Below, in pieces: positions 1 through 64,000 of a DNA stretch of 64,000 nt. Position 1 is the first letter of the stretch. Each line of letters begins with the position of its first letter. The DNA is from Candidatus Bipolaricaulota bacterium. Its GTDB lineage: Bacteria; Patescibacteriota; Patescibacteriia; UBA11705; DATKZF01. The position numbers were made by a program, and so were the translations under genes. The stretch spans positions 69,751 to 133,750 of the forward strand of contig DATKZF010000002.1 in the NCBI GenBank assembly GCA_035528115.1, in the 5' to 3' direction. The notes beneath the pieces were generated by a model, which was not told the DNA's origin, ran no database searches, and worked only from the letters and a program-made list of their open reading frames with translations.

Positions 1-251
1 CGTCGCGCAGGACGCCATCAGAAACGTGACGCACGTGAACATTGACGCCATTCTCGCGAACCTCTTCATTTCGAATTCTCCCCCGCCGCTCGTTGCGACG
101 CGTGGAATGTTTCCGATTCTCATTCTCAGAATCTGGGAATCTCCCAAACTGTACTCGCTTCAGAGCGAAACGCTTACGGTTTGAGAGCCGAAAGGATTTA
201 CCTCTCGGCCGCTCCTCCTTGTTGATGTGATGTGATGCAGCTTCGCGGAAG

Positions 252-986
252 CTACTGGGACTTGCCCTTGTGCAGGTACAAGTTCCAATCGACCTTGCGC
301 TCGGCCGCGGCGGTCTCGGGAGCGTCTCCGCCCCCCATGACCGTCACGTTCGCGTCCTCGGCCTCGACGTTCACGGTCTTGTAGACCACGATCGTCTGCC
401 TACCGGCGGAAGGAATGTACTCCGGCCGCGGCAAGGGCATGGGCCGCGCGATGAGCTGCGTCTTCTGACGGGGACGCCGCGCGACCTGCGTGACCTTCAC
501 GCAGTCACTCTGACAGCCATCCGCCGTCGGCCGACACCGGAGCCGGTACCCTGGAAGGCACTGGCTCGGCGGGGCCGCGGTGAGCTGCACGGGTCGCTCG
601 CCGCAACCGTCGCCGAAGCATTTCTGCTCCAGCGCGTCGAGCCGCCGTCCGTGCTCCTCGATCTCCGGCTGGACGACGCCGATAGCGTCTGCCAGACGCC
701 CCACCTGGCTGGGCAGAACTTCCAACGAATGGTTGAAGTCCTGCCGCAAGGAATCGACATCGGCCATGTTCTGGGCAGCCAGCGCCGCCGTGTCTCCGAC
801 CACAGGAATCAATCCCGCAATCGAAGCGGCATTCTGGCCGCCCAGCGACCTTGCCTCCTCCGCCTTGACCCAGGCGGCGCCGCCGGTCTCGCCAACGGCA
901 GACACCCTCTGGCTGTTGTAGAACAAGTAGACCAGGACGGCGACCGAAGCCGCCGCCACCACAGCCGCCAGAATCTTTCGTCCCAT
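252..986 (-). CDS. Hypothetical membrane-anchored protein encoded in a GC-rich island. It has one N-terminal TM helix and a Cys-containing extracytoplasmic region
   Basis: ORF of 244 aa with N-terminal hydrophobic helix (ILAAVVAAASVAVLVYLF). Visibly GC-rich versus the flanks. AAGGAGG lies 7 nt upstream of the ATG (reverse complement of 987-1010). No recognisable family. Confidence 0.45.
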   Translation of the reverse strand: MGRKILAAVVAAASVAVLVYLFYNSQRVSAVGETGGAAWVKAEEARSLGGQNAASIAGLIPVVGDTAALAAQNMADVDSLRQDFNHSLEVLPSQVGRLADAIGVVQPEIEEHGRRLDALEQKCFGDGCGERPVQLTAAPPSQCLPGYRLRCRPTADGCQSDCVKVTQVARRPRQKTQLIARPMPLPRPEYIPSAGRQTIVVYKTVNVEAEDANVTVMGGGDAPETAAAERKVDWNLYLHKGKSQ

Positions 987-1228
987 GATGAATTCCTCCT
1001 TTCATGGGTTCGTAGGTTTCGTCCGTAAACTCGCCACACATCGCTTTATTCTTACCTCTAAAAATAAAACGATTTAAGGCGAGAAACCCCTTGTTTTAGC
1101 CACGATTCTGGCTATTTTATTTAACCGTTCAGTATAGCATGCTTTTAATTTTTTGTCAATACTTTAAACTCCCTTTTAAAAAACTCCAGGCGCGTTCATG
1201 GAACGCGCCTTTTAAGGTGAAAAAACTA

Positions 1229-2128
1229 CTAGATGATCATCGCCAGGAGAGCCCCGAGACCCATGGCGATGATGGAAAAGGCGATGACCTTCACCAGCAG
1301 GTCGCTGTCGCCGGAGCGATCATCGCCCTCCCCGGCCTGTCCGGCGGAGCCTTTCGGACCTTGCGGACCGACGGGACCCTGCGGACCTTCCGGACCGGCG
1401 AGTCCCTGCGGACCTTCCGGACCGACGGGTCCCTGCGGGCCTTCCGGACCGACGGGTCCCTGCGGGCCTCGGGGTCCTTCCAGACCCTGCGGGCCGGGCA
1501 CGGGTTCCGGCCTCCCCGAATCGTCTTCGACGATCGGCGGAGGCGCTTCGGGTTCTTCCGGCGGCTCCACCACACGGGTGGTGAGAGCCGCCGGATCCAC
1601 GACCGCGATGAGGCGGTGGCACCCGGGACAGATGAGCTCCTGCCCGGGCAAGGCCTGCTCCCGCGCGACCTCGATCTGCCGGTCGCAGGCCGCGCAGACG
1701 AGAGGAACGAACTCTTCGCCCTCCTCGTCGTCGCCGTCGCCACCATCCTCGTCATCGGTGGCGTCGTCGCCGTCGCCGTCGTCGTCGTCGGCTGCGTCGC
1801 CGTCGTCGTCGTTGTCCGGAGGCGGAGCATCCGCCCCCACCGGCATGTCCAAGCCGCAAACGTTGCACTGCGACGCGCCCGCGGGCACGGCCGCGCCGCA
1901 CTCGCACTTACGGCCGGAGGGCTCGGGTACGGACACGATCTCTCCTTTCTCGTTGATGCGAAATACCTGCCCGCACGTCTCGCAAATCCCCTCCGCGCCG
2001 GCGACAGCCGACTCGTCAGGGATCTCGCCCACCGCCCCGCAATCGGGGTTAGGACATTTGATCTCCATCTCTGTTTCCTTTCCCCAAATCCCATGGATTC
2101 GGGTTTTTTTATCATCCAAGTCCAACAC
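1229..2128 (-). CDS. Zinc-ribbon / collagen-like (G-P-X-G-P) repeat protein with acidic D/E tract and C-terminal TM anchor. Likely true start at 2068 (MEIKCPNP)
   Basis: Translation shows three CxxC...CxxC ribbons (CPNPDCG...CETCG; CECG...CNVCG; CAACD...CPGC). It also shows a long D/E/G-rich acidic stretch and about 12 tandem GP(E/Q)GP(Q/V) triplet repeats typical of collagen-like Gly-X-Y. The C-terminus is hydrophobic ([23 protein letters not shown]). Alternative-frame ORFs 1233..2156(+) and 1291..2151(-) are low-complexity artefacts of GC richness. An RBS-like GGAAAGGAAAC lies before the internal ATG at 2068. Confidence 0.6.
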
Positions 2129-2229
2129 GGAAAATCATAATATATTATCACATTAAGTAAATTCTGTCAATAGATAAAAGAACTCATTTCAATTAAAAAA
2201 AGCTATTTCCCTTGGGAAAATAGCCTTTG

Positions 2230-3663
2230 CTAGTAGTTCAACGCATTAACCTGATTGACGAGCGCTTCGAGCTGAGCCGAAATCCCATCAATCTTTTGCT
2301 CAGTCGACGGCGTCTGCCGCTCCACCTTCGCGGCCACCACAGCCTCCTTTGGGGGGGCAATGATTTTGTCCGCGGGGAGCGGCGAGAATTCGCACTGAAG
2401 CGCGGCCGAGGAGACCGATTCCAGCCGTTTTTGCGTCTCCTCGATTTGCCGAGAAAGCGCGGCGATCCGAGCCTCGAGACGAGCAAATTCTTCTCGCGAC
2501 CCATTTGAATCACCGGCCTTTTCGAGCGCCTTTTGCGCCCGCTTCAGCTGTTTGCCTTGCTCTTGCAGGGTCTCGCCTTGGGCTTTCATTTCTTTCGAAA
2601 TTCGAGCCAGTTTCTTGCTCATATCGCCTGCCGCGTATTGCCGAGCCTCCACAGCGGTGAGGCGTCTGCCGAGATTCCTGCCGAGCTTACGAAACGGTTC
2701 AGCCCATTTCTTCCCGGCCGCGGCAAGAACGGCCAGAGCCTTTTGCGTCGCGTTCTGGATTTCAAGCCGAGCCGCGGCCGCTTCCTTCAACGCCTGGTCG
2801 ACGGCCTGCTCCTTCTTGGCATACTTCTCCGAGAAAGAGCTCATGCCTTCAACCACGCGCATAACCTGCGGCAAGCTTTTTTCCAGCGCGCTCTGCGTGG
2901 CCTGACTTTTCTTGACGCTGATTTCAGCCTGCTTGCCGATGTCTCTGACCTCGATCAAAGACTTGTCGAGGTCTTGTCGCTTGATCGCGCTCGCGTCAAG
3001 CGCGGTAATCCTCCAACCCAGCTCAGAATAGTGCCTTTCCTGCAGGTAGAAAGCCACAATACCCGGGCTGCCAAGCACGACGGCGATGAGGATCGCCAGG
3101 GCTGGTCGCCAGTCATAGCTGACGCCACCATCAACGATCTTGTCCGGGTGGGATTCCACTCCGCCGGGCACAATATTATGCCAGTCATTCTCTGCCGGCA
3201 AAGCCCCCGACGGCGCGGCCGGCTGATCTTCAGCCGACTCTCCAGGAGGCTCAACAGTCTCTTCGTGTTGGAGAGCCGCCGCCGCAGGTGCCTCGGCATG
3301 AACCTCCACTACGAAATCCGCCGGCTGAGCATCCTGATGGATCAAGCCGTATTCAGCTATCGCAGCAGCCAGATCATCCGTGACGGACTCCTCATCATCG
3401 GTCTCAGACGCCGCGGCCGCGTCAGCGGACACCGGAACCAAGTCCCGATCCGTCGGATCCGGCGCTTGAGCAGGGCGACGCTGAACCGGTGTCGAAGTCG
3501 GCATCTGATCAAATGCCTCGAACGTCCCCTCTCCGTCAACCAAGCGTAGCATTATGCCGCAGTTGGGGCATGGTTCTTCATGCCCCTGATTCAGGTTTTC
3601 CACTTCAGCGGGTTTGACTTGCAAAGTCGCCTCGCAAATGGGGCACTTCCATGGCGTTTGCAT
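2230..3663 (-). CDS. N-terminal Zn-ribbon, central TM helix, C-terminal long coiled-coil protein (GC-rich island)
   Basis: The N-terminus has CPICE...CPNCG. A TM segment follows (ALAILIAVVLGSPGIVAFYL). About 280 aa of heptad-like K/E/A/Q-rich sequence complete the protein. GGAGG lies 5 nt upstream of the ATG. Composition is GC-rich like its two neighbours. Confidence 0.55.
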   Translation of the reverse strand: MQTPWKCPICEATLQVKPAEVENLNQGHEEPCPNCGIMLRLVDGEGTFEAFDQMPTSTPVQRRPAQAPDPTDRDLVPVSADAAAASETDDEESVTDDLAAAIAEYGLIHQDAQPADFVVEVHAEAPAAAALQHEETVEPPGESAEDQPAAPSGALPAENDWHNIVPGGVESHPDKIVDGGVSYDWRPALAILIAVVLGSPGIVAFYLQERHYSELGWRITALDASAIKRQDLDKSLIEVRDIGKQAEISVKKSQATQSALEKSLPQVMRVVEGMSSFSEKYAKKEQAVDQALKEAAAARLEIQNATQKALAVLAAAGKKWAEPFRKLGRNLGRRLTAVEARQYAAGDMSKKLARISKEMKAQGETLQEQGKQLKRAQKALEKAGDSNGSREEFARLEARIAALSRQIEETQKRLESVSSAALQCEFSPLPADKIIAPPKEAVVAAKVERQTPSTEQKIDGISAQLEALVNQVNALNY

Positions 3664-3807
3664 GATACCTCCAGAAAACGGTTGCGGGTTTGCTGATTTT
3701 CCGACATCTTAACTTAATACAAAAGCTAAATTTAATCAAGCACAACAATAAAAACACCGAGAGTCATCCAACTCTCGGGTTTTTAAATATATAATTTTTT
3801 TTAATGT

Positions 3808-4590
3808 TTATTGCGCGTTTTCTTGATGAGTTTTGGGCATAATATCGATTTCTTCTTCCGGATAATATGAATAAGTTTCGATTTCCGCTCGTTTTTTGGC
3901 GGCGGATTCCAAAGCCTCTTCCTCCTCAACATTTTCGATTATTTTAATCGGCCGTCTCTTTTTTTTGCCGCGACCGGTCGCGTTCGGCGAAAGAGCCACA
4001 TAAGAGATGCCGATAATGGCGCCGATCAATATTCCCAAAAACGCGTTCAACACGAAATTGGGCTTGACCGGATATCTCGAAACCAAAACATTATCAACGA
4101 TTTTAATACTGACATTGGAGGAGCCGATATACTCTTGGCCTTGCTTGGCCAAAACATCGGCCACGGCATTGGCCAATTCTCCCGCTTTGTATTGACTGCC
4201 GTCATAAACGATAATTTGCAAAATGCCCGTGCCTCTTTTTACCTGAGTTTCCACGGTTCTGGCCCATTCTTGTCGTCTTTTGTATTCCAAAGGATCAAAA
4301 GAACTTCTCGAGACATCATAGCCCGAATTCATGACTTTATCGAAAAAAGTCGAAGTATAAACCAATTGAGACAAACTGTCGGCCACTCTTTCCGCGGAAC
4401 GCGAAGCGCTGTAAATATCGTAATTCACGTCCCCCGTTTGAATAATCAAAAGACTGATTGAAGCCGAATATTTAAGAGGTTGAAATAAACTGAAAATCAA
4501 CGTTAACAACAACACAAAAGAAGTTATGAGAATGATTACCCCTTTTCTTTTTGAGACTTGAGATAAAATTAAAATTTCATTTGATTGCAT
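3808..4590 (-). CDS. Polysaccharide chain-length determinant (Wzz/YveK-like) protein
   Basis: Two TM helices (near the N- and C-terminus) flank a roughly 150-aa loop, with a charged C-tail. This topology and size are typical of the Wzz/CapA family. Assigned by architecture and weak motif similarity only. Confidence 0.45.
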   Translation of the reverse strand: MQSNEILILSQVSKRKGVIILITSFVLLLTLIFSLFQPLKYSASISLLIIQTGDVNYDIYSASRSAERVADSLSQLVYTSTFFDKVMNSGYDVSRSSFDPLEYKRRQEWARTVETQVKRGTGILQIIVYDGSQYKAGELANAVADVLAKQGQEYIGSSNVSIKIVDNVLVSRYPVKPNFVLNAFLGILIGAIIGISYVALSPNATGRGKKKRRPIKIIENVEEEEALESAAKKRAEIETYSYYPEEEIDIMPKTHQENAQ

Positions 4591-4640
4591 ACCTCCTGAT
4601 TATAACACAATATCGCATTCTTGGCAAGGTCGATTTATTT

Positions 4641-5771
4641 TTACTCTAAAATGACGGTTTTTTCAATATTCTCAACTCCTCGCAAAATTTTCATCACAAT
4701 CTCCTGCCCGGGCTTGTATGATTGAACCAATTTCGTCAAAGTATCGCTCGAAGTGATGGTTTCACCCTCGATTGAAATTATTATATCTCCCGGCAATAAA
4801 CCCGCTTTCTGAGCCGGACTTTGCGCCATAACGGCCGGCCACAAATCGGAAGCGAAAATTAAGGCGCCGTTTTTCACATCAGCATATTTGTCCCAGCCGA
4901 TTGATTCGCTCAAATCAATGAAATGAACGCCCAAAACCGGCCGAACTATTTTTTTCTCCGAAACGGCTTGCTTGATCACCATTTGAATATTATCGATGGC
5001 CAGAGCCGTGTTTTCGGAAGTGACAATGCCAAAAACCTGGCCGTCCAAATTAACCAAAGGCGCGCCAAGCCATTTCTTATCGAGCGTCTCAATCAATTTT
5101 ATTTCTTGATAATGAATTTCCGAAGAATGTATTAAGTCGCCCTTTTTCTCGGCGGAAGAAAAATATAAACGTTCTATGTTCGTCGGCAAAATATTATTTC
5201 CGGAAATAACCAAAGCCGTCTGGCCGCTGGATAAATATTCCCGACTTATCAAATTGACCACGGGCAAATCCTTGGCGTCAATTTTTATAAAACACGCCGT
5301 CGTGCCGGAATCGCAAACGGTCTCTTCGATCGAATAAACTTTTTTATCGAAAGAAACCGCCACTTCCTCGCCGCTTCCGCCCAAAACGCTTTTGTCCGTC
5401 AATATCCAACCGTCCGCGGTCATGATCGCGCCGACGCCCCGCGCGTCGTTTTCCAATAAAATATCATCGTACGAATTTGATTTTCTGCGAAACGCGTAAA
5501 AATCAACAATGGCCGGCCTGACGCTTTCAATGGTCGAATACACGGACAAATCTTTTTCGGACAAAATATCTTTTAATTTTTTATCCTGCTTGGCGGTCAA
5601 CTCGTCCAAACGCTGACTCAAAGTTTGAATTTTTTGTTCATCTGGAACTCCACCGGAAAGGAAAGAGTCCAGCCATAATTCCCCCAAGACTCCGGAAATG
5701 AAACCGAAAATCACGGACACGATTATCACGGACAAAATTTGCGCGTAAAACTTGGAAAAGAATTTTTTCAT
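4641..5771 (-). CDS. Membrane-anchored HtrA/DegP-like trypsin-fold protein with C-terminal PDZ domain. The catalytic Ser and His appear to be substituted
   Basis: N-terminal TM helix. The segment GAPLVNLDGQVFGIV aligns with the HtrA GNSGGPLVN..G.V.GI motif, but the Ser is missing. ILTDKSV sits where the His-containing IVTNNHV is expected. The C-terminal PDZ carries a GLLPGDIIISIEG motif. Confidence 0.55.
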   Translation of the reverse strand: MKKFFSKFYAQILSVIIVSVIFGFISGVLGELWLDSFLSGGVPDEQKIQTLSQRLDELTAKQDKKLKDILSEKDLSVYSTIESVRPAIVDFYAFRRKSNSYDDILLENDARGVGAIMTADGWILTDKSVLGGSGEEVAVSFDKKVYSIEETVCDSGTTACFIKIDAKDLPVVNLISREYLSSGQTALVISGNNILPTNIERLYFSSAEKKGDLIHSSEIHYQEIKLIETLDKKWLGAPLVNLDGQVFGIVTSENTALAIDNIQMVIKQAVSEKKIVRPVLGVHFIDLSESIGWDKYADVKNGALIFASDLWPAVMAQSPAQKAGLLPGDIIISIEGETITSSDTLTKLVQSYKPGQEIVMKILRGVENIEKTVILE

Positions 5772-5777
5772 ATTTAA

Positions 5778-6539
5778 TTATATCCACTGAGCAGTCAACA
5801 AAATCACTGCAAAGCAAACTGCGCTGATTATTACAAAATTAATGATTCTTTTTTTATCCAAACTGCCGAGCAGAAAAAATCTCGCCAAACCGGTCATCAA
5901 ATAAAAAGCGATGGTCATCACCAAACCGTTGACGAAATAGCTGGTCGGCAAATAATACAAGGCGCCGAAAAGCTCCACCAAAATAAACGAAATCGAAAAA
6001 ACAAAAATCCTGCCATCGGAAAACTTTATTTTGTTAACCCAGAAAAGTTGATACGTCAACAGACAAGAAACCAACAAGACCGTCAGCGCCAAGAACAACG
6101 AATTGATTTTCAAAAAAACCACCATGGCGTAGACGAACGAACAAAACAGAAAAACCGTCAAAATATTCAAGTACCAAGAAAAATTTTCCAATGAATACGG
6201 CTGGTATCTGGCCGGATAAAATTTAAAATCCAATATTCTGCCCAAATACAGGAACAAAACAATCCCTGAAAAAACAGCAAAAAGATGCAGAGTCCAACCT
6301 TTATTTAAAAATAACGAAAAACTGATTGATGAAATCACGTAAATCAACGGACTGATTACCAGCCCCCAAAACCCGGGACGCAACTTCCAGCGATTGAACA
6401 TCAATAAGGCGAAGAAAACGAGAACCGCGCTGAGCGAGCCGAAAATCCAGAGCAGATTTTCATTCAACATGATAATCTCAATGGTCAAGACAAGCATTAT
6501 GGACGTCAAAAATTGCGCTAACTTGTTGATTAAAAACAT
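5778..6539 (-). CDS. Polytopic integral membrane protein, function unknown
   Basis: 253 aa with about 8 predicted hydrophobic helices and no recognisable motif. The stop lies 4 nt before the next gene (operon-like with 6543..7631). Confidence 0.4.
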   Translation of the reverse strand: MFLINKLAQFLTSIMLVLTIEIIMLNENLLWIFGSLSAVLVFFALLMFNRWKLRPGFWGLVISPLIYVISSISFSLFLNKGWTLHLFAVFSGIVLFLYLGRILDFKFYPARYQPYSLENFSWYLNILTVFLFCSFVYAMVVFLKINSLFLALTVLLVSCLLTYQLFWVNKIKFSDGRIFVFSISFILVELFGALYYLPTSYFVNGLVMTIAFYLMTGLARFFLLGSLDKKRIINFVIISAVCFAVILLTAQWI

Positions 6540-6542
6540 AAA

Positions 6543-7631
6543 TTATTCAGTCGCCCTTTGCTTCATCCTATCCAAGGCGTCTCTTTCTTCAAATAATTCC
6601 TTAATCAAAATACTGATGGCCGTGGCCACGGGGATGGCGAGCACAGCGCCGATCACCCCTCCCACTTTCGCGCCGATAAGCAAAGCGATCACGCTGATGA
6701 TCGGATTTAAGCCCACCGCCTTTTGCATTATTTTGGGCACCAGCAAATGATTTTCCAGCTGTTGAATAATTACGAACAAAATCAGTACGAGCAAAGCCTT
6801 GAGCGGCGATTGAGCGAACGCCAGAAAAATGGCGGGAATCGAGCTGATGATCGGCCCGATGTAGGGAATAAATTCTCCGATGGCCGCTATCAAAGCCAAA
6901 ATCAATGCGTACTTCACGCCCAAAATCAACAACCCTATGTATGAAAAAATTCCGATTATCAAACTCAAAATCAACTGGCCTTTAAGCCAAGCGCCAATTT
7001 TCTTCTGGATCTTATTGATTAGCATCACGACAAAATCTTGGTATCGAGATGGCAAAACGGCTCGCAAAGTTCGTTTGATGGCGTCTTCTTCCACGGTCAT
7101 GTAAAACGTGATCACCAAAATCACCAAGAACGAAAACAGCCCGCCAAAGATGCTGGCCACCGTTGAAAAAATACTGCCGGCCGCTTTGGTCAGGGAAGAA
7201 CTGATTGATGACGCGTTGTCAGCGGATTGCTCAAATCCGAATTTGTCGGAATATTCTTTGACAAAAGAAAAAGCTTGCGTGACTTTTTCATAATATCGAG
7301 GAAAATTGTCCGCCAACTCGCTTACCTGATGGGCGATCGGCGGAATGATCAAAACAACGGCGGATCCGACGATGGCGATGGCCACCAAATAAACCAACAA
7401 AACGCTGACGCCTCGAGGAATTTTTTTGTTTTCCAAATAATCAACCCAAGAATCTATCGCCGAGGCGAAAATCAAAGCCACGAAAATCAGAGCCAGCACG
7501 TCTTTGATCAAATACAGAAAATACAAACTCAAAACAACCAAAAAAAACTTAACAATCGAAACAAAGGAGATATTTATCGTCCTGTGATTTTTCATATTTT
7601 TGATAAATGAAATGATGTTATCATTATACAA
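6543..7631 (-). CDS. AI-2E family transporter (PerM/YdiK/UPF0118-like permease)
   Basis: 362 aa, multi-TM with large loops. The architecture and motifs (LILALIAAIGEFIPYIGP, GLNPIISVIALLIGAKVGGVIGAVLAIP) are typical of the AI-2E / UPF0118 family. Confidence 0.6.
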   Translation of the reverse strand: MYNDNIISFIKNMKNHRTINISFVSIVKFFLVVLSLYFLYLIKDVLALIFVALIFASAIDSWVDYLENKKIPRGVSVLLVYLVAIAIVGSAVVLIIPPIAHQVSELADNFPRYYEKVTQAFSFVKEYSDKFGFEQSADNASSISSSLTKAAGSIFSTVASIFGGLFSFLVILVITFYMTVEEDAIKRTLRAVLPSRYQDFVVMLINKIQKKIGAWLKGQLILSLIIGIFSYIGLLILGVKYALILALIAAIGEFIPYIGPIISSIPAIFLAFAQSPLKALLVLILFVIIQQLENHLLVPKIMQKAVGLNPIISVIALLIGAKVGGVIGAVLAIPVATAISILIKELFEERDALDRMKQRATE

Positions 7632-8168
7632 TAATTTTTAAAAAACAGCTAATAACGCCGCGGCGGCAACCGAGCTTGACAAATTTCGTCTTTTTTGCTA
7701 CTATAATCAACTCTGCGATAAATTCGCGGAATTGTTCATTAATATCGCTCCGCTAGGACGCACATTTGGGCGTTATTTCAAATAAAATCCAAACGTGTGC
7801 CCTAGAGGGGCAAAAGGCCCCCCTCGTGGGGGACGAATGCTATTAATTACTAACATCAACCCACAAGGTTGACGTTGGATTTAGCCTTCCCTCATGAGCG
7901 CACTATAAAAAGGACAACAAGACAAACAGGAAAAAAATAAGAAAAGAGAAAGAGAAGAAAGCAGTACAAAAGAAGAAAGAAACCCCAGACGGTCCAACCC
8001 GATGTTGAAAAAACCCATGCAACCCCACCCACCCATGCTTACCCCAAACCTTTTCAACATTACTCCCGTCCCGCCCCAACCCACCTTGTACCCGCTTCTC
8101 TCAACCTTTCTCACTCCTGACAATGCACCTATTGTCCTTTTTTCTTTTTAAACGTATTATTTATAATA

Positions 8169-8627
8169 TTGAATATGAAACCCGTCTATAATAAACAAGC
8201 GCATTTCGATTATGAAATCCTGGAGAAATTCGAGGCGGGTTTGAAATTGACGGGCGCGGAAGTAAAAGCGGTCAAAGCCGGGGGCATTAACTTAAAAGGT
8301 TCCTATGTCACGCTCAAACAACAACCCAAAACCGAGGTTTTTTTAATCAACGCTCACATTTCAAAATATAAACCGGCCGGCGAGCAACCGGAATACGACC
8401 CGACAGGGTCTCGCAAACTGCTTTTGCGCAAAGAAGAAATCAATAAATTAACGGGTATTTTACGGCAAAAAGGCTTGACATTCGTCCCTCTTCGGGTGTA
8501 TACTAAGCACAACCTCGTTAAATTGGAATTCGGCGTCGGCCGAGGCAAGAAACGATTCGAGAAAAAAGACAGCATCAAAAAAAGAGAGAATGATCGAAAA
8601 ATTGAACGAGCGATGAAGCAATATTAA
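8169..8627 (+). CDS. smpB: SsrA-binding protein SmpB
   Basis: 152 aa. NKQAHFDYEILEKFEAGLKLTGAEVKA...GSRKLLLRKEEINKL matches the conserved SmpB core. tmRNA lies immediately downstream. Confidence 0.9.
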   Translation: MNMKPVYNKQAHFDYEILEKFEAGLKLTGAEVKAVKAGGINLKGSYVTLKQQPKTEVFLINAHISKYKPAGEQPEYDPTGSRKLLLRKEEINKLTGILRQKGLTFVPLRVYTKHNLVKLEFGVGRGKKRFEKKDSIKKRENDRKIERAMKQY

Positions 8628-8663
8628 TGATACGTGTTACGTGATGCATGATACGTGGATAAC

Positions 8664-9046
8664 GGGGATGATCGGCTTCGACGGGAGTCCTGAAATCAAA
8701 AGCGCGAAATGAGCTGTCAGCCGCTCATTAAACTGCTGGCAAATCCAATAAGTGCAACAAATGTACTGGCGAAAGTCAAAAGCTTATTTCAAGCTCCGGC
8801 TTTTGCTCCCGTTCTTGCCTAAAAGTGAGAACCGTCCGCTTGCCGATACTCGATGAGCAAACCGGACGTCAATATCGAGTTAGGCCGTCGCCATGCCAAA
8901 AGCGCCGACTGAAATAAAACGGCTCGGCCCGCTCGGAGTTTCGTTTATCTTTAATCCGGCGGTCTTAAATGATAAGATAAACTATTTTCGTAGATGCTTT
9001 TTATTTCAACTTCCAGACGCGGGTTCGATTCCCGCCATCTCCACCA
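8664..9046 (+). ncRNA. ssrA: tmRNA (SsrA)
   Basis: The 5' end GGGGATGATCGGCTTCGACGGG matches the canonical tmRNA 5' acceptor/D-arm consensus (GGGG..G.TTCGACGGG). The 3' end ACGCGGGTTCGATTCCCGCCATCTCCACCA is a tRNA-like T-arm plus acceptor with encoded CCA. The 5' GGGGATG pairs with 3' CATCTCC. It sits directly after smpB. The tag-peptide reading frame was not confidently identified. Confidence 0.85.
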
Positions 9047-9067
9047 TTCGACTCGCTCCGCTCGCTC

Positions 9068-9667
9068 ATGGTGTTCCACCACCTGCAAATCAAATTAATT
9101 ACATTATTTTCTAAAAAAATGAGAAGGTACTATAAATTCGGCAGAAAGCCGCAAAAGCAAAGAGTCAAATACCCGATCAACGAGGCCATCAAGGCTCTCG
9201 AGGTGAATGTCATTGACGAAACGGGCAAACCGCTCGGCATCATGCCGACCGCAAAGGCCATTTCCGATGCCGCGGAACGGGGATTTGATCTGATCGCGGT
9301 GTCGCCCAAAGCCGTTCCGCCGGTGGTCAAATTCGCGGATTACGGCAAACTGCAATACCAACAAGAAAAATTGTTAAAAAAACAAAAGACTCTACAAAAA
9401 AAAGCTGACCTCAAGGGCATACGGCTATCGGCCAAAATCAGCGACCATGACGCGGAATTGAAAAGAAATCAGGCCAACAAATTTCTGGAAAAAGGCCACA
9501 AAGTGAAAATAGAAGTGATTGTTCGAGGCAGAGAACACAATCATCTGCCAATGATCAAAGAAATGATTTATAAATTTATCAATAATTTATCCGTTGAACA
9601 CATAATCGAACAAGATTTGGCGAAACAGGGCAGCAAATTATCAGCCGTTGTGGCTCCAAAATCTTAA
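9068..9667 (+). CDS. infC: Translation initiation factor IF-3. The probable true start is the ATG at 9119 or a non-AUG start nearby
   Basis: The translation aligns with IF-3 from KFGRKPQKQRVKYPINEAIKALEVNVIDETGKPLGIMPTAKAISDAAERGFDLIAVSPKAVPPVVKFADYGK onwards. It is followed by rpmI and rplT, the conserved infC-rpmI-rplT operon. Confidence 0.85.
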   Translation: MVFHHLQIKLITLFSKKMRRYYKFGRKPQKQRVKYPINEAIKALEVNVIDETGKPLGIMPTAKAISDAAERGFDLIAVSPKAVPPVVKFADYGKLQYQQEKLLKKQKTLQKKADLKGIRLSAKISDHDAELKRNQANKFLEKGHKVKIEVIVRGREHNHLPMIKEMIYKFINNLSVEHIIEQDLAKQGSKLSAVVAPKS

Positions 9668-9673
9668 AATTAT

Positions 9674-9874
9674 ATGGCAAAAATGAAAACAATTAAAGCG
9701 GTCAGTAAAAGAATCAAAGTGACTAAAAATGACAAGTTGATCATCCGCAAAGGAGGACAAGATCATTTTAATTCCAGAGAAAGCGGCAAGACCGGCAGAA
9801 ACAAGAAACGAGACATCCAGATGTCCGGCGTCAACAAAAAAAATGTCAAGAATTTTATTCCGTACAATAAATAA
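9674..9874 (+). CDS. rpmI: 50S ribosomal protein L35
   Basis: 66 aa; MAKMKTIKAVSKRIKVT...GKTGRNKKR is L35-like. Its position between infC and rplT supports the call. Confidence 0.85.
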   Translation: MAKMKTIKAVSKRIKVTKNDKLIIRKGGQDHFNSRESGKTGRNKKRDIQMSGVNKKNVKNFIPYNK

Positions 9875-9904
9875 ACTTAATCACTAATCATCATTTAAGA
9901 TCAT

Positions 9905-10249
9905 ATGCCTAGAGTAAAACGCGGGAAATCGCATTTAAAGAAAAGAAAAAGTCTGCTTTCCAAGACCAAGGGTTTTAGACATGGGAAAAAGAAATTAATC
10001 AAGCAAGCAAAGACTGTCGTACTCAAGGCCGGCAAATCAGCGTTCAAGGACAGACGAGCAAAAAAAAGAACGGCCAGAGCGCTCTGGCAAATCAAATTAA
10101 ACGCGGCCGCCAGAGAACACGGGCTCAGCTACAGCCAATTCATCAAAAAATTAAAGGACAAAAAAGTTGAGCTCGACAGAAAAGTCTTGGCCGACCTGGC
10201 TGAGAATCATCCGAAAATATTCGAAAAGATCATCAAAGAAATTTCATAA
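9905..10249 (+). CDS. rplT: 50S ribosomal protein L20
   Basis: 114 aa. MPRVKRGKSHLKKRKSLLSKTKGFRHGKKKLIKQAKTVVLKAGKSAFKDRRAKKR..ALWQIKLNAAAREHGLSYSQFI is the canonical L20 sequence. Confidence 0.92.
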   Translation: MPRVKRGKSHLKKRKSLLSKTKGFRHGKKKLIKQAKTVVLKAGKSAFKDRRAKKRTARALWQIKLNAAAREHGLSYSQFIKKLKDKKVELDRKVLADLAENHPKIFEKIIKEIS

Positions 10250-10254
10250 AACCA

Positions 10255-10287
10255 TAAAAAAATCAGCTGCTAAGCTGATTTTTTTAT
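10255..10287. terminator. Bidirectional rho-independent terminator between rplT (+) and the convergent minus-strand gene
   Basis: Hairpin AAAAAATCAGCTGCTAAGCTGATTTTTTT: stem CAGCT/AGCTG with flanking A-run and T-run. Confidence 0.6.
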
Positions 10288-11175
10288 TATCGTTTGATAT
10301 TCTTCGTATAATTTCTTGAATTCCTCTGAAATCTCCAACAAATTTTTTATCGCTTCCCTTTCTTCGGCCGAAGGCTTCGAAAGATCAATGTAAAAATCTT
10401 TGGCAATCTTCTTTTCCAAAATCTTCTTGCGCTTTTCCGGCCGCGCCGCTTTGTCAATGAGCGGAGCAGTACGCTCATCTCCCGACGGCCGATGCCTGTT
10501 TTTTATTTGGCATGACGCGGGCAAAAGTTTAAAATAACCCGGCAGCAATTTTTTTACAAAAAAAGGATTGGACGGCCGCTTGTCTTTGGTCAAAGATTGC
10601 GCCAAGGCGAAATATTTTTCCAAATAAGGGAAATGTCCGAGTTGGACGACCAAACGGCTCAAAACATGTTTTTTGATTCCTCTTATGCATTCCGCCAAAT
10701 TATTTATTCTCTCTTTTTCTGTTTCAGCTCCAATGGCGTCCATCATCTCATTTAATGCCGCTTCTTCCTCGGGCGTCATATTTTTCAAAAAATCTTGAGC
10801 GTAAACATCCATTTCTTTTATTTTGCCCAAAGCTTTTTCTTTTTCACCCCTTTCCTTCTCCATTCTTAAACATTTCAAGCGAGCGGCTGATTGTGAGAAT
10901 AAACGCGACTCCCCTTTTTCCATCTCTACGGTCTCTTCTTTTTCACCGGCTTTGCCGGTCCTGATTTTTTCCAAAATCTCATTGACCAAACTCTCATCGT
11001 CATTAAGTTGTTTTTTGTTTTTGTTCCGCATAAATATTGATTGGGAAAACCGATGCTTCCTTAAAACATTATAGCCGATTTTGGCAAAAGCATAAAGCCG
11101 AATGTGTTTTTTTTCACTAAAACGGACTTGACCGATTAAAGAAGTTTGGCTATAATGATAACGTCTTTGACGCAA
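10270..11175 (-). CDS. Hypothetical K/E-rich protein (start uncertain)
   Basis: 301-aa ORF, charged and helical, with no recognisable motif. Convergent with rplT. Confidence 0.35.
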   Translation of the reverse strand: MRQRRYHYSQTSLIGQVRFSEKKHIRLYAFAKIGYNVLRKHRFSQSIFMRNKNKKQLNDDESLVNEILEKIRTGKAGEKEETVEMEKGESRLFSQSAARLKCLRMEKERGEKEKALGKIKEMDVYAQDFLKNMTPEEEAALNEMMDAIGAETEKERINNLAECIRGIKKHVLSRLVVQLGHFPYLEKYFALAQSLTKDKRPSNPFFVKKLLPGYFKLLPASCQIKNRHRPSGDERTAPLIDKAARPEKRKKILEKKIAKDFYIDLSKPSAEEREAIKNLLEISEEFKKLYEEYQTIIKKSA

Positions 11176-11188
11176 AATTCAGGCTGTT

Positions 11189-11265
11189 GGATCGGTGGTG
11201 TAGCTGGTTAACACGCCGCCCTGTCACGGCGGAGATCGCGGGTTCGAGTCCCGTCCGATCCGCCA
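11189..11265 (+). tRNA. tRNA-Asp (anticodon GTC), CCA encoded
   Basis: Cloverleaf read by hand. The acceptor is GGATCGG/CCGATCC, with D-stem GTGT/ACAC. The anticodon stem is CCGCC/GGCGG with loop CTGTCAC (U33, GTC, A37). The T-arm is GCGGG-TTCGAGT-CCCGT, the discriminator is G, and CCA follows. It is flanked by the complementary ATTCAGGCTG / CAGCCTGAAT leader-trailer pairing. Confidence 0.88.
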
Positions 11266-11293
11266 GCCTGAATCTTGCGTTTTAAGCAAATGA

Positions 11294-11323
11294 AAAACCA
11301 TCGCCCAAGCGATGATTTTTTTA
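11294..11323. terminator. Rho-independent terminator after tRNA-Asp, followed by a second perfect palindrome at about 11331-11366
   Basis: AAAAACCATCGCCCAAGCGATGATTTTTTT is one hairpin. GCAAATTTGGGTTCAATCGATTGAACCCAAATTTGC is a 36-bp perfect palindrome. Confidence 0.55.
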
Positions 11324-11394
11324 TGTCCGCAAATTTGGGTTCAATCGATTGAACCCAAATTTGCGGCAACGAAACTTCATGGAAGCATCGCCGC

Positions 11395-11598
11395 CTACTG
11401 CCTTCTTCCTTTCCTTTGACAGTAATAAAAGGTCAAGCCGCCGGCCATCGCGGAAACCGCCCAAATGCCGAGACAAATGGCGGCAAACCGCTGACTAGGC
11501 AACGCTGACGCGTCAGCGATTCCCTTGATCAAGATGCCCCAGATCAAGAGAAACATGACCGTCAAGCCGACAAGCCACCCACGAACCGCGCCTTTCAT
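11395..11598 (-). CDS. Small hydrophobic protein (about 67 aa, two TM helices), moderately GC-rich
   Basis: The internal ATG at 11598 is preceded by GGAGG (reverse-complement context AACCCTGGAGGAGTCATG). The longer six-frame ORF to 11808 lacks such a signal. Confidence 0.35.
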   Translation of the reverse strand: MKGAVRGWLVGLTVMFLLIWGILIKGIADASALPSQRFAAICLGIWAVSAMAGGLTFYYCQRKGRRQ

Positions 11599-11760
11599 GA
11601 CTCCTCCAGGGTTTTGTCCACGATTCTGTATTATATCATGTTTTATCAAAAAAGTCAATACCACAAACAAAAAAATCCCCTTCGTGAGGATTTTGCATAA
11701 TTTGACAATCACCCTGAAAACAAATAAGCTTTTCGAGAACCGCCAAACAGGAGGACGACC

Positions 11761-12033
11761 GTGAAACCAAACTCCAACAATGGAAATGGCTCGCCGCGCG
11801 ATCCACAAGCCTGTTTTTCACAGCGCATTTTCGGAAAACGCAATGCTTGGGCCATTGTTGACCCAAGGGCACGCGATGTGTATTTGATAAACGTGGGAAA
11901 ACGATCCGCCGCGGAAGCTCGCTGGTCTTCGACTCGCCAGCTACTCGAGAAAAAAGCGCCGGATTTCCCCGAATGGGCTAAAAGCAAAACCATCCGGTTG
12001 TTCAAGGACTATGGCTTTCACAAACCGCGATGA
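11761..12033 (+). CDS. Hypothetical 90-aa protein, GTG start with AGGAGG RBS
   Basis: CAGGAGGACGACC precedes the GTG at 11761. Divergent from the small membrane gene. No family recognised. Confidence 0.35.
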   Translation: MKPNSNNGNGSPRDPQACFSQRIFGKRNAWAIVDPRARDVYLINVGKRSAAEARWSSTRQLLEKKAPDFPEWAKSKTIRLFKDYGFHKPR

Positions 12034-12057
12034 TCGGAAATTAATCAATTTCCGATT

Positions 12058-12924
12058 TTAAAATTCTTTTTTGATCCGCTCTATTTGTTTATCAATTTTT
12101 TTCTTAATTTCCGTTCTTTGCCCTTTTCGAAGGGACATAAAAATAATGAAAAACACTGAGATCAACGCGACCAAAACGCTGAAAAGCTGAGCCCAACGAA
12201 CGCCGAAAACAATCGGGCTATAGTCGACTCTCAAAAACTCCATATTGAATCTGATGATCGAATAGCCCAGAAGATATGAAAAGAAAATTACGCCATTTTT
12301 TATCGAGATATTTTTTTTAAATCTCAGCCATACCAAAAGCAACAACGCTCCGAGCAAAACGATGTTAAGCAATGACTCATACAAAAACGCGGGATGGAAA
12401 TATTTATCGGCCAAATATTCGACCGGCCGAAAGGCGGACAAAATCGGAATGCCCCAAGGCAAATCGGTTGGCTGGCCGAAAAGCTCCTGATTGAAATAAT
12501 TGCCCCAGCGTCCGATAATCTGCGCGCACACCAAGCCGATGGCTGATAAATCGAAAAGGTCTTTCCAATTAACTTTTTTCATTCTGGCAAAAAAATAAGT
12601 CGCTAAAAAAGCTCCGATCATGACGCCATGCACCGCGAGTCCTCCTTGCCATATTTTCAAAACATCAAGAGGTCTGTCTTTATAAAATTCAAAAGCGTAA
12701 AGCACGTAATAAATTCTGCCTCCGACAAGACCGGCGATGGCCCACCAGAAAACAAGATCAAACAGCCAATCTTTTTTTATTTTAAAATATTTCGCCAATG
12801 CTCTGGCCAAAAACAATCCGGCCAAGCCTCCGAGAACCATGAGCAAGCCGTACCAATGGACGTCCAGCGGTCCAATGGAAAAAGCGATCGGCTTGGGAGA
12901 AAATGTGTGCAAAAAAATATTCAT
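12058..12924 (-). CDS. lgt: Prolipoprotein diacylglyceryl transferase
   Basis: 288 aa and multi-TM. HWYGLLMVLGGLAG and GRWGNYFNQELFGQPT are signature Lgt motifs. Confidence 0.9.
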   Translation of the reverse strand: MNIFLHTFSPKPIAFSIGPLDVHWYGLLMVLGGLAGLFLARALAKYFKIKKDWLFDLVFWWAIAGLVGGRIYYVLYAFEFYKDRPLDVLKIWQGGLAVHGVMIGAFLATYFFARMKKVNWKDLFDLSAIGLVCAQIIGRWGNYFNQELFGQPTDLPWGIPILSAFRPVEYLADKYFHPAFLYESLLNIVLLGALLLLVWLRFKKNISIKNGVIFFSYLLGYSIIRFNMEFLRVDYSPIVFGVRWAQLFSVLVALISVFFIIFMSLRKGQRTEIKKKIDKQIERIKKEF

Positions 12925-13009
12925 AAAAAATGGATTAATTCAATTGATTGCATTATAGCACAACAAAATATTTTTTTTAATTTAAAAAGCCTTTGGCGTG
13001 GCCAAAGGT

Positions 13010-13231
13010 CTATGGGCGGCAGTCGCGAAGGCTCGCCTGCAGGATCGCGAACGGCGATTGCATCAGCGGCGGTGGATCCGCCTGCGAGCGCGGGCGCGCG
13101 GCGCTTGTTCGAGCCGGTTGCCAGTCCGGATCAGGGACCTCATCGTAGCGAGGCCCGCGACCGAACTCGAAATCCTCAGGGATCGTCCGGAGCCGCTTGT
13201 TCGTCAGATCCTCTCGATAGTCTCTCGGCAT
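13010..13231 (-). CDS. Hypothetical 73-aa Pro/Arg-rich protein on a roughly 330-bp GC-rich islet
   Basis: AAGGAGGG lies 5 nt upstream of the ATG at 13231. A downstream hairpin (GCCTTTGGCGTGGCCAAAGG) plus A/T run at about 12986-13010 serves as terminator. The overlapping plus-strand ORF 12998..13351 is rejected. Confidence 0.4.
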   Translation of the reverse strand: MPRDYREDLTNKRLRTIPEDFEFGRGPRYDEVPDPDWQPARTSAARPRSQADPPPLMQSPFAILQASLRDCRP

Positions 13232-13471
13232 GGATTCCCTCCTTGGGTTGCCGGGTTGCGGGAAACAATAACAATAAAATATCAAATGGGAAGAGGCCTG
13301 TCAAGAGACAAAAAGAAAACCCCGCTTAATCGCGGGGTCTTCTCTCTTTAGGCTTTTGCCGTTGCAATACGCAACATTTATTGTAATAACAAAGGAATCA
13401 CTTCCCTTGTTTATTATAATTTACTAAAAATTGTTTTTGCCGTCAAGATCTTCAATTATCAATGTGGATAA

Positions 13472-13789
13472 CTACTTCATTTTCAGCTCTTTTTGAACAT
13501 CTCGCCAGCGAGCCTTCAATTCTTTGTTGATTTCATCCAAAGTCTTGTTGGCGGTTTTCTTTTTCTTTTTGTATTCCGCGACCACGCCATCAACGATTTT
13601 CTCATACTTGTCTTTGGTCATGCTTTTCGCTTTTTCCACTTCGCCGATGATTTTACCGCTCATTTCTTTGGCCAAATTTTTAATGTCGGCTCTCGTTTGC
13701 TTGCCTGACTTGGGAGCCAGCAAAATAGCCGCGGCCGCGCCGATCACCGCGCCGATGGCGGCTCCGGCCAAAAATGTTTTCTTTTTCAT
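13472..13789 (-). CDS. YtxH-like small membrane-anchored protein (general-stress-like, DUF948-type)
   Basis: 105 aa. It has an N-terminal Gly/Ala-rich TM (FLAGAAIGAVIGAAAAILLAPKSGK) then a charged helical tail. This pattern is typical of YtxH-domain proteins. Confidence 0.5.
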   Translation of the reverse strand: MKKKTFLAGAAIGAVIGAAAAILLAPKSGKQTRADIKNLAKEMSGKIIGEVEKAKSMTKDKYEKIVDGVVAEYKKKKKTANKTLDEINKELKARWRDVQKELKMK

Positions 13790-13899
13790 ATTTGTTTGCT
13801 CTTTAAATCACTCCCCGGCAACGGCCGTAAACGGCCTCGCCGATGAATGAATTTTTTATTTATTCTTTATGTCTTAATTATATCACATTTTTTAATTCA

Positions 13900-14997
13900 T
13901 CATAACCAATGACTCAACAATTCGGAAAATGCCCGCTTGATTCTGGCGAAAAAACCTCTATTCTTCCAACGATACTTGGCGAACGGCTCGGAAAACTCCT
14001 GCCAGCCGTTCAATATTTTTTCGACATCGCCGACCATCTTCTTATCGCTGATGTACGCATTGGCTTCTCGGTTGCGATAAAAACTGCCCTGGTCGATATT
14101 GCTCGAGCCTACCATGGCTTCGCGGCCGTCAACCACGAAAGCTTTGCCATGCATCATTTTCGAAGTGAAATGAAGTTTGACGCCGATCTTGTCCATTAAT
14201 TCATAATATTTAATCGCCGTCCAATTAACGATTCGCAAATCAGTTCGAAACGGCAAAATCAAATCTATTTTCACTCCCCTCTTTCTGGCTCGAGAGATCG
14301 CTTTGATCAATTTTCTGTCAGGCAAATAATAAGGCACGGCCAATTTCAAATATTTTTTGGCGTGGTTGATCGAACGCAGAAAATTCGCTCGAATGCGGGA
14401 ACGTTTGGCATTGGGCACCTGAAAAAGAAATTTTATTTTTTTGCTTTTCTCTATTTTCGGATGGAGCAATTTTAAAACGTTCTTTTTATCTCCGCCGGCC
14501 TTGATATATGACTTGGCGAAAGCTCTGGTCAAAGACCTGGCCAATTTCCCCACCACCATCAATTGCAAATCCAGCCAATCGGCCATGAAATTCTGCACAT
14601 TAACGCCGCCGAGAAAGCCCTCATTGCTATCGACCACCAAAATCTTTCTATGCGTCCTCTCCCAAAAGGCTCGCCAAAATCGGATAAATTTACCCAACGT
14701 TACTTGATTGTAAATAACCAAATCAACGCCGGCATTTTTCAGCCGGGAGATCGATGAGTTTGAAAAACCGTAACTGCCTATGCCATCAATTAACAATTTC
14801 ACCTCCACTCCTTCTTTCGCCTTTTTTTCCAGCAAATCGACAAATTCAATCCCGACTTCATCGTCAATGAAAGTATACGTTTCCCAATAAATACTGGTCT
14901 TCGCCTTGTCCATCGCCTCTCGCATCGCTTGCCAAGCGTCTTTGGAAACGGAAAAAAACTGATATTGAATTTGCTCTTTAAGATGATTCATATGCAA
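13900..14997 (-). CDS. cls: Phospholipase D-family enzyme, cardiolipin synthase-like (two HKD motifs)
   Basis: 365 aa. HRKILVVDSNEGFLGGVNV and HGKAFVVDGREAMVGSSNID are the two HxK(x)4D(x)6GSxN motifs. Confidence 0.8.
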   Translation of the reverse strand: MHMNHLKEQIQYQFFSVSKDAWQAMREAMDKAKTSIYWETYTFIDDEVGIEFVDLLEKKAKEGVEVKLLIDGIGSYGFSNSSISRLKNAGVDLVIYNQVTLGKFIRFWRAFWERTHRKILVVDSNEGFLGGVNVQNFMADWLDLQLMVVGKLARSLTRAFAKSYIKAGGDKKNVLKLLHPKIEKSKKIKFLFQVPNAKRSRIRANFLRSINHAKKYLKLAVPYYLPDRKLIKAISRARKRGVKIDLILPFRTDLRIVNWTAIKYYELMDKIGVKLHFTSKMMHGKAFVVDGREAMVGSSNIDQGSFYRNREANAYISDKKMVGDVEKILNGWQEFSEPFAKYRWKNRGFFARIKRAFSELLSHWL

Positions 14998-15084
14998 TAT
15001 TTTAACACAAATGGCCGAAAATTAAAGAGCGCGGCCAAAACGGACATTTATCCACTTAACAACCACCCTTCGTTTTGATAACCT

Positions 15085-16614
15085 TTGTATGACCATATGA
15101 CCAAAAATTTCATTTCAATCGAAGATTTTAAGCTGGACGAGATTGAGGAGATTCTCGGCGAAGCGGAACAATTGATTCCATTCGCCAAAGCGAAAATCAC
15201 TCCGCCGAAAGAGCATCCTTTGCACCTTGACTTTGGCAACCATTTAGCCAAAGTTTTAATTTTCATGCTCGAACCGTCCAGCCGCACCGCCGGTTCCAAC
15301 GACGAAGCGGCCAGGCTCTGGGGATTTGCCAGAGACAAAATCAGCGGACTGGAAGCGACTTCGCTGATGAAAAAAGAAAGTTTGGCCGACGCCATCAGGA
15401 CTCACGCCGGCACCCAATTGGCCGACATTTTGGTTTTGAGAACGAAATACGAAGGCAGCGCCAGATTCGCCAGTGAAATTTTGGAAAAAACCGATTTTCA
15501 AGTGGCCGTGCACAATGCCGGCGACGGCGCCAATCGGCATCCGACCCAATCGCTGCTCAATCTGCTGACCATTAAACAAAAAATAGGAAGAATTCACGAT
15601 TTCACCATCGGATTTTTCGGGGATTTGAAATATTCGCGAACTCTCAATTCCGATCTGGACACGCTCAGGATGTTAAACGAGCGATACGGAAACATTAAAA
15701 TCATCACCGTCTCGTCCGCGGAAAACAGAATACCAAGCTACCGAAAAGCCGGATTAAACATCGAAGAATATGATCACTTGGACGCCCTAAAAAAATGCAA
15801 TATCATCAGCGGCACCAGGATACAAGAAGAGCGATACACCGATGAATTGGAAAAATCCAGAGTTCTCGGCAAATATATTTTGGACAAAGCGGTTTTGGAT
15901 CAAATGGCCGCGGATGTTGTGATTATGCATCCCGGACCGCGAGGGCCGGAAATAGCGCCGGACATTTCCATTGATCGCAGAAACGTCATGTGGTTTCAGA
16001 TGTTCATGGGCGTGGTTTTGCGCATGACCATTTTGCGCCGCAGCTTTTTGGCGCGCCACGAGCCGAATCTGGGATTTCAGAACACTTGCGGCAGACTGGA
16101 AGTACTCGACGAAGAACCGGCCGAACAAAGATTGAGAAAAAGAGAGGAACAAGGCAAACAAGACAAATATTTCAGACCGATATACAAAAGAGGCATGATC
16201 TTGGATCACATTGAACCGGGCAAAGGCGGCTTTATCAAAGAACTGATTAAAAAACACGCCGGTCTCAACGGCACGGGCGCCATTCATTTGATCGAAGGCA
16301 TTGAAAACAGAAAGGACGTCATCGTCATCGAGGGCAATTTCATCCCCGACTGGTTTTTCAGCCCGGCGACTTTCGTCAGTCCGACAACGACCTTCAACAT
16401 AATCAGAGACGGCCTATTCAAAAAAGTCAAAATAAAAACCGCGAACACCACCATGCCCAAAGCGTTCAAATGCCCCAATTCGGTGTGCATCACCAACGCG
16501 GACAAAGAAGCTCAATCCAGATTCACGGTCGGAGAAAATGAAATAACCTGCGTGTGTTCTTATTGCAATCGCGAATTCACTCAAGAAGAGATTATCGCGG
16601 CCACCTCGAAATAA
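15085..16614 (+). CDS. pyrBI: Aspartate carbamoyltransferase with catalytic (PyrB) and regulatory (PyrI) chains fused in one polypeptide
   Basis: N-terminal roughly 320 aa: SSRT (carbamoyl-phosphate site), HPTQ and HPGP motifs of the ATCase/OTCase fold. C-terminal roughly 150 aa: PyrI-like allosteric domain (GMILDHIEPGKG) and Zn domain (CPNSVC...CVCSYCNREF). Confidence 0.7.
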   Translation: MYDHMTKNFISIEDFKLDEIEEILGEAEQLIPFAKAKITPPKEHPLHLDFGNHLAKVLIFMLEPSSRTAGSNDEAARLWGFARDKISGLEATSLMKKESLADAIRTHAGTQLADILVLRTKYEGSARFASEILEKTDFQVAVHNAGDGANRHPTQSLLNLLTIKQKIGRIHDFTIGFFGDLKYSRTLNSDLDTLRMLNERYGNIKIITVSSAENRIPSYRKAGLNIEEYDHLDALKKCNIISGTRIQEERYTDELEKSRVLGKYILDKAVLDQMAADVVIMHPGPRGPEIAPDISIDRRNVMWFQMFMGVVLRMTILRRSFLARHEPNLGFQNTCGRLEVLDEEPAEQRLRKREEQGKQDKYFRPIYKRGMILDHIEPGKGGFIKELIKKHAGLNGTGAIHLIEGIENRKDVIVIEGNFIPDWFFSPATFVSPTTTFNIIRDGLFKKVKIKTANTTMPKAFKCPNSVCITNADKEAQSRFTVGENEITCVCSYCNREFTQEEIIAATSK

Positions 16615-16675
16615 TGAATTGCGAGGCTTGCGTATTTTTTTGTTTGTTGATATAATGGAATTCGTAACTATTCAT

Positions 16676-16810
16676 AAAACCAATAACAAGGCTGGCCATG
16701 CGGCCGTAAATATTCGTCATCCATAAAATTATATTTGTAACCATTTGTAATATAATTAATAACGCCAATAACCAAGGCTGGCCATGCGGCCGTAAATATT
16801 CGTAATGTAT
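16676..16810 (+). repeat. Two copies (period about 92 bp) of the motif AATAAC(C)AAGGCTGGCCATGCGGCCGTAAATATTCGT, ending at the rpmE start codon
   Basis: Direct reading shows ccaataacaaggctggccatgcggccgtaaatattcgt at about 16677 and gccaataaccaaggctggccatgcggccgtaaatattcgtaat at about 16767. It carries an internal GGCC-ATGC-GGCC hairpin. It belongs to the same family as the repeats upstream of rplK. Confidence 0.7.
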
Positions 16811-17081
16811 GAAGAAAGACATTCATCCGACATATTATAAAGACGCCAAAGTTACATGCGCTTGCGGTAACAGTTTTGTGACGGGCTCAAGCGAAAAAGA
16901 AATCAAAACCGAGCTTTGCTCCATGTGCCATCCGTTTTTTACGGGCAAACAAAAAATCATGGATACGGCGCGGCGAGTGGAAAAATTCAAAGACCGCCTG
17001 GCCAAAAAGACCACAACTGGCTCGAAAAAGAAAACCGTAAAAAGGAAAGTCAAAGATCAGAAGAAAAAAACCAAAAAGTAG
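16809..17081 (+). CDS. rpmE: 50S ribosomal protein L31 with Lys-rich C-terminal extension
   Basis: [10 protein letters not shown]...VTCACGNSF...[24 protein letters not shown] is the L31 core. The roughly 25-aa [25 protein letters not shown] tail is additional. Confidence 0.88.
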
Positions 17082-17150
17082 CATATCAAAATCTCCTTCC
17101 GATTTTTTGTTTCGCGCAAAATTGAAAGGAGATTTTTGTTTAGATTACAT

Positions 17151-17280
17151 AAAACGGAGAGCGGAGAGACGAGCTCTCCGCTGGATTTGGAGGTGGCGGC
17201 CGGCGCCGCCGCGACAGCATCCAACCATTCCCAGCGGAAAGATTGCCTGCCCTGCCTGCCGGCAGGCCTTTCCGCGCTTA
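17151..17280. repeat. GC-rich palindromic intergenic element (copy 1 of 2), containing hairpins CGGAGAGACGAGCTCTCCG and GGAAAGATTGCCTGCCCTGCCTGCCGGCAGGCCTTTCC
   Basis: It sits directly 3' of rpmE and is likely also the rpmE terminator. It is near-identical in organisation to 62175-62297 after rpmA. The CTGCCTGCCGGCAGGC sub-palindrome recurs at 53536. Confidence 0.65.
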
Positions 17281-17313
17281 GCGAAATAAAGACGCATTTG
17301 ATATAATAAATAT

Positions 17314-18384
17314 ATGAAAGACCAAATTGATAAAATCAAAAAACAATTTCAAAAGCTGGAGCAAGATTTGCAGAATCCGGCCGTGATTAATGATCCTCAA
17401 AAAATAAAAAACGCGGCCAGTGAGCGCGCCAAGCTGACCGAAATCATCGAGGTTATCAGCGGCTACGAAAAGTCGCAAAAAAACTTGGCGCAGGCCAAAG
17501 AAACATTGGATGACAAAAATTCGGACGAAGAGCTGAAAGAACTGGCGAGAGCCGACATTGAAGACTTGGAAAATAAAATCGCGATCATGGCCGAACAAAT
17601 CAAGATTCATCTTCTGCCCAAAGATCCGAGAGACGAAAAAGACGTTATCGTGGAAATCCGAGCCGGCGCGGGCGGCGACGAGTCCGCGCTGTTCGCGGCC
17701 GATCTTTTCAGAATGTATTCGAAATACGCCGAAAGCAAAAACTGGAAAACATCGCTCCTTAGCGCCAACAGAATCGGCATCGGCGGTTTCAAAGAAGTGA
17801 TTTTCGAAATCAAAGGAAAAAGCGTTTTCGCCGACATGAAATACGAAATGGGCGTTCATCGCGTCCAAAGAGTGCCGGAGACTGAAAAACAAGGCCGAGT
17901 GCACACCTCCACGGCCACGGTGGCCGTACTGCCGCAAGCCGAAGAAGTCGATATTAAAATAGATCAAAAAGATCTGAGAATAGACACTTTTTGCGCCGGC
18001 GGACATGGCGGCCAGAGCGTCAACACCACTTACTCGGCTGTCAGGATCACTCACCTGCCCACCAATACCGTGGTCTCCTGCCAAGATGAACGTTCGCAAT
18101 CTCAAAACAAAGAAAAAGCCATGAGAGTCTTAAGATCAAGACTGCTTGAACTGGGAGAAGAAAAACACCACAAGGAAATTTCTCAAAATCGAAAAATGCA
18201 AGTCGGCTCGGGAGACAGATCCGAGAAAATCAGGACCTACAATTTTTCTCAAGACCGCATCACCGATCATCGCGTCAAACAAAACTGGTCGAACATTCAA
18301 ACCATTTTGGATGGAAATATCGGGCAAATAATTAAAACTCTCAAAGAAGAAGATGTTAAATTAAGGCTGGAAAAACAAAAATAA
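17314..18384 (+). CDS. prfA: Peptide chain release factor 1
   Basis: 356 aa. The RF1-specific tripeptide is in [17 protein letters not shown] (P-x-T). The GGQ motif is in [22 protein letters not shown]. Confidence 0.92.
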
Positions 18385-18422
18385 ATCATGGGAATTGGAA
18401 AGCGGGAAATGAAAATTGAGGT

Positions 18423-19265
18423 ATGGACATCAAACAAGCGCTGGTAGTCGCCGCGCAAAAACTGAAAACGAAAAAAGTCATCAGCTCAGGACTTGACGCT
18501 GAAATTTTGCTGGCCTTTGTTTTAAAAAAAGATAAAGCATTTTTATATACTTATCCGGAGAAAAAATTGACCGCTTGGCAACTGAAAAAATTCAATCAAT
18601 TGATTTTGAAACGATCAAATCACCGGCCACTCGCCTATCTTGTCGGCCAAAAAGAATTTTACAAATTGAATTTCAAAGTAAATAACCAAGTGTTGATTCC
18701 TCGGCCGGAAACGGAACTTTTGGTTGACGAAGTTCTAAAACTCAATAAAAATCTGGTCGTCGCGGACATCGGAACCGGCTCCGGCTGCATTGCGGTCTCT
18801 TTGGCCAAAAACGGATTCAAACAAGTCTTGGCGACCGACTCTTCGAAGAAAGCCCTAAAAACCGCCAAGGAAAACGCCAAAAGCAACCAAACGGCGTCAA
18901 GGATCAAATTTTTCCCGGGCGACCTTTCCAAGCCTGTCGCCGATGGAAAACCCGAGATCATTTGCGCCAATCTGCCTTATTTATCAAATGAGATTTACAA
19001 ACAAAGCGTCAAGTCGTTCCCGGAAATAAAAAAAGAGCCGAGAACGGCGCTGATTGCCGCCGAAAAAGGTCTGTATTTTTATAAAAAACTGCTATCGCAA
19101 ATCGCGATTGCCAAACATCAACCTCAATACCTGTTTTTCGAAATTGATTCCGGCCAAAGCAGGGCGATCAAAAAAATTATTCGGTCTTTTTTAGAAACGA
19201 AATCAATCTTAATTAAAAAGGATTTATGCGGCCTCGATAGATTGGTTATAGTGAAACTCAAATAA
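18423..19265 (+). CDS. prmC: Release-factor glutamine N5-methyltransferase PrmC/HemK
   Basis: SAM-binding VVADIGTGSGCIAVSLA and the NPPY-type motif (ANLPY) are present. Adjacent to prfA. Confidence 0.82.
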   Translation: MDIKQALVVAAQKLKTKKVISSGLDAEILLAFVLKKDKAFLYTYPEKKLTAWQLKKFNQLILKRSNHRPLAYLVGQKEFYKLNFKVNNQVLIPRPETELLVDEVLKLNKNLVVADIGTGSGCIAVSLAKNGFKQVLATDSSKKALKTAKENAKSNQTASRIKFFPGDLSKPVADGKPEIICANLPYLSNEIYKQSVKSFPEIKKEPRTALIAAEKGLYFYKKLLSQIAIAKHQPQYLFFEIDSGQSRAIKKIIRSFLETKSILIKKDLCGLDRLVIVKLK

Positions 19266-19267
19266 AC

Positions 19268-19310
19268 AAAAGACGGCTCGCCGCTCTCGAGCGACGGGCC
19301 GTCTTTTTAT
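19268..19310 (+). terminator. Rho-independent terminator after prmC
   Basis: AAAGACGGCTCGCCGCTCTCGAGCGACGGGCCGTCTTTTTATTTT forms a long GC hairpin followed by a T-run. Confidence 0.65.
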
Positions 19311-19326
19311 TTTCAGAAAGCTGAAT

Positions 19327-20046
19327 TTATCTGATTTTGCCAAAAGCTTTGGTTCCGTTAAAAACGGGATGCGTTTTATTGGCAAAATTATCAGCCAATT
19401 TGCTTTTAAGCAACTCCGAAACCCTATCCGCCTGATCGCTTGAAATTACGTTCTGATCCACCAATTCCTGCAAATCCGACCTGAAATCAATCGCGAAATT
19501 ATCGCGAGGACCTTTCATTTCGCCTATTTGCGGAGCTGAAGATATTTTATCGTATTGCTCCCGCGTAATGGACCCTGATGAAAGCAAATCCTGCAAATGC
19601 GCGGTTTGAATGGCCTTTCTTCTCTCGGCCATTTTGTCATGAAACTCCTGAGCCGTGAAGCCCGCTTGTTTGACCAAATCCGGCAATTTGGAGCCATTGT
19701 CAAGCGCGTCTTTTAATTCAACAACGGAAATGTCCAGCAATTCAGCCTGAGCGGCTAGAATTTTGTCCTTAAGCTCCGTGTCCCACTTGGCGGCTTGCTC
19801 CATTTTAGCCAATTTATCAATCATCTCTTGCTGAGTAATTTTTCCGGCCGTCACCATGTCTTCAAGTTTTGCTTGAAAACCTTCCAATGTTTGATCACCC
19901 AAATTCTTATTCAATCTCATGCCCAGGCCATCTTTGGAATCCTGCGCGAACATCATGGCGTCATCGAACGCCAAAGCGTTCGTTGAAAAAAGCAAGACGA
20001 AAAGCACGGAAGATGAAACGACCAACTTAATTTTTTGTTTTTTCAT
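19327..20046 (-). CDS. Secreted helical hypothetical protein (signal peptide; start at the internal ATG at 20046)
   Basis: MKKQKIKLVVSSSVLFVLLFSTNALA is a signal-peptide-like N-terminus. The rest is charged and helical, with no family recognised. Confidence 0.4.
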   Translation of the reverse strand: MKKQKIKLVVSSSVLFVLLFSTNALAFDDAMMFAQDSKDGLGMRLNKNLGDQTLEGFQAKLEDMVTAGKITQQEMIDKLAKMEQAAKWDTELKDKILAAQAELLDISVVELKDALDNGSKLPDLVKQAGFTAQEFHDKMAERRKAIQTAHLQDLLSSGSITREQYDKISSAPQIGEMKGPRDNFAIDFRSDLQELVDQNVISSDQADRVSELLKSKLADNFANKTHPVFNGTKAFGKIR

Positions 20047-20209
20047 AAATCCATGACGAACCGATCTGAACGCTTCGAGAATTATTATCCGCAAAGACGC
20101 GATCAGCCGCCAATTTTTATTATTAAACATCTCGAGATTTTCGCAACTGTTTAATAATACAAAAACGCGGCATTTTTATTTCACCCGCGTTTTTCCGCCA
20201 TATTTTGAT

Positions 20210-20911
20210 TTATCTTTGAATCTTGATGACGTCGCTGTATGTTGATTCCAATTCGCTTAAAAAACTCTCCGACCAATCCCCTTCCGCTTTGGCGATATAG
20301 ACCGTTTTTTCTTCACTCTCCGCGAAATTTATATCATAAGAAGCGAAGGATTGCGATAATTGCTCCGGATAATACGCCGTCTTGTAACAAATTCGCCAAA
20401 TCGGCGGCTCCATGGCATTCAATTCTTTAACATCATCTTCCGCCTTTAAAAAAATCAGCGTTTTTTCTCTGTCTTCCACGCCGATATTTATGTCAAAACA
20501 ATTTTTTGCGGCCAAATCCGATATTTTAAGATCCGCGGACGCGTCGATATCCGATAAAAAGTCTTTGATATTATTATAAGTCTCGGCGGGATTTTCTTTT
20601 AAAAAGTATTCCGAAAAATAAATACCCGGCGCCAGCGCTTCCTCGGCCGGCGCCTCTGACGCTTTAACCTTGACCTTGATGGCCTCGGCCAATTGCATTA
20701 GTTTGAATCTATAAAAAGGATTGTTTTCCTGATTCGTGGCGAATTGATAAAATTGCTCGGCCGGATCCTCGGCATCGGGATTTTCAGGTTTATTGAGATT
20801 GGCGAAATAAATCACAAAACCGGCGATAAAAATCACCACCACACCGATCAAATAAATATTGTCTCTTTTTCCGTCGTTTTTTTTATCTCTTTTTGACCAC
20901 ATAAAAATCAT
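20210..20911 (-). CDS. Membrane-anchored hypothetical protein
   Basis: 233 aa with one N-terminal TM helix. ATGA overlap with the stop of the upstream gene (20908..21987) suggests translational coupling. Confidence 0.4.
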   Translation of the reverse strand: MIFMWSKRDKKNDGKRDNIYLIGVVVIFIAGFVIYFANLNKPENPDAEDPAEQFYQFATNQENNPFYRFKLMQLAEAIKVKVKASEAPAEEALAPGIYFSEYFLKENPAETYNNIKDFLSDIDASADLKISDLAAKNCFDINIGVEDREKTLIFLKAEDDVKELNAMEPPIWRICYKTAYYPEQLSQSFASYDINFAESEEKTVYIAKAEGDWSESFLSELESTYSDVIKIQR

Positions 20912-21987
20912 TGATACTCCGCCTCTTGATAATTATCGGGAACTATATTAATCCATGTTCTGCCGCGATTCATTTGAAATTCTTCTCCACTCTCATCGAA
21001 AAAGCTCAAACGATCCTGATTTGATTCTTTTTTCCAAACGCCGGGTTTGGCCAAACCGTCTTGGAACAACACCGCTTGTCCGCTCCCTACGGTTTGAGTG
21101 CGCAACCGGCCGTAATCGTCAATGACGGCAACCTCCGCGTAAACCACGACCACGTTTTTGGCGCTAAGGCTTTGACCGGCAAGCGTCCGATATATTTTTC
21201 CGGATTGAAATCTCAAATAACCGTTATCCAAAGGATCATATTCCCAAATCACGTCATAATTGTAAGCGTTGTAATGCACTGTCACCGATTGCGAAATCGG
21301 ACGATCGTTTTTATCCGCATCGTCTTTGAACGGCCAAGCGTCGAATTCTTCTCCGTCATCCCATTCGTTGTTTCTGCGCGCGTCCCTTAAAAGCTCCGTC
21401 GAAGTATAGACGTTATGCGGCGCGTATCTATCCGCTGAGCGCCAAAAGTATCTGCCATTATAAAATTGATCCAAATTTTTCACCTCAGCCGAGCCGAGCT
21501 GATCGAGCGCTTGCGGACTGCCGCCGACGTGGGCATAGACCGCGTCGAACTCTTCCGCCCAATTTATGTAATAAGGCCGCGCCGACCTGACCGGACCGAT
21601 TTGGGAAACTTCGGCCATGCCCGGAAATATCGCCAAAAACCTGGTAATCGCGCCCTCGGCCACCGCTTCGAAAACAATGCTGGCTTGATCGATTCCGGAC
21701 ACGGGACGGGCATCGATATTATTTTCCACCATGACGCCGAACGGACGAAGTGTCATCGAATCTTTATTTTCCAAACAAACTCCATCGAGCGGACTTTGGT
21801 ACTCGCAATCCGCCGTCAAATCAGCCTTTTCTTTTTTTTCAGACGGCTCAACGGATTCCGTCGAAGACAACGCCGGCGGAATCAAATAAAAAACGCCGAT
21901 GGCGATCAACAGCGCTCCGCCGTATACCAACAACCAAACAATATCTTTATTTCGATACCATTTTTCTTCCGATTTTTTCATATGCAA
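20908..21987 (-). CDS. Membrane-anchored extracytoplasmic protein (possibly DUF3048/YerB-like)
   Basis: 359 aa, N-terminal TM then a large soluble domain. The family resemblance is weak and from memory only. Confidence 0.35.
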   Translation of the reverse strand: MHMKKSEEKWYRNKDIVWLLVYGGALLIAIGVFYLIPPALSSTESVEPSEKKEKADLTADCEYQSPLDGVCLENKDSMTLRPFGVMVENNIDARPVSGIDQASIVFEAVAEGAITRFLAIFPGMAEVSQIGPVRSARPYYINWAEEFDAVYAHVGGSPQALDQLGSAEVKNLDQFYNGRYFWRSADRYAPHNVYTSTELLRDARRNNEWDDGEEFDAWPFKDDADKNDRPISQSVTVHYNAYNYDVIWEYDPLDNGYLRFQSGKIYRTLAGQSLSAKNVVVVYAEVAVIDDYGRLRTQTVGSGQAVLFQDGLAKPGVWKKESNQDRLSFFDESGEEFQMNRGRTWINIVPDNYQEAEYQ

Positions 21988-22063
21988 AAAATAAAAGCGT
22001 CCATTAAAGACACTTTTATTCTATCATATTTTTTTAAATAACGCATTGGGTCAAACGTTTCAA

Positions 22064-22762
22064 TTATTTACCGGACGATCCTTTTTCTTTTCCTTTCTCA
22101 TTTTCTTTCTCCCCTTCCTCTTCCTTTTCCTTTTCACCGGCCACTTCAACCTTCTTCATTTCATCTTCCAAAACAGCGGCAGTTTCAACTTTTTCTTCTT
22201 CAGGCTCGGTGACAAACACAACGACATCATCCATTTTGTCCAAAACCTCTATTTCCGCCGGCAGATTCAAATCTTTAACGTAAATCAAATCGTCAAAATT
22301 TTTCAACCCGCCAAGATCCACCTTCAACTCAGCCACCTTTTCAAGATCCGCGGGCAAACAACGGATCGAAAGACGATCGATATTTTTAATCACAATGCCG
22401 CCATAAGCTTTAACGACCGGCGCTTCATTGATAAATTCAATTTCAACCTCCGCTTCAATTTTTTGTCCGCGTTTGGTTTGATAAAAATCAACGCTCATCG
22501 GCGCGTCGCTCACCGAATCATAACTGATGTGTTTGATCAAAACTTCAATAGGCTTCGCTGAACCGGCGATATTGAGTTCGATCAAACCGCTTTCTCCGAT
22601 CTTGTCGTACACTTTATCCAATTCCCTTCGATCGATTGAAACCAGTTTGTTCTCTTTTAATTCCGGTCCATAAATAACGCCCGGAACGAGATTATTCTTC
22701 CTTAATGATTTGACTTTTTTACCCGTCAATTCTCGATTTTCGACGGCCAGCGCGTATGGCAT
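22064..22762 (-). CDS. rplY: 50S ribosomal protein L25 / general stress protein Ctc, with acidic Glu/Lys-rich C-terminal tail
   Basis: The N-terminal roughly 190 aa match the L25/Ctc two-domain fold (ENRELTGKKVKSLRKNNLVPGVIYG...). The C-terminal EKEKEEEGEKENEKGKEKGSSGK tail is low-complexity. Confidence 0.75.
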   Translation of the reverse strand: MPYALAVENRELTGKKVKSLRKNNLVPGVIYGPELKENKLVSIDRRELDKVYDKIGESGLIELNIAGSAKPIEVLIKHISYDSVSDAPMSVDFYQTKRGQKIEAEVEIEFINEAPVVKAYGGIVIKNIDRLSIRCLPADLEKVAELKVDLGGLKNFDDLIYVKDLNLPAEIEVLDKMDDVVVFVTEPEEEKVETAAVLEDEMKKVEVAGEKEKEEEGEKENEKGKEKGSSGK

Positions 22763-22764
22763 AA

Positions 22765-23106
22765 TTATTTCTTTATTATTTCTAAAAATTTGTTCGAATT
22801 ATTAATCTTCTCTCTGATATCCAAAACCTCATCGGCGCTCACCGGATTGCCCCGCAAATATTTCAGCGCCTCTTCACTATCCAATTCAGTGACCAGACCG
22901 ACACTGCTTATACCCTTGGCTCCGGCGATAATCAACACCAGCAAACAATTTTTACATTTCCTGCATTGCAAATGAAGCAAATGCGCGTTTTCCTTTTCAT
23001 CGACAACATTTATCTCCGAAGGGTAATAAACCGCTTTGCAAACCGGGCAATTGCTGATTATTTTTAATGAAGAATTTTGTGATAACATACTCTCCTTATT
23101 GAACAA
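22765..23106 (-). CDS. Small zinc-ribbon hypothetical protein
   Basis: 113 aa with CPVC...CRKCKNC. No family recognised. The stop abuts the rplY start. Confidence 0.35.
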   Translation of the reverse strand: MFNKESMLSQNSSLKIISNCPVCKAVYYPSEINVVDEKENAHLLHLQCRKCKNCLLVLIIAGAKGISSVGLVTELDSEEALKYLRGNPVSADEVLDIREKINNSNKFLEIIKK

Positions 23107-23142
23107 GCATAACTTAAAAAAATAAATCAGTCAAGCGAATAA

Positions 23143-24240
23143 TTACTTATCGCTGCGCACGATAATGCTCTCGCCAACGCCCAAAATTGCCAAACTTATC
23201 AATAAAAAGCTGCCTCCGGAGCTCAGCAAAGGCAAAGAAATTCCGGTCACCGGCACCATGCCCATATTCATGCCTATATTAACGAAAATATGAAAAAAGA
23301 ATAATACGGTGATTCCGAGCAACGCGAACATGGCAAAGTCATTCGGCGCTTTTTTGGCCGCGATAACCAAACGGTAAAAAATCACGCCCCACAGCCCCAA
23401 CACCAGAAAAACTCCAAAAAAGCCAAGCTCTTCGGCAATAACCGCAAAAATGAAATCCGTCTGGCTCTCGGGTATAAAACGCAATTGGCTTTGCGAGCCG
23501 AAACCCAGCCCCCTACCCAAGAATTGCCCGGAACCGACGGCGATCATTGACTGAGCCACATTATAACCGCTGCCGAGCGGGTCGTTCTCCGGATGCATGA
23601 AAGTGAAAATCCTGTCTTTTTGATAATCCTTTAAAACGAAAAGCCAGCTCGACATAGAGATAACGCAAACAGCCAAAAGCAACACGGCAATATATCTTTT
23701 CTTCACTCCGGTCGTCAAAAGCAACACGAACCAAATGGCGACAAGCACCATCGCCGAGCCCAAATCCGGCTGAAGCAATATCAACATCACAAAAATCAAA
23801 ACGCCGGCCAAACTGACGATCACATGTTTTAATTGATTGAAATGCTGGTATCGATTGCTGAAAAATTTAGCCAAGAAAAAAATCAAAGCGATTTTCGCCA
23901 GCTCGACCGGCTGAAAACCGAAATTGCCAATGGCGAACCAACCGGTCGTGCCTCTGATATTCTCTCCGAAAATCAAAACCAAAAACAACAAAATCAAGGT
24001 TAAAATGTAAATCACGCGGCTGTATGAACGAAAAAAAATATAATTAAAAAAACTGAAAAAGAAAAAAACCGCCAAACCGATGCCCACGAAAATAAGCTGG
24101 CGATTGAATGCGGCCGCTCCCTCGCCTTCCTGATTCAAACTAACGCTGTAAATGGCGCTAAGCCCGAGCACGAGCAATAAAAAAATCGCCGTGAACAAAA
24201 TCCAGTCGAATTTTTTCAATTTTTGAATGATTCCGTACAT
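23143..24240 (-). CDS. rodA: SEDS-family peptidoglycan polymerase (RodA/FtsW-like); second copy in the window
   Basis: 365 aa, about 10 TM. GSGYNVAQSMIAVGSGQFLGRGLGFGSQ and IPESQTDFIFAVIAEELGFFG are conserved SEDS motifs. The other SEDS gene lies in the mur cluster at 50525. Confidence 0.8.
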   Translation of the reverse strand: MYGIIQKLKKFDWILFTAIFLLLVLGLSAIYSVSLNQEGEGAAAFNRQLIFVGIGLAVFFFFSFFNYIFFRSYSRVIYILTLILLFLVLIFGENIRGTTGWFAIGNFGFQPVELAKIALIFFLAKFFSNRYQHFNQLKHVIVSLAGVLIFVMLILLQPDLGSAMVLVAIWFVLLLTTGVKKRYIAVLLLAVCVISMSSWLFVLKDYQKDRIFTFMHPENDPLGSGYNVAQSMIAVGSGQFLGRGLGFGSQSQLRFIPESQTDFIFAVIAEELGFFGVFLVLGLWGVIFYRLVIAAKKAPNDFAMFALLGITVLFFFHIFVNIGMNMGMVPVTGISLPLLSSGGSFLLISLAILGVGESIIVRSDK

Positions 24241-24325
24241 AATAACATCTTATGGCATCGGCGGCATTTTATCAATATTAAAAAAAACGCCTCAAAGAAA
24301 GCGTCGACTCAAAGTCAATTCGGCC

Positions 24326-25276
24326 TTATTTTTGCTCGCCGATAATTTCCTTAAACCCTTTGAAGGAATCCGGATTCAAAATATCGAGCTGGGGAATCAC
24401 GGACACTTTGTTTACGGCCGGCAAAATGCCCGGCCAATTTATGGTAATGTCCCGCTGCTCGAGCGAGTCCAAACTGTCCAGATGAAAAGTGTTGATCGCG
24501 CGAAGCTGCGTGCCGCCATACAATAAAATGATCAAATCCACGTCCCAATAATTTTGAGGAGAAGAATTTTTTATTTTGAATTTGACCTGATTGATCGGCT
24601 GGCTGCCTTCGATTCCCGATTGACCGGACGGCACGTACTCGACATCGGTGACATCAAATCTGAGCAACTCGTCTTGCAACAACTGGAAATTCGGTTCTTT
24701 TTTCCATTTGAGACTATCAATCACCAATTCAGCCGCCAGCCCGGACGCCGGCCGGCTTTGATTGAGTTCGGCGATATAAGTGACCGAACCCGGTAAAACA
24801 AAAGCTGTTTTCGTTTCCGTATTCTCATTGCCGAAGACAAAATGATATCTTAACTCTCTGACATACCAATTGTCGTTTAAGTTCGATACTTTCGACAGCA
24901 AGTCATAATTATCTTTCGCTTTAAGCACCTTAACATCATCTATCTCAATGCCGGAAGGAGTGCTTATCTGATCAATATAATTCCAATTCAAACTGACGGC
25001 TCTGGGCTGATACAATCTTTTATTGGCAGAATGACTTAACACATAATAATCCAGGACGCCCCACATTCCGTACAATAAAAACGCTCCGGCCACGGTTAAA
25101 AAGAAAATCAGAGCGATATTTTTTACCGTTGATTTGTTGCCGACCCACCAATAGCCGAATTGCAATCTCGAATCAACCTGTTGCCGGGGACTTTTGGAAT
25201 CGGCGATAACCTCTTTTTTTCCGGAGACCGCCATTGGCGGTTGTTTTTGCTTTCCGTTATTCACGAAAAATGGCAT
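24326..25276 (-). CDS. Membrane-anchored hypothetical protein
   Basis: 316 aa with a single TM near the N-terminus and a soluble beta-rich domain. No family recognised. Confidence 0.35.
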   Translation of the reverse strand: MPFFVNNGKQKQPPMAVSGKKEVIADSKSPRQQVDSRLQFGYWWVGNKSTVKNIALIFFLTVAGAFLLYGMWGVLDYYVLSHSANKRLYQPRAVSLNWNYIDQISTPSGIEIDDVKVLKAKDNYDLLSKVSNLNDNWYVRELRYHFVFGNENTETKTAFVLPGSVTYIAELNQSRPASGLAAELVIDSLKWKKEPNFQLLQDELLRFDVTDVEYVPSGQSGIEGSQPINQVKFKIKNSSPQNYWDVDLIILLYGGTQLRAINTFHLDSLDSLEQRDITINWPGILPAVNKVSVIPQLDILNPDSFKGFKEIIGEQK

Positions 25277-25483
25277 ATCAAATTTATTATAACATAATTT
25301 TATGTGAATGGTAATTGGTAATGGGTAATTTATAAGGCGGTAGCTTGTAGCTTCTTAGCTGGTTACAACCTAATAAGCTAAAAAGCTACAAGCTCTAATT
25401 CATTCTCCATCACAAAGCTCTTAACAATCCTCTCAATCTCTGCTATAATGTTCTTGTAGTAATTTTCATAAATCAGCATATTT

Positions 25484-27532
25484 ATGCCCCTAAAAAAACC
25501 TCCGGTAAAAACCAAAAACGACAACCAGAAAATATCCTATACGGCCGAACAAATCACTGTGCTTGAAGGCCTGGATCCGGTCAGAAAAAGACCGGGCATG
25601 TACATCGGCAATACGTCCAGCGAAGGTCTGCACCATTTAATTTGGGAAGTGGTGGACAATTCCATCGATGAAGCCATGGCCGGCTATTGCGATCATATCA
25701 TCGTCAGGATTTTGCCCGACAATATGATCGAGGTGACGGACAACGGCCGCGGCATTCCGGTTGATATTCACAAACAAACGAAAAAATCAGCGCTGGAAAC
25801 CGTCATGACCGTTTTGCACGCCGGCGGTAAATTCGGCCAAGGCGGGTATAAAGTATCGGGCGGCTTGCACGGCGTGGGCGTCAGCGTGGTTAACGCTCTT
25901 TCCAAATGGACCAAAGCCGAAGTAAAACGAGACGGTTATTTGTACGAGCAAGAATATAAAATCGGCAAACCGCAAAAAAACGTAAAGAAAGTCGGAGCCA
26001 TAAACAAACCATCCAAAATGGATCCCCTGGATCCGGGAGAATCTTTCGACCACGGCACGCGAATCACTTTCCAACCTGACGACACCATTTTCACGGAAAC
26101 CGAATTTAAGTGGGAAAAAATACTGAGCCATTTAAGACAACAAGCCTTCTTAACCAAAGGGGTTAAACTTACGATCATCGACATCAAGGATAAAAAAAAT
26201 CCCGGGCTTTATAATTTCTATTTTGAAGGTGGCATCGCGACCTATGTCAAAATGCTGAACAGAAACGACGAATCCAAACACGAAAATATTTTTTACGTCA
26301 ATAAAACCATGGATGAAATAGATGTAGAAATCGCTTTGCGCTATACGGCCGAATACCAAGAAACCGTGCTGGCCTTCACGAATAATATTCAAAATCCGGA
26401 AGGCGGCACTCATTTAATCGGCTTCAAAACAGGTTTGACGAGGACATTGAATTCATACGCCAGAAAACATAATATTTTGAAAGAAAAAGACGAGAATTTG
26501 ACCGGCGAAGACACGCGAGAAGGATTGACCGCCATTATCAATGTCAAAATAAAAGATCCGCAGTTTGAAGGACAAACCAAAGCCAAATTGGGCAATGCCG
26601 AAGTGCGGCCCGCGGTTGACACCGTTTTATCCGAAGCCTTGGAAACATTCCTTGAAGAACACCCAAGAGACGCCGAAGCTATTATCGGCAAAGCCTTGCT
26701 GGCAGCGCAAGCGCGTCGCGCATCCAGAGCGGCCAGAGAAACCGTTTTGAGAAAAGGCGTGCTCGACGGTTTTGCCTTGCCCGGCAAACTGGCGGATTGC
26801 TCCAGCAGAAAAGCTGAAAATTGCGAAATCTTCATTGTTGAGGGAGACTCGGCCGGCGGCAGCGCCAAACAAGGCAGAAACAGGGAATTTCAAGCCATAC
26901 TCCCCTTGCGCGGAAAAATCATCAACGTTGAAAAAGCGCGGCTGGATAAAATATTGGCGAACACGGAAATCAAAGCCATGATTATCGCCATGGGCACCAA
27001 TGTCGGCGAACAATTTGATATTGAGAAACTAAGATACAATAAAATCGTCATCATGACCGATGCGGACGTGGACGGCGCTCATATCAGAACGCTGCTGCTC
27101 ACGTTATTTTATCGATACTTCCCGGAATTAATCACCAAAGGACATATTTTCATCGCCCAGCCGCCGCTTTTCAGCATCAAACGCGGCAAGGAGATGGTCT
27201 ATGTTTACACCGAACAAGAAAAAGATGCGGCCATAAGCCGCATGGCCAAAACCAAAGTCACGAGTAAAATAAAAGAAACGCCGGTCGCGGAAGACTCCTC
27301 AATCAACGAACAAGGCCTGACTATTCAGCGATACAAAGGTTTGGGAGAAATGAATCCGGATCAGCTGTGGCAGACAACCATGGACCCGGAGACCAGATTC
27401 ATGAAGCAAGTGATGATCGAAGACGCGGAAAAAGCCGATGAGATTTTCGACATTTTAATGGGTTCGGAGGTCGGCCCGAGAAAAAAATTCATTCAAACCC
27501 ACGCCAAATCCGTGGAAAATCTTGATATTTAA
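25484..27532 (+). CDS. gyrB: DNA gyrase subunit B
   Basis: 682 aa. It has the GHKL ATPase (EVVDNSIDEAMAGYCDHIIVRI...DNGRGIP) and the Toprim motif (EIFIVEGDSAGGSAKQGR). The C-terminal LGEMNPDQLWQTTMDP motif is also present. Confidence 0.92.
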   Translation: MPLKKPPVKTKNDNQKISYTAEQITVLEGLDPVRKRPGMYIGNTSSEGLHHLIWEVVDNSIDEAMAGYCDHIIVRILPDNMIEVTDNGRGIPVDIHKQTKKSALETVMTVLHAGGKFGQGGYKVSGGLHGVGVSVVNALSKWTKAEVKRDGYLYEQEYKIGKPQKNVKKVGAINKPSKMDPLDPGESFDHGTRITFQPDDTIFTETEFKWEKILSHLRQQAFLTKGVKLTIIDIKDKKNPGLYNFYFEGGIATYVKMLNRNDESKHENIFYVNKTMDEIDVEIALRYTAEYQETVLAFTNNIQNPEGGTHLIGFKTGLTRTLNSYARKHNILKEKDENLTGEDTREGLTAIINVKIKDPQFEGQTKAKLGNAEVRPAVDTVLSEALETFLEEHPRDAEAIIGKALLAAQARRASRAARETVLRKGVLDGFALPGKLADCSSRKAENCEIFIVEGDSAGGSAKQGRNREFQAILPLRGKIINVEKARLDKILANTEIKAMIIAMGTNVGEQFDIEKLRYNKIVIMTDADVDGAHIRTLLLTLFYRYFPELITKGHIFIAQPPLFSIKRGKEMVYVYTEQEKDAAISRMAKTKVTSKIKETPVAEDSSINEQGLTIQRYKGLGEMNPDQLWQTTMDPETRFMKQVMIEDAEKADEIFDILMGSEVGPRKKFIQTHAKSVENLDI

Positions 27533-27540
27533 GATAATAA

Positions 27541-27575
27541 GCCCGTCGTAAAATGACGGGCTCATGCTTATAAAA
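27541..27575 (+). terminator. Rho-independent terminator after gyrB
   Basis: GCCCGTCGTAAAATGACGGGC hairpin followed by a T-rich stretch. Confidence 0.55.
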
Positions 27576-27729
27576 AACGTTTTATTTGACCACTTGCGCT
27601 AATTGATAAATTAGTGTATAGTAAAAGCATCAAAAATAGCCGGTCAAAAGGCTATTTTTAAGACCAAAAAATAATCAAACAACCCAGCCGCGAAAAGAAG
27701 TGTCTTTTCCAAGCTGATAATCAACCCAT

Positions 27730-27918
27730 ATGGAAAAAACCAATCGACTCGTACAATATTTGAAAGAGTCAAAAACGGAAATGAAAAAAGTATCATGGCC
27801 CACCAAAAAGGAAACCATGAAACACACCATGATCGTCATCGGCGTCAGCTTGGGCGTGGCCTTGTTTTTGGGAGCCCTGGATTTTTTATTTTCCTGGGCA
27901 ATCGGTTTATTCCTTTAA
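27730..27918 (+). CDS. secE: Preprotein translocase subunit SecE
   Basis: 62 aa with a single C-terminal TM. It sits directly upstream of nusG, which is the conserved arrangement. Confidence 0.75.
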   Translation: MEKTNRLVQYLKESKTEMKKVSWPTKKETMKHTMIVIGVSLGVALFLGALDFLFSWAIGLFL

Positions 27919-27946
27919 TCATCGCGAATAATAAATCATTAAACAT

Positions 27947-28489
27947 ATGCCAAAACAAATAGACCGAGGACGTAATTGGTACGTGATTCATACTTACTCC
28001 GGGTATGAAGAAAATGTGGCGGAAAATCTTCAGCAAAGAATCGAATCCATGGATATAGAAGACAAGATTTTCAACATCCTCATTCCCACGGAGAAAAAAA
28101 TAAAAATCAAAAACGGCAAACGAAAAATCGTGACGGAAAAAATATTCCCGGGCTATGTGATGGTGGAAATGATCGTTACCGATGACTCTTGGTATGTCGT
28201 CCGCAATACGCCGAACGTCACCGGTTTTATCGGCACTGGCAATACGCCGACTCCGGTTTCTGAAGCGGAAATCAAAGGTTTGAAAAAACGAATGGGCGTG
28301 TCCGATCCAAAATATAAAATTCCTTTTTCCGCCGGCGATCCGGTTAAAATCGTTGATGGTCCGTTCAAAGGATTTGACGGCAAAGTCGATGAAATTAATG
28401 AAGAAAAAGGCAAGGTTAAAGTTCTGGTATCCATGTTCGGCCGCGAAACTCCCGTGGAACTTGACTCTCTGCAAATAAAGGAGGTATAG
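27947..28489 (+). CDS. nusG: Transcription termination/antitermination factor NusG
   Basis: NGN domain (WYVIHTYSGYEENV) and C-terminal KOW (GDPVKIVDGPFKGFDGKVDEI). Confidence 0.9.
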   Translation: MPKQIDRGRNWYVIHTYSGYEENVAENLQQRIESMDIEDKIFNILIPTEKKIKIKNGKRKIVTEKIFPGYVMVEMIVTDDSWYVVRNTPNVTGFIGTGNTPTPVSEAEIKGLKKRMGVSDPKYKIPFSAGDPVKIVDGPFKGFDGKVDEINEEKGKVKVLVSMFGRETPVELDSLQIKEV

Positions 28490-28650
28490 TATTTTATCAT
28501 GGAGCACGTAACACGTATCACATATCACGTAACATGGAGCATTTTTACAAATTACATTCACCTATAGCTTTATACCTAAGAATATTGTAATTCGTAACAA
28601 ATAACCTGAAAGCTAAATAGAATATTGTAATTCGTAACAAAATTATTAAA

Positions 28651-28860
28651 CAATAAACCAAGGCTAGCTAACTAGCCGCAATAATTTGTAACGCAACGTA
28701 AACGTATTTGTAATTATTCGTAATAAAAGATTAACAATAAACCAAGGCTAGCTAACTAGCCGTAATAATTTGTAACGTAAACGTAAACGTATTTGTAATT
28801 ATTCGTAATAAACGATTAAAAATAAACCAAGGCTAGCTAACTAGCCGTAATAATTTGTAA
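28651..28860 (+). repeat. About 2.5 tandem copies (period about 84 bp) of a unit AATAAACCAAGGCTAGCTAACTAGCCGTAATAATTTGTAACG...GTATTTGTAATTATTCGTAATAAA, ending 3 nt before the rplK ATG
   Basis: Copies begin at about 28651, 28735 and 28820, the last truncated. Each contains the hairpin GGCTAG-CTAA-CTAGCC. They have the same architecture as the 16676-16810 repeats upstream of rpmE. Confidence 0.75.
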
Positions 28861-28863
28861 CAT

Positions 28864-29286
28864 ATGGCGAAGGAATTAATCACTAAAATCAAACTGCAAA
28901 TACCGGCGGGCAAAGCCAACCCCGCTCCCCCTGTCGGTCCGGCTCTCGGACAACACGGTTTGAATATCCAAGATTTCTGCAACAGATTCAATGAAGCCAC
29001 CAAAGAAAAAGGCGGCGACATCATCCCCGTGGAAATTTCCGTGTATAAAGATAGAACTTTTGACTTTATCCTGAAAACGCCTCCGGCCTCCACTTTAATC
29101 ATGAAAGCGGCGGGCATTAAAAAAGGCGCCAAAAATCCGTTGACTGATAAAGCAGGAAAAATCACCAAAGAACAAGTGCGACAAATCGCCGAAACGAAAC
29201 TGCCCGATCTAAACACAGACAATGTGGACAACGCCATGAAAACCATCGCGGGCACGGCCAGACAAATGGGCGTTAAAGTCGAATAA
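28864..29286 (+). CDS. rplK: 50S ribosomal protein L11
   Basis: [26 protein letters not shown] is the L11 signature. Confidence 0.92.
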
Positions 29287-29346
29287 TATAATTAATTAAG
29301 TGGGAGTTTCGCCGTTGCGCGAAACGATCGCACCACAACAACAAAT

Positions 29347-30030
29347 ATGTCCAGATCAAAAAAATATCTCGCGTTAAAGGAGAAAATCGACATCGACAAA
29401 ACCTATTCCGTCGAAGAAGGCATGAAATTGGTTAAAGAAACGGCGCAAAGCAACTTCGACTCGAGCATTGAAATCCACTTAAGATTGGGAATCGATCCGA
29501 AAAAGGGAGAACAGCAAGTTCGCGGCACTGTGGTGCTGCCTCACGGCATCGGCAAAAAGATCAAAGTGGCGGTCTTCGCCGAAGGAGATGACGCCAAAGA
29601 AGCCAAGGGCGCGGACGCGGATTTCGTCTACAGCGAAGAAGATATCAATGAATTGAAAAAAACGGGTAAAATAGAATTCGATATCGCGGTAGCCCCGCCT
29701 TCAATGATGAAAAAGCTGGCGGTCATCGCGAAAATGCTGGGTCAAAAAGGTTTGATGCCGAGCCCCAAGAACGAAACGGTCACGCCGAATGTCGCCAAGG
29801 CGGTCAAAGAATTGAAAGGCGGCAAAATCGCCTTTAAAAATGACGACACGGGCAATCTGCATCAGCTCATCGGCAAAGCTTCTTTTGACGAAACCAAACT
29901 TATTGAAAATTACCGAAGCTTTATGAAAGCGGTGGCAGACTCGAAACCGGATGGAATCAAAGGAATCTTCATCAAAACGGCTTATCTGACTTCGACCATG
30001 GGACCGAGCGTGAAAGTGGAATTGAAATAA
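29347..30030 (+). CDS. rplA: 50S ribosomal protein L1
   Basis: 227 aa matching the L1 fold. Followed by a classical terminator at 30036-30060 (AAAACCGGCGCAAGCCGGTTTTTTT). Confidence 0.9.
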   Translation: MSRSKKYLALKEKIDIDKTYSVEEGMKLVKETAQSNFDSSIEIHLRLGIDPKKGEQQVRGTVVLPHGIGKKIKVAVFAEGDDAKEAKGADADFVYSEEDINELKKTGKIEFDIAVAPPSMMKKLAVIAKMLGQKGLMPSPKNETVTPNVAKAVKELKGGKIAFKNDDTGNLHQLIGKASFDETKLIENYRSFMKAVADSKPDGIKGIFIKTAYLTSTMGPSVKVELK

Positions 30031-30171
30031 TTTCGAAAACCGGCGCAAGCCGGTTTTTTTATATATCGACAAAGACTATAATCTCGATTTGTTTATAGCT
30101 CTGAATCTCTCAATAAGTATTTAAAAACTCTCACACAACATAGCTATGCGAGAGTTTGAACTCTTAAGAGA

Positions 30172-31464
30172 TCAAAATCTCTTACTCTTTGGTTTAATCG
30201 ACTGCACGCCAGTGTATGCATGCAGGACATCGGGAATGAGCACTGACCCGTCAGCCTGCTGGTTATTCTCAAGAATGGCAAGAACCACGCGAGTAATTGC
30301 GACCGCCGTTCCGTTGAGTGTGTGTACGAATTCATTTTTGCCAGTTGCGCTATTCCTGAACTTGATGTTCAGTCGACGCGCCTGGAAATCCGTACAGTTT
30401 GATGCGGAGGTTATTTCGCCATACCCGCCTCCCTCGCCGATGCAGGGCATCCACGCTTCGATATCATACTTCCGGTAAGCAGGGGTTCCCAGCTCCCCCA
30501 TACACATAAGCAACACGCGGTAGGGAATCTTCAGATCCTGGCAAAACTCTTCCTCTATCGAAAGTATCTCTTCATGAGCGGCTGCACTCTTCGAGGGATG
30601 CACAAATTGATAGAGCTCCACCTTGCTGAACTGATGCACGCGGTAAAGCCCCCTGCTCTCGCGTCCTCCGCTGCCAGCTTCGGTCCTGAAGCAATGGCTA
30701 ACACCCGCGACCTTGATTGGCAGATCTTCTTCCGAAATCACGGCATCCGCCATGTAACCACCAATGGTGATTTCGGAAGTCCCGATGAGACTCATTCCCC
30801 CTTCAGTCAATGAATAGATCTGACTCTCTGGTCCCCGAGGAGAGAACCCTGAAGCGGTGATAATCTCGTCTCGAACAAGTTCTGGCGTCGTCATTGGAAC
30901 GAAGTCATACTTGAGCGCAAGCTCAAGCGCGTAACGGATGAGCCCCAACTCCAAGAGCACTGCCTCGTTCTTAAAAAAGTAGAACTTGGAGCCAGCGACT
31001 TTCCCCGCAGCCTCAAAGTCCAGGATATCCAGACTCCTGCCGAGTTCGATATGATCGAGCGGCCTGAAGCCGAATTTAGTAGTCTCTCCGACGAATCTGA
31101 TAGCGACGTTGCCTTTCTCGTCCTTACCTTGCGGCACATCCGAAGCAGCAAGGTTCGGGATTTTCCTTGCCTCCCCAAGATACTCCTTCTCGACAACCGC
31201 GATTTCCTGCTTGAGGGAAGCTATGGTTTTCTTGAGATTAGCAACCTCCAACTTGAGCCTTTCTTGAGTTGCACCATCGGCACTCTTGAACTGCCCGGAG
31301 ATCTGATTAGATCGGTGCAAAGCCTCTTCGAGACTCCGCCTCTTCTGTTTTGTTTGCTCGTAGAGAGCAACAACCTGGTCGACGTCAGCCTTGGCATAAC
31401 GCTCCTGCGTATTCTGCCTCACCAAATCGATGTTTCTGAGAATGAATCTAATGTCCAACATCAT
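30172..31464 (-). CDS. serS: Seryl-tRNA synthetase (full length, with N-terminal coiled-coil arm); composition is more GC-rich than the core genome
   Basis: 430 aa. Class II motifs are present: FRTEAGSGGRESRGLYRVHQFSKVE (motif 2) and GGGYGEITSASNCTDFQARRL (motif 3). AAGGAG lies 5-8 nt upstream of the ATG. Confidence 0.9.
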   Translation of the reverse strand: MMLDIRFILRNIDLVRQNTQERYAKADVDQVVALYEQTKQKRRSLEEALHRSNQISGQFKSADGATQERLKLEVANLKKTIASLKQEIAVVEKEYLGEARKIPNLAASDVPQGKDEKGNVAIRFVGETTKFGFRPLDHIELGRSLDILDFEAAGKVAGSKFYFFKNEAVLLELGLIRYALELALKYDFVPMTTPELVRDEIITASGFSPRGPESQIYSLTEGGMSLIGTSEITIGGYMADAVISEEDLPIKVAGVSHCFRTEAGSGGRESRGLYRVHQFSKVELYQFVHPSKSAAAHEEILSIEEEFCQDLKIPYRVLLMCMGELGTPAYRKYDIEAWMPCIGEGGGYGEITSASNCTDFQARRLNIKFRNSATGKNEFVHTLNGTAVAITRVVLAILENNQQADGSVLIPDVLHAYTGVQSIKPKSKRF

Positions 31465-31591
31465 CTATCTCCTTGGTATCGTTGGTGCCCGGAACGGACA
31501 TCTGACGAAAATATATATTAATAGTAATTAACTGTTTTGTCAACAAATTTCTATTTCATAATTGTAATCATAATATAAAACAGAGCTGCGG

Positions 31592-32938
31592 TTGACGATA
31601 ATTTATAAATATTATACGTTGCATTACACCATCATAGTTAGTACATTAACAAAAATCCACCATTGGGAGATAGACCAAATGGATAAGGAAAACGTACATA
31701 TTTTCTCGGCAGGAACACCCTGTATCGATGATGCGGAATTTGAAGTAGTAGAACGTAAAGGAATCGGCCATCCAGACACGCTCTGCGACACAATCGCTGA
31801 AAAGGTATCTCAAGCGTATGCTCAGTATTCTCTGGAACGCTATGGCATCATCTTGCGGCACATGGTTGATAAAATCGCACTGTCAGGAGGGGCTGCGAAG
31901 GTCAAATTCGGCGGCGGTGAAATGAATGAGCCAATCAGGCTTTATCTAAATTGTCGCTTCACCAGGAGATACCAAGAAGAAACAATCCCGTATCTGGAGA
32001 TTGTCAAAAGCACAGTATACAACCATCTCAAAGCTGTGCTTCCATTACTGGATCTTGATCGGTGGCTCATGATTGTTGACAATACTCACTTTTCTCCAGG
32101 TCCTGGCGTTGTCTACGAAGCTGACGGATCAACGCAAAACGAACGTCAGTTTTTCTTCGAGATCCCGCAGAAAGAATTTGCCATATTTCACGACAACAGC
32201 CTTCGTGCCAACGACACATCCACGGCTGTCGCATATAGCCCTCTTAGCACTACGGAAAAGATAGTAATATTAATCGAAACAACATTAAATGGATCGGAAT
32301 TCAAAAAACGACATCCCTATGTGGGTACAGACATTAAAGTCATGGCTAGACGCATAAAAAAACGCATAGCCATTACGGTTTGCATTCCTTTTGTTGCTAT
32401 CTACACGCCAACCAAAGAATTCTATACCGAAAAACTCAGATTACTGCAAGATGTGATCAGACAACTGGTAATCTCAAGTTTCGGGCAGTTAGATGTTACT
32501 GTCTCGCTCAACACGAGGGATAATCCGAGCAAATCAGATTATTACCTCACCCTAACAGGGAGCGCAATCGAAAGCGGTGACGAAGGAGTGGTTGGGCGAG
32601 GAAACCGGTACAATGGGGTCATTCCCTTTACCAGGCACATGAGCATGGAGGCTTGCTGTGGCAAAAACCCTGTCTACCACGTAGGCAAGGTGTACACGGC
32701 AATCTGCTCCCTTATCTCCGAGGAAATCTTCAAGCTCATAGGGATTGAGGTGTACGTCTACCTCACTTCACAAATGGGTAGAAGTCTATCAGATCCATGG
32801 TTGGCCTGTGTTGAGGTCTGCGGTGGAAACGTAACTTCTGTTCAACGCCAAATGATTGAAGCAATCATCGAGAGCAACCTCGCCAGTGCCAACGAAGTTA
32901 CTAAAAAGATCGTTAACGGAGAACTCAATTTATACTGA
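31592..32938 (+). CDS. Archaeal-type S-adenosylmethionine synthetase (MAT); likely start at the ATG at 31679
   Basis: FEVVERKGIGHPDTLCDTIAEKVSQAY matches the archaeal MAT N-terminus (VERKGLGHPDSICDGIAE in Methanocaldococcus), not bacterial MetK (SEGHPDK). GDEGVVGRGNRYNGVI matches the archaeal GRGNR motif. Confidence 0.7.
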   Translation: MTIIYKYYTLHYTIIVSTLTKIHHWEIDQMDKENVHIFSAGTPCIDDAEFEVVERKGIGHPDTLCDTIAEKVSQAYAQYSLERYGIILRHMVDKIALSGGAAKVKFGGGEMNEPIRLYLNCRFTRRYQEETIPYLEIVKSTVYNHLKAVLPLLDLDRWLMIVDNTHFSPGPGVVYEADGSTQNERQFFFEIPQKEFAIFHDNSLRANDTSTAVAYSPLSTTEKIVILIETTLNGSEFKKRHPYVGTDIKVMARRIKKRIAITVCIPFVAIYTPTKEFYTEKLRLLQDVIRQLVISSFGQLDVTVSLNTRDNPSKSDYYLTLTGSAIESGDEGVVGRGNRYNGVIPFTRHMSMEACCGKNPVYHVGKVYTAICSLISEEIFKLIGIEVYVYLTSQMGRSLSDPWLACVEVCGGNVTSVQRQMIEAIIESNLASANEVTKKIVNGELNLY

Positions 32939-32980
32939 AAATTGCAACTTTCGCGCCTGTGTCACAGATACGGGCTCTTT

Positions 32981-33676
32981 TTATAGATTAAATAATCCTC
33001 CTGAACTAATATCTGTCTTTACCCCAGTGGCAGAATATATCGTACAGAATCGCTCTCCAATACATGATGCGACATTATTTTCTATAATCATACCTGCTCC
33101 TTCAGACAAACATACAATAGGCAAATTGTTATTCATTGCCCATGATTTAAAACGATTGTTCTGATTATTCTTAAAATGACATGCGACAGAAAAATCATGT
33201 AAAAGGTTTAATCCTGCATTATCTTGTAATCCTATCTTATTTTTGTCATCTTGAGTATCAATTCTTTTCCCCAAAATAATTGCTCCTGCACTTCCTCCAT
33301 ATACTTGCCCTCCTGATTTATAGTATTTAATCAATGCGTCAGCAAAACCTGAGTTTTTGAGTTCATCCATTAAATCCCACGTATTACCTCCGCCTATATA
33401 AATGCCGTTAAAATTTATTAAATAATTAAATTTATATTTAGAAGGATCATCAATTACCTCAAACTGAATATCATCTCTCTCATGAAGTTTAATAACGCTA
33501 TTCATCCACAAGCGCACTGTGAGATAAATCTTAGAATCACGAAGAGCAATTGGCACATATAAAAAACGCCCATTTACAGGCAATGTGCTAAAAAAAAATT
33601 TGTCAAGGAGGAATGATTGTTTCTCATTGCCACCCCCCGACAAATATATTCGGTTTTTCTCCTTTATTTTTTGCAT
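32981..33676 (-). CDS. Peptidase family S51 protein (PepE / cyanophycinase-like dipeptidase)
   Basis: The N-terminus has a YLSGGGNE motif, and the central YIGGGNTWDL and GGSAGAIILG motifs match the S51 Ser-nucleophile context. The stop overlaps the start of the next gene by 13 nt. Confidence 0.55.
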   Translation of the reverse strand: MQKIKEKNRIYLSGGGNEKQSFLLDKFFFSTLPVNGRFLYVPIALRDSKIYLTVRLWMNSVIKLHERDDIQFEVIDDPSKYKFNYLINFNGIYIGGGNTWDLMDELKNSGFADALIKYYKSGGQVYGGSAGAIILGKRIDTQDDKNKIGLQDNAGLNLLHDFSVACHFKNNQNNRFKSWAMNNNLPIVCLSEGAGMIIENNVASCIGERFCTIYSATGVKTDISSGGLFNL

Positions 33677-34851
33677 GTTTGTATCGCTCTACGTAGCTCG
33701 CAAATGTTGATTTTATGAGCATACACCAAGCGATTAAAATAGTCTTCCGTCGTTTCGTCGCGAGGTTGCGGCAGATTTAGCTTCTTGCAAACCCTCAGGT
33801 TAATGAACCTTTCAATTTCCAGCCGTGCCAACTGAACGGCGGATTCTCTAGAAACGAACGGGGTAAGGAACTGACCCCAGTAATCGAAATAGTACAACAG
33901 GATACGGAATAGATTCTTGTCAAAATACTTCTCACTGAGCATTTTGGCGATACGTCTGAACTGAAGACCAGGCCCCTTGTTTGTCGCTTGTACCCCACAC
34001 AATACGATGAGTGACAACGTTCGGTACAAGTCGAACATTTCCCTTGCCCCATCTGATGTCCCAGGAATCAACAAATCGAAGTAAGAATCGGTCTTATTTA
34101 TTGCCCAGGCAATTCTCTCAAGACCAAACCCAACATCGCTAATGGGAATCGACGCTCGATTTGCTTGAGGTATCTGCATGTAAGCAGCGTCCCCAAGCTC
34201 AAGTCCTCCATAAGAGAAAAAAAGCTCCAGCGCGGAAAACTGGCCCGTTCCCCAATCATTGGCAGATGTTCTCATGACAACGATGAAATCATTCATGTGA
34301 AGGCCAAGCCTTGATAGCATCGTGCACCAGCAATCTACTATCTGCAAATGCTCGTCAAGGGTGGCTCCCATCTTCTCGGTACACACATTTACAAAAGAAG
34401 TGGAAGTCCCGTTTTGTGACTCGACATATGGCTGAAATTGCATGCGTACACAGGGCTGGGAGACGAATAGCTTACATTCCCGTGTCTGCTGACCTTTATG
34501 TATGACGTCGTCAAACATCTGCACACCAGCCACCACAAGGTCGGTTTGCCCCTCTAAATTTGCTATCTTTAGAGGAGGAGACAGTTTGAAGCCGGACGAA
34601 ACAAAGTACTCTCTCATCATTGCATTGATTTTTGCAGGGGGCAGCATTTTCTTTCGCTTTGAGAAATTAAGAAAAGCTAATACCCTCTTATCGCACTGAT
34701 GCCAACCGCAGCTTGAGGTCTCTATCTTGGCTAAACGCTTAAAGAAAAAAGTCCTCCCACAACCTTCGCAAGCACGGACTTGCCACCCTCTTTTCACCAT
34801 GAATTCGCTTACGACACCAGCAAGATCACAGGTCTTCATCTTTTCAGACAT
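33664..34851 (-). CDS. Stand-alone alanyl-tRNA-synthetase catalytic-domain paralogue with N-terminal Zn-ribbon-like CxxC/C..C segment
   Basis: SQPCVRMQ aligns with AlaRS QKC(I)RAG, and TSFVNVCTEKMGA with HHTFFEMLGN. FGLERIAWAIN aligns with the AlaRS GLERI motif. The protein is only 395 aa, with no tRNA-binding, editing or C-Ala domains. The N-terminus has CEGCG and a separated CGWHQC pair. Confidence 0.55.
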   Translation of the reverse strand: MSEKMKTCDLAGVVSEFMVKRGWQVRACEGCGRTFFFKRLAKIETSSCGWHQCDKRVLAFLNFSKRKKMLPPAKINAMMREYFVSSGFKLSPPLKIANLEGQTDLVVAGVQMFDDVIHKGQQTRECKLFVSQPCVRMQFQPYVESQNGTSTSFVNVCTEKMGATLDEHLQIVDCWCTMLSRLGLHMNDFIVVMRTSANDWGTGQFSALELFFSYGGLELGDAAYMQIPQANRASIPISDVGFGLERIAWAINKTDSYFDLLIPGTSDGAREMFDLYRTLSLIVLCGVQATNKGPGLQFRRIAKMLSEKYFDKNLFRILLYYFDYWGQFLTPFVSRESAVQLARLEIERFINLRVCKKLNLPQPRDETTEDYFNRLVYAHKINICELRRAIQTCKK

Positions 34852-35027
34852 GGATAAATCTCCAGTTATAATTTTAATGTACTACCAATATAATTTAACG
34901 ACAATTAGCGATTTTGTCAAACGCCACTTTTCCACTTTGCCTTCAGCGATTAATTTGCTAAAATTATACTGCCGATAAAACAGAAAGCCGCCCTTTCTGT
35001 TTCTCTATCTATTCACCATAAAAACAT

Positions 35028-35858
35028 ATGACTCAATTCGACCGACTCTATCGCGACGGGATTTTAAAAATAATGAACGAAGGCTTTGAAGAGTACAACG
35101 AGCGCACCGGACACAGCTGCAAAATCATTCCGGGCCTGACTTTTGAACTCGACAACGGCTTCCCTCTTTTGACTTTAAGAAAAATTCCCATCAAAATTTT
35201 CGTGGCCGAACAAATCTGGTTTATCATGGGCTCGAAAAACCCGGACGACTACGTCAATAAATTCACTCAAATCTGGAAAGACTTCACCGAAGAAGACGGC
35301 ACTATTCCGGCCGCTTACGGCTATCGCTGGCGAAAAGCTTTCGGCAGGGATCAATTGAAATTGTTGATTGAACATTTGGCCGGCCAGCCGGGCTCTCGGC
35401 ACGGCGTGATCATCACTTGGGATCCGCGAGAAGACGGCCTGGGCAATCCGGAAAGTAAAAAAAACGTGCCCTGTCCCTACACTTTCACGGTCAACATCAT
35501 CGGCAATAAATTGCATATCCACAGCGTGGTCAGATCAAACGACATGATGCTGGGCTGTCCGCATGACGTGGCCGGCTTTGGAGTTTTGCAAGCCATTTTG
35601 GCGGCCAAGCTGGGCGTCAAACCCGGCAAACTCACCCACACCATCAGCAACGCGCACATTTACGACACGCATTATCGGCAAGCCTGGGAATTGGTCGAGA
35701 GAGAAAACAACCATCCCAATATCTATCTAGAGGCTCAACCCGATTATTTCGATCGCGCGGAAAAAGGAGACGAATCCTTGGTGGCTGAAATCGCGGGCAA
35801 ATTGGAAGCGCAATATAATCCGCTGGGACCGATTAAAGGAATGAAAATTGTTTTATAA
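35028..35858 (+). CDS. thyA: Thymidylate synthase (ThyA-type)
   Basis: 276 aa. The ThyA fold is recognised around RHGVIITWDPREDG and the catalytic Cys context (VPCPYTFTVNIIGNKLHIHSVVRSNDMMLGCPHDVAGF). Confidence 0.8.
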   Translation: MTQFDRLYRDGILKIMNEGFEEYNERTGHSCKIIPGLTFELDNGFPLLTLRKIPIKIFVAEQIWFIMGSKNPDDYVNKFTQIWKDFTEEDGTIPAAYGYRWRKAFGRDQLKLLIEHLAGQPGSRHGVIITWDPREDGLGNPESKKNVPCPYTFTVNIIGNKLHIHSVVRSNDMMLGCPHDVAGFGVLQAILAAKLGVKPGKLTHTISNAHIYDTHYRQAWELVERENNHPNIYLEAQPDYFDRAEKGDESLVAEIAGKLEAQYNPLGPIKGMKIVL

Positions 35859-35879
35859 AGAAAATAGTCGGCATGGCAT

Positions 35880-36070
35880 AAAGTTGTGTTACGAATTACA
35901 AGAAACTAATAAGCTTACAGGTTATCTGTTACGAATTACAAGATTCTGTTTAGCTTTTAGGTGATTTGTTACGAATTACAATATTCTTAGGCATAAAGCT
36001 ATAGGTTCATGTACTTCGTAACAATACAAACTAAGAGCTATTTAGTGAATGTAATTCGTAACAAATCCTC
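35880..36070. repeat. Cluster of short dispersed repeats of the TTGTAATTCGTAAC / GTTACGAATTACAA word family (4 copies) between thyA and folA
   Basis: gttacgaattacaagaaac, ctgttacgaattacaagattc, gatttgttacgaattacaatattc and gaatgtaattcgtaacaaatcc are read directly. The same word recurs at 28571-28640, 38735-38920 and, in degenerate form, at 39630-39720 and 40560-40597. Confidence 0.7.
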
Positions 36071-36079
36071 ATTGAATAT

Positions 36080-36595
36080 ATGAACATAACACTAATGATG
36101 GCCATCACGGCTGATGGAAAAATCGCCAAAGACGAATCGCATTTGGCTGACTGGACGTCCGTCGAAGACAAAAAACTTTTCGTTGAAAAAACCAAAGAGG
36201 CCGGCGTAATTATCATGGGCCGAAAAACTTTTGAAACCATTGGCAAACCTCTGCCGGGCAGATTGAATTTGGTCATTACTTCTCAAGCCAAGGAAAAACA
36301 AGGCCAAGCCATTCCCGGCTCACTGGAATTCACGGATCTATCGCCCAAAGAAATAATCGAAGAATTGAAAAACAAAGGATTTAAAAATGCGATTCTCGGC
36401 GGCGGCGCGGCGATCAATTCCCTTTTCCTTGAACAAAACCTGATTGATGAAATAATGTTGACGGTCGAGCCGAAAATTTTCGGTAGCGGACTGAATCTAT
36501 TCAACAACGTAAAAACCGATTTGAATTTGCGGCTTTTGGAAATAAAAAAAATAAACGAAAACGCGGTGAATTTGCATTATCAAGTCATAAAATAA
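36080..36595 (+). CDS. folA: Dihydrofolate reductase
   Basis: 171 aa. MMAITADGKIAKDESHLADW...LFVEKTKEAGVIIMGRKTFETIG...LNLVIT follows the DHFR pattern. Confidence 0.82.
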   Translation: MNITLMMAITADGKIAKDESHLADWTSVEDKKLFVEKTKEAGVIIMGRKTFETIGKPLPGRLNLVITSQAKEKQGQAIPGSLEFTDLSPKEIIEELKNKGFKNAILGGGAAINSLFLEQNLIDEIMLTVEPKIFGSGLNLFNNVKTDLNLRLLEIKKINENAVNLHYQVIK

Positions 36596-36602
36596 TAACA
36601 AT

Positions 36603-37259
36603 ATGCTGCTCGACAAAAAAACATTGCTCGATTTGCTCAAAGAAAACAAAATTACCTTCGAACCGAACCTCGATGGTTTTCAGATTCAACCCAATTCAAT
36701 CGATCTTCGGCTCGGCCATTCGTTTTACATTCCGGTTTCTTGGAAATTAAATGAACAAGGCCGGGTGGCCATGTCAGCCGATTACCTTGATTACCACGCG
36801 CCGCAGGATAAACTGCAATTGATCAAATTAAAACCCGGACAATATTTCGAAATTTTACCGCATGAATTCATCATGATTTCCACTTTGGAAAAAATCAGTT
36901 TGAATAACGACAATATCGTGGGCAACCTGCAGCCTCGAAGCACGGCCCTAAGACGCGGTTTGCAAATCACGGGCGGCGCGGTCGATGTTCATTACAGCGG
37001 ACATTTGATCATTCCCATGGTCAATAACACCAACCACATTTTAAGGCTTTATCCGGGCGAGCGCATTTGCCAATTGCAGTTTTTCGAATTAAAGTCGCCG
37101 CTCAGCGTCGAAGAAGCCAAAAAGCACGGTCTGCAAGACGCCAAATACAATGAAGCCACTCCTTACGGTCTGGAAGCCAAGTCCGACAGCCAGGAAGAAA
37201 TCGACTTGATCAAGGCGGGCAAAATCGACGAGCTGAAAAGCAAATATCAAAATCTATGA
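36603..37259 (+). CDS. dcd: dCTP deaminase (dUTPase-superfamily)
   Basis: 218 aa. The PNSIDLRLG motif is present, and ...GGAVDVHYSGHLIIPMVN... belongs to the dCTP deaminase/dUTPase fold. Confidence 0.7.
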   Translation: MLLDKKTLLDLLKENKITFEPNLDGFQIQPNSIDLRLGHSFYIPVSWKLNEQGRVAMSADYLDYHAPQDKLQLIKLKPGQYFEILPHEFIMISTLEKISLNNDNIVGNLQPRSTALRRGLQITGGAVDVHYSGHLIIPMVNNTNHILRLYPGERICQLQFFELKSPLSVEEAKKHGLQDAKYNEATPYGLEAKSDSQEEIDLIKAGKIDELKSKYQNL

Positions 37260-37738
37260 GCGATTCAATAGTTTATCCTTATCTGCCCGAAGGCAAGAAA
37301 ATCCTTTATGTTCCCGAGAACAATATTTTTATTCGCGCGGCTCAAGAAATTCGAGACAATGATTCCACTGACTTGATGAATCCCACCGGCGCCGTCATTG
37401 TCAAAAATGAAACCGTAATTTATCGCTCGGCGAATAAAGCCAAGCTTGAAAACCCGACTTTGCTTAAACTTCATTCAAAATACTGCGTGAGAAGAATTTT
37501 AAGAATTCCCAGCGGCAAAGGCTATTTTCTCTGCCCTGGCTGCGCCGACCACAAACAGCACGCGGAATTCCGCGCTGTATCGCAAGCGATTAAAGAAGGG
37601 CTGGACGTTCTCGACGCGGATCTATATTTGTATGGGCATTGGTGGTGTTGCGAGTCTTGCTGGAATAAAATGATTGAGCACGGCATTAAAGACGTATATC
37701 TTTTGGAAAACGCTCACGCGATTTTCGCCAGAAAATAA
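37256..37738 (+). CDS. dCMP deaminase (ComEB/cytidine-deoxycytidylate deaminase zinc-binding family)
   Basis: The HAEFRAV (HAE) and CPGCADH (PCxxC) zinc-binding motifs are present. The start overlaps the dcd stop by 4 nt. Confidence 0.72.
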   Translation: MSDSIVYPYLPEGKKILYVPENNIFIRAAQEIRDNDSTDLMNPTGAVIVKNETVIYRSANKAKLENPTLLKLHSKYCVRRILRIPSGKGYFLCPGCADHKQHAEFRAVSQAIKEGLDVLDADLYLYGHWWCCESCWNKMIEHGIKDVYLLENAHAIFARK

Positions 37739-37754
37739 TAATCAATATCATCTT

Positions 37755-38324
37755 ATGAACAAAATAATTTTCGGTTTTGTCGGCGAAATCGCCAGCGGCA
37801 AAGGCACGGCTTGCGATTATTTGATCAATAAATACGCGGCCGGTTATCATCGCTACTCCACTATTTTAAGAGACATAACGGATCGTTTGTATTTGGAACA
37901 AAGCCGCGAAAACCTGCAGGACCTGTCAACCATTTTAAGAAACCGCTTCGGACAGGATTTGTTCGCTCAGGTCATGGCCAAAGAAGTCGAGGACGATCCG
38001 GCGGAAATAATCTGCGTGGACGGCATCAGGCGGCCCGATGACATTATTCATTTGAAACAATTGCCCGGGTTTATTCTGGTCAGTATCGTTGCGGACATGA
38101 AAACGCGCCATAAAAGAATCGTGGAACGCGCGGAAAACACGGATGACCAAATCAAAACATTTGAAGAATTCAAAAAAGACCATGAGAACGAAAATGAGAA
38201 AAGCATTCGCGTTGTCGCGCAAGACGCCAAAGAAAAAATAGACAACAACGGCTCTCATGACAAACTGTTCGAGCAAATCGACAGCTTGGTGGAAAAATAT
38301 GAAGATAAAAATAAGCAGAATTGA
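37755..38324 (+). CDS. P-loop nucleoside/nucleotide kinase (dNK/CoaE-like)
   Basis: The Walker A motif is GFVGEIASGKGT. It is about 190 aa and sits inside a dNTP-metabolism operon. Start placed at the internal ATG at 37755. Confidence 0.5.
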   Translation: MNKIIFGFVGEIASGKGTACDYLINKYAAGYHRYSTILRDITDRLYLEQSRENLQDLSTILRNRFGQDLFAQVMAKEVEDDPAEIICVDGIRRPDDIIHLKQLPGFILVSIVADMKTRHKRIVERAENTDDQIKTFEEFKKDHENENEKSIRVVAQDAKEKIDNNGSHDKLFEQIDSLVEKYEDKNKQN

Positions 38325-38733
38325 TAAAACCCTGCCATTGCCGAAATATCAAACGGCCGGTTCGGTCGCTTTTGATTTGTATTCTCGAATCGACAAGGAA
38401 ATTCCCGCGCGATCAATCGACAAAGTGCCGAGCAATCTGATTATCGAAGTGCCGGCTGGATTTGCCTTAATCATTGCCAATCGATCAAGTCTGACCGCTA
38501 AAAAAGGCCTGACCATGTCAAACAACATCGGCATCATCGATCAAGATTTTTGCGGATCTGAAGATGAAATAAATTTAAGTCTTTATAACATTACAGACGA
38601 GCCGGTAAAAATCAAACGCGGCGAACGGCTCTGCCAAGCGCTCTTGGCGCCCGTTGAAAAAGTCGACTTCGAAGAAGTCGAAAAAATTTCCGACAAATCG
38701 CGAGGCGGCTTCGGATCTACAGGCGATTCATGA
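38299..38733 (+). CDS. dut: dUTP diphosphatase
   Basis: MKIKISRIDKTLPLPKYQTAGSVAFDL aligns with the E. coli Dut N-terminus. The five dUTPase motifs (AGSVAFDL, RSSL, IDQDFCGS, GERLCQ, RGGFGSTG) are present. It overlaps the upstream kinase by 26 nt. Confidence 0.85.
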   Translation: MKIKISRIDKTLPLPKYQTAGSVAFDLYSRIDKEIPARSIDKVPSNLIIEVPAGFALIIANRSSLTAKKGLTMSNNIGIIDQDFCGSEDEINLSLYNITDEPVKIKRGERLCQALLAPVEKVDFEEVEKISDKSRGGFGSTGDS

Positions 38734-38734
38734 A

Positions 38735-38920
38735 ACATTGTTACGAATTACAATATTCTATTTGGCTTTTAAACGGTTGTTAAAAAGTACATTCACTTAT
38801 AGCTTTATTCCTAAAAATATTGTAATTCGTAACAGATAACCTAAAAGCTAAATAGAATATTGTAATTCGTAACAAATAACATAGAAGCTAAATGGAATCT
38901 TGTAATTCGTAACACCCCCT
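38735..38920. repeat. Cluster of 4 copies of the ATATTGTAATTCGTAACA word-repeat family downstream of dut
   Basis: attgttacgaattacaatattc, aatattgtaattcgtaacagataacc, aatattgtaattcgtaacaaataac and aatcttgtaattcgtaacaccccc are read directly. Confidence 0.7.
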
Positions 38921-38998
38921 AATTTAATATTTAAAATTAAAAAAGAGCCAAGTCTGACCTGGCTCTTTTGGGCCTAACGTCGTTATCGCGACGGATCT

Positions 38999-39421
38999 CT
39001 AGCCGATCGCCGAAATCGGCTCGCGGTCGTCGCAGATGGCCTCGACCGCGCGGGAGATTGCCCACGCCCACAACGCGGCATAGGCAGGCAGGATAAGGTG
39101 CCGGAAACCCTGGCGATCGCGAATCGGCTGCGGCTCATCCAGATTGTGATTGACAGAAACCACCAACAGCGGGATCTCCTGCCTGATCGCCGCCTGGTGA
39201 ATCTCCAAGACGAGCGGCGTGAGCATTCGATGCTCCCGCCCCCATTCCGCGAGGATGACGAGATCGACTCCCGGAGGCAAATTGATGCCTCCATTGTCGA
39301 GCTGAGCTCGCAGCTCCCGCTCGTCAATGTAGTCGAAATCTTCCTTCAGACACTCTCGACACCATGCTTGCGCGCTTCCGGCCGCGGCCCGATTGTATCC
39401 AATCACCAACACATTCGGCAT
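38999..39421 (-). CDS. GC-rich orphan hypothetical protein with alternating beta-alpha (flavodoxin/Rossmann-like) pattern
   Basis: 140 aa. VLVIGYN...DLVILAEWG...PLLVVSV hydrophobic strands alternate with helices. A G-rich RBS lies upstream. A bidirectional terminator hairpin sits at 38941-38975 (AGAGCCAAGTCTGACCTGGCTCT). Confidence 0.4.
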   Translation of the reverse strand: MPNVLVIGYNRAAAGSAQAWCRECLKEDFDYIDERELRAQLDNGGINLPPGVDLVILAEWGREHRMLTPLVLEIHQAAIRQEIPLLVVSVNHNLDEPQPIRDRQGFRHLILPAYAALWAWAISRAVEAICDDREPISAIG

Positions 39422-39751
39422 TGTCCACCCCCCTCAGTCATCAATAGTTGCGGTGTTCACCCGTTTTCTCGGGCAATATTATATGTTTACTACGAAAAGA
39501 TGATTTTGTCAATAACATGAACGGTTAACTAATTAAAGTAGTTAGAGTAGTTTAAACGATTAATGATTATTTATACCAATTCAATTTATAATAAACATAA
39601 CACCAAGCCAAACTTATCAGCTGCTGTAATTTGTAACGTATTTGTAATTATTGGTAATAAATCAATAAAACCTAAATATAACTTATCTTTTTGAATGCAA
39701 TTATTTGTAATTTATGATAAAATAAGCTAAACGCATATCTAACATAAAAAT

Positions 39752-40396
39752 ATGTCAGGAAAATTCATTGTCTTTGAAGGCGGAGAAGGCACGGGAAAAA
39801 CCACGCAAATCAAACTTTTGGAAGAACAATTGAAAAACGCGGGCTATCAAACTCTTTTAACCAGAGAACCCGGCGGAACGGATTGTCCGATCGCGGAAAA
39901 AATCAGAACACTGCTTAAAGACCCGGCCAATAAAGAAATGATGCCTGAGACCGAATTATTTTTGTTTTGCGCGTCGCGCGCTCAGCATGTCAAACAAATC
40001 ATCAGACCGAAAATGGATCAAGGAACGATCGTTATTTGCGACAGATTTCAAGGCTCCTCTTTCGCCTATCAGCATTTCGGCAGAGGCCTGTTCGATTTGA
40101 ATAAAGTCAAAGAAATAAACGGCTTTGCCACGGGCGGCCTGAATCCCGATCTGACCATACTTTTGGACATTGACCCGAAAATCGGTTTGGCCAGAGTGGA
40201 AAACGGCCAAGATAGAAATAATTTAAAAGACGACCGCTTTGACGCGGAGAAAATCGAATTTCACGAAAAAGTCAGGCAAGGTTATTTGTCTTTGGCGAAA
40301 ACCGAAGTCAATTGGGTAGTCATTGACGCGGATGATACGATTGAAAATATTCAGAATAAGATTTGGCAAGAGATTAAGAAAATTCTAATGGTATAA
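39752..40396 (+). CDS. tmk: Thymidylate kinase
   Basis: FIVFEGGEGTGKTTQ P-loop; LLTREPGGT; DRF(Q) motif (CDRFQGSSFAYQ). Confidence 0.9.
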   Translation: MSGKFIVFEGGEGTGKTTQIKLLEEQLKNAGYQTLLTREPGGTDCPIAEKIRTLLKDPANKEMMPETELFLFCASRAQHVKQIIRPKMDQGTIVICDRFQGSSFAYQHFGRGLFDLNKVKEINGFATGGLNPDLTILLDIDPKIGLARVENGQDRNNLKDDRFDAEKIEFHEKVRQGYLSLAKTEVNWVVIDADDTIENIQNKIWQEIKKILMV

Positions 40397-40597
40397 ACAA
40401 CAATATTTTGTCATTTCGACCCCTCGGCCATGCTCGGGGCAGGCTGGAGAGAGCGAAGTGAACGGAATGGAGAAATCTTATTAAAGCCGCCGCTTATGCT
40501 TCCACTGCTATTTTGTGGATTCCCGCTTTCGCGGGAATGACAATCGTCGCGGCGGATCCTCATTCGTAATTATTTGTAATATGTAATTATTCGTAAT

Positions 40598-42136
40598 ATG
40601 AAATATACTCCAATAATCGGCCTCGAATTTCACATTCAGCTGAATACTCGCAGCAAAATGTTTTGCGATTGCGATAATTTGAACGAAGATGATTTGCCGA
40701 ACACGGCCATCTGCCCGATCTGTCTGGGCCAGCCGGGAGCCTTGCCGACTTTGAACAAAAAAGCGATTGAATCCGCGGTCAAACTCGGTTTGGCGCTGAA
40801 TTGCGAAATAGCTTCATTCACCAAATTCGATCGCAAAAATTATTTTTACCCTGATCTGCCCAAAGGTTATCAAATCTCGCAATTTGATTTGCCGATTTGC
40901 TCGGAAGGAAATTTTATAATCAATGCGGGCGCCAAAGACGGCCTGGCCGGCAGACTGGACAAAGAAGAAGAATTGAAAAGAATCAGAATCGTGCGCGCGC
41001 ACATGGAAGAAGACACGGCAAAAATGATTCATTCGAAGGAAGAGTCAAAATCGCTTTTGGATTTCAATCGCAGCGGTTCGCCTTTGCTGGAAATAGTCAC
41101 CTATCCGGATTTTCGAAATCCGAGCGAAGCCAAGACCTTTGGCCAAGAATTGCAACTGCTGGTGCGGGAACTGGGAATTTCAGACGCTGACATGGAAAAA
41201 GGGCATCTTCGCTGCGACGCCAATATTTCGCTATTGCCTGAAAACGACACGGAATTAAATCCCAAAACCGAAATCAAAAACATCAATTCGTTCAAATCGC
41301 TGGAAAAGGCGCTGGAATTTGAAATCAACAGACAGACCTTGCTTTGGGAAAAAGGCGAAGCGCCCAAAGAGCAAGCGACTCGCGGCTGGAACGATAAAAT
41401 TCAAGAGACGGTGGAGCAACGCTCCAAAGAAGGCGCGAAAGATTACCGCTATTTTCCGGAGCCGGATATTCCTCCGCTGACCATTGGCAAAGAATACGTG
41501 GCGGAAATAAAAGCGCTCTTGCCCGAATTGCCGCAAGCCAAGCGCCGACGATTCATGGAAGAATACGGCTTTCCCGGCGAAGCCGCTAAAATTTTAACTT
41601 CAAACAAACAAATCGATGACTTTACCGAGCGAGCGATTTCAGAGCTGAGCGAATGGGTGTCCACTCTCGAAGAGGTCGAAGGGTCAAAAGAAGAAATCTG
41701 GGAAAATTCGAAAAAGAAATTGATTAAAACTTTAAGCGACCGGCTAATCAACGGACTTTTGCCGATATTGGAAAAAGAAAATATTGATTTGTCCGAAAGC
41801 AAAATCAATCCTGAAAACTTCGCTGAATTGATTACCATGATTTTTGAAAGAAAAGTAAACAGCGCGGCCGCCGATAAAATATTGGAAGCCATGGTAAAAA
41901 CCGGCATTGGCCCGTCGCAGGCCGTTGTGGAATTGAATTTGGAACAAGTGTCCGATGACGAAACCATTGAAGCCGTGGTTGATTCGGTGATCAAACAATG
42001 TCCGGATCAAGTGGCCGAATACAAATCAGGCAAGGAGCCGATAATAAAATATTTATTGGGCCAAGTCATGAAACAATCCGGCGGCAAGGTTGAGCCGAAA
42101 AAGGCGGAAGAAATTTTAAAAAACAAATTGAAATAA
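40598..42136 (+). CDS. gatB: Asp-tRNA(Asn)/Glu-tRNA(Gln) amidotransferase subunit B
   Basis: 512 aa. The MKYTPIIGLEFHIQLNTRSKMFCDC N-terminus and the C-terminal YqeY-like domain match GatB. It is followed by GC-rich palindromic terminators at 42160-42235 (GTAGAGACGCGCCGCGGCGCGTCTCTAC). Confidence 0.9.
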   Translation: MKYTPIIGLEFHIQLNTRSKMFCDCDNLNEDDLPNTAICPICLGQPGALPTLNKKAIESAVKLGLALNCEIASFTKFDRKNYFYPDLPKGYQISQFDLPICSEGNFIINAGAKDGLAGRLDKEEELKRIRIVRAHMEEDTAKMIHSKEESKSLLDFNRSGSPLLEIVTYPDFRNPSEAKTFGQELQLLVRELGISDADMEKGHLRCDANISLLPENDTELNPKTEIKNINSFKSLEKALEFEINRQTLLWEKGEAPKEQATRGWNDKIQETVEQRSKEGAKDYRYFPEPDIPPLTIGKEYVAEIKALLPELPQAKRRRFMEEYGFPGEAAKILTSNKQIDDFTERAISELSEWVSTLEEVEGSKEEIWENSKKKLIKTLSDRLINGLLPILEKENIDLSESKINPENFAELITMIFERKVNSAAADKILEAMVKTGIGPSQAVVELNLEQVSDDETIEAVVDSVIKQCPDQVAEYKSGKEPIIKYLLGQVMKQSGGKVEPKKAEEILKNKLK

Positions 42137-42298
42137 ACGCGCGGCAACGGACGAATGTCCGTCGTAGAGACGCGCCGCGGCGCGTCTCTACACGGCGGCG
42201 AAATCGCCGCCGGCCGCGCGTTTTTATTTTTTAAAATAGAAGAACGCCGTCTGGATTGACCAAACGGCGCTCAAGAACTGCAGGAGGCGCCCACTCCC

Positions 42299-43012
42299 CT
42301 AGTACGGGTAGCAGGCGCCATCGTTGTCGCAGTACGTGCCGGTCGGACAGTCGTTGTCCGATCCGCAGGTGGCAGGCCGAGGCTCGGGCGCGCTCTGGTA
42401 ACAGAGCCCGTCCGAGGAGCAGAAGGTTCCGACCGGACAGTCGCTGGCCGACTGGCAGCCGGTCCGCGTGAGCGGGACACAGCTACCATCCGCGGCGCAG
42501 AAGTTGCCGACCGGGCAGTCGTAGTCCGAGATGCAACCGGCCTGCATCGCATAGCAGGCACCGTCAGCACCGCAGTAGAAACCGATATGACAGTCGGCAT
42601 CCACGCGGCAGCCTCCGACCGGACCGTCTTCGACCACGACCGCGACTTGCGAGACGCTGCAATAGCCGTCCCAGTCGCAGAACATGTCGGACCGGCAGTC
42701 CCAGTCGCTGGCACAGGGGTACAACCACTCACAGTAGTTGACCCCCGGGACAGCCATCGGCTGACAGTACATGTTGAACGGACAATCATCGTCCGTCCAA
42801 CAACCACCGTCTGTCGCGACCGCCTCGTCCACGTAGCCGGGCTCGCCGATGCAGGTGTTTCCCACATCGGTGCCGGTGCAGACCGTCCCGTACGGACAGT
42901 CGTAGTCGCTGTAGCACTGATCGTCGATCGGCTCGTGGTAGCCGACCGAGCCGAAGCAGCCGTTGAAGAAAGCGCACAGGACGCACAACGCCGCAAACAT
43001 CATGCTTTTCAT
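42299..43012 (-). CDS. Secreted cysteine-rich repeat protein with about 8 tandem DxDCPxGxxC(x)2-4DG(x)C modules; GC-rich
   Basis: The start is at the internal ATG at 43012, preceded by GGGGAG. The signal peptide is MKSMMFAALCVLCAFFNGCFG. Repeats such as SDYDCPYGTVCTG, TDDDCPFNMYCQP, SDWDCRSDMFCDWDGYC, VDADCHIGFYCGADGAC, SDYDCPVGNFCAADGSC, SASDCPVGTFCSSDGLC and SDNDCPTGTYCDNDGAC are read directly. Confidence 0.6.
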   Translation of the reverse strand: MKSMMFAALCVLCAFFNGCFGSVGYHEPIDDQCYSDYDCPYGTVCTGTDVGNTCIGEPGYVDEAVATDGGCWTDDDCPFNMYCQPMAVPGVNYCEWLYPCASDWDCRSDMFCDWDGYCSVSQVAVVVEDGPVGGCRVDADCHIGFYCGADGACYAMQAGCISDYDCPVGNFCAADGSCVPLTRTGCQSASDCPVGTFCSSDGLCYQSAPEPRPATCGSDNDCPTGTYCDNDGACYPY

Positions 43013-43196
43013 GATCTCTCCCCTTTTCTTTTCCCGCCTTGGCGGGATTTTGAAGTTCTTGCAATTCCAGTAAATCATTATATTATATCATATTTAATCA
43101 AAAAAGTCAATGATTGTAGTCTTTTTTTATCTAATTTTGGATAAAAAAAGCGAAATGCAAACATTCCGCAAACAAATAGAAATGGATAATGTATTA

Positions 43197-44117
43197 TCAG
43201 CTTAAAAACGCGTTAATAAGCGGTTTGGCGTCCTTTGGTCCATTGACCCATTTAATTGATTTATCGCGCAAAAACCAAGTATTTTGGCGCTTGGCGTAGT
43301 GTCTGGTGTTGATCTTAAGATCCTCTTTGGCTTTGGCCAGATCCGTTCTGCCTTGAATGAATTCGCAGACTTCCTGATAGCCGATGGTGTTCTTCATAAT
43401 CGGCAAATCGCAAGTATAACCGCTCTTATTAAGCTCCTTTATTTCTTCGACCAAACCCTGCGCAAACATCTCATCCACTCGATGATTTATTTTTTCATAC
43501 AATTCTTCCTTGTCGACTTTCACTCCCAAAGTCAAAAATTTATATTTTTTAGAAACACCGCGTTGCTGAAATTCGGAAAACTTCTTGCCCGAGCTCATGA
43601 CCACTTCAAGCGCTCTGATCACTCGGCGCGGATTTTTCAAATCAATCAATTCCTCGGCTTCGGGGTCGAGCTTCAATAATTTTTCAACCAAATATTCAAG
43701 TCCTTTTTTTTCAAATTTTTTATTGAGCTTGTCTCTTAATTTTTGCGAGGACGCGGGCGCCAATGAAAATCCTTGCGTCAGCGCTGAAATATAAAGTCCG
43801 GTGCCGCCGACAATGATCGGCGTTTGATCCGGATTCTCGGCGATAATGCGATCAACTTCGGACAACCAATCGGCTACGGTAAAATCGTTTTTCGGATCGA
43901 TTATGTCAACCAAATATTCGGCAATGCCGTTGACATAAAAGACGCCATCCTTCCATTCTCCTTGGTCTTTATTGGTGCCGATATTCATGTGTTTATAAAT
44001 TTGGCGAGAATCCGCGGCAATCAAAAAACCGTCATGCTCTTTGGCGATTTGCAGAGCAAGACCAGATTTGCCCGAGCCTGTCGGACCGCAGATGATAATT
44101 ATCTTTCTTTTCTTCAT
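43197..44117 (-). CDS. miaA: tRNA dimethylallyltransferase
   Basis: The P-loop is IIICGPTGSGKS, followed by ...ADSRQIYKHMNIGTNKD. It is 306 aa, typical of MiaA. Confidence 0.9.
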   Translation of the reverse strand: MKKRKIIIICGPTGSGKSGLALQIAKEHDGFLIAADSRQIYKHMNIGTNKDQGEWKDGVFYVNGIAEYLVDIIDPKNDFTVADWLSEVDRIIAENPDQTPIIVGGTGLYISALTQGFSLAPASSQKLRDKLNKKFEKKGLEYLVEKLLKLDPEAEELIDLKNPRRVIRALEVVMSSGKKFSEFQQRGVSKKYKFLTLGVKVDKEELYEKINHRVDEMFAQGLVEEIKELNKSGYTCDLPIMKNTIGYQEVCEFIQGRTDLAKAKEDLKINTRHYAKRQNTWFLRDKSIKWVNGPKDAKPLINAFLS

Positions 44118-44364
44118 AAAATTCTAAATTCTAATACCTAAATCCGAAACAAATTCCAATTTCCAAAATCCCAAATTCTAATATTGACGATTCGAACCAA
44201 ACAAGCCCGTGGGGGTCTGGGGGAAAATGCTGAGCCGTGGCGAGATCATTAACATTTAATCGACGCTTTGCGAATCATTTTCCCCCAGCGCTTTTTGCCC
44301 ACTTTTTGGCGCCAAAAAGTGGGTCGGCGATGCCCCAAATGGGCAAGCCGAAACCAAGCCTTTC

Positions 44365-45645
44365 TTAAACAACCCCTCCTATCAAAATCCACTCCTTCGC
44401 CTCTTTGACTTTAACATCAATGATTTTTCCCAGCAAATCTTTGTCGCTTTCAATTCTGACTCTTTTCATTTCCAAACTATTACCTTCCCAAATATTTTCA
44501 GCCACTTTCTTATCAATCAAAACCGAAACGGTTTTGCCCAAATATTTCTGATTGTTTTCCAAGGAATATTTCACGTTCAATTTTTGCAATTCTTCCCAGC
44601 GCGATTTTTTTTCTTCGCGGGAAACATCATCGGGCAATTTAGCGGCGGCCGTGCCCGGTCGCGGAGAAAACCGCGCGAGATAGGCTATATCAAATTTCAC
44701 CTTGTCATATAAATCAATCGTATCCTGAAAATCTTTTTGCGTTTCACCCGAAAAACCGACGATGATATCAGTGGCCAGCGCGATATCCGGCTTTACCTGC
44801 CTGACTTTTTCAATAATTTTCAAATAATCTTCAACGGTGTATTTTCTATTCATGCTTTTTAAAATTTCATTCGAACCGGATTGAACCGCCAGATGCAAAA
44901 AATTCATTTGCTTTGGCAAAGTCAAAGCGTTAATCAAATCATCGGACATGTCTTTGGGATGGCTGGCCGTAAAATTGATTCTCTTCAAACCGTCGAGCTT
45001 GTTTAATTCCCACAACAATTTGGCGAAATTATTTTCATAAGGATTTTCAACGGAAAAGGAATCCAAATCCTCCGGCTTGTATGAATTCACGTTTTGGCCG
45101 AGCAAAGTGATTTCTTGACCGCCGCTCGCAATGAAACTTTTTATTTGCGAAATCAAATCTTTAACCCGCGCGCTTTCTTCCCTGCCTCGAGTCAGCGGCA
45201 CCACGCAGTAAGAACAAAAATTATCGCAGCCGGTCATAATCGGGATAAACGCCTGAAAAGAAGATTCATATTTAGGCGCGACTTTCAAATAATCTTTGGG
45301 TAAAGTTTCCTTTTCAAATAAAAACTTTTCCAGCTGCCATAAATTTTTAATATTGAAAATAAAATCGAACTTGTTTTCGAATTTTTTTCTGTCCGATTCG
45401 GCCACGCAACCCGTTAAAATAGTCATGGCTCCTTTTTTTCTGTTTTCCTGCCATAGACGCGCTTTGCCGAAAACCCTGTCCACGCCTTTTTGCCTGACCG
45501 AGCAGGAGACAATCAATAAAATGTCGGCTTTATTTTCATCTTCAATCTCAACATAGCCTGATTTTCGCAAAACCGCGGCAATTCTCTCAGCGTCCGATTT
45601 ATTCATCTGACAACCGAAAACGACAATTTTATAAGATTTATCCAT
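44365..45645 (-). CDS. miaB: tRNA methylthiotransferase (MiaB-like radical SAM enzyme with MTTase N-domain and TRAM domain)
   Basis: The MTTase N-terminal domain (VVFGCQMN) is present. The radical-SAM motif is CDNFCSYCVVP (CxxxCxxC), and a C-terminal TRAM-like domain follows. Adjacent to miaA. Confidence 0.8.
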   Translation of the reverse strand: MDKSYKIVVFGCQMNKSDAERIAAVLRKSGYVEIEDENKADILLIVSCSVRQKGVDRVFGKARLWQENRKKGAMTILTGCVAESDRKKFENKFDFIFNIKNLWQLEKFLFEKETLPKDYLKVAPKYESSFQAFIPIMTGCDNFCSYCVVPLTRGREESARVKDLISQIKSFIASGGQEITLLGQNVNSYKPEDLDSFSVENPYENNFAKLLWELNKLDGLKRINFTASHPKDMSDDLINALTLPKQMNFLHLAVQSGSNEILKSMNRKYTVEDYLKIIEKVRQVKPDIALATDIIVGFSGETQKDFQDTIDLYDKVKFDIAYLARFSPRPGTAAAKLPDDVSREEKKSRWEELQKLNVKYSLENNQKYLGKTVSVLIDKKVAENIWEGNSLEMKRVRIESDKDLLGKIIDVKVKEAKEWILIGGVV

Positions 45646-45707
45646 AAAGCATTGACAAATAAATAAAACATGTTAAGATAACAAACCTATTGCAAGGAGG
45701 AGTCACC

Positions 45708-46094
45708 ATGACCGAACCCCGGATCCCTGCGATCATTAGAGCTTGGCTCCGGGCCAATCCGGCCATGGCTGAGCTCATCGATGAGTACGTAGCAAAAAGG
45801 CGCATCAGTGAAATCGGCAAAGCGCTCCTGCTCGAACATTTGGTTCCGCTGATCCAAGCAAAGCCTTTTAACAACACTGAATGCTCGCTGTCATTTCGAC
45901 AGTATACGGCAGAACAAGCGAACTTTCAAGAGCTTATCGGACAATTGCCGGCCGAGAGGCAAGGATTGATCTTTACCATAGGGGTCAGATTCACGGCGGA
46001 TGTTCGCGAAAAGATTAAAGACGAAAACGAACGCCGCTGGCTGAAAGCCTTATTTTCCGGCCTGGCCATGGCGGCGTCGCCGATCGAAACATAA
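45708..46094 (+). CDS. GC-rich orphan hypothetical protein (about 129 aa)
   Basis: AAGGAGGAG lies 5 nt before the ATG at 45708. No family recognised. Confidence 0.4.
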   Translation: MTEPRIPAIIRAWLRANPAMAELIDEYVAKRRISEIGKALLLEHLVPLIQAKPFNNTECSLSFRQYTAEQANFQELIGQLPAERQGLIFTIGVRFTADVREKIKDENERRWLKALFSGLAMAASPIET

Positions 46095-46132
46095 AAGAGA
46101 GCTCATAAACTCTCTTTTTCAAATACTTTATT

Positions 46133-47416
46133 TTATGCGGCCAGTCTGACAGTCATGCCCACTTCGGTCAAATCATCAATTTTTGTATCAGCTTCTCCAT
46201 CCTCTTTCTTTCTATCCTCAGCTTCTTTGAATTCTCTTGAAAGCTGGCTATTGATTACTTTAAAATCAACCGAATTTTTTATGCTTTGCTCCAATTCTTT
46301 TCGCGTTCTATTATCAGACAAACCATCGGAAGCTGCAAAAACCATGTCTCCGTCTTCGAGCGTTATCCAGGCCAAATCCAAATCTTCTTTTTTATAATTT
46401 TTATTGCCAACGCCTCTATCAACCATGCTTCTCATTTTTTTATAAACATCCACCAAATCTTCCGAATCTACATTTTTAAATTCTCCGGCCACGCGAGATG
46501 CGTCCTCAACCGTTTCGCACGCTGACAATTTTTTAATCGCTTTGCTCATCGTCTCAGCTCCGATTTGATCGAATTTGGCGCCCAGCACTCCTCTGCCCAA
46601 AGCAATGGCATAATTGGACAATTTATTCGGGTCATCGGTTTCAGCCACCACCTTCAACGCGTTATGATCTCGGCTGACTTGCTCCAGCCGGCCATCTTTT
46701 CTTCTCACGTAAATGGGACTGTCGCCCAGCCAGCCGGCGCAGGCCATAAGCTTGCCCGGAGCGGATTCAACGACTTTCACGAACGAAACCGTAGTTGACG
46801 AACCCGGCGCGTTCTTTAGCACCAAATCATTAATGCCCTCTTTTTTATTTTCACTAACTTTGTCTCCGCTAAAAATTTTTCTCAAATTAGCTTCATATTT
46901 TTTGCGATCGCCGTCGAATTCAGCCAAAAGCAATTCCTTATACAAGGCTTCGGACGCGATCCTGCTGGCGAGCTCCCCTTTTTGTCTGCCTCCCATACCA
47001 TCACACACTCCAAGCAATCCGGCCTCCGGATCAAAAAAGGCCGTGTCTTGATTAAACATATGTTTATCGTCGGGGGCTTTTTCTTTGGTAAAGCCGAAAC
47101 ATGACGCTTCAAATGTCCCGTTGCCTTCAACATTAATAATTCCGGACTTTTCCACAAATTTATTTTCCGGCAAGGCCGGGTAAGCGTATTGTTCGTTCAA
47201 TTTTCTGTTGGCGTCCATTCTGACCTGTTTTTCTATTTCTTCTTGCGGCAGAGGCGGCATCTCCACGGCTTCGACCATCTCAGGCTCTATTTCTTCATAA
47301 ATGTCTTCGTCTCCCAAAGCGATCTCCTCTTCGGCCAAATCGCCGACTTTCGGCGACTTTGGCATTTGCGGGATCGGCAAATGAGGTTTGTTGATGCCCG
47401 GCATTTCAAAAGTCAT
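46133..47416 (-). CDS. PP2C-family Ser/Thr protein phosphatase with long acidic N-terminal extension
   Basis: LLGVCDGMGGRQKGELASRIASEAL (the DGxGG metal site) and FAASDGLSDN (the C-terminal Asp motif) are present. Confidence 0.7.
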   Translation of the reverse strand: MTFEMPGINKPHLPIPQMPKSPKVGDLAEEEIALGDEDIYEEIEPEMVEAVEMPPLPQEEIEKQVRMDANRKLNEQYAYPALPENKFVEKSGIINVEGNGTFEASCFGFTKEKAPDDKHMFNQDTAFFDPEAGLLGVCDGMGGRQKGELASRIASEALYKELLLAEFDGDRKKYEANLRKIFSGDKVSENKKEGINDLVLKNAPGSSTTVSFVKVVESAPGKLMACAGWLGDSPIYVRRKDGRLEQVSRDHNALKVVAETDDPNKLSNYAIALGRGVLGAKFDQIGAETMSKAIKKLSACETVEDASRVAGEFKNVDSEDLVDVYKKMRSMVDRGVGNKNYKKEDLDLAWITLEDGDMVFAASDGLSDNRTRKELEQSIKNSVDFKVINSQLSREFKEAEDRKKEDGEADTKIDDLTEVGMTVRLAA

Positions 47417-47532
47417 ATTTTTTCAATTAATAATCAATGTTCAAATTATATCAAAAAGCGACTTATTCGACAATTTCTCAACTTTCAAAAATCCAAAAAG
47501 AGTGCTAAACTGAATTTTAGAATACCAACAAT

Positions 47533-47931
47533 ATGCTAGCCTCAATTCACCAAATTTTCGAAAATTTCAAAGCCAGCCCGGCCAGAAAAAACAAGCTGAT
47601 AATCATTTGCTCGATTATCGGACTTTTGATCAATCTGGGCATCTGGGCTCTTTTGTTATTTAAATTTCGACCTATCGCTCTGGCCAATCCGGAAAAATTA
47701 TCCTTGCCGCTTCATTACAATATTTATTGGGGCATTGATCTTTACGGACAATGGTATCAGAGTTTGTACGTTCCGGCCTTGGGCTTGGGAATTTTAATAG
47801 TCAATTTCATTTTGGCCATTTATTTTTACAGCAAAAAAATCATGGTCAGTTATTTTTTCTCTTTCGCCACTTTGCTGACTCAATCATTCCTGGCCATCGC
47901 GACACTATTAACAATTTTAATAAATATCTAA
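47533..47931 (+). CDS. Small integral membrane protein upstream of mraY
   Basis: 132 aa with 3-4 hydrophobic helices. Its stop is adjacent to the mraY start. Confidence 0.4.
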   Translation: MLASIHQIFENFKASPARKNKLIIICSIIGLLINLGIWALLLFKFRPIALANPEKLSLPLHYNIYWGIDLYGQWYQSLYVPALGLGILIVNFILAIYFYSKKIMVSYFFSFATLLTQSFLAIATLLTILINI

Positions 47932-47932
47932 T

Positions 47933-48982
47933 ATGGAAACAGCTCTCGTTTTTAAAATCGCTTTACTTGCCACTTTGGCTTTCGTCTTCGCCATTGCCTG
48001 GACGCCGGCGCTGACTCATTTTTTGTATAAATACAAATTGGGCAAGCAAATCAGGGACAGCAAAGAAACGCCAATTTTCTCAAAACTACACAAAGAAAAA
48101 GCGGGCACGCCGACCATGGGCGGCATTATCATTTGGTTGTCCGTTTTAATCATCGCGGTTGTCTTTTTCTTATTGGCGGCGTTCACCAACATTGAAATCT
48201 TCCAAAAATTAAACTTTTTAACCAGAGCGCAAACTCTTTTACCTCTCGGCGTCTTGATCATCAGCGCGCTCATCGGATTGGTCGACGATTATTTGGGCGT
48301 TCGAAAAATCGGGCCGCACGGCGGCGGCCTGAGCATGGGCATGCGGCTCGGTGTTTATTTCATTATCGCCTTGATCGGCGCGTTTTGGTTTTATTTCAAA
48401 CTGGACTGGGATGTTTTTCACGTGCCTTTTATCGGCAATTTCAATATCGGCTGGTGGTATATACCGGTTTTCATCTTCGTCATCGTGGCCACTTCTTTTT
48501 CCATCAATGAAACCGACGGCCTCGACGGCTTGGCCGGCGGAACATTGGTCACCGCCTTCGCGGCTTTCGGCGCCATCGCTTTCACTCAGGGCAAATTCGA
48601 GCTGGCCACTTTTTGCGGAGTAATAGTGGGCGCGCTTTTGGCTTTTTTATGGTTCAATATCAATCCGGCCAGATTTTTCATGGGCGATACCGGAGCCATG
48701 GCGCTAGGCGTCACTTTGGGCGTAGTGGCCATGCTGACCAATACCGCGCTGTTGCTTTTAATCATCTGTCTGATTCCCGTTTTGGAATCCTTATCGGTCA
48801 TCATTCAATTAACTTCTAAAAAGATCCGCAAGAAAAAAGTCTTTCTCTCCGCTCCCATTCACCATCACTTTCAAGCGCTGGGCTGGTCCGAACCGAAAAT
48901 CGTCATGCGCTTCTGGTTGATCTCCGGAGTGGCCGCGGTCATCGGAGTAATCATATCGTTGATGGATCAGGGGTGGTATTGA
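47933..48982 (+). CDS. mraY: Phospho-N-acetylmuramoyl-pentapeptide transferase
   Basis: 349 aa, about 10 TM. KAGTPTMGGIIIW, LIGLVDDYLG and GDTGAMALG are MraY motifs. Confidence 0.9.
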   Translation: METALVFKIALLATLAFVFAIAWTPALTHFLYKYKLGKQIRDSKETPIFSKLHKEKAGTPTMGGIIIWLSVLIIAVVFFLLAAFTNIEIFQKLNFLTRAQTLLPLGVLIISALIGLVDDYLGVRKIGPHGGGLSMGMRLGVYFIIALIGAFWFYFKLDWDVFHVPFIGNFNIGWWYIPVFIFVIVATSFSINETDGLDGLAGGTLVTAFAAFGAIAFTQGKFELATFCGVIVGALLAFLWFNINPARFFMGDTGAMALGVTLGVVAMLTNTALLLLIICLIPVLESLSVIIQLTSKKIRKKKVFLSAPIHHHFQALGWSEPKIVMRFWLISGVAAVIGVIISLMDQGWY

Positions 48983-49101
48983 TCATGGATCACATAACAC
49001 GTAGCAATGAAACAATGGAGCAATTTTTTCTCCAACCCCAATTTCTAGTTTCCAGTTTCTATTTTCCCATTCCGCATTACTTTTTACTCATTACTTAACT
49101 T

Positions 49102-50523
49102 ATGGAATTCCCGAATTTTAAAGGCAAAAAAGTCACGGTCATGGGCCTCGGCTTATTGGGGCGCGGCTTGCTTGATACCAAATTTTTCGTAAAACATGGC
49201 GCCATTGTCACGGTTACGGATTTGAAAACGGAAGAAGAATTGGCCTCGTCATTGAAAGAATTAGCCGGTCTGCCCATCAAATACACGCTGGGCAAACACG
49301 TCGATGAGGATTTTACGAGCGCGGATTTGATTTTAAGAAACGCGGACGTGCCGGCAAACTCGCCTTTTTTGAAAGTCGCAATAGACGCGGGCGTCGAAAT
49401 AGAAATGGATGAATCGCTATTCGCCAAATATTGCCCCTGCCCGATTATCGGCATTACCGGCACTCGAGGAAAAACAACCACCGCGACTTTGATCGCCGAG
49501 ATTTTAAAATTAACGGGAAAAAAAGTTTTTCTGGCCGGAAACATCATGGGCAAAGCGACTTTGCCGCTAATCGATGAGGCGACGGAAGATGATCTGGTCG
49601 TTTTGGAATTATCGAGCTGGCAGCTGCAAGGTTTCGGCGCGGACAAAATCAGCCCGCAAATCGCCATGGTCACCAATATTTATCCGGATCATCTCAATCG
49701 CTACGCAAACATGGCAGAATACATTGAAGACAAAAAAAATATTTACAAATACCAGCGCCAAACCGACTGCTTGATTTTGAACGCCAAAAACGAAGAGACG
49801 AAAAAAATGGCCGATGAGACCCAAGCGCAAATCATTTGGTTTGACGATGAATCAGTGCGGCCGGACTGGGATTTGAAACTGCTCGGAGTTCACAACAAAG
49901 AAAACGTGGGCGCGGCTTTGAAAGTCGCGGAAATTTTCGAACTCGACATAAAAAAAGTCCGCGAAGTTTGCGAAAATTTCAAAGGAGTGGAAAACAGATT
50001 GGAAAAAATCGCCAAAATAGACGGAGTCACCTTCGTCAATGACACCACCAGCACCACGCCCGTGGCCGGCCAAGCGGCTTTGAAGGCCTACCAAGATTTT
50101 CCGATCATTCTGATTGCGGGCGGCGCGGATAAAAAACTGGATTTATCGGATCTGGCCAAAGACATCGCGGAAAACGTCAAAGCTTGCTTTCTTTTGGAAG
50201 GAACGGCCACGGCCGAACTTAAAAAACAAATTGAGGCATTTGGCGGAGACGATGTCGCCGGAATTTACGACAACATGGATAAAGCGGTGGCCGACGCGTT
50301 TGAATCAAGCGAGGTCGGCGACGTTATCTTGCTTTCTCCGAGTCTGGCCAGCTTCGGCCTGTTTAAAAACGAATTCGATCGCGGCGATAAATTCCGCCAA
50401 GCCGTGAATAAACTAAAAAGTTTGGAAGCCGGCAGAGGCGAACAACAAATAGAAACTCAATTCGGCGAAGTATCGCCTAAACTGGAAGACGCTGAGGAAA
50501 AAAACTTGGACCAAATAAGATAA
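49102..50523 (+). CDS. murD: UDP-N-acetylmuramoyl-L-alanine--D-glutamate ligase
   Basis: The Mur ligase P-loop IIGITGTRGKTTTATLIAEIL and the N-terminal Rossmann VMGLGLLGRG are present. It sits between mraY and ftsW. Confidence 0.88.
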   Translation: MEFPNFKGKKVTVMGLGLLGRGLLDTKFFVKHGAIVTVTDLKTEEELASSLKELAGLPIKYTLGKHVDEDFTSADLILRNADVPANSPFLKVAIDAGVEIEMDESLFAKYCPCPIIGITGTRGKTTTATLIAEILKLTGKKVFLAGNIMGKATLPLIDEATEDDLVVLELSSWQLQGFGADKISPQIAMVTNIYPDHLNRYANMAEYIEDKKNIYKYQRQTDCLILNAKNEETKKMADETQAQIIWFDDESVRPDWDLKLLGVHNKENVGAALKVAEIFELDIKKVREVCENFKGVENRLEKIAKIDGVTFVNDTTSTTPVAGQAALKAYQDFPIILIAGGADKKLDLSDLAKDIAENVKACFLLEGTATAELKKQIEAFGGDDVAGIYDNMDKAVADAFESSEVGDVILLSPSLASFGLFKNEFDRGDKFRQAVNKLKSLEAGRGEQQIETQFGEVSPKLEDAEEKNLDQIR

Positions 50524-50524
50524 A

Positions 50525-51643
50525 ATGATAAAAAAACAAAAAACATCTTATCATCGACCGGATTATATTCTGATCGGTTTGTTCGGGGCGATTTTATTGT
50601 TCGGCCTGATTATTTTAACATCCGCCAGCTCAGCGGCCGGTTTTGAAAAATTCAATGACAGCTATCATTTCATCAAACAACAGCTGTTTCACGGATTTTT
50701 GCCCGGCATTGTTTTATTGATTTTGCTCTCATTGATAAATTATCAGCGCTGGAAAAAATCCATCGGTCCGTTATTTATCGTTTCTTTAATACTGCTGCTC
50801 AGCGTTTTTCTGCCCGGAGTGGGAGTGGAATACGGCGGCGCCAAAAGTTGGATCGATCTGGGAGGATTTTCATTTCAACCTTCGGAATTGGTCAAACTGA
50901 CCTTTTTGATGTATTTGTCGATCTGGTTATCCAGAAGGAATAAAGATGATATCAAAAACTTTAAATCCGGATTTTTACCATTCATCTTCATCATCGGCAT
51001 TATCTCCATTTTAATGGCTTTGCAGCCGGATATCGGCACATTGTTTGTGATCCTGGCGTCGGCGATCATTGTCTATTTCGCCTCCGGCGCCAAGATATCT
51101 CATTTGACCACCATCGCGGCCGCCGGCGCGGGCTTAATTTTATTACTGATCAAAATCTCGCCGTATCGCAGCGCCCGACTAATGACCTTCCTTCACCCGG
51201 AACTGGATCCGCAGGGCATCGGTTATCATATCAATCAAGCGTTTTTGGCCATCGGTTCGGGAGGACTTTTCGGCCGAGGATTCGGCCATTCTCGCCAGAA
51301 ATTCCAATACCTGCCCGAAGTGACCGGCGATTCCATTTTCGCGATCGTTTGCGAAGAACTCGGCTATTTTTTCGCTCTTTTGCTGATCGGACTATTCATC
51401 GCGTTGTTTATAAGAATTTTAAAAATGGCTGACAAATGTTCGGATCCCTTCGGCCGTCTCTTGGCCATCGGCATCGGCAGTTGGTTCATCGTACAGGCGT
51501 TCGTCAATGTCGCGGCCATGGTCGGCCTGGCGCCTATGACCGGCGTTCCCCTGCCGCTCGTCAGTCACGGCGGCACGGCGTTGGCCATCAATATGGCGGC
51601 TTTTGGCATTTTGATCAATATTTCCAGGCAGACTAGAGCCTGA
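50525..51643 (+). CDS. ftsW: SEDS-family peptidoglycan glycosyltransferase FtsW
   Basis: 372 aa, about 10 TM. GIGYHINQAFLAIGSGGLFGRGFGHSRQK and LPEVTGDSIFAIVCEELG are present. Its position in the mur cluster supports the call. Confidence 0.85.
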   Translation: MIKKQKTSYHRPDYILIGLFGAILLFGLIILTSASSAAGFEKFNDSYHFIKQQLFHGFLPGIVLLILLSLINYQRWKKSIGPLFIVSLILLLSVFLPGVGVEYGGAKSWIDLGGFSFQPSELVKLTFLMYLSIWLSRRNKDDIKNFKSGFLPFIFIIGIISILMALQPDIGTLFVILASAIIVYFASGAKISHLTTIAAAGAGLILLLIKISPYRSARLMTFLHPELDPQGIGYHINQAFLAIGSGGLFGRGFGHSRQKFQYLPEVTGDSIFAIVCEELGYFFALLLIGLFIALFIRILKMADKCSDPFGRLLAIGIGSWFIVQAFVNVAAMVGLAPMTGVPLPLVSHGGTALAINMAAFGILINISRQTRA

Positions 51644-51732
51644 ATCATGGAGCATAGATCACATATCATGAAACATGGAACATAAAACAAAAGAGCAGAG
51701 AGACAAAGAAACATGGAAACAAGGCCGCCGCT

Positions 51733-51828
51733 GTTGTCATCTCGACCGAAGTCGTCCGAAGCTTTCTTGTCCATAGTAGTTTTAGCGCGGACATAAGCGA
51801 AGGACGACGAAGCGGAGAGATCTTTTCC
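51733..51828. repeat. MITE-like palindromic element, copy 1 (GTTGTCATCTCGACCGAAGTCGTCCGAAGC ... GAAGGACGACGAAGCGGAGAGATCT)
   Basis: It has internal 7-bp arms GTCGTCC/GGACGAC. A near-identical element lies at 53522-53607, where a CCTGCCTGCCGGCAGGCAG palindrome is nested inside it. Confidence 0.65.
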
Positions 51829-51929
51829 TAATTTTTCGAAATAGATTTCTCCATTCCCAGTTTCTATTTTCCAATTTCCGGTTTCCGGAAATAAAAAAGC
51901 CCGCCAATTCGGCGGATCTTTTTATCAAA

Positions 51930-53105
51930 TTATTTAGGCGACATTTGCCTGAGTTTTTCAATAATACCCGGCAAAACTTTCAAAAATTGTCTGACTTCAA
52001 CTTCCGTGTTGAACCGACCGAGCGTTATTCTCAAACTGCCGTGAGACCATTCCGGTTTTATGCCCATGGCCGTGAGAACATGCGAGGAGGACAATGACCC
52101 GGAAGAACAAGCCGAGCCCGTGGAGACGGCAATGCCTTCCATGTCGAGAAGCATCAAAATGCTCTCGCCTTCCGCGCCTTTGAAACTGATATTCAAATTA
52201 TTCGGCAAACGATGTTCCAAACTGCCGTTTATTTTAGTGTCCTTTATTTTCAATATTTCTTCAGCCAGTTTGTCCTGCAAACTTTTCACTTTTTTTACGT
52301 TGGCCGCCCTGTTTTTTTCCGCCATCTCCATGGCTTTGGCCAAACCGACGTTGAGCGCCACGTTAATGGTGCCCGGTCTGAGGCCGCCTTCCTGATGGCC
52401 GCCAAAAGTGATCGGTGAAATTTTCGTGTTGTTTCTGATGAATAAAAGTCCCACGCCTTTGGGACCGAAAATTTTCTGCCCGGAAATCGTCAATAAATCG
52501 CACCCGAGGTAATTCACTTTGCAAGGCAAATAATTAAACGCTTGCGCCGCGTCCGTGTGCAAATAAATCGGCAAATCCTTGTCCGTTCTTTTTTCTCTGG
52601 CTTCGGCCACGATTTTGGCGATTTCTTCAATCGGCCACACAACGCCGATTTCATTATTGGCGTACATGATTGACACGAGCGCCGTATCCTTTTTTATTTT
52701 GGCTTTCAACTCATCCAATTTAATCATGCCTTCATGATCAACGCCGATAATATCAACTTCGCAACCTCTGTTTTTAAGTTCTTTGAATGTTTCCAAAACC
52801 GCCGGATGCTCAATGGCGCTGGTTATAAAATGAGGTTTTTTGTCTTTGAAACTTTCGTAAACGCCCAAAATAGCCAAGTTGTTGCTTTCGGTCGCGCCCG
52901 AAGTAAAAATGGCTTCCTTTGGCTGACATCCCAAAATATCGGCGATTTTTTCTCTAGCCTCGGTCAACGCGGCCTCGGCTTCCTGGCCGAAGGAATGAAT
53001 CGAGGAAGGATTGCCGAATTTTTCGGTAAAAAACGGCAGCATGGCCTCGAGCACTTGCGGATCGACCTTGGTGGTCGCCGCGTTATCGAAATAAATTCTA
53101 TTCAT
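51930..53105 (-). CDS. iscS: Cysteine desulfurase (NifS/IscS class)
   Basis: SGATESNNLAI, HTDAAQA and the PLP-Lys context SGQKIFGPKGVGLLFIR are present, as is the catalytic Cys loop SSGSACSSGS. Confidence 0.88.
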   Translation of the reverse strand: MNRIYFDNAATTKVDPQVLEAMLPFFTEKFGNPSSIHSFGQEAEAALTEAREKIADILGCQPKEAIFTSGATESNNLAILGVYESFKDKKPHFITSAIEHPAVLETFKELKNRGCEVDIIGVDHEGMIKLDELKAKIKKDTALVSIMYANNEIGVVWPIEEIAKIVAEAREKRTDKDLPIYLHTDAAQAFNYLPCKVNYLGCDLLTISGQKIFGPKGVGLLFIRNNTKISPITFGGHQEGGLRPGTINVALNVGLAKAMEMAEKNRAANVKKVKSLQDKLAEEILKIKDTKINGSLEHRLPNNLNISFKGAEGESILMLLDMEGIAVSTGSACSSGSLSSSHVLTAMGIKPEWSHGSLRITLGRFNTEVEVRQFLKVLPGIIEKLRQMSPK

Positions 53106-53108
53106 AAA

Positions 53109-53345
53109 TTAAACGGTTACGTTAATAACCTCAGTCACCTCTTTGATTTTTGTTTTCAAATTTTTCTCAACCAATTTTTGCAAAGTCAATGTAGCCATGG
53201 GACAATGCGCGCAATGTCCGGCCAATCTGACTTTGACTTGGCCGTTTGAGGCGTCGGCCTCGACCAATTCAATATCGCCTCCATCGGCTTGAAGATGCGG
53301 TCTTATTTCGTTGATGACTTGTTCGACTTGTTCTTTAAATTCCAT
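53109..53345 (-). CDS. NifU-like (Nfu C-terminal domain) Fe-S cluster carrier
   Basis: 78 aa with the GHCAHCPMA CxxC motif in an Nfu fold. Confidence 0.75.
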   Translation of the reverse strand: MEFKEQVEQVINEIRPHLQADGGDIELVEADASNGQVKVRLAGHCAHCPMATLTLQKLVEKNLKTKIKEVTEVINVTV

Positions 53346-53500
53346 ATTACGAATAATTAATTCTATTAGGATTAAGCTTGGTTTAGGTTTATCTGTTTGC
53401 TACGAATCGCTGCCGCTGATTAGCTTGACTTGACCTTGAAAGCTACGAATAATTAAATCTATTAGGATTAAGCTTGGTTTTTAATTTATGGTTTAGGCCC
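53346..53500 (+). repeat. Two copies (period about 98 bp) of TACGAATAATTAA(T/A)TCTATTAGGATTAAGCTTGGTTT between nfu and iscU
   Basis: Read directly at about 53346-53395 and 53441-53490. It is followed by the MITE-like element at 53522-53607. Confidence 0.7.
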
Positions 53501-53521
53501 TATTACGAATAAACAAAAGAA

Positions 53522-53607
53522 GTTGTCATCTCGACCGCCTGCCTGCCGGCAGGCAGGAAGTCGTCCGAAGCTGAGGCGAAGGATGACGAAGTGGAGAGAT
53601 CTCTTTT
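53522..53607. repeat. MITE-like palindromic element, copy 2, with nested CCTGCCTGCCGGCAGGCAGG palindrome
   Basis: GTTGTCATCTCGACCG[CCTGCCTGCCGGCAGGCAG]GAAGTCGTCCGAAGCTGAGGCGAAGGATGACGAAGTGGAGAGATCTC. Confidence 0.65.
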
Positions 53608-53627
53608 TGTAATCCTTAAAATCTCGC

Positions 53628-53996
53628 CTACTTGCCACTGACTCTATACTTGTCAATGCCATCTTTCAGCGCCTTGGTAGCCAGAATCGAACAATGATAT
53701 TTGACCGGCGGCAAATCGCCGAGTGAATCGACAATGTCTTTGTCAGTCACTTTCAAGGCGTCTTCGAGCGTTTTTCCTTTAACCAAATCTGTCATAATAG
53801 AAGACGTGGCGATCGCGGCCGCGCAGCCCAAAGTCTCGAATTTTATGTCATCGATTTTATCGTCCTTTATTTTCAAATAAATTTTCATAATATCGCCGCA
53901 ACGCATGTTCCCGGCCTCGCCAACCGCATCGGCATCGTCAATTGTGCCTTGATTATGCGGATTGGTGAAGTGCTCAAGTACTTTTTTTGAATACAT
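53628..53996 (-). CDS. iscU: Fe-S cluster assembly scaffold IscU/NifU N-terminal domain
   Basis: 122 aa. The three conserved Cys lie in GNMRCGDIMK, LGCAAAIATSS and KYHCSILA. Confidence 0.85.
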   Translation of the reverse strand: MYSKKVLEHFTNPHNQGTIDDADAVGEAGNMRCGDIMKIYLKIKDDKIDDIKFETLGCAAAIATSSIMTDLVKGKTLEDALKVTDKDIVDSLGDLPPVKYHCSILATKALKDGIDKYRVSGK

Positions 53997-54141
53997 ATAT
54001 TAAGTCGTTAAAATTTAAGGTATTAACAATATAACAAAAAAGGGCTTAAAAGTCAAAGATATGACCTTAAAAAATCAAAAGCTCTTCCGAAAAGATCCGG
54101 AAGAGCTGGCCCTTGAGATTTGACTCGAAGGGCTGTGTGTT

Positions 54142-55236
54142 CTAGTCGACGTCTGCCGCGGGGAATGCCCCGGACAAGAAGTTCTCGGACTCGGCCGCCT
54201 TGGCCAGGTCCTGCTCGATCAACTTCGCCCAGAGCTCGACGACCGTGAGCGGGAGCTCGAAGATGAACCGGTCGCCGCGCGCGACCATGATCTCCTCGAG
54301 CAGGCCGAGATCATCCGAATTGCCCAGCAATCCGACGGCTGTGACCGGGGTCGGGTCGCCGAAGACCGCCTTGATCTTCTCGCCGCGAATGAAGACGCCC
54401 GGAGCCACTTCGTAGCCGGGCCAGGTGTCCGTCGCCGCGGTCTGGTAGAACTGCTCGACGACCGCCCAGAAACCCTCTTCCTCGCGGAAGTACTGCTCAA
54501 CCGTCTTGAAGAAACGGCTGAGCAATCCCGGCATGAAGCGCTGGAGCAGCTGCTCCTTCGAGCAGAGCGCCTCGGACGCGGCTCCGAGCATGTGCACGTC
54601 GAGGGGGAGCAAGTGCGCGAGCTCGGGGTACTTCTCGAACACCGGCCGGAACCCGGCCGCGAGTTCGGAAGCGCTCAAGCCGAACGCCTTGTCGCCGAGC
54701 GGACCGGACTGCCGCACTTCCGTTTCCTTGAGGAAGAAGCATGGCCCGTTCAGAACCTCGAAGATGGGGTGGCCGAGCCACTCCTCCCCTGCCTTCTCGT
54801 GCAGGTAGCCGGACAGCCGAGGCAGGCCGGCCTTGATGAAGTCGGTGATCGCCGCCTCCACGCGGGCGAAGAACGCCCGCGTGCCGCCGTCGTAATGCGC
54901 TAGCAGCTGCCGGCGCCGCCACGCCTTGCGCACGTCCACTGCATGCGTTCCGCGCTCCTGCGGATCCTGCTCGCTCGAGACCTCCAGCATGCGTAGGGGA
55001 GTAGCCGCCGCCTTCTTCTCCGCCTTGGCCGCGCTGGGCGGCACGTCGATCTGGAACACCTTCGGCTCTGACTTCGGCCGAGCCTCTGGAGGAACATCGG
55101 TCTGAAAGCCGTTGCCCGCCGGTGCCGCCGCCGAGTCGAGCCGGACAGTATTCGGTCCCGGCGTGAAATGCACCGCCGGATCCACGGTCGTGCCCGGCTC
55201 CGAAAAAGAAACGCCCTTGCCCTTCTTGTCCGTCAT
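54142..55236 (-). CDS. GC-rich orphan hypothetical protein (364 aa), Ala/Pro-rich N-terminal region
   Basis: AGGAGG lies 6 nt upstream of the ATG. It is much more GC-rich than the flanks. No family recognised. Confidence 0.45.
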   Translation of the reverse strand: MTDKKGKGVSFSEPGTTVDPAVHFTPGPNTVRLDSAAAPAGNGFQTDVPPEARPKSEPKVFQIDVPPSAAKAEKKAAATPLRMLEVSSEQDPQERGTHAVDVRKAWRRRQLLAHYDGGTRAFFARVEAAITDFIKAGLPRLSGYLHEKAGEEWLGHPIFEVLNGPCFFLKETEVRQSGPLGDKAFGLSASELAAGFRPVFEKYPELAHLLPLDVHMLGAASEALCSKEQLLQRFMPGLLSRFFKTVEQYFREEEGFWAVVEQFYQTAATDTWPGYEVAPGVFIRGEKIKAVFGDPTPVTAVGLLGNSDDLGLLEEIMVARGDRFIFELPLTVVELWAKLIEQDLAKAAESENFLSGAFPAADVD

Positions 55237-55562
55237 GGTCTTCCTCCTGGTTGACGATTGATTATTCTCACAGTGATTCTCGATGAAATCGAGATATTAT
55301 AATAACAAATAACTCTTTTTTTGTCAATAATAAAAAAATGACCGAATTAAGCCACTTTTTTATCCTTTATAAACCTTTTACAATCATTATTTTCCGATCT
55401 CCCAATCGCATTTTACGCAGTTTTTCAGCGTCCGAGACGCTCGTTTCTTCATAAGGTCTGAAAACAACCCCATTTTCGGAATATTTCCTTGACATCTCTC
55501 AACTTTCTTATAAAATTACAACTAGGTGACCATTATTCATCTTCAGTGAAGGAGCGGTATCA

Positions 55563-55988
55563 ATGCCACTAAAATCTTTCATTTTCTACGGTTCACTCAA
55601 GGACCCAAGACGACAAATTGATATTTTGGGAAGTGCTCCGGTCGAAGTGATGGAAGGCTTTATTCACGGAGATATATATGTCGTCACGGATACAACAGAT
55701 CCGTTTGAGGTATTCGTATACCCCATTGTGATTCTCGGAGAGGAAAAACCATCTGTCCCAGCAATACTCGCCATGGTCGAGGTCTCCAACGACGGAGAAT
55801 ATAAAAAAATCATCGACAGTTTACTTAGGTTTGAAGGCGATCTCTTCCGAGTGTCAGAAGCTCCGTTCCACCGAATGGACGGATCTATTAGTTGCGGCAT
55901 CGTTTTTGTTGCTATAGAAAACGCAATTATGGATCATAGGGTACACAAACCAGATCCTCAATACATCTATAAGTTAGGGACTGGATAA
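55563..55988 (+). CDS. Gamma-glutamyl cyclotransferase-like (AIG2/GGCT-fold) protein
   Basis: 141 aa. The N-terminal FIFYGSLKD matches the (V/I)F(V)YG(S/T)L signature of the GGCT/AIG2 family, and the size fits the family. Confidence 0.45.
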   Translation: MPLKSFIFYGSLKDPRRQIDILGSAPVEVMEGFIHGDIYVVTDTTDPFEVFVYPIVILGEEKPSVPAILAMVEVSNDGEYKKIIDSLLRFEGDLFRVSEAPFHRMDGSISCGIVFVAIENAIMDHRVHKPDPQYIYKLGTG

Positions 55989-56012
55989 AGTGCGCCAAAC
56001 AAAGACGCACTT

Positions 56013-57032
56013 TTATAATTGAAAAAAATCTTTAAGTATTGGGACAAATGAGTATTTTTTTACTCTATCAACTAATTCATGTTCTATATTTTTATTGTTA
56101 CAATCTTTTATATAATGACTAATAAGATAAATAGCTTCTTTACTAGTTGTGTAAAGAAATCTTTCTGGAAAAAAATCAGGGTAACACAAATTATTAGGTA
56201 ATACCGGGATACATCCGCATGCAACAGCCTTCATGACTGCATAACCAAAATTCTCTTGTTTTGAACAACTTAAAACAATACGTGATTGAGCAAGTGTTTG
56301 AATATGCTCAGTTGAAGATTGCTCCGCAATAAATATTATATTTTTATATCGTTGAAGCATTTTAAAATATTTATTTTTTCTCATAATATTCATGGGCTGC
56401 GGGAAAGTTACCACGAACCCAACAGCAGGCAACTTTGATACGATGCAACAAAATTGCTCAATACCTTTATCGTCATCGAGCCTATGTGGAAATATTACAT
56501 CATATTTTATTTTATGTGATAAAAGACATTTCCTAAAAGCATCCATTCCCCATGGTGAAACCTTTATCTTTTTGCAAAAATCCTGAGGACACTCTTCAGC
56601 AAGAAACCTTGATGGCACATAAATCCTATCATAAATACTAGCCCAAGCGAATTCTGTTTTTTTTAACCACGGCCAAGAATATAAATCATTCGGCAAAAAA
56701 GAACCTCCATGCAACAATGCGCCCAATCGACAAATAATTCCTTGCTGAGTATAATAATATTTCAATAGATCAATGCCGGGATTAAAAAAATCCAAAAATA
56801 AAATTCGGTCAACTTTCCCTAATGCAATAAGTTTTTCAATGAGTTTAAATTGTCCAGTAATATAATCTGAGTCATCCAATATTCCTCCTTTAATGCAATT
56901 ATCAAGTGGTTTAATATATCCAACCATCGTTGCCTTTATACCAATATGTTTAATGGATAATTTCAATCCACGCACAATATCTTCAAATGAAGTTCCTAAA
57001 TAGTAAGGTGGGATAGCGATAATATTCTTCAT
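56013..57032 (-). CDS. Glycosyltransferase, GT-B fold (GT4-like)
   Basis: The C-terminal ENFGYAVMKAVACGCIPV matches the E-x7-E / ExFG nucleotide-sugar binding motif of GT4 enzymes. 339 aa. Confidence 0.65.
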   Translation of the reverse strand: MKNIIAIPPYYLGTSFEDIVRGLKLSIKHIGIKATMVGYIKPLDNCIKGGILDDSDYITGQFKLIEKLIALGKVDRILFLDFFNPGIDLLKYYYTQQGIICRLGALLHGGSFLPNDLYSWPWLKKTEFAWASIYDRIYVPSRFLAEECPQDFCKKIKVSPWGMDAFRKCLLSHKIKYDVIFPHRLDDDKGIEQFCCIVSKLPAVGFVVTFPQPMNIMRKNKYFKMLQRYKNIIFIAEQSSTEHIQTLAQSRIVLSCSKQENFGYAVMKAVACGCIPVLPNNLCYPDFFPERFLYTTSKEAIYLISHYIKDCNNKNIEHELVDRVKKYSFVPILKDFFQL

Positions 57033-57040
57033 AATATATT

Positions 57041-58108
57041 CTAAGAATACCTAAGAATATCCGCGGTATTAGCTAACACGTCTTTCGTCAAAATAATATC
57101 ATGCTGTTGGACCTGCGACAATGGCACGTCCTCTCTATATTCTCCTTTTTCCTTTCTTAATTCATTCATTAATAATGTTGGAATAGTAGCCGCTGTCATC
57201 CTCACGTTGAGTTCTAAGACTGATATCTTCTGGGTCTCCGATTCAACCATGAAATCAACACCAAAAAAGCCTTCATATCCTTCAAGGAAAATATTTATTT
57301 TACTTAGCACATCACGTAACTGTCTTAAAATTATGTCATCTAAAAATTCCAATGGCAATATTTTAGATCCTACAAAATATTTATTTTCCGCGATAAGTTG
57401 TTCTGAAAATCCAAAAATAATGGTGTCTCCCGATTCTCTATATCGCACACATTGTATGCTATGAGGTATTCCTAACGCGAGAGCTTCCCAATACCATTCA
57501 TCAGAAGTCTTTGAAAAAAGATTTCTAAAATTTAAATCACATTTTATTTCCGAGCTCAAAAACACCGTATACCCCCCGGATCCAAATCTTCTTTTAAGAA
57601 AACCTGGCTTATGAATGCACTCAAAATCATCCAACTCTTTCACATTATTAATTTTCTTCCATTCCGGAGTATAACTCTTTAATACATCCTTTTGAGATAA
57701 TTTATCATTATATTTTTTAAATTCCGAATAATTGTAATTAATGGATAGTTTGTTTTCCTTAGCTAATGCATCTGCCTTAGGATGAGGTATTGATACCCAG
57801 AGAGAAGAAATTTCATTCTTAGTTATTATGTCATCTTTTACTCTCTCAAATACCGACACTCTTGGATCCATGGCTTTTCTTACCGGCAATATGTTATTAC
57901 CATGATTATATTCAATACCTCCAAAATCATCATTTACTATCACATATTGCCCATCCAATATCCATGGTAAAAGATTTTCATACTTCCACATGGCCGGGAT
58001 TTCGTATAACATAGATTCGCTGATAGCACGAAAATCTGACAGATAAAGCGTCCGTTTATTGCAAAGAAAAGGAATTTCTGATGGAATTAACTGTTTTGTT
58101 AGAATCAT
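57041..58108 (-). CDS. ATP-grasp domain ligase
   Basis: LKRRFGSGGYTVF (the Gly-rich ATP loop) and GVDFMV...ELNVRMT (C-terminal Mg/ATP site) are typical of ATP-grasp carboxylate-amine ligases. Confidence 0.55.
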   Translation of the reverse strand: MILTKQLIPSEIPFLCNKRTLYLSDFRAISESMLYEIPAMWKYENLLPWILDGQYVIVNDDFGGIEYNHGNNILPVRKAMDPRVSVFERVKDDIITKNEISSLWVSIPHPKADALAKENKLSINYNYSEFKKYNDKLSQKDVLKSYTPEWKKINNVKELDDFECIHKPGFLKRRFGSGGYTVFLSSEIKCDLNFRNLFSKTSDEWYWEALALGIPHSIQCVRYRESGDTIIFGFSEQLIAENKYFVGSKILPLEFLDDIILRQLRDVLSKINIFLEGYEGFFGVDFMVESETQKISVLELNVRMTAATIPTLLMNELRKEKGEYREDVPLSQVQQHDIILTKDVLANTADILRYS

Positions 58109-60063
58109 AAATAATGTATATAAAATTTTTTAAAGTTTATTTGTTTACCGAGCCAGTCTATATCAGGATCAATAGTCCTGAATATAAATAAATCAGAAGA
58201 TGAACTATACTCCGACGAAGACCTATCAATTGCAAGACTGTCGAGAAAACGATCAGCTCTTTTTCTCTCACTGAAATGCATTGGTAATTTATACTGACTG
58301 AAATTCCTTCTTATTTCAATCAAATACACCCCTGCGCGAGAAAGGATCTGTTGCAATTTCAACAAATTTTTCCCTATCATCGTTTGATTTAAAATAACAT
58401 AAAATTCTTTTACATTGTTATTCTTTACAAGCATCCTAAGGCCAGCAAAAATAAATGCCAAAGCACCATATATAGTATACGGCGGATCAGTAATAAATGT
58501 CTGAACTTCCGGGAAACCATCCGCCTTAATTATCTTCCTAATGTCAAATTTTATAACTTTAAATCGTGGAGAGGCCTTTTTAATAATTTTTGTTATATTA
58601 TCGTCTTTTTCTATAATAACAGGGTAAGCCCAAAATTCATTAATAAATTCTAAACTTACCAAGTCATCATCTCCTATTATGCCAAACTTTAAATATTCAG
58701 TAAAAGGGTAGCGTTCTTTAAATAAATCAAAACGTCGTTTACGTGACGCAAAATCACAAGGGAATTGATTTAAATCACAATTTGGAACAAAAGATGGATT
58801 CTCTATTAATTCAAAAAAATCTTTTTTTGTAAAATGAAAATTGAATATTTTTTTCACCTTACCGTTCTTTTCAACCTTGACTATTTCATTCTTTATTCCC
58901 ACATCAATAAGAACGCCTATATTGTCAAAATCCGCTGAACTATTCTTAATAAACTCATCAACATTATTACTGTTTTGTAAATTCCTCATTAAACAAGCAA
59001 AATCCATCTTTTCAATCATGTTATTTTTTCGCCAAGATGAAACTGTTTTCCTATCAGACAATTGTATATCTAAGGGTATCAGCCTGATATAATCCTCATA
59101 TGCTTCTTCTATTCTAAAATCATAATGAATAGGCTTTAATTTTTCTAAAACCGTCCTCCTCTGCATTGGTTTTCCAGAAAATGTGTTTATCACGTGGAAC
59201 GAAAAATATCCTCTTTCAATTAATGCTAAAAAGTATTCAACAAGATTGCTCTGTTGATTTATTCCTGCACGGTGAGACACATGAATCACTAAAAAATCAT
59301 TCATAAGCATAAAACGATATCCTAATTCATATAATCTGAACATCAAAAAATCATCTTCAAATCCATAACCCGAATAATTCGGAAATCCTCCCAGTTTTTT
59401 AAAAATATCCTTTTTGCAGAATCCGAAATTAGCGATAAATGTTGACTGCTTAATATTTTGAAAAAATGGATCACGAAACAAAGCAGGAGGAAGTCCGGCA
59501 TTATGTTTTAAAAACCCAATTTCTCCGTTCTCCATTTTATTAAGTATCTTTTTTGTATTTTTGGGAAACCATCCCTGCCTTGTCCACAATCGTTTTGCGC
59601 CGTATCCATAATCGAAATTCCTCGAAAGACAAAAAATTTTCTGAAAAGCGCTATTATCTAAAATTATTGTATCATCATCAACAAAAACAAGCAGATTGCT
59701 ACTTGCCCTCTCAGCGCCGATATTCCTTGCTTTACCATAACCATATGATTGCTTGTTATTTATAAGCGAAAAGGCTATGGGCGTTGGCCTTCTTTTGTTC
59801 AATTCACGAACCGTGTCTCGTATTAATGGGATGTTATTTTTTTTATGGTGACTATTTTCAATTAAAATTACCTCAAAATATTTAAATTTTTGTGCAAAAA
59901 TTGCAGTCAAACAATGAAGGATACAATTTCCTTTCGCTTTCCCTGGGTCACAGGAAAGGATAATACAAGAAAGTTTAATTATTTTTTTTCCCATACAGAT
60001 CATAACAAGCACTTTCAATACAATCCACGTAAACTCATATAATAAAGAATAGCGAACTTTCAT
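58105..60063 (-). CDS. Fusion protein: N-terminal GT2 glycosyltransferase plus C-terminal GDDD/DPPY-motif domain (DUF43/BpsA-like aminopropyltransferase- or amino-methyltransferase-like)
   Basis: GT2 motifs: CIILSCDPG, GYGKARNIG, VFVDDDT (DxD) and GFEDDF. The C-terminal roughly 250 aa carry KFGIIGDDDLVSLEF and FITDPPYTIYG. The ATGA start overlaps the stop of the ATP-grasp gene. Confidence 0.6.
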   Translation of the reverse strand: MKVRYSLLYEFTWIVLKVLVMICMGKKIIKLSCIILSCDPGKAKGNCILHCLTAIFAQKFKYFEVILIENSHHKKNNIPLIRDTVRELNKRRPTPIAFSLINNKQSYGYGKARNIGAERASSNLLVFVDDDTIILDNSAFQKIFCLSRNFDYGYGAKRLWTRQGWFPKNTKKILNKMENGEIGFLKHNAGLPPALFRDPFFQNIKQSTFIANFGFCKKDIFKKLGGFPNYSGYGFEDDFLMFRLYELGYRFMLMNDFLVIHVSHRAGINQQSNLVEYFLALIERGYFSFHVINTFSGKPMQRRTVLEKLKPIHYDFRIEEAYEDYIRLIPLDIQLSDRKTVSSWRKNNMIEKMDFACLMRNLQNSNNVDEFIKNSSADFDNIGVLIDVGIKNEIVKVEKNGKVKKIFNFHFTKKDFFELIENPSFVPNCDLNQFPCDFASRKRRFDLFKERYPFTEYLKFGIIGDDDLVSLEFINEFWAYPVIIEKDDNITKIIKKASPRFKVIKFDIRKIIKADGFPEVQTFITDPPYTIYGALAFIFAGLRMLVKNNNVKEFYVILNQTMIGKNLLKLQQILSRAGVYLIEIRRNFSQYKLPMHFSERKRADRFLDSLAIDRSSSEYSSSSDLFIFRTIDPDIDWLGKQINFKKFYIHYL

Positions 60064-60066
60064 GAA

Positions 60067-60384
60067 CTAATAGTGAAACTTTAGCACTCTCCCTTTTCTC
60101 AGCAAAAAGCATAGCTTAAATAGATTCGCTACTTTTAACTGACGAATTGTTTTTTTAGAACAAGTAACTAAGTCGATGTGTATGTAAGAATTTTCGGGCC
60201 AGACATGTACAGCAATATGGCTTTCCTCTAATATAAAAACGATTGAACTGCCTTGAGGATGAAATCCATGAACTGTTTTTTTTACAATATGCAAACCTAA
60301 TAGAGAAACAAACATCTCTATTCTGGACATAAGTTCTCTTTTTTTAAAAATATTGGGATCATCGCCAAAACCTTCTAGCACCAT
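60067..60384 (-). CDS. speH: S-adenosylmethionine decarboxylase proenzyme (pyruvoyl-dependent, small bacterial/archaeal SpeH/SpeD type)
   Basis: 105 aa. FILEESHIAVHVWPE matches the self-processing E|S site and HTWPE signature of class-1 AdoMetDC. Confidence 0.78.
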   Translation of the reverse strand: MVLEGFGDDPNIFKKRELMSRIEMFVSLLGLHIVKKTVHGFHPQGSSIVFILEESHIAVHVWPENSYIHIDLVTCSKKTIRQLKVANLFKLCFLLRKGRVLKFHY

Positions 60385-60483
60385 ATGACAAGTAATGTGT
60401 GTATGCTCGCCCCATTGTTTTTCCCAATTATCTACTGGACTAAAATTATATATTTGGATTGTCTTATTTGGACATGATATAGA

Positions 60484-60852
60484 TTAAACAATTATCCATG
60501 ATGATAACACTTCTCCCATATATCCCTCACACACTGAAACTGAAACAGTTTTAAAATTAAAATCAGCAGCGATCTTTTTCTTTATAAATATTGCTATATT
60601 CTCCGCCGTTGTAGGCTCGTTCCAGCCATGCTCGTTAAAAACATCATTAACGTGTCTGTGATCAAAAATTCCTATAATGTCTTTGATTTTTTTAAAATCT
60701 GCAATCATGCCATTCTTTAATTCGCCCGATTCAATTTCTACTTTCACAAGATAAGTATGCCCATGCAGTCGCGCACAATCCTTTGAAATCAAATTACTGC
60801 TGTCGGGCAGTGTGTGAGAAGCATGGAAAAAATCTGATACTACAAGCTTCAT
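60484..60852 (-). CDS. 6-pyruvoyl-tetrahydropterin synthase family protein (QueD/PTPS-like)
   Basis: 122 aa. The Zn-binding CARLHGHTY (CxxxHGH) and second motif D..H.HV (FDHRHVNDV) are present. Confidence 0.75.
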   Translation of the reverse strand: MKLVVSDFFHASHTLPDSSNLISKDCARLHGHTYLVKVEIESGELKNGMIADFKKIKDIIGIFDHRHVNDVFNEHGWNEPTTAENIAIFIKKKIAADFNFKTVSVSVCEGYMGEVLSSWIIV

Positions 60853-60895
60853 AAAAAATATAACTAATTTAAAAAAATTATTTTCTAAATTTTAC

Positions 60896-61705
60896 TTATA
60901 AACCCTTTACAATCATCATTTTCCGATCGCCCAGCCTCATTTTTCTTGACTTTTCCGCGTCAGGCGTTTCCGTCTCTTCATAAGGCCGGAAAACAATGCC
61001 GTTTTCCGAATACAAATCATGAACGGCCGAGAGCAAATTATCGTATTTATATTTGAATTTCAATCCTTTTCTGGTGCCCGGATCATTGGTGATAAATTCG
61101 TTTCTGTCATATCCGCGAACGACCAACATGTGAAACAGCGGGCCCGGAGCGGTAAAATTGGGATTATCCAAGTCGCGGCCCGAAGCCGGCAAAATGATCA
61201 AATGTCCCTTGACCAATTCTTCCTTTATTCTTTGTTCCGAAACATCGCTTGATATTTCAACATCCAATTTAAAATATTCCTTGGCCATTCGAGCCACCTC
61301 AGCCACGTTGGTGTCGGTGTACAAGCCGAGATTGGTCGTTTCCCAAGCCACCAATTTTTTCAATTCCTCATCCATAATGGCGGCGTCCAGCGGCTGTTTG
61401 GCGAAATATTTGTATGCCGTGATCAAGCTGGCTTCTTCGCACGCTTCCTGATACGGCAATTCCCAATTGCCAAAAGGCGCTTGCGACGCGAACGCCACGT
61501 CCAAATCAAAAGTGGCGGGCAATGAAACCTCTTGCTCAGCCGGGGCATGCTCAAGCGTCGCGGGAGATTCTACCGTTGTTTCTGGCGTCGCTTCGGTTGT
61601 TAATGCCTCGTTTTCAAGATTGTTCGCAAGCAATGAAATTCGGCCGCAACCGGACAAAATTATCAATAAAAACGGAAAAAACGCGATTTTTGTTAATTTA
61701 TTCAT
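60896..61705 (-). CDS. Lipoprotein (lipobox LSGC) with possible papain-like/C39-like peptidase domain
   Basis: MNKLTKIAFFPFLLIILSGCG is a signal peptide plus lipobox. QAPFGNWELPYQEACEEASL with a downstream His (VKGHLIIL) is weakly reminiscent of C39-like peptidases. This is low confidence. Confidence 0.4.
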   Translation of the reverse strand: MNKLTKIAFFPFLLIILSGCGRISLLANNLENEALTTEATPETTVESPATLEHAPAEQEVSLPATFDLDVAFASQAPFGNWELPYQEACEEASLITAYKYFAKQPLDAAIMDEELKKLVAWETTNLGLYTDTNVAEVARMAKEYFKLDVEISSDVSEQRIKEELVKGHLIILPASGRDLDNPNFTAPGPLFHMLVVRGYDRNEFITNDPGTRKGLKFKYKYDNLLSAVHDLYSENGIVFRPYEETETPDAEKSRKMRLGDRKMMIVKGL

Positions 61706-61830
61706 ATATTAATATCGTATTTTAATAGAGCTGAATTGTCAATTTGTGAAACTTGACGAATTCTTTGAAATAAGTTAATATTATCAATATCTTAAACAAT
61801 TAATCGCAAAATTTTAATTTTTAACTTAAT

Positions 61831-62121
61831 ATGGCACATAAAAAAGCGGCCGGCAGTACTCGGCTGGGACGAGATTCCGTCTCGAAAAGACTGGGCGTTA
61901 AATTATATGCCGGCGAATACGCCAAGGCCGGCAACATCCTGATTCGTCAAAGAGGTTCGAAATTTCGACCCGGCGAAAACGTGGACTCGGGCAAAGACGA
62001 CACTTTGTTCGCCACAGCCAACGGGATTGTGAAGTTCACGGAGAAGAAACAAAGAAGATTCACGGGCGCGTTGAAGAAAACCAGATACGTGCATGTCGTG
62101 TCTGAAAAAGGCAAAAAATAA
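61831..62121 (+). CDS. rpmA: 50S ribosomal protein L27 (with about 10-aa C-terminal extension)
   Basis: [61 protein letters not shown] is the canonical L27 sequence. Confidence 0.9.
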
Positions 62122-62174
62122 CAAATTGAAAAAAATTCCGAAATCAAATCGGGATTTTTTTATTTGATAAAAAA

Positions 62175-62297
62175 AAACGGAGAAAGCGGAGAGGCGAGCT
62201 CTCCGCTGGTATTGGATTGTTGATGGATTTGCCTTTGGGCAATTTGTTGGGTTGATGGCGTTTTTTCCTCACCAACGGAAAGCTTGCCTTTCCGCTC
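62175..62297. repeat. GC-rich palindromic intergenic element (copy 2 of 2): CGGAGAGGCGAGCTCTCCG hairpin plus GGAAAGCTTGCCTTTCC hairpin
   Basis: It is directly 3' of rpmA. It matches 17151-17280 after rpmE in sequence, order of sub-elements and spacing (AAACGGAGA(A)AGCGGAGAG(G/A)CGAGCTCTCCGCTGG(T/A)ATTGGA...). Confidence 0.65.
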
Positions 62298-62344
62298 TAT
62301 GTATTTTAAAAGAGCATTTATAAGAAAATGCCCTTTTGCTGTTT

Positions 62345-64000
62345 TCAGCCGCCGCTCGGCGAGATGTCGCCGGTCGAGGTCAGACTGAACTTGATGCCGC
62401 ATGTGTACGCGCTGCCGTCGAAACCGCAGCGGCGAAACGGTCCGACATCATCGTAGAGCGAATCTCCATACTGCGCCCAAGCGCCCGACTCGCTCATGTA
62501 CGAGACGCTATACTGGCCGGCCAAGGTATTGGCGGGCAAAAGCAGACGGTAATAGCCGTCCGCGTCGATTGCCATTTGCATGCCGGATTGAAGCGACCAG
62601 CCCATGTCCGGCAATTCTCCAACCGCGAAAGCCGCGTTGGGCTTTCCGGTCAAGTATTGGCTGTTAAAGGCCAAACAGCGCTGACCGCAGGATTTCGCCG
62701 CCCAAAAATCGGGCGTCTGATCCGGCGAAGACTGAGGCGGCAATGACGAAGAAAAATCTTCGTCCGTTTGACCATCGCAGTTATTGTCCGCGTTGTCCTC
62801 CACTTCGGCGCTCGGCAAGACTTCATCTTGGATCGTCTGCCAGACGCCGTTGTCGCAATACTCGATTCGAGGCCGGCATTCTCCCACCCCGATCGTCTCG
62901 CTCGCTTCGGAATACGAAGTTTGCATCTGATGATCCACGCATTCTTCGTCGTCTTGCGGCGGATCGGGATATTGATTCCAGCCGTCGTCGGTCAGGCCGT
63001 CGCAGTCATTGTCTTGCCCGTCGTTTTGCTCCGGCTCGGGCAGGACCTCGTCTTGAGAAATGACCCAGTGTCCGCTTTGGCAGACCGAAATCTCCGGCCG
63101 GCAAGGACCGATGCCGAAGGTTTCGATCGATCCGGAGTAGGCGCTGAAAATTTGACCTTCTTCGCATTCGACAGGTGTCGAAAAATCCTCGTCCGTTTCG
63201 CCGTCGCAGTCATTGTCGAGGCCGTCCGCCGTTTCCGAGATTGGCAAGACCTCGTTTCTGATCTGATGCCAATCTCCGGCAAAACATTCTTCGATCTTGG
63301 TCCGGCACGAACCGACGTTCACCGTCTCGCTTGAACCGGAATAGGTTTCCAGCTCATCCCCATCGAGGCATGAGTTGCCTCCTCCTTCGGGATTTGCGAA
63401 ACACCGGTTGATGTTCTCGACGGTGATCAGGTCGCCGAAACCGGCGACGCTCATGAGCATTTGAGCCGCGTCCACGGTCCAGATCTGACCGCTCGCGTAG
63501 CCCATTTGCGAAAATACTTGAAAATTCGCGAACGGTCTGGCCACTCCATTGCCTGAAATGACAAAGACCGCGCCCTGGCCAAAGCCCTGATTGGTCAGAG
63601 CCGGTTCGGGTTTGACCAGCCGTCCGTCTCTGATGTGCAGAATGCCACCCTCATCGCAAACGGACAGCTTTTGCTGACCTTGCGACGCGGACAGCACGGG
63701 CATGTCTTCGGGCAGATAGCCCCAGCTTTCCGCGGCCAGCGCGGAAGCGAACTTGTAGATCATGCAGCCCTGGTCATTGGCCGATTGCTTTTCCAGCAGG
63801 TAATGCCAGCTGGCGCCGGCCACGCGAAAGACTTCGCGATAAGGCTGCCAGTCAACCGTCCAAGATTCCGGATAGCAGTCGAGCTCTGTCTGACTGACCT
63901 CCAGAATCAAGTTGGAGTCGAAGCCGTGAGCCAGGAAGACTTCCCAATTCACGACCCAGTGCTTGGCGCCATCGAGGAGAACGTAGACCTTGGGCTCGAG
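62345..64000 (-). CDS. Large GC-rich secreted/surface protein with three tandem MopE-like putative metal-binding repeats (D-x-D-N-D-C-D-G-x-T-D-E). 5' end beyond window
   Basis: The 5' end runs beyond the window, as the reading frame stays open to 64000. Three repeats are read directly: ...CRTKIEECFAGDWHQIRNEVLPISETADGLDNDCDGETDEDF, ...CRPEISVCQSGHWVISQDEVLPEPEQNDGQDNDCDGLTDDGW and ...CRPRIEYCDNGVWQTIQDEVLPSAEVEDNADNNCDGQTDEDF. Confidence 0.6.
   Translation of the reverse strand, partial: LEPKVYVLLDGAKHWVVNWEVFLAHGFDSNLILEVSQTELDCYPESWTVDWQPYREVFRVAGASWHYLLEKQSANDQGCMIYKFASALAAESWGYLPEDMPVLSASQGQQKLSVCDEGGILHIRDGRLVKPEPALTNQGFGQGAVFVISGNGVARPFANFQVFSQMGYASGQIWTVDAAQMLMSVAGFGDLITVENINRCFANPEGGGNSCLDGDELETYSGSSETVNVGSCRTKIEECFAGDWHQIRNEVLPISETADGLDNDCDGETDEDFSTPVECEEGQIFSAYSGSIETFGIGPCRPEISVCQSGHWVISQDEVLPEPEQNDGQDNDCDGLTDDGWNQYPDPPQDDEECVDHQMQTSYSEASETIGVGECRPRIEYCDNGVWQTIQDEVLPSAEVEDNADNNCDGQTDEDFSSSLPPQSSPDQTPDFWAAKSCGQRCLAFNSQYLTGKPNAAFAVGELPDMGWSLQSGMQMAIDADGYYRLLLPANTLAGQYSVSYMSESGAWAQYGDSLYDDVGPFRRCGFDGSAYTCGIKFSLTSTGDISPSGG

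Follow-up and report, generated by a model that had tools for sequence, protein, structure and literature searches.

Organization of the Locus

Within the window analyzed here, a stretch of 64,000 nucleotides, a gene for a cysteine-rich (Cys-rich) protein lies on the minus strand between gatB and miaA:

40598–42136, plus strand: gatB, Pfam-supported
42242–42272, minus strand: intrinsic-terminator-like hairpin, 27 nt past the stop codon, with a stem of 13 pairs and a T-rich tail behind it
42299–43012, minus strand: Cys-rich coding sequence (CDS), 237 aa plus stop, with Pfam and NCBIfam matches and the orthologue alignment in the same frame
43018–43023, minus strand: ribosome-binding site (RBS) GGGGAG, 5 nt upstream of the ATG at 43012, read from the sequence
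43033–43046, minus strand: 5′UTR hairpin CCCGCCAAGGCGGG, stem of 5–6 bp, seen in the sequence and formed in the MFE fold
43082–43110, minus strand: promoter TTGACT-17-TATAAT with an extended −10 TG (TTGACTTTTTTGATTAAATATGATATAAT), matching 11 of 12 consensus positions plus the TG
43197–44117, minus strand: miaA, Pfam-supported

The maximal open reading frame (ORF) runs from 42299 to 43078, and a preliminary description of this DNA had taken its whole length as the gene. The ORF itself stands: in-frame HMM matches, orthologues and a dN/dS of 0.08 show it to be a genuine, conserved gene, and the same ORF occurs on at least six contigs from independent assemblies. Its 5′ end does not, because the ATG at 43078 falls within the −10 element of the promoter that serves this gene, which makes the ATG at 43012 the likely translation start. 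An exact look-up in the protein collection returned neither the 237-aa product nor two shorter start variants; the gene record for this ORF holds only a 259-aa call.

The pattern TTGACn-N14-TGnTATAAT has only two perfect matches in the window, one of which is this promoter, and the promoter block is near-identical in the orthologous upstream regions of two relatives (L003 and L061). The RBS, present as first described, is strong, and the orthologues carry GGAGG at the same position. The GC-rich hairpin reported upstream of the gene does exist but is unremarkable: its fold is no stabler than those of shuffled sequences (z = −0.68), and it sits in a 15-nt lineage-specific insertion that is missing from the orthologous 5′UTRs; most likely it is incidental, or else contributes in a small way to mRNA stability. 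The Cys-rich gene appears to form its own transcription unit, set among housekeeping genes. Genomic context offered no lead on function, since the flanking genes are housekeeping genes and the context of the homologue on L062 is unrelated.

Module Architecture of the Mature Protein

The mature protein (218 aa) consists of seven tandem four-Cys modules and nothing else, with the consensus C-x-S-D-x-D-C-P-x-G-x-[YF]-C-x-x-D-G-x-C and a conserved motif in one of the linkers:

42851–42916, minus strand: module 1 CYSDYDCPYGTVCTGTDVGNTC, last loop of 8 aa
42731–42802, minus strand: module 2 CWTDDDCPFNMYCQPMAVPGVNYC, last loop of 10 aa
42659–42715, minus strand: module 3 CASDWDCRSDMFCDWDGYC, aligned with a module of the L003 orthologue, unlike modules 1 and 2
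42626–42640, minus strand: linker motif VVVED, residues 125–129, invariant between the window and the L003 orthologue
42554–42610, minus strand: module 4 CRVDADCHIGFYCGADGAC, defined by the Cys-spacing motif and modeled
42479–42535, minus strand: module 5 CISDYDCPVGNFCAADGSC, defined by the Cys-spacing motif and modeled
42401–42457, minus strand: module 6 CQSASDCPVGTFCSSDGLC, defined by the Cys-spacing motif and modeled
42311–42367, minus strand: module 7 CGSDNDCPTGTYCDNDGAC, the best TIGR04201 stretch

About eight modules of three cysteines each had been described; counting by the Cys motif gives seven modules of four, the overlooked first Cys lying 5 residues before D-C-P. Cys spacing is strict within modules, C-x5-C-x5-C-x5(8,10)-C, and to that extent the regularity noted earlier holds, but the proposed repeat of about 25 aa does not, as linkers of 16, 5, 16, 6, 7, 11, and 3 aa give a period of 25–38 aa. 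The mature protein contains 20 C-x5-C spacings versus 1.8 ± 1.3 (maximum 8) in 20,000 shuffles, and the pattern C-x5-C-x5-C-x(4-10)-C, searched in six frames, occurs seven times in the Cys-rich gene and nowhere else in the window. Linkers similar to VVVED (VVVE[ED]) are also present in the homologues P0005 and P0092. The protein ends with CYPY, 3 residues past module 7, and carries no C-terminal sorting tag. It is very acidic (34 Asp plus Glu versus 4 Arg and no Lys, calculated pI about 4) and contains 28 Cys, 2 His, and 4 Met. TRF detected no DNA-level tandem repeat in the CDS, and a DNA repeat search revealed only 63–88% identity across cores of 24–41 nt; the modules are therefore old, with no recent duplication.

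Signal and Predicted Lipid Anchor

The N-terminal signal mentioned in the preliminary description is present, and the window also encodes a prolipoprotein diacylglyceryl transferase:

42956–43012, minus strand: signal peptide ending in a lipobox-like sequence, MKSMMFAALCVLCAFFNG-C19, read from the sequence; G18-C19 invariant among orthologues
12058–12924, minus strand: lgt, prolipoprotein diacylglyceryl transferase (PF01790, 233.5 bits)

In the window, the lipobox reads F-N-G-C19 and departs from the canonical [LVI][ASTVI][GAS]C at −3 and −2, whereas the orthologues carry the canonical forms MLSGC and VISGC at the aligned position. Lgt is the enzyme required for lipidating the lipobox cysteine. 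From these signals we infer that the Cys-rich protein is lipid-anchored at Cys19.

Family Membership and Homologues

The families guessed at the outset as relatives were borne out by repeat-aware HMM searches, with all three models scoring above their curated cut-offs: Pfam Dickkopf_N (PF04706) with 39.3 bits versus 25, the best stretch (residues 160–200) covering model positions 2–47 of 51; Pfam DUF7107 (PF23416) with 38.1 bits versus 24.6, the L003 orthologue reaching 47.4 bits; and NCBIfam TIGR04201 (Myxo_Cys_RPT) with 26.3 bits versus 25 (E = 5.4e-6, five stretches), a small margin of 1.3 bits. TIGR04201 was the sole match in the NCBIfam scan of the query. On these grounds, the Cys-rich protein is a further member of the known TIGR04201/DUF7107 repeat family.

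Word-indexed searches were insensitive, a single sequence giving one match and a 30-fragment profile nine, nearly all of them on contigs shorter than 1 kb (the longest 2,954 bp), and an exhaustive HMMER search was required to reveal the family. It yielded 119 cluster representatives that carry the module, and N-termini of the lipoprotein type are found in about half; the earlier statement that such a pattern is atypical for small-genome bacteria was thus exaggerated. Among the homologues scanned, 71 of 106 match DUF7107, 50 TIGR04201, and 10 the TraA model. In the literature searched, DUF7107 is not mentioned, and Pathak 2012 (PMC3325183) is the sole paper to name TIGR04201.

Orthologues, GC Content, and Origin of the Gene

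True orthologues were found only in the miaA–gatB slots of L003/L060 and L061, whose genomic backgrounds are about 33% GC. All have seven modules and approximately 205–218 mature residues, but their aligned register is offset by two modules, which suggests gain and loss of terminal modules. Between the L003 and L061 orthologues, dN/dS is 0.067/0.848 = 0.08, similar to the values for miaA and gatB, indicating that the gene is under purifying selection. Synonymous sites between lineages are saturated (pS 0.84); because synteny and the promoter block have nevertheless been kept, the gene appears to have been vertically inherited rather than recently imported.

The GC content of the CDS is 63.3–63.6% versus 43–45% in the neighboring genes and 29.9% in the upstream intergenic region, and the high GC ends at the CDS boundary. 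Amino-acid composition alone predicts 56.4% versus the 63.6% observed, the housekeeping mean being 45.5%. GC at third codon positions (GC3) is 0.82 versus 0.52 in the window, and 0.51–0.53 versus a background of 0.18–0.25 in the relatives' orthologues, an excess over neighbors of about +0.3 in all three genomes, while GC at four-fold sites (0.79) is inside the range of housekeeping genes. The proportion NNC/(NNC+NNT) is 0.77, with typical genes at 0.3–0.5 and L27 and L20 at 0.67–0.69, in a comparison that covers a few ribosomal-protein genes from a single window. The high GC thus seems to combine amino-acid composition with a maintained preference for C-ending codons and not to result from recent import.

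The same codon bias is seen in several further hypothetical genes of high GC within the window. The other GC-rich ORFs checked in a public MAG are all annotated 'hypothetical'.

The initial interpretation was different: the gene was seen as an isolated GC-rich insert between gatB and miaA, and a comparison with the MopE-like protein at 62345 was suggested for a shared donor lineage. The foreign origin implied by this would be a recent acquisition from a myxobacterium-like donor, possibly the donor of the MopE-like gene. Its position and its GC contrast hold, and together with the GC3 contrast, the definition of the repeat family in Myxococcales, a high-GC homologue on L062 (35% identity) and the presence of further GC-rich hypothetical genes in the window they would speak for a foreign gene. 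However, two relatives of about 33% GC carry a syntenic orthologue whose promoter is conserved, the GC3 excess has been kept there although synonymous sites are saturated, the high GC does not extend beyond the CDS, the upstream region being about 30% GC with a host-type promoter, and the four-fold GC does not depart from that of housekeeping genes. As for a shared donor, the MopE-like protein (62345–63952) shows no homology to the query (BLASTP E = 0.81), and the Pfam scan gave the query no match to the MopE-like metal-binding repeat PF11617. Recent transfer is therefore largely refuted and we regard it as most improbable; an ancient transfer predating the lineage split would be compatible with the same data. 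On the whole, the preliminary description was partly confirmed in what it observed and partly supported in how it interpreted it. The locus is also a counter-example to the equation of a sharp GC island with horizontal transfer, the excess being CDS-confined and conserved across orthologues with very different background GC.

Predicted Structure and Proposed Function

AlphaFold models of the mature protein have a pLDDT of 71 overall and 83 for modules 4–7, and in every module they show a 3-residue helical turn at D-x-D and a two-strand β-hairpin. Each module would hence comprise a short S-D-x-D turn and then a β-hairpin closed by the D-G turn, probably held by two disulfides, C1–C3 and C2–C4, by analogy with squash-type knottins. 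The disulfide-stabilized module suggested earlier is compatible with these models, with the even number of cysteines in every module and with the local resemblance to knottins: in a local Foldseek alignment, the squash inhibitor EETI-II superposes with an rmsd of 0.8–0.9 Å over 23 residues (35% identity, probability 0.97), all Foldseek matches being non-significant by E-value (best 0.05). No extracytoplasmic thiol oxidase was found among the window ORFs scanned, and the source organism is probably anaerobic. Two other structural leads were discarded: the top PDB profile match, the Tenebrio antifreeze protein 1ezg (E = 6e-4), is compositional (bias 36.8 bits, Thr ladder absent), and a PDB search with the single sequence returned only designed β-trefoils (E > 0.1), which are meaningless.

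The reading that we favor, with a probability of about 0.5, is that of a vertically inherited, lipid-anchored, disulfide-stiffened acidic rod that serves as an abundant surface structure, spacer or coat. The protein would be secreted and anchored by its lipidated N-terminus, its modules following one another in series to give a stiff, highly acidic, protease-resistant rod projecting from the membrane; the gene would be independently transcribed and is probably highly expressed, for which the perfect extended −10 promoter, the strong RBS and the high NNC/(NNC+NNT) proportion would speak. The rod shape goes beyond the models, because module-to-module geometry is predicted with low confidence (pTM 0.30–0.35). 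Its role would match that suggested for the Cys-rich stalk region in Myxococcus TraA, here without a head domain, and we therefore take the protein to be no enzyme but an abundant part of the cell surface that provides structure, spacing or a coat. Such a head-less stalk has no precedent with a demonstrated function. Speculatively, and with considerable doubt, it might constitute a major surface component whose seven-module length stays constant despite turnover at the ends, encoded by one of a class of genes in which a selectively maintained, CDS-only GC and C-ending signature marks a distinct expression or translation regime and not a foreign origin. Should the protein prove abundant at the surface, it would provide a candidate marker or spacer of the envelope in this uncultured lineage.

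A more active role in attachment, in which aromatic-rich, disulfide-braced modules bind a glycan or the surface of a partner cell (peptidoglycan, exopolysaccharide or host envelope) in the manner of hevein or scytovirin, seems unlikely. Aromatic residues do make up 12% of the mature protein, Y/F being conserved ahead of C3 and Y frequent after C4; weak matches to scytovirin, a cyanobacterial lectin, were obtained (Foldseek E = 0.15–0.24, profile E = 0.054), the family is used in the cell–cell recognition protein TraA, and the terminal modules vary between orthologues. But every one of these matches is non-significant, the Pfam scan of the query found no carbohydrate-binding family, and the conserved positions are the structural ones of knottins (Cys, D-x-D turn, P, G, D-G turn), with no obvious binding face. 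In TraA itself, recognition is located in the PA14-like head, outside the Cys repeats (PMC3325183, PMC6372800).

Cation or metal binding, a possibility raised in the preliminary description, would assign to the Asp-rich S-D-x-D and D-G segments the chelation of Ca2+ or Mg2+, in the style of LDL-receptor class A (LDLa) or thrombospondin type 3 modules, or to 28 reduced cysteines the binding of metals, for ion buffering or sequestration at the surface. The marked acidity of the protein is in line with this idea, and the top multi-module Foldseek matches are LDLa strings of megalin/LRP2 (E = 0.05–0.5), with the profile also reaching an LRP module (E = 0.24); these LDLa-type matches are, however, non-significant, with an rmsd above 10 Å, and the LDLa Ca2+ cage (D-x-S-D-E, conserved Trp, six Cys) is not reproduced. 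Squash knottins such as EETI-II have the same D-S-D segment as a metal-free 3-10 turn with a structural role, which agrees with the helical turns modeled here. Neither His nor Met is enriched, and the regular C-x5-C spacing, without C-x-C or C-C clusters, and the many aromatic residues are unlike metallothionein. We thus hold a metal-binding role to be distinctly unlikely.

That the protein is a tandem knottin-like protease inhibitor shielding the cell surface is very unlikely: single modules superpose well on EETI-II and MCoTI-II (probability up to 0.97) and Pfam gives weak Squash (PF00299, 9.3 bits) and WAP (14.5 bits) scores, but these are under the cut-offs of 22 and 20.8 bits, Foldseek E-values exceed 0.5, the modules have neither the first Cys, the knot-forming third disulfide nor the N-terminal reactive-site loop, and the absence of Lys leaves only 4 Arg as P1 candidates.

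Comparison with Known Systems

Dickkopf proteins antagonize Wnt in animals and combine a 10-Cys CRD1 with a C-terminal, colipase-fold CRD2 that binds LRP5/6. They share C-x-S-D-x-D-C-x-x-G-x-x-C with the query, and Dkk4 CRD1 (PDB 5o57) is matched weakly (profile E = 0.005, fold E = 0.2). The query, in contrast, lacks CRD2 (there is no other Pfam domain) and has 4 rather than 10 Cys per module, so the resemblance is at the level of the mini-module and not of the protein family. Squash knottins are similar locally: in EETI-II and MCoTI-II, the spacing of Cys2-3-5-6 is that of the module, C-x5-C-x5-C-x5-C, the D-S-D-C-P-G turn and the N/D-G hairpin turn occur in both, and local rmsd is 0.6–0.9 Å over 20–24 residues with 33–45% identity. 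The module lacks knottin Cys1 and Cys4, and therefore would form no third disulfide and no knot; it also lacks the reactive-site loop. Squash inhibitors are single free peptides, whereas the query modules are in tandem and predicted to be lipid-anchored. The Cys framework of the module is thus that of a squash knottin minus one disulfide, a likeness that homology and convergence would explain equally well.

The parallel adopted as a model here is with TraA, on whose Cys-rich region, proposed to be a rigid stalk, TIGR04201 was defined (PMC3325183). Both proteins are extracytoplasmic and surface-anchored (by prediction in the query), with secreted repeats of about 20 aa and conserved Cys, seven modules with four invariant Cys in the query, and in predicted structures both have one β-hairpin per repeat; the hairpins of TraA are predicted to be stiffened by oxidation (PMC12045341). 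Taken singly, each of the TraA tandem repeats is dispensable (PMC6372800), which fits the expectation for a spacer. The query differs from TraA (NF033759) in consisting of repeats only, without the PA14-like variable head, the MYXO-CTERM tag (an N-terminal lipobox is found instead) or the invariant SCNCCP motif; its gene has no traB beside it, gatB and miaA being the neighbors, and its host is not a myxobacterium.

The best-populated family match is DUF7107, whose 48-position model covers about two query modules in an arbitrary register and which carries no assigned function. Other stand-alone module lipoproteins (P0001, P0013, P0015, P0020, P0028, P0052, and L062:4923–5879) likewise have a lipobox signal followed by 3–8 modules, and share 35–49% identity with the query over the repeats; none is a full-length orthologue (best 96 bits, repeats only), and all are unannotated or 'hypothetical'. 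With its start codon and module definition corrected, the Cys-rich ORF can be annotated as a repeat lipoprotein of the TIGR04201/DUF7107 type, and the 'stalk' module of TraA-type kin recognition also exists as stand-alone lipoproteins far beyond myxobacteria.

Gene Model and Transcription Unit

The Cys-rich gene lies downstream of miaA and is convergent with gatB (both identified by precomputed Pfam matches on an identical public contig):

40598-42136 (+), gatB
42164-42191, perfect 28-nt GC-rich palindrome (GTAGAGACGCGCCG/CGGCGCGTCTCTAC) shortly 3' of gatB
42272-42242 (-), terminator-like hairpin 3' of the Cys-rich gene stop codon
42299-43012 (-), Cys-rich gene
43023-43018, GGGGAG ribosome-binding site (RBS)
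43110-43082 (-), sigma-70-type promoter, TTGACT-17-TATAAT with an extended -10 TG (11/12 positions)
43169-43150, terminator-like site of miaA, upstream of the Cys-rich gene promoter
43197-44117 (-), miaA

The open reading frame (ORF) at 42299-43078 (-) and the GGGGAG RBS, both reported in the preliminary description, were recovered. Because the promoter spans 43110-43082, however, the ATG at 43078 borders the -10 box; the maximal ORF of 259 aa is not the likely product, and the RBS stands 5 nt from the ATG at 43012. With its own promoter and RBS and with flanking terminator-like sites, the gene therefore forms a single transcription unit of its own, 42299-43012, encoding 237 aa, and its gene model is corrected here. 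We rejected an assembly chimera because the 259-aa ORF is recorded identically, always in the same context, in at least six contigs of independent assemblies (ENA, Logan, JGI). After the palindrome 3' of gatB come another GC hairpin and a run of T, the whole probably being the gatB terminator; palindrome and hairpin account for the 61% GC of the intergenic region between gatB and the Cys-rich gene.

The sole other perfect TTGACn-N14-TGnTATAAT of the window, at 11630-11658 (-), is near-identical to the Cys-rich gene promoter (TTGACTTTTTTGATAAAACATGATATAAT) and lies upstream of a 67-aa, two-helix membrane ORF (11395-11598, -) with a GGAGGA RBS; this ORF is also relatively GC-rich (GC 0.55, GC3 0.68). 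Extended -10 promoters are strongly over-represented window-wide (9 sites with at most one mismatch vs. 0.07 expected), near-consensus sites preceding tRNA-Asp, nifU, a PP2C gene, a Wzz-like gene and GC-rich genes, for example those at 54142-55236 and 252-986. RNA genes include tRNA-Asp(GTC) (11189-11265) and a tmRNA (8664-9046; Rfam 128.6 bits; tag peptide ATNVLAKVKSLFQAPAFAPVLA).

Repeat Architecture and Family Membership

The protein begins with MKSMMFAALCVLCAFFNG-C19, and the 218 residues after C19 carry 28 Cys, arranged as seven sets of four, C-x5-C-x5-C-x5-C, the last loop measuring 8 and 10 residues in modules 1 and 2, respectively. The module consensus is C-x-S-D-x-D-C-P-x-G-x-[YF]-C-x-x-D-G-x-C, with linkers of 16, 5, 16, 6, 7, 11, and 3 residues. 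In the mature protein, 20 C-x5-C spacings were counted vs. 1.8 ± 1.3 (maximum 8) over 20,000 shuffles. The preliminary description had rightly seen a Cys-module pattern, but its count of about eight modules with three Cys each gives way to seven with four, the first Cys having been overlooked. The motif is absent elsewhere in the window in all six frames. The mature protein is acidic (Asp+Glu 34, Arg 4, Lys 0; aromatics 12%). At the DNA level the modules share no more than 63–88% identity over cores of 24–41 nt, and TRF found no tandem array in the gene, which together indicate that the modules are old.

The protein exceeds the curated cut-offs of Pfam Dickkopf_N (39.3 bits; cut-off 25), Pfam DUF7107 (38.1; 24.6), and NCBIfam TIGR04201, Myxo_Cys_RPT (26.3; 25), and falls below those of Pfam WAP (14.5; 20.8), Squash (9.3; 22), and Lustrin (10.6; 27). 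When 1.84 billion cluster representatives were searched exhaustively with HMMER, 119 proteins reached E ≤ 1e-3, 14 of them E ≤ 1e-10 (top match 96 bits), nearly all best-scoring stretches falling in the regular repeats, mostly residues ~130–237; none was a close full-length relative outside the gene's own lineage. Of 106 of these proteins that were scanned, 71 matched DUF7107, 55 Dickkopf_N, 50 TIGR04201, and 10 the TraA model; other domains, such as trypsin, matrixin, SLH, and Big_1, each occurred in single homologs. About half of the homologs had lipoprotein-type N-termini, and many were short, with modules only. The module is thus a widespread building block, and the Cys-rich protein is almost certainly a real secreted TIGR04201/DUF7107-repeat protein. 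The repeat family is already known and curated, and its architecture is common to many unannotated stand-alone lipoproteins; what is new is a member in this uncultured lineage.

Orthologs and Selection

In the nearest GTDB genome (L003; miaA 73% identical, background GC ~33%), a seven-module lipoprotein starting MYKLFSAMVLVAVMLSGC, 44% identical to that of the window, lies between miaA and gatB. Scanning metagenomes yielded the organism of L003 once more (L060) as well as another relative (L061), and the gene order is the same in them. The alignment is anchored by DM[FY]CDW[DH]GYC...VVVVED and places window modules 3–7 on L003 modules 1–5, so both ends have seen gain and loss of modules; the orthologs nevertheless keep a total of seven and a mature length of ~205–218 aa. 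Between L003 and L061, dN/dS is 0.08 for the Cys-rich gene (dN 0.067, dS 0.848), 0.064 for miaA (0.044, 0.686), and 0.053 for gatB (0.033, 0.622), which answers the earlier concern that the ORF might be untranslated or hide a better frame. The promoter block TTGACTTTTTT....AAATATGATATAATATAAT.ATTT is nearly invariant across all three relatives while synonymous divergence between the window and L003 has reached saturation (pS 0.77–0.84), and is therefore under selection. The upstream GC hairpin noted previously (CCCGCCAAGGCGGG) exists, but its fold is ordinary (z = -0.68), and it belongs to a 15-nt insertion that the relatives lack.

After L003, the next-closest MiaA sequences reach no more than 44% identity. 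Classification of the lineage looks poor, with conflicting labels: the MAG, which contains exact matches to proteins of the window (HUT22140.1 and others, locus tags VMX18_), is labelled Candidatus Bipolaricaulota bacterium by NCBI, and the nearest GTDB representative is titled uncultured Gammaproteobacteria bacterium.

GC Content and Origin

GC content is 63.3% in the Cys-rich CDS, 29.9% in the 184-nt upstream intergenic region, 45% in gatB, and 43% in miaA. The step coincides with the edge of the CDS, and the gene has a promoter of the host type. Amino-acid composition (Cys, Asp, Gly, Pro, and Ala; no Lys; few Glu, Ile, and Asn) combined with housekeeping codon usage predicts 56.4% GC, about 60% of the excess. 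The remainder is codon choice (GC3 0.82 vs. 0.62 expected): four-fold-site GC (0.79) is inside the housekeeping range, and the ratio of C- over T-ending codons (0.77) is an outlier vs. typical genes (0.3–0.5), with ribosomal proteins L27 and L20 at 0.67–0.69. The orthologs show the same offset (GC3 0.51–0.53 vs. 0.18–0.25 in neighbors; in L003, GAC:GAT 19:4 vs. 25:81). Where synonymous sites are saturated, an unameliorated foreign signature should have decayed; a codon preference that is specific to this gene and maintained is the better fit. Taken with the promoter and RBS, this preference suggests high expression. The "GC-rich insert" of the preliminary description is not borne out, given the same-slot orthologs, the conserved promoter, and the GC3 offset kept in relatives; an ancient transfer may have preceded the lineage split, and a recent horizontal insert is very improbable. 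A sharp GC island need not mean foreign DNA. Nor does the proposed donor shared with the MopE-like protein at 62345 hold, the two proteins having no homology.

Six further CDS, of a lineage-specific class, are GC-rich (GC3 0.65–0.86 vs. 0.54 in housekeeping genes), all those looked up being "hypothetical protein" in the public MAG:

252-986 (-)
1229-2128 (-), zinc-ribbon-like CxxC...CxxC start, acidic stretch, collagen-like GPxGPxG repeats (Pfam Collagen, 34.5 bits), C-terminal hydrophobic segment
2230-3663 (-), adjacent to the preceding; zinc-ribbon-like CxxC...CxxC start, hydrophobic segment, long coiled-coil-like region
38999-39421 (-); the counterpart slot in L003 (10942-11460) holds an ORF that is not GC-rich and has no detectable homology
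54142-55236 (-)
62345-64000 (-), MopE-like gene cut by the window end; full product 767–769 aa, Peptidase_C39_2 and MopE-type D-x-D-N-D-C-D-G repeats

A low-GC island at 56013-60852 (~32% GC, GC3 0.23–0.33) deviates in the opposite direction and encodes glycosyltransferases, an ATP-grasp protein, a BpsA_C-domain protein, AdoMet decarboxylase, and PTPS.

Probable Membrane Anchor, Predicted Structure, and Proposed Function

In the alignment with both orthologs, G18-C19 falls on their canonical lipobox Cys, although the window protein's own F-N-G-C is non-canonical, and there is no sorting tag at its C-terminus. The window also encodes:

12058-12924, Lgt (PF01790, 233.5 bits)
60896-61705, a clear lipoprotein (lipobox ILSGC), second Peptidase_C39_2 protein, adjoining the MopE-like gene

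The Cys-rich protein is likely to be lipidated.

AlphaFold2 gave a mean pLDDT of 71 and pTM of 0.30 for the mature protein (40-row alignment), and 83 and 0.35 for modules 4–7 alone (61-row alignment). In both models all modules are alike: a three-residue helical turn at D-x-D immediately before Cys2, then a two-stranded hairpin in which strand 1 ends at Cys3 and strand 2 begins at Cys4, with the D-G turn between; neither predicts inter-module orientation. Foldseek found no PDB match at E ≤ 0.001, its multi-module matches, all non-significant, being megalin/LRP2 LDLa strings (E 0.05–0.5, rmsd above 10 Å), scytovirin (E 0.15), and Dkk4 CRD1 (E 0.2). For single modules, superpositions were obtained with the squash inhibitors EETI-II and MCoTI-II (rmsd 0.6–0.9 Å, 20–24 residues, 33–45% identity, probability up to 0.97). 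Run against PDB sequences, a profile of 30 homologous four-module fragments again hit these small proteins (E 0.005–0.1); the PDB search found no solved homolog.

We favor, with a probability of about 0.5, an abundant lipid-anchored acidic rod at the cell surface, which would be stiffened by disulfides and serve as a structural, spacer, or coat element. An adhesin for a glycan or partner surface is an unlikely alternative, despite the scytovirin match, and a binder of Ca2+ or metal, for all the acidic residues and LDLa matches, somewhat less likely still. A knottin-like protease inhibitor is improbable in spite of the superpositions, as the module lacks the reactive loop of squash inhibitors.

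The alignment with MCoTI (C-RRDSD-C-PGACI-C-RGNGY-C) equates the module's Cys framework with knottin Cys2, 3, 5, and 6, without the knot-forming third bridge, so that the module can be described as a knottin minus one disulfide; by this analogy, the putative intramodule disulfides are C1-C3 and C2-C4. TIGR04201 itself derives from the Cys-rich tandem repeats of the Myxococcus xanthus receptor TraA, for which a rigid stalk was proposed (PMC3325183). In a later AlphaFold model of TraA, this region is a shaft with eight or more beta-hairpins, which oxidation is expected to stiffen (PMC12045341), and single tandem repeats proved dispensable in deletion analysis (PMC6372800). The rod proposed here would act as a headless counterpart of the TraA stalk.

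Follow-up and report, generated by a model that had tools for sequence, protein, structure and literature searches.

A conserved and undescribed gene cassette, mostly of ultra-small bacteria, that may modify a 7-deazaguanine

What could two glycosyltransferase domains, a carboxylate-amine ligase, an aminopropyltransferase-like domain and a QueD-type enzyme make together? The question is raised by seven neighbouring genes in a stretch of 64,000 nucleotides (the window) from a Candidatus Bipolaricaulota bacterium. One of them lies on the plus strand and six on the minus strand, and all of these open reading frames (ORFs) as well as the originally predicted domains are real, the GGCT-like one by predicted structure only.

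Gene content and recurrence of the cassette

The plus-strand gene (55563–55988) encodes a GGCT-fold protein of 141 aa, here called p141. It is transcribed divergently from the operon and has a promoter-like site at 55489–55516. The minus strand carries a GT4-type (GT-B) glycosyltransferase (56013–57032; Pfam Glycos_transf_1, a marginal 28.9 bits), an ATP-grasp carboxylate-amine ligase (57041–58108; Pfam ATP-grasp_3), a fusion of a GT2-type (GT-A) glycosyltransferase with a BpsA-like part (ORF 58105–60063; Pfam Glycos_transf_2 and BpsA_C), a small pyruvoyl-type AdoMetDC of the SpeH/class 1 type (60067–60384; Pfam AdoMet_dc, 66 bits), a QueD-type 6-carboxytetrahydropterin synthase (60484–60852; Pfam PTPS, 73 bits) and a lipoprotein-like protein (60896–61705; Pfam Peptidase_C39_2). 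The GT4 and ATP-grasp genes are 8 nt apart, the ATP-grasp and fusion ORFs overlap by 4 nt, and gaps of 99 and 43 nt separate AdoMetDC from QueD and QueD from the lipoprotein gene, respectively. From GT4 to QueD the GC content is 0.32–0.36, compared with 0.446 for the whole window; the QueD gene itself (0.358, against 0.316–0.341 for the cassette and 0.446 for the host) lies inside this low-GC island.

The arrangement is far above chance expectation. The same set of genes is found again in 53 non-redundant loci with 34–52% identity, and in the window the stretch running from GT4 to QueD stands out by its low GC content. In about 59 related contexts the genes are closely linked as a cassette. 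It comprises a BpsA-like aminopropyltransferase, in many cases joined to GT2, together with an ATP-grasp ligase, a GT4 protein, usually an AdoMetDC and a slot for a protein that cleaves γ-glutamyl groups. The linkage of BpsA-like, ATP-grasp and GT4 genes, with or without AdoMetDC, extends across the 53 loci. Homologues that are scattered and unlinked in related genomes would have spoken against a functional unit; with the linkage kept in more than 50 loci the unit is real. GT4 accompanies the BpsA-like gene more constantly than any other partner (45 of the 53 loci, its absences being mostly due to truncated contigs). The ATP-grasp gene is present in 37 loci, and GT2 is missing or separately encoded in about a third. 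Most carriers belong to the ultra-small (CPR) bacteria, with many lineages represented, but the cassette is also found in MAGs of Gammaproteobacteria, Bacteroidetes, Acetivibrio and Phycisphaerales. No published description of it was found.

The enzymes and their probable chemistry

Within the 652-aa fusion ORF, Glycos_transf_2 covers residues 46–145 and BpsA_C residues 462–631 (56.5 bits). The start is most likely Met24 (58105–59994, 629 aa), because the family consensus and the NCBI protein HUT22157.1 agree on it. The predicted structure (pLDDT 91.5) has as its top Foldseek matches Tk and Tth BpsA over 335–349 columns, followed by GT-A enzymes, and the BpsA part is complete, consisting of the N-domain and the Rossmann domain. 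The C-terminal domain is thus a BpsA-type aminopropyltransferase, as originally predicted, with BpsA structures as its best matches in both sequence and fold over about 340 residues. An ordinary N6-adenine or N5-glutamine methyltransferase is ruled out by the same matches. In the family the donor site of BpsA is kept, comprising GDDD, Asp225 (the Asp of DPP) and Tyr290, and so is the E..RA motif. However, two features of BpsA are replaced, the polyamine-acceptor residue Glu259 and the acidic carrier tail, and the DPPE of BpsA is an invariant DPPY in the cassette family (46 of 47). DPPY and NQFPC are family-specific motifs, and DPPY is the form found in enzymes that alkylate exocyclic amines of nucleobases, comparable to the (D/N)PP(Y/F) methyltransferases.

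The AdoMetDC is, judged from its sequence, the predicted supplier of decarboxylated SAM (dcSAM). It scores 63 bits with TIGR03330, below the cut-off of 75.65, and its ESH self-cleavage motif, the WP and a downstream Cys are invariant across 32 AdoMetDC domains. That dcSAM feeds the BpsA-like enzyme, already part of the original prediction, is well supported because AdoMetDC is fused to the ATP-grasp ligase in 15 mapped loci and to GT2-BpsA in one protein of 727 aa (AdoMet_dc::GT2::BpsA_C, the AdoMet_dc domain scoring 108 bits).

The best NCBIfam match of the ATP-grasp protein is MfnD, a tyramine-L-glutamate ligase, and a GSGGYTVF loop and an LE.N.R motif are conserved. The enzyme is predicted to γ-glutamylate an amine, with γ-glutamate as the probable acid. 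Its counterpart would be p141, which has no Pfam match. The AlphaFold model of p141 (pLDDT 85) has only AIG2-like, ChaC2 or GGCT proteins as top Foldseek matches (probability 1.0, TM about 0.6), so the GGCT-like call proved correct, and on this modelled fold p141 is predicted to be a γ-glutamyl(amine) cyclotransferase. The motifs YG[ST]L and [FY]EGxL[YF] are invariant in its family, which occurs in 14 loci as well as in L079 and L081, every time together with ATP-grasp; the p141 HMM also picks up the GGACT-family member of L020 (E 4.5e-7). Either p141, a Pfam GGACT protein or a Peptidase_C26 occupies the slot behind GT4, and this exclusively in loci with ATP-grasp. The earlier view that the GGCT-like protein has no obvious role is therefore not borne out: the slot is conserved and paired with the ATP-grasp gene. 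In loci without ATP-grasp a GNAT and an Amidohydro_2-like gene stand in place of the ATP-grasp and GGCT pair; this sister variant would put an acetyl group on and take it off.

The nearest solved relatives of GT4, though weak, belong to the BshA enzymes, whose acceptors are small molecules. Here a conserved QExFGY...K stands where EX7E would be expected.

Queuosine-precursor genes and the proposed pathway

The QueD gene had been considered to be without obvious role. It is instead the key clue, as it links the window to 7-deazaguanine metabolism, and queuosine-precursor genes recur beside the cassette. No other components tell as much about the system as QueD and the GGCT-like protein. Its product, named 6-carboxytetrahydropterin synthase by NCBI, shows a CxxxHGH motif and has QueD as best NCBIfam match (67.9 bits, below the cut-off of 89.25). 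Genes for YhhQ/Vut_1, QueF, QueD, QueE and FolE, and once for TGT and QueH (L012/L080), flank about one third of the loci; in the other two thirds, many on short contigs, and in two of four blind-test contexts no queuosine gene is in view. Queuosine-pathway genes account for 14 of 81 immediate neighbours (binomial P about 1e-15 at a generous background of 0.8%, ignoring shared ancestry among the loci). Nine Vut_1 and three QueF were counted among 149 near ORFs, compared with none of either among 149 ORFs of a distant-flank control. Vut_1 occurs in 9 loci and scores above the cut-off of TIGR00697 ("queuosine precursor transporter"); its gene adjoins the BpsA-like one or runs into it, in each case by no more than a few bases. 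QueF lies immediately upstream in L038, L056, L057 and the blind-test locus L081, and a QueE-like rSAM protein is found in L006, L007, L020 and L082, both scoring below the NCBIfam equivalog cut-offs. In L015, QueD, QueE and FolE follow downstream on the same strand, all above the cut-offs. QueC was found in no cassette and TGT in only one locus, and neither the window nor 13 loci yielded a preQ1 riboswitch. The queuosine-precursor genes flanking the cassette suggest a new modification of a 7-deazaguanine.

It is tentatively proposed, with a confidence slightly short of even, that a cytoplasmic pathway attaches an aminopropyl group, sugar and, for a time, a γ-glutamyl group to a 7-deazaguanine, probably preQ1 (7-aminomethyl-7-deazaguanine), an acceptor suggested solely by the gene neighbourhood and the motif change. 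The substrate would come from salvage (the YhhQ/Vut_1 transporter, then QueF) or from de novo synthesis by FolE, QueD and QueE, of which QueD alone adjoins the cassette in the window. AdoMetDC would produce dcSAM, and the BpsA-like domain would move its aminopropyl group onto an amine of the deazaguanine. The ATP-grasp ligase would cap an amine with γ-glutamyl, GT4, and GT2 where present, would attach one or two sugars, and p141 would afterwards remove the γ-glutamyl group as 5-oxoproline; the order of steps and the nature of the sugar are conjectural. Butirosin BtrJ/BtrG put γ-glutamyl on and take it off as a protecting group by a similar logic. The core proteins lack transmembrane segments. 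The cassette might be a laterally mobile cytoplasmic biosynthetic unit tailoring a 7-deazaguanine of the queuosine pathway, for which the chances appear nearly balanced; if true, this modification would be new.

Other possible products

Production or recycling of a polyamine-type compound unrelated to 7-deazaguanines, for instance a branched, glycosylated or γ-glutamylated polyamine or amino-sugar conjugate, is rather unlikely. The queuosine neighbours would then be coincidental, or Vut_1 would be a paralogue with another cargo. In its favour, NCBI labels the fusion "bis-aminopropyl spermidine synthase family protein", the enzyme shares its fold and donor site with BpsA, and two thirds of the loci show no queuosine gene. 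Polyamine metabolism is known to include γ-glutamyl cycles as well as acetyl cycles with GNAT and an HDAC-like deacetylase, and GNAT (7) and Hist_deacetyl (2) occur among the cassette neighbours. However, the acceptor residue and tail of BpsA are not kept and DPPE is DPPY; spermidine synthase, arginine/ornithine decarboxylase and agmatinase are not conserved in the cassette; and neither the obligatory GT4 nor the adjacency of QueF, QueD, QueE and FolE with its near-versus-distant contrast is explained.

Unlikely as well is the same chemistry on tRNA, the cassette modifying the wobble 7-deazaguanine after TGT inserts preQ1 or Q forms, which would yield a new hypermodified nucleoside of the queuosine family like eukaryotic galactosyl- and mannosyl-Q or bacterial glutamyl-Q. 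In eukaryotes Q is glycosylated by a GT2-family enzyme (QTGAL/B3GNTL1) and a GT4-family enzyme (QTMAN/GTDC1), the same two families as here, and DPPY is typical of enzymes alkylating nucleic-acid amines. TGT and QueH adjoin one cassette, 6 loci have ABC-F translation factors in the vicinity, and the median pI of the GT2-BpsA fusions is a basic 9.2. On the other hand, BpsA-like and ATP-grasp proteins that stand alone have acidic pI values (5.5–5.9), neither Pfam nor Foldseek revealed an RNA-binding domain in the core proteins, and the GT4 protein gave no Pfam match to the N-terminal domain family of QTMAN at E ≤ 0.1. Furthermore, the tight partners, transporter and QueF, are free-base enzymes while TGT was seen once, and acylation that is put on and taken off by GGCT, GNAT or amidohydrolase typically belongs to pathways for small molecules. 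Chemistry on the free base is therefore favoured over tRNA-bound preQ1 or Q.

Of the original proposal, dcSAM-dependent aminopropylation is supported, but a sugar- or lipid-linked acceptor, leading to a cell-surface glycan, teichoic-acid-like polymer or glycolipid, is very improbable: two glycosyltransferases, the nearest folds of GT2 (among others the wall-teichoic-acid/capsule enzymes TarP, TarS, RmlT and K4CP), the upstream lipoprotein gene and the MraY and FtsW/RodA genes within 10 kb in the window would fit it, whereas the core proteins are soluble, GT2 is missing or separate in about a third of the loci, no flippase, polyprenyl-phosphate transferase, ABC exporter, polymerase or other envelope gene is conserved beside the cassette, and the conserved accessory genes encode cytosolic small-molecule enzymes. 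The lipoprotein, counted as a member of the system before, is a lipoprotein-like protein with a C39-like peptidase domain and a neighbour outside the cassette; no homologue lies beside any other cassette, and its GC content (0.459) is host-like. Its gene may be co-transcribed with the cassette, and a promoter-like site is located upstream of it at 61742–61714.

Composition of the locus and spread of the cassette

The seven open reading frames (ORFs) of the original prediction, one on the plus strand and six on the minus strand between 55563 and 61705, were recovered at their positions. Pfam assigns the GT4 gene to Glycos_transf_1 (28.9 bits, marginal against the cut-off of 26.4), the ATP-grasp gene to ATP-grasp_3, the AdoMetDC gene to AdoMet_dc and the QueD gene to PTPS, while the fusion gene carries a GT2 and a BpsA_C domain within a single protein. 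Directly upstream of QueD lies the predicted lipoprotein (60896-61705, minus strand), a Peptidase_C39_2 protein possessing a signal peptide with a Cys lipobox. ATP-grasp is separated from GT4 by 8 nt and shares 4 nt with the fusion gene. Among NCBIfam models the top matches are QueD, the B. subtilis-type AdoMetDC and, for the ATP-grasp protein, MfnD, all of them below the equivalog cut-offs. The fusion protein, first read as 652 amino acids (aa), most likely starts at Met24 (58105-59994, 629 aa), in agreement with the NCBI entry HUT22157.1 and the consensus of its family.

The block from GT4 to QueD has a GC content of 0.32-0.36 against 0.446 for the window mean and 0.459 for the lipoprotein gene (0.430 for p141, the 141-aa ORF at 55563-55988 on the plus strand), and therefore the cassette and QueD look laterally acquired and the lipoprotein does not. 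Homologues of the C39 lipoprotein and of PTPS were not found by tblastn in the first 23 related loci. The lipoprotein was rejected as a cassette member, being host-like in GC and not conserved with the cassette; QueD was readmitted because of the wider pattern of queuosine genes across the loci. The lipoprotein gene may share a promoter, at 61742-61714, with the cassette.

The remainder of the window is heterogeneous. Segments of high GC (0.50-0.66) are present at 54142-55236 and 62345-63952 (both minus strand), 1-4000 and 42271-43144, with an ORF of 364 aa lacking any family match (GC 0.659) and ORFs at 1139-3663 without a Pfam match. Cys-rich repeats characterise two further ORFs in them, MopE-like and metal-binding in one of 535 aa (GC 0.573), of the Dickkopf_N/DUF7107 type in one of 259 aa. 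Foreign DNA, a chimeric assembly or genes for secreted repeat proteins may account for these segments. Housekeeping sites lie at 8664-9046 (+), 11189-11262 (+), 51930-53996 (-), 23143-24240 and 50525-51643, and the housekeeping set of the window comprises a tmRNA, one tRNA, a pair of NifS/NifU-type genes for Fe-S assembly, two FtsW/RodA paralogues, RF-1, MraY, MiaA and the ribosomal proteins L1, L25 and L27. The public record bears the label Candidatus Bipolaricaulota, yet the DUF5656 and DUF3048 proteins and the small gene set have the look of CPR.

The GT2-BpsA fusion forms at least 51 database clusters of 34-52% identity, all about 620-640 aa long. Family-alignment scans of one-genome-per-species contigs and metagenome contigs, with 10 kb on either side of the cassette, gave 77 related loci (designated here by L numbers), 53 of them non-redundant and informative. 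GT4 was present in 45 of these 53, ATP-grasp in 37, the full fusion in 35, a standalone BpsA-like protein of about 340 aa, the size of authentic BpsA, in 17 and the p141 family in 14; 32 ORFs contain an AdoMetDC domain. The commonest order is BpsA-like, ATP-grasp, GT4 and a small gene, which is mostly divergent. One contig (L027) carries both a standalone BpsA-like gene (1688-2701) and a full GT2-BpsA gene (3583-5463) with p141 and AdoMetDC in between, which is a pair of paralogous transferases within a single cassette.

Most hosts belong to the CPR (Saccharibacteria, Peribacteria/Peregrinibacteria, Gracilibacteria, Paceibacterota and Komeilibacteria), with scattered representatives in Gammaproteobacteria, Bacteroidetes, Acetivibrio and Phycisphaerales metagenome-assembled genomes. 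Complete or near-complete carriers include the Saccharibacteria chromosome OZ246412.1 and the 762-kb contig from which the window is taken. Mobility of the cassette is indicated by its scattered occurrence, by its low GC in the window and, in several loci, by integrases or serine recombinases close by. Large serine recombinases are located near four loci (L059 608-1963, L017 3459-4670, L062 4935-6296, L006 19632-21260) and tyrosine integrases near two (L003 10277-11491, L083 10629-11867), and in L084 a Y1 transposase (10663-11088) interrupts the locus after an ATP-grasp-AdoMetDC fusion; such genes beside or inside cassettes are consistent with horizontal spread. Phage, plasmid and viral collections contained no copy, so that carriage by these elements, which would have favoured a role in DNA modification or anti-restriction, was rejected. 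A known anti-phage defence system was ruled out as well, since the PADLOC defence models gave no match to the core proteins beyond two at chance level (E 0.004-0.006).

The BpsA-like enzyme and its aminopropyl donor

The BpsA_C domain of the fusion scores 56.5 bits against a Pfam cut-off of 27. In the AlphaFold model (pLDDT 91.5) the N-terminal half is predicted to adopt a GT-A fold, and the top Foldseek matches are the BpsA crystal structures 5XNC, 5XNH and 6J27 (335-349 columns, E ~1e-13). Since this match extends over about 340 residues, a complete BpsA with N-domain and Rossmann domain appears to be present.

In BpsA the GDDD motif (Asp159/Asp160) positions the aminopropyl group of decarboxylated S-adenosylmethionine (dcSAM), the acceptor site comprises Asp225, Glu259, which binds the polyamine, and Tyr290, and a flexible C-terminal acidic cluster carries the aminopropyl group in a ping-pong mechanism (PMC12979288, a review of 2026). 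The donor motif, as GDDD or GEDD aligned to the GDDD of the Thermococcus kodakarensis enzyme, was found in 49 of 52 family members, Asp225, which is the D of DPP, and Tyr290 occur without exception, Tyr316 could not be placed in the alignment, and the E..RA motif is retained. Glu259, located in ITRRES in BpsA, is replaced within a V-I-L-N-P-x-M motif, DPPE has become DPPY (46 of 47) and HQFDQ has become NQFPC with an invariant Cys. The acidic carrier tail is lost; the C-terminus reads YSSSS[ND]LY[IV]F...IYxHY, with two to six acidic residues among the last 30. Judged from these residues, the donor chemistry is probably retained and the acceptor pocket re-tooled. In amino-methyltransferases the (D/N)PP(Y/F) motif presumably stacks an aromatic or nucleobase substrate beside its amine, and we assume that this can be carried over to DPPY.

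That dcSAM serves as donor for the fusion enzyme, as originally proposed, is supported by fusions with AdoMetDC and by the retained donor site. AdoMetDC is attached C-terminally to ATP-grasp in 15 mapped loci and additionally in L081 and L084, and in a Phycisphaerales locus it precedes GT2-BpsA within a single protein of 727 aa (AdoMet_dc-GT2-BpsA_C); elsewhere it is encoded by a free-standing neighbour gene. The AdoMetDC domain of the window reaches 66 bits in Pfam (cut-off 25) and 63 bits with NCBIfam TIGR03330 (below the cut-off of 75.65), and all 32 domains compared share the ESH self-processing site, the WP motif and the catalytic Cys. As the AdoMetDC family also includes neofunctionalised arginine and ornithine decarboxylases, its substrate was deduced from the fusion to the BpsA-like enzyme.

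The authentic BpsA, the N4-bis(aminopropyl)spermidine synthase of T. kodakarensis and Thermus thermophilus (PF01861; 5XNC, 6J27), shares with the present family the two-domain fold over about 340 residues, GDDD, Asp225, Tyr290, E..RA and the genomic coupling to AdoMetDC. However, BpsA is known from thermophilic taxa, whereas the present family occurs mostly in CPR and other metagenome-assembled genomes, is usually fused to GT2, has GT4 as its most constant companion and ATP-grasp as a usual one, and shows DPPY and NQFPC but neither Glu259 nor the acidic tail. This changed context and the altered acceptor-site residues suggest a homologue, probably not an orthologue, of BpsA, for which a different acceptor is to be expected. 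A polyamine-type product unrelated to deazaguanines agrees with the public annotation, but it leaves the altered acceptor site, the GT4 and the queuosine-type neighbours unexplained and appears rather improbable. To our knowledge very few uses of dcSAM outside polyamine synthesis have been described, and a BpsA-type enzyme with a re-tooled pocket, fused to AdoMetDC, glycosyltransferase or ATP-grasp partners, would open up a new branch of aminopropyl chemistry.

Genes of the predicted gamma-glutamyl-cleaving slot and the glycosyltransferase GT4

The structure model of p141 (pLDDT 85) matches solely GGCT-fold proteins, namely AIG2-like proteins, ChaC2 and GGCT (Foldseek 2G0Q, 6KY1, 3CRY, 2RBH and 5HWI, probability 1.0, TM 0.57-0.64). 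No match was obtained in Pfam, PF06094 included, or in NCBIfam, a profile search against PDB gave noise only, and hhalign against the GGACT neighbours of other loci was not significant (probability 0.8%). Because the sequence searches gave no GGACT match, the GGCT fold was settled by structure prediction alone. Relatives of p141 were recovered by profile search; the motifs of the family are YG[ST]L and [FY]EG, with Y9-G10 and E91-G92 invariant in 14 sequences, and its HMM reaches one member of the GGACT family (E 4.5e-7 in a small database). In some ENA/JGI gene calls p141 starts at Leu22 (120 aa, P0052/P0061), so that YGSL, the conserved catalytic motif, is lost; it is kept in the NCBI entry HUT22154.1 (141 aa).

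In other cassettes the same slot is held by Pfam GGACT genes (L022, L062, L064, L006, L007, L020 and L082) or by GATase1/Peptidase_C26 genes (L016, L019 and L021), and all three types, p141 included, occur only in loci having ATP-grasp. The variant lacking ATP-grasp (L012/L080, L039, L043, L045, L071, L078) possesses a GNAT and an Amidohydro_2-like gene. By analogy we infer that these variants follow one logic, in which an amine is transiently acylated and then freed: in the gamma-glutamyl version ATP-grasp would put the group, presumably glutamate, on and GGCT or C26 would take it off, and in the acetyl version GNAT and the amidohydrolase would do the same. In L062 the GGACT domain is fused to an APH-family kinase (13426-14844, 472 aa) and in L064 the two are adjacent genes (5961-7389), which suggests a phosphorylation step coupled to gamma-glutamyl removal. 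Radical-SAM/SPASM genes (L003/L014 5977-6990, L083 5016-5912, L081 3751-4911 and 13163-14338) go with variants without ATP-grasp or stand beside integrases in Bacteroidetes-type loci.

Two known ligases may be compared with the ATP-grasp enzyme. MfnD, the tyramine-L-glutamate ligase of methanofuran synthesis, gamma-glutamylates a small primary amine and is its best NCBIfam match (E 1.8e-5), with a likeness at family level only, as the score is 24 bits against an equivalog cut-off of 400 bits. In butirosin biosynthesis an amine is transiently protected by a gamma-glutamyl group, BtrJ being an ATP-grasp gamma-glutamyl ligase and BtrG a GGCT-fold cyclotransferase. This pair is the precedent for the cassette, where ATP-grasp ligase and GGCT-fold enzyme likewise stand together in a glycoside-building cluster. 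Genes for a carrier protein, a PLP decarboxylase or an aminocyclitol are absent from it, and the resemblance is one of analogous logic. GT4 keeps the first Glu of the EX7E motif and has a Lys, likewise conserved, in place of the second.

Queuosine-type neighbours and the candidate acceptor

The neighbourhood of the cassette was analysed with Pfam, on 149 ORFs no farther than 1.3 kb from the core and, as control, on 149 ORFs at a distance of 1.3-9 kb. The most frequent near families are Vut_1 (9), extra GT2 (9), NUDIX (8), GNAT (7) and radical SAM (6, four with Fer4_12), followed by APH (5), GGACT (5) and QueF (3); the control contained no Vut_1, QueF or GGACT. NUDIX was rejected as a specific partner, as it is also frequent in the distant flanks (4 of 149).

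The Vut_1 proteins score 113-129 bits against TIGR00697, the queuosine precursor transporter (cut-off 51), and their gene frequently overlaps or abuts the BpsA-like gene. In L038, L056 and L057 QueF precedes the BpsA-like gene at a distance of 12-28 nt, and a QueE-like radical-SAM gene abuts the cassette in L006, L007, L020 and L082. QueD, QueE and FolE, all above their cut-offs, follow downstream on the same strand in L015, the sole locus having all three. Radical-SAM proteins of L069 and L003/L014 flagged by the QueE HMM were rejected as SPASM-type and excluded from the counts. Altogether 14 of 81 immediate neighbours are queuosine-type genes, several of them below strict equivalog thresholds; at a generous background of 0.8% this corresponds to P ~1e-15, a value which ignores shared ancestry, though the arrangements differ between loci. 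Among four contexts fetched after the hypothesis had been formed, L081, the closest relative of the window's fusion, has QueF directly upstream, one has a QueE-like gene and two have no queuosine gene.

The QueD gene of the window adjoins AdoMetDC and shares its island-like GC. It reaches 73 bits with Pfam PTPS and 67.9 bits with TIGR03367, which is below the cut-off of 89.25 yet the best match; its CxxxHGH motif is readable as DCARLHGH, and QueD is also the name given by NCBI PGAP. No QueC was found in any cassette context scanned, nor TGT, QueA or QueC among 20 ORFs sampled elsewhere in the window. At gathering thresholds Rfam yielded tmRNA and tRNAs only, and no preQ1 or other riboswitch, in the window and 13 loci; this is not counted as evidence against a link to queuosine, because such riboswitches are short and may be missing in CPR.

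Tailoring enzymes beside preQ0/CDG genes are known from the 7-deazapurine clusters for huimycin, dapiramicin, roseomycin A, toyocamycin and tubercidin. In huimycin a GT4-type glycosyltransferase (PF13439) acts on the 7-deazaguanine base, a precedent for the GT4 of the cassette, and in roseomycin an amide is formed on CDG. Those clusters are actinomycete and have a full FolE/QueD/QueE(/QueC) core, whereas in most cassettes a transporter and/or QueF stands in for this core and in the window it is represented by QueD only; none of those clusters is reported with AdoMetDC or an aminopropyltransferase. The cassette would thus have its substrate class, but not its enzymes, in common with them. A full-text literature search retrieved no paper linking BpsA/DUF43, AdoMetDC or aminopropyl transfer to queuosine or 7-deazaguanines, nor is a module of this kind mentioned in a genome-mining preprint of 2026 on 7-deazapurine pathways.

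In the preferred, still tentative reading a 7-deazaguanine is tailored in the cytoplasm. It would be imported by Vut_1 and then reduced by QueF, or built via FolE, QueD and QueE; owing to its primary aminomethyl amine and the coupling to QueF, preQ1 is the best candidate substrate. The BpsA-like domain would aminopropylate it from dcSAM, the ATP-grasp enzyme would gamma-glutamylate an amine, GT4 and the optional GT2 would add sugars, and p141 would remove the gamma-glutamyl group. The donor site, the ATP-grasp enzyme and AdoMetDC appear competent as read from their sequences, and all functions are assigned from sequence, modelled structure and genomic context. The product may remain a free metabolite, be inserted later by TGT as a base, or arise by chemistry on tRNA. 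The core proteins are soluble and no membrane or export component is conserved, which makes the sugar- or lipid-linked surface acceptor of the original prediction highly improbable.

The decoration proposed here is, by analogy, of the same kind as that by the queuosine (Q) enzymes. QueA attaches a SAM-derived moiety to the aminomethyl nitrogen of preQ1, and Q is glycosylated by GT2- and GT4-family enzymes in animals (QTGAL/QTMAN) and glutamylated in bacteria (GluQRS). Unlike the BpsA-like enzyme, which would use the aminopropyl group of dcSAM, QueA belongs to a different protein family and transfers the ribosyl of SAM; no match was found between the cassette proteins and the QTMAN N-domain family. 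The same chemistry could take place at the tRNA level, as might be suggested by TGT and QueH, which flank L012/L080 and were seen there only, by the eukaryotic GT2 and GT4 precedent for glycosyl-Q, by the DPPY motif and by the basic character of the fusion proteins. However, RNA-binding domains were not found, the standalone enzymes are acidic and the partners act on free bases, so that this alternative is unlikely. Equally doubtful is the specific proposal that the product is an N-aminopropylated, glycosylated and transiently gamma-glutamylated preQ1 or Q at the wobble position of CPR tRNA, put there either by enzymes acting on the tRNA itself or by TGT, inserting a base already tailored. If true, bacteria would have a counterpart to the glycosyl-queuosine of eukaryotes, and aminopropylation of a nucleobase from dcSAM would be described for the first time.

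A new class of nucleobase modification is a realistic prospect. The cassette may make a novel nucleoside of tRNA or else a novel 7-deazaguanine glycoside, and the glycoside might serve as an antimetabolite directed at preQ1 riboswitches or TGT. In both cases several families now 'hypothetical' or mis-named would be given a function, namely the p141 family and the proteins annotated as 'bis-aminopropyl spermidine synthase family'. CPR/Patescibacteria have a minimal, salvage-dependent metabolism, and the cassette bears on their wobble modification and small molecules.

ABC-F ATPases are encoded a few kb from several cassettes (L004 14638-16140, L006 12659-14506, L007 11575-13422, L019 4441-6315, L048 13846-16002, L062 3768-4694, L082 9678-11501), with 'ribosomal protection-like ABC-F' as their top NCBIfam match, slightly below the cut-off. 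Together with the five APH kinases and seven GNATs they resemble, by analogy, the self-resistance set of a producer of ribosome-targeting glycosides, which could be a coincidence in small genomes.

Follow-up and report, generated by a model that had tools for sequence, protein, structure and literature searches.

A secreted Peptidase_C39_2 protein with three four-cysteine repeats at a conserved locus of Patescibacteria

We asked whether the cysteine-rich protein encoded at the end of this DNA (the window, which is the whole analysed stretch of 64,000 nucleotides) fits the first picture drawn of it, that of foreign, possibly metal-handling surface proteins in a small genome. The evidence argues instead for an extracellular enzyme that is core to one Patescibacteria clade and inherited within it. 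The protein is assembled from known kinds of parts, and the advance is a modest one.

The gene and its cysteine-rich repeats

Positions 62345..64000 of the window hold, on the minus strand, the C-terminal 551 codons and the stop (62345-62347) of a 767-codon gene, whose open reading frame exits at the window's end, as the initial annotation had stated. Extension by a 100% identical contig (L001, 0 mismatches over 10,459 nt) yielded the entire protein of 767 aa, P0001, of which the window encodes residues 217-767. Codons 1-216, outside the window, specify a signal peptide and a Peptidase_C39_2 domain. The full-length N-terminus is a Sec signal peptide, which agrees with the earlier suggestion of a secreted protein. 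The order of domains in P0001 is the signal peptide, Peptidase_C39_2, an EccB-like repeat domain, three four-cysteine repeats and a C-terminal beta-sandwich. No family was matched when the window fragment was scanned against NCBIfam, and a phmmer search of P0001 against the PDB returned only one match, to an MBP fusion, which we judged spurious.

Three tandem MopE-like repeats had been described from the translation alone, and they are indeed present on the minus strand. Repeat 1 lies at 63182..63373 (P0001 residues 426-489, ending in DNDCDGETD, with DNDCDG encoded at 63200-63217), repeat 2 at 62978..63169 (residues 494-557, ending in DNDCDGLTD) and repeat 3 at 62753..62944 (residues 569-632, ending in DNNCDGQTD). 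The repeat motif is more than a chance occurrence, since Dx[DN]xDG is found three times in these 551 aa compared to once in 16,916 aa from the window's other genes, and when the protein was shuffled 20,000 times, three or more matches arose only once. At 64 aa, the conserved unit is longer than the ∼50 aa first estimated; spacings of 68 and 75 aa separate the motif starts, and any two units are identical at 30-33 of 64 positions in a gap-free alignment. Every repeat terminates in EVLP..E..D..DN[DN]CDG.TD (the ends are NEVLPISETADGLDNDCDGETDEDF, DEVLPEPEQNDGQDNDCDGLTDDGW and DEVLPSAEVEDNADNNCDGQTDEDF). The description of the ending thus holds for all three, except that the third carries DNNCDG in place of DNDCDG.

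The assignment of the motif to a MopE family survived an HMM search, if narrowly. Pfam PF11617 (Cu-binding_MopE) matched the window fragment with 31.1 bits (E 2.8e-7), above the gathering cut-off of 27, and the full-length protein with 29.5 bits in two stretches. The best stretch is in repeat 3 (fragment residues 398-414), and the match covers only model positions 14-30 of 30, i.e. the second half. The margin must be regarded as narrow because the ortholog P0002, with an identical repeat type, scores 18.2 bits, which is under the cut-off. AF2 modelled the repeats, ion-free, with moderate to low confidence (pLDDT 40-80); in a second model, of residues 417-767 and built from 6 sequences, they lie at pLDDT 40-60, and the results of fold searches with the repeats are therefore untrustworthy. 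A profile of 17 repeat units matched nothing in the PDB even at E<=10, and the module is found in no solved structure.

The motif had also been described as mostly myxobacterial or otherwise delta-proteobacterial. The named matches from outside the family are chiefly from Myxococcota, but the motif is common in Patescibacteria too. The MopE-related repeats of Myxococcota have the acidic end E-x-x-D-x-x-D-N-D-C-D-G-x-x-D-E in common with the window repeats and also match the beta-hairpin part that precedes it (Y-x-G-x-x-x-T-x-G-x-G-x-C...C..G.W); the two are 35-44% identical, and both occur in tandem in secreted proteins. However, the myxobacterial module has six cysteines per ∼58 aa (C-Y..G, G.C, ..C, W..C, E.C, DNDC), whereas the aligned window repeats have four and so fall outside the six-cysteine module. 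The W..C and E.C cysteines are jointly lost or replaced in them, and the first Cys stands 8 positions from where it is in the myxobacterial module. Moreover, the window repeats, unlike those of Myxococcota, are embedded in a Patescibacteria peptidase.

The peptidase, its putative binding cassette and the likely substrate

Residues 30-168 of P0001 match Peptidase_C39_2 (PF13529) with an E of 2.9e-14 and 54.3 bits, the cut-off being 24, and all 13 family members compared share Q34, C46, H151 and D167. In Foldseek the domain matched the C39-like peptidase 3ERV (E 1e-5), PCAT1 and staphopain; a viral fold library gave generic papain-fold matches only, among them a phage 'lysozyme' and some entries named 'peptidase'. 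P0001 has the HMM, the Gln/Cys/His/Asp residues and the fold in common with single-domain papain-fold Peptidase_C39_2 proteins such as 3ERV from Bacillus anthracis, and differs from 3ERV in that ∼560 residues, forming putative binding and spacer domains, follow the catalytic domain. It does not belong to the C39 bacteriocin-processing peptidases: these cleave double-glycine leaders and are fused to or associated with ABC exporters, whereas P0001 has its own Sec signal peptide and neither a PF03412 match (E<=0.1) nor an ABC domain. The conserved neighbourhood of the related loci contains no ABC transporter gene.

The middle domain (P0001 residues 206-416; 63401..64000 on the minus strand, with the first 11 residues beyond the window) may resemble EccB repeats, according to AF2 and Foldseek. 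It is predicted to consist of beta-rich modules of ∼45-50 aa (pLDDT 80-92), and its match to the soluble domain of EccB1 (5cyu) had an E of 1.5e-4 and a Foldseek probability of 0.97, with a TM of 0.10-0.19 over the multi-domain alignments. The EccB repeat domains (5CYU, 3X3N), which belong to type VII secretion, and PlyCB may have a fold like these 45-50-aa beta-beta-beta-alpha modules. Unlike EccB, the window protein has no membrane anchor and no T7SS context; P0001 itself did not match PF05108 (EccB), which was matched by 3 of the 60 proteins that carry the 45-aa module. The repeats of EccB1 have been likened to the wall-binding protein PlyCB, a similarity that the authors call weak (PMC4769845), so that a role of such repeats in wall binding is a suggestion from the literature. 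An exhaustive search found 253 representatives of the middle domain, with the 45-aa submodule in tandem in many proteins. At the other end of P0001 (residues ∼646-767; 62348..62713, minus strand) lies a beta-sandwich with a weak likeness to CBM48, modelled with pLDDT 73-88 in two AF2 models. Its best Foldseek match is the carbohydrate-binding module of AMPK beta2 (4rer_B; probability 1.0, rmsd 3.3 Å over 102 columns, with a weak E of 0.046), followed by weaker matches (E 0.06-0.4) to the CBM48 regions of a branching enzyme and a trehalohydrolase and also to BoGH13ASus.

The same cassette occurs with a different catalytic domain. Of the 28 proteins that have the middle domain in full, 12 contain Peptidase_M23 and 8 contain C39_2. 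One protein from Candidatus Falkowbacteria, P0033, aligns to P0001 residues 204-487 (33% identity over 287 aa, E 2e-46), and has the middle domain, a four-cysteine repeat and the genomic slot in common with it, its gene adjoining both rpmA and the gene for a C39_2 lipoprotein. However, the N-terminus of P0033 is of the M23 type, a metallopeptidase domain in which HxxxD and HxH are present (25.9 bits in Pfam, slightly below the cut-off); the C-terminal domain is of another type and the upstream gene is not homologous. As M23 is a family of peptidoglycan endopeptidases, the exchange between C39 and M23 points to the cell wall.

Our best reading, which we hold with moderate confidence on the basis of sequence comparisons and models, is a secreted peptidase directed at the cell wall, with calcium-stabilised spacers, encoded at a vertically inherited locus. 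The protein would be an active extracellular cysteine peptidase that uses Cys46, His151 and Asp167 together with Gln34. Its most likely substrate would be cell-wall peptide, whether of the cell's own wall (in growth and division) or of a neighbour's. The enzyme would be kept on the wall polymer by its middle domain and C-terminal sandwich. The three repeats would be disulfide-braced modules, with two disulfides each and a predicted loop that would bind Ca2+ and not copper, and would serve as a stiff spacer that resists proteases and sets the binding domains apart. The choice of the cell wall as the most likely substrate draws on the domain swapping and on weak fold similarities (the low TM to EccB1, and E 0.05-0.1 for CBM48).

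Could the protein act on proteins rather than on the wall? A secreted protease or adhesin that might process or degrade surface proteins, whether the cell's own or a host's, with the repeats and the beta-sandwich as adhesion modules, would agree with the behaviour of the papain-fold relatives PCAT1 and staphopain, which cleave proteins or peptides, and C39-type peptidases are known best for the cleavage of leader peptides, not for cell walls. It would also agree with the presence of the 45-aa submodule alongside fn3, cohesin, PKD and Ig domains, which are typical of adhesins, and with a giant protein of ∼3000 aa and a PEGA protein that are encoded closely upstream in relatives. The replacement of C39 by M23 on the same cassette and in the same slot speaks for the wall, as does a survey of phage lysins in which Peptidase_C39_2 is a lysin catalytic domain, only in phages of Gram-positive hosts (PMC8223927). 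We therefore consider a protein substrate possible but rather unlikely. If the wall-directed reading is right, the conserved slot, with either a C39- or an M23-type peptidase on one binding cassette, is a candidate system for wall remodelling or attack in Patescibacteria. Recognisable cell-wall enzymes are few in these bacteria.

Genomic slot, composition and descent

The order of genes in the slot is a lipoprotein gene, the peptidase gene, rpmA and the gene of a second C39_2 lipoprotein, followed by nifU/nifS/ftsW/murD, and it is conserved in four roughly equidistant Patescibacteria genomes (that of the window and three others). In the window, rpmA (ribosomal protein L27) is the convergent neighbour at 61831..62121 on the plus strand, which Pfam Ribosomal_L27 identifies in L001 as well as in every related locus. 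The second Peptidase_C39_2 protein, of 269 aa and with a lipoprotein-like N-terminus, is encoded at 60896..61705 on the minus strand (Pfam E 5.2e-8) and is a neighbour in every related locus. Across the four genomes the peptidase and its upstream partner are 55-59% identical, compared to 68-73% for L27 and 54-64% for the C39 lipoprotein. Because the slot is syntenic and the gene has diverged in step with its neighbours, the comparison of these sequences indicates that the gene is inherited in a Patescibacteria clade and is neither a recent import nor a chimera. A homolog search with the N-terminal 416 aa gave at least 8 proteins, and the full-length family was found in Patescibacteria records only.

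The upstream lipoprotein (encoded at L001 579-1187) matched nothing in Pfam or the PDB. It is present in 14 of 14 C39-type loci, an unrelated gene takes its place where the catalytic domain is M23, and the GC3 excess described below is common to both genes of the pair. The lipoprotein and the peptidase could be a cognate pair, the former an inhibitor or immunity-type guard against the cell's own wall-degrading enzyme aimed at a host or neighbour, and the locus could be a recombination hot spot with GC-biased gene conversion on surface-protein genes; we regard this as doubtful.

The gene had been called GC-rich, and correctly so: its GC is 0.57 and its GC3 0.69-0.72, compared to 0.529 ± 0.046 for 21 background genes. 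Amino-acid composition was rejected as the cause of the GC3 excess, as it predicts 0.56. The excess spans the whole gene, the C39 domain being highest (0.80) and the MopE repeats lowest (0.64), and at 14 loci the GC3 of all family members is equal to or above that of their neighbours. The raised GC would thus seem to be a standing property of the locus and not the trace of a recent import.

In a rival reading, the gene or its repeat region arrived by recent horizontal transfer, with a myxobacterium as one possible GC-rich donor, within a recurrent import of secreted repeat proteins. Such a transfer would fit the contrast with the background, the best matches of the repeats outside the family, which are Myxococcota proteins with 36-39% identity, and the presence of further GC-rich islands in the window. 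But the two-gene unit occupies one slot in the four genomes with a divergence proportional to that of its neighbours, and the GC3 excess, which recurs at all 14 loci, is largest in the C39 domain and smallest in the repeats. In addition, the repeats are a distinct four-cysteine variant and not the six-cysteine myxobacterial form, and among the matches listed there is no close GC-rich donor, the best non-self match being 53-59% identical and from Patescibacteria. Recent transfer is therefore very improbable. A compositional island is insufficient to call transfer, and here it is overruled by synteny and proportional divergence.

The Cys-rich protein at 42.3 kb, which had been linked to this one as a sign of recurrent acquisition, has different repeats (DUF7107/Dickkopf_N) and no MopE motif, and a homolog search with it, as a test of such acquisition, detected none; the link is not supported. 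As for the GC-rich islands, RNA genes were rejected as their cause (only tmRNA and one tRNA are present), and when every protein of the GC-rich islands was compared with the related loci by tblastn, a single marginal match came up.

The repeat loop and the end of the gene

Which metal might the repeats bind? The signature Dx[DN]xDGxxD is present in three of three repeats (DNDCDGETD, DNDCDGLTD and DNNCDGQTD). Dx[DN]xDG recurs as a Ca2+ loop (PMC3123361), and in PepX xDxDxDGxxD is a crystallographic Ca loop (PMC10536834). The window repeats have this linear signature in common with the loops of PepX, of thrombospondin type 3 repeats and of the many folds with EF-hand-like loops, and matches to TSP_3 and TSP3_bac were seen in related proteins. 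They differ from such loops in the Cys at position 4, and the likeness is one of linear sequence only. The loop is probably calcium-binding and not copper-binding. In MopE*, CaCl2 shields the protein from degradation (PMC3423442).

The label of MopE-type metal binding carries little functional content. The canonical motif, taken from P0016, matches MopE* (2VOV) at residues 6-44. In MopE* the 46 N-terminal residues are invisible in the crystal, and the Cu(I) site consists of His132, His203 and kynurenine-130 (Trp130) (PMC3423442). The motif therefore lies among the invisible residues and outside the Cu(I) site. MopE*/CorA of methanotrophs has one copy of the short motif in common with the window repeats and no homology to P0001 beyond it; 2VOV was absent at E<=1 when P0001 was searched with phmmer against all PDB chains, and P0001 thus shows no match to the MopE/CorA copper core. 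A copper-binding or copper-handling protein like methanotroph MopE/CorA might be read from the name of the Pfam family, whose cut-off is passed at 31.1 bits, and from the weak Cu(II) binding ascribed to the N-terminal 24 residues of MopE* (PMC3423442). However, in addition to the missing similarity and the position of the Cu(I) site, the invariant residues of the repeats are Asp, Asn, Glu and Cys, without a conserved set of His/Met/Trp ligands, and PF11617 'lacks specificity' for MopE/CorA (PMC6189053), so that a copper protein is a most remote prospect. The name 'Cu-binding_MopE' should not be taken to mean that copper is bound: what the motif describes is an acidic Dx[DN]xDGxxD loop, and its structure is unsolved.

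Finally, the sharp change of composition at the gene boundary could point to a chimeric assembly, with the GC-rich segment joined on at 62.2-62.4 kb, but the chance of this is next to nil. A Logan assembly of SRR8554643, whose contig is recorded for 3 samples, spans the junction and shows no difference over 10,459 nt, and the gene adjoins rpmA in L002, L004, L006 and L049 too, with the order conserved in the three other genomes. Between the two convergent genes, downstream of the stop codon, a hairpin with an 8-bp G+C-rich stem is predicted at 62186..62206 on the minus strand, followed by UUUCUCCGUUUUUUUUU. A scan for consensus terminators passed over this hairpin, as its U run stands apart from the stem. 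Its fold has an energy of -15.3 kcal/mol (z -4.7), none of 200 shuffles was as stable, and it is likely to be a transcription terminator, convergent with the end of rpmA.

A secreted C39-type protein with three repeats of probable calcium type

The gene lies on the minus strand (the initial annotation had given no strand), where the reading frame is open for 551 codons from base 64000 downwards and stops at 62345-62347. As had been proposed, it runs past the window edge: a protein search retrieved P0001, a complete protein of 767 residues that is 100% identical to the window ORF. It is encoded on L001, a contig of a Logan assembly (run SRR8554643; recorded for three samples) that matches the window over 10,459 nt with 0 mismatches and reaches 1,859 nt past its end. 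The three tandem MopE-like motif repeats noticed earlier are present, as minus-strand Cys-rich units of 64 residues at 63182-63373 (unit 1), 62978-63169 (unit 2) and 62753-62944 (unit 3); any two are identical at 30-33 of 64 positions, ungapped. The repeat length is nearer 65-75 residues than the ∼50 first estimated. All units share the C-terminal end EVLP-x2-E-x2-D-x2-DN[DN]CDG-x-TD, and the DNDCDG ascribed to all three stands in units 1 and 2, the third reading DNNCDG. The HMM search agreed with the assigned motif family (PF11617, E 2.8e-7, 31.1 bits, cut-off 27), in a match spanning only positions 14-30 of the 30 in the model. Dx[DN]xDG occurs three times in the 551-residue ORF versus once in the 16,916 other residues encoded in the window, and only 1 in 20,000 shufflings of the ORF protein reached three copies.

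P0001 starts with a Sec-type signal peptide (MKRLAKIVLVAIVFMFSTTAMA/EE), which is followed by a Peptidase_C39_2 domain (residues 30-168, E 2.9e-14); all of 13 aligned family members have Gln34, Cys46, His151 and Asp167. We searched an AlphaFold model of P0001 (mean pLDDT 74.5; 80-92 in the middle domain, 81-88 in the C-terminal domain, 60-80 in the repeats) against the PDB. For the N-terminal domain the matches were 3ERV, a C39-like peptidase (E 1e-5), the peptidase domain of PCAT1, and staphopain; residues 206-416 matched the soluble domain of EccB1 (5cyu, E 1.5e-4, prob 0.97), and the last ∼120 residues matched CBM48-type sugar-binding sandwiches. In a second model, covering the C-terminal half, the top match was once more the AMPK beta2 carbohydrate-binding module (4rer_B, prob 1.0, E 0.046). 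The EccB-like and CBM48-like fold assignments are weak and are used here as leads only.

Outside the family, the repeat region has its nearest relatives in the tandem repeats of 'MopE-related' proteins of Myxococcota (36-39% identity). An alignment of 11 Patescibacteria with six myxobacterial units gave the common module Y.G...T.G.G.C......C..G.W......L P..E..D..DNDCDG..D, in which the invariant residues are Asp, Asn, Glu and Cys. While the myxobacterial unit has six cysteines, the window unit has four; it lacks both the W..C and the E.C cysteine, and its first Cys is shifted by eight columns. That the W..C and E.C cysteines are lost together suggests that they may be paired where all six are present. 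In a profile search, the PDB (E<=10) yielded no solved structure with the module. In MopE*, the Cu(I) site consists of His132, His203 and kynurenine-130, the first 46 residues are invisible in the electron density, and CaCl2 guards the protein against degradation (PMC3423442). Because the canonical motif copy of P0016, a family member, matches MopE* (2VOV) at residues 6-44, within the invisible part and away from the Cu(I) site, the PF11617 name says little about function. Each window unit ends in Dx[DN]xDGxxD, a type of end that marks a widespread calcium loop (PMC3123361), and the crystallographic calcium loop of PepX reads xDxDxDGxxD (PMC10536834). We infer that the metal of the repeat loops would be calcium, not copper.

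Composition and inheritance of the locus

The gene is GC-rich, as first reported (GC 0.57-0.58), with a GC3 of 0.69 in the window part and 0.72 overall compared to 0.529 +/- 0.046 in 21 background genes. Amino-acid content was rejected as the source, as it predicts only 0.56, and the excess is present for almost every amino acid. It is also not confined to the MopE repeats (C39 domain 0.80, middle domain 0.73, repeats 0.64, C-terminal domain 0.74), and the upstream lipoprotein gene has a GC3 of 0.80.

The independent contig, being identical, and the conserved adjacency rule out an assembly chimera. The initial annotation had taken the gene, together with the Cys-rich protein at 42.3 kb, as a hint of recurrent acquisition of surface or secreted repeat proteins from GC-rich donors. 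An ortholog, however, stands at the same place in three other genomes (L002, L004 (= GCA_049319825.1) and L006), in the order ∼200-aa lipoprotein gene, peptidase gene, rpmA (opposite strand) and smaller C39_2 lipoprotein gene, followed farther along by a number of variable genes and, beyond them, nifU, nifS, ftsW and murD; the same order is seen in the window at 49-64 kb. Distances among the four genomes are about equal, with identities of 55-59% for the peptidase gene, 54-64% for the C39 lipoprotein, 68-73% for L27 and 68-75% for NifS. L004 and L006 show a GC3 excess of +0.10 to +0.12, and L002 one of about +0.03. Scanning species-representative genomes yielded 11 more family loci; in these and in L049, an M23-variant locus, GC3 of the family gene was never below the neighbour median (+0.01 to +0.22); independent loci number 14, L008 and L009 being counted as duplicates of L002 and L004. 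Thus the conserved position, the proportional divergence and the distribution of the GC3 excess disfavour a recent import. With this much divergence, the third positions of the gene should have reached equilibrium, and the excess therefore seems to be a lasting trait of the locus; biased gene conversion, codon-usage selection and repeated allelic replacement are candidate causes.

The small Peptidase_C39_2 lipoprotein (269 aa, 60896-61705, minus strand) has an ordinary composition (GC3 0.52) and adjoins rpmA in every related locus, the M23-variant locus included. In the relatives (L002:1-8055, L004:1-7517, L006:1-7497), a PEGA-domain gene and a giant gene lie a few kb upstream of the lipoprotein-peptidase pair, beyond the window; the giant gene, with 2,576 to 3,210 residues called, is cut in each case by the locus end.

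The records that gave full-length relatives were all titled Patescibacteria, Parcubacteria group, Candidatus Falkowbacteria or Kuenenbacteria, apart from a few MAGs titled 'uncultured Gammaproteobacteria'. These MAGs share the gene order, and one of them (L008) repeats the sequences of L002. On its own, the C39_2 domain reaches Atribacterota and others. All domains of P0001 are of known kinds, with the four-cysteine repeat as a variant form of a common module; the family is uncharacterised, one ortholog being named 'C39 family peptidase' at NCBI. Further work might be worthwhile on two points only, the conservation of the GC3 excess and the exchange of C39 and M23 at one fixed slot.

Putative role at a cell wall and the partner lipoprotein

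An exhaustive search with the in-window middle domain gave 253 cluster representatives, about 30 of them with the whole 200-residue domain. Among 28 proteins with the whole domain, 12 carry Peptidase_M23, eight Peptidase_C39_2 and 12 MopE motifs. The M23-type protein P0033, from a Candidatus Falkowbacteria record, is 33% identical to P0001 residues 204-487 (E 2e-46) and has one four-cysteine repeat; its gene occupies the same slot, adjoining rpmA and the C39_2 lipoprotein gene. Its M23 score is just under the Pfam cut-off (25.9 versus 28.7 bits), and HxxxD and HxH are both found. M23 peptidases are peptidoglycan endopeptidases. In a phage-lysin survey, Peptidase_C39_2 was a catalytic domain present only in phages of Gram-positive hosts (PMC8223927). 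Many extracellular proteins carry tandem copies of a 45-residue submodule from the middle domain, 3 of 60 of them matching the EccB Pfam family and others having PG_binding_1 or CHAP, and the EccB1 repeats have tentatively been likened to the wall-binding protein PlyCB (PMC4769845).

The main rival reading is a protease or adhesin whose targets are proteins. Together, the M23/C39_2 exchange, the slot of P0033, the lysin C39_2 domains, the EccB, PG_binding_1 and CHAP company and the PlyCB likeness point to a putative wall peptidase. This would be a secreted cysteine peptidase with the peptide portion of a cell wall as its target; its EccB-like domain and C-terminal sandwich would keep it on the wall, and the three disulfide-braced, calcium-loaded units would form a stiff spacer. 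Near-universal syntenic presence beside housekeeping and cell-division genes favours, without deciding it, a putative role on the cell's own wall rather than as a weapon.

The partner lipoprotein gene (∼200 aa, L001:579-1187, just beyond the window end) is co-oriented with the peptidase gene and lies 24 nt upstream of it. Its homologs stand immediately upstream of the C39-type gene at 14 of 14 loci, whereas the same position in L049 holds a gene of like size without detectable relation to it. This contrast, drawn from one M23 locus, agrees with a partner that would be particular to one type of catalytic domain, for example a candidate inhibitor. The lipoprotein has no relative in Pfam or the PDB.

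Other features of the window

The Cys-rich ORF at 42299-43078 (minus strand, GC3 0.81), which the initial annotation had linked to the large gene, is probably a lipoprotein (likely start MKSMMFAALCVLCAFFNGC). It has other repeats (C..DCP.G.FC..DG.C; Dickkopf_N and DUF7107 in Pfam), no MopE motif and no homolog in the large protein search, so it offers neither support for a common origin nor a test of one.

An AT-rich island at 56013-60852 (GC 0.32-0.36, GC3 0.23-0.33) holds five co-oriented genes, for PTPS, an AdoMet decarboxylase-like protein, a 652-aa GT2+BpsA_C protein, ATP-grasp and GT1. Its counterpart in the three related genomes is a 585-617-aa protein with other hypothetical genes; the island has the look of a variable cassette that has been swapped, possibly one that modifies a surface polymer. 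GC3 peaks within the window at 0.86, in the 364-aa ORF at 54142-55236 (minus strand), for which Pfam gave no family; its only tblastn match is marginal, to the 585-aa gene of L006, which is GC3-elevated too (26% over 133 aa, E 9e-4).

Positions 1-3663 form a 59-66% GC block, for which no RNA gene accounts, with ORFs at 270-1028, 1139-2140 and 2230-3663 that have no Pfam match above cut-off; the last has a zinc-ribbon-like N-terminus (sub-threshold). At 38999-39421 (minus strand) lies a short ORF region (GC 0.61, GC3 0.73) where ORFs overlap on both strands. The sole Rfam and ARAGORN matches within the window are a tmRNA gene (8664-9046, tag ATNVLAKVKSLFQAPAFAPVLA) and a tRNA-Asp gene (11189-11265).
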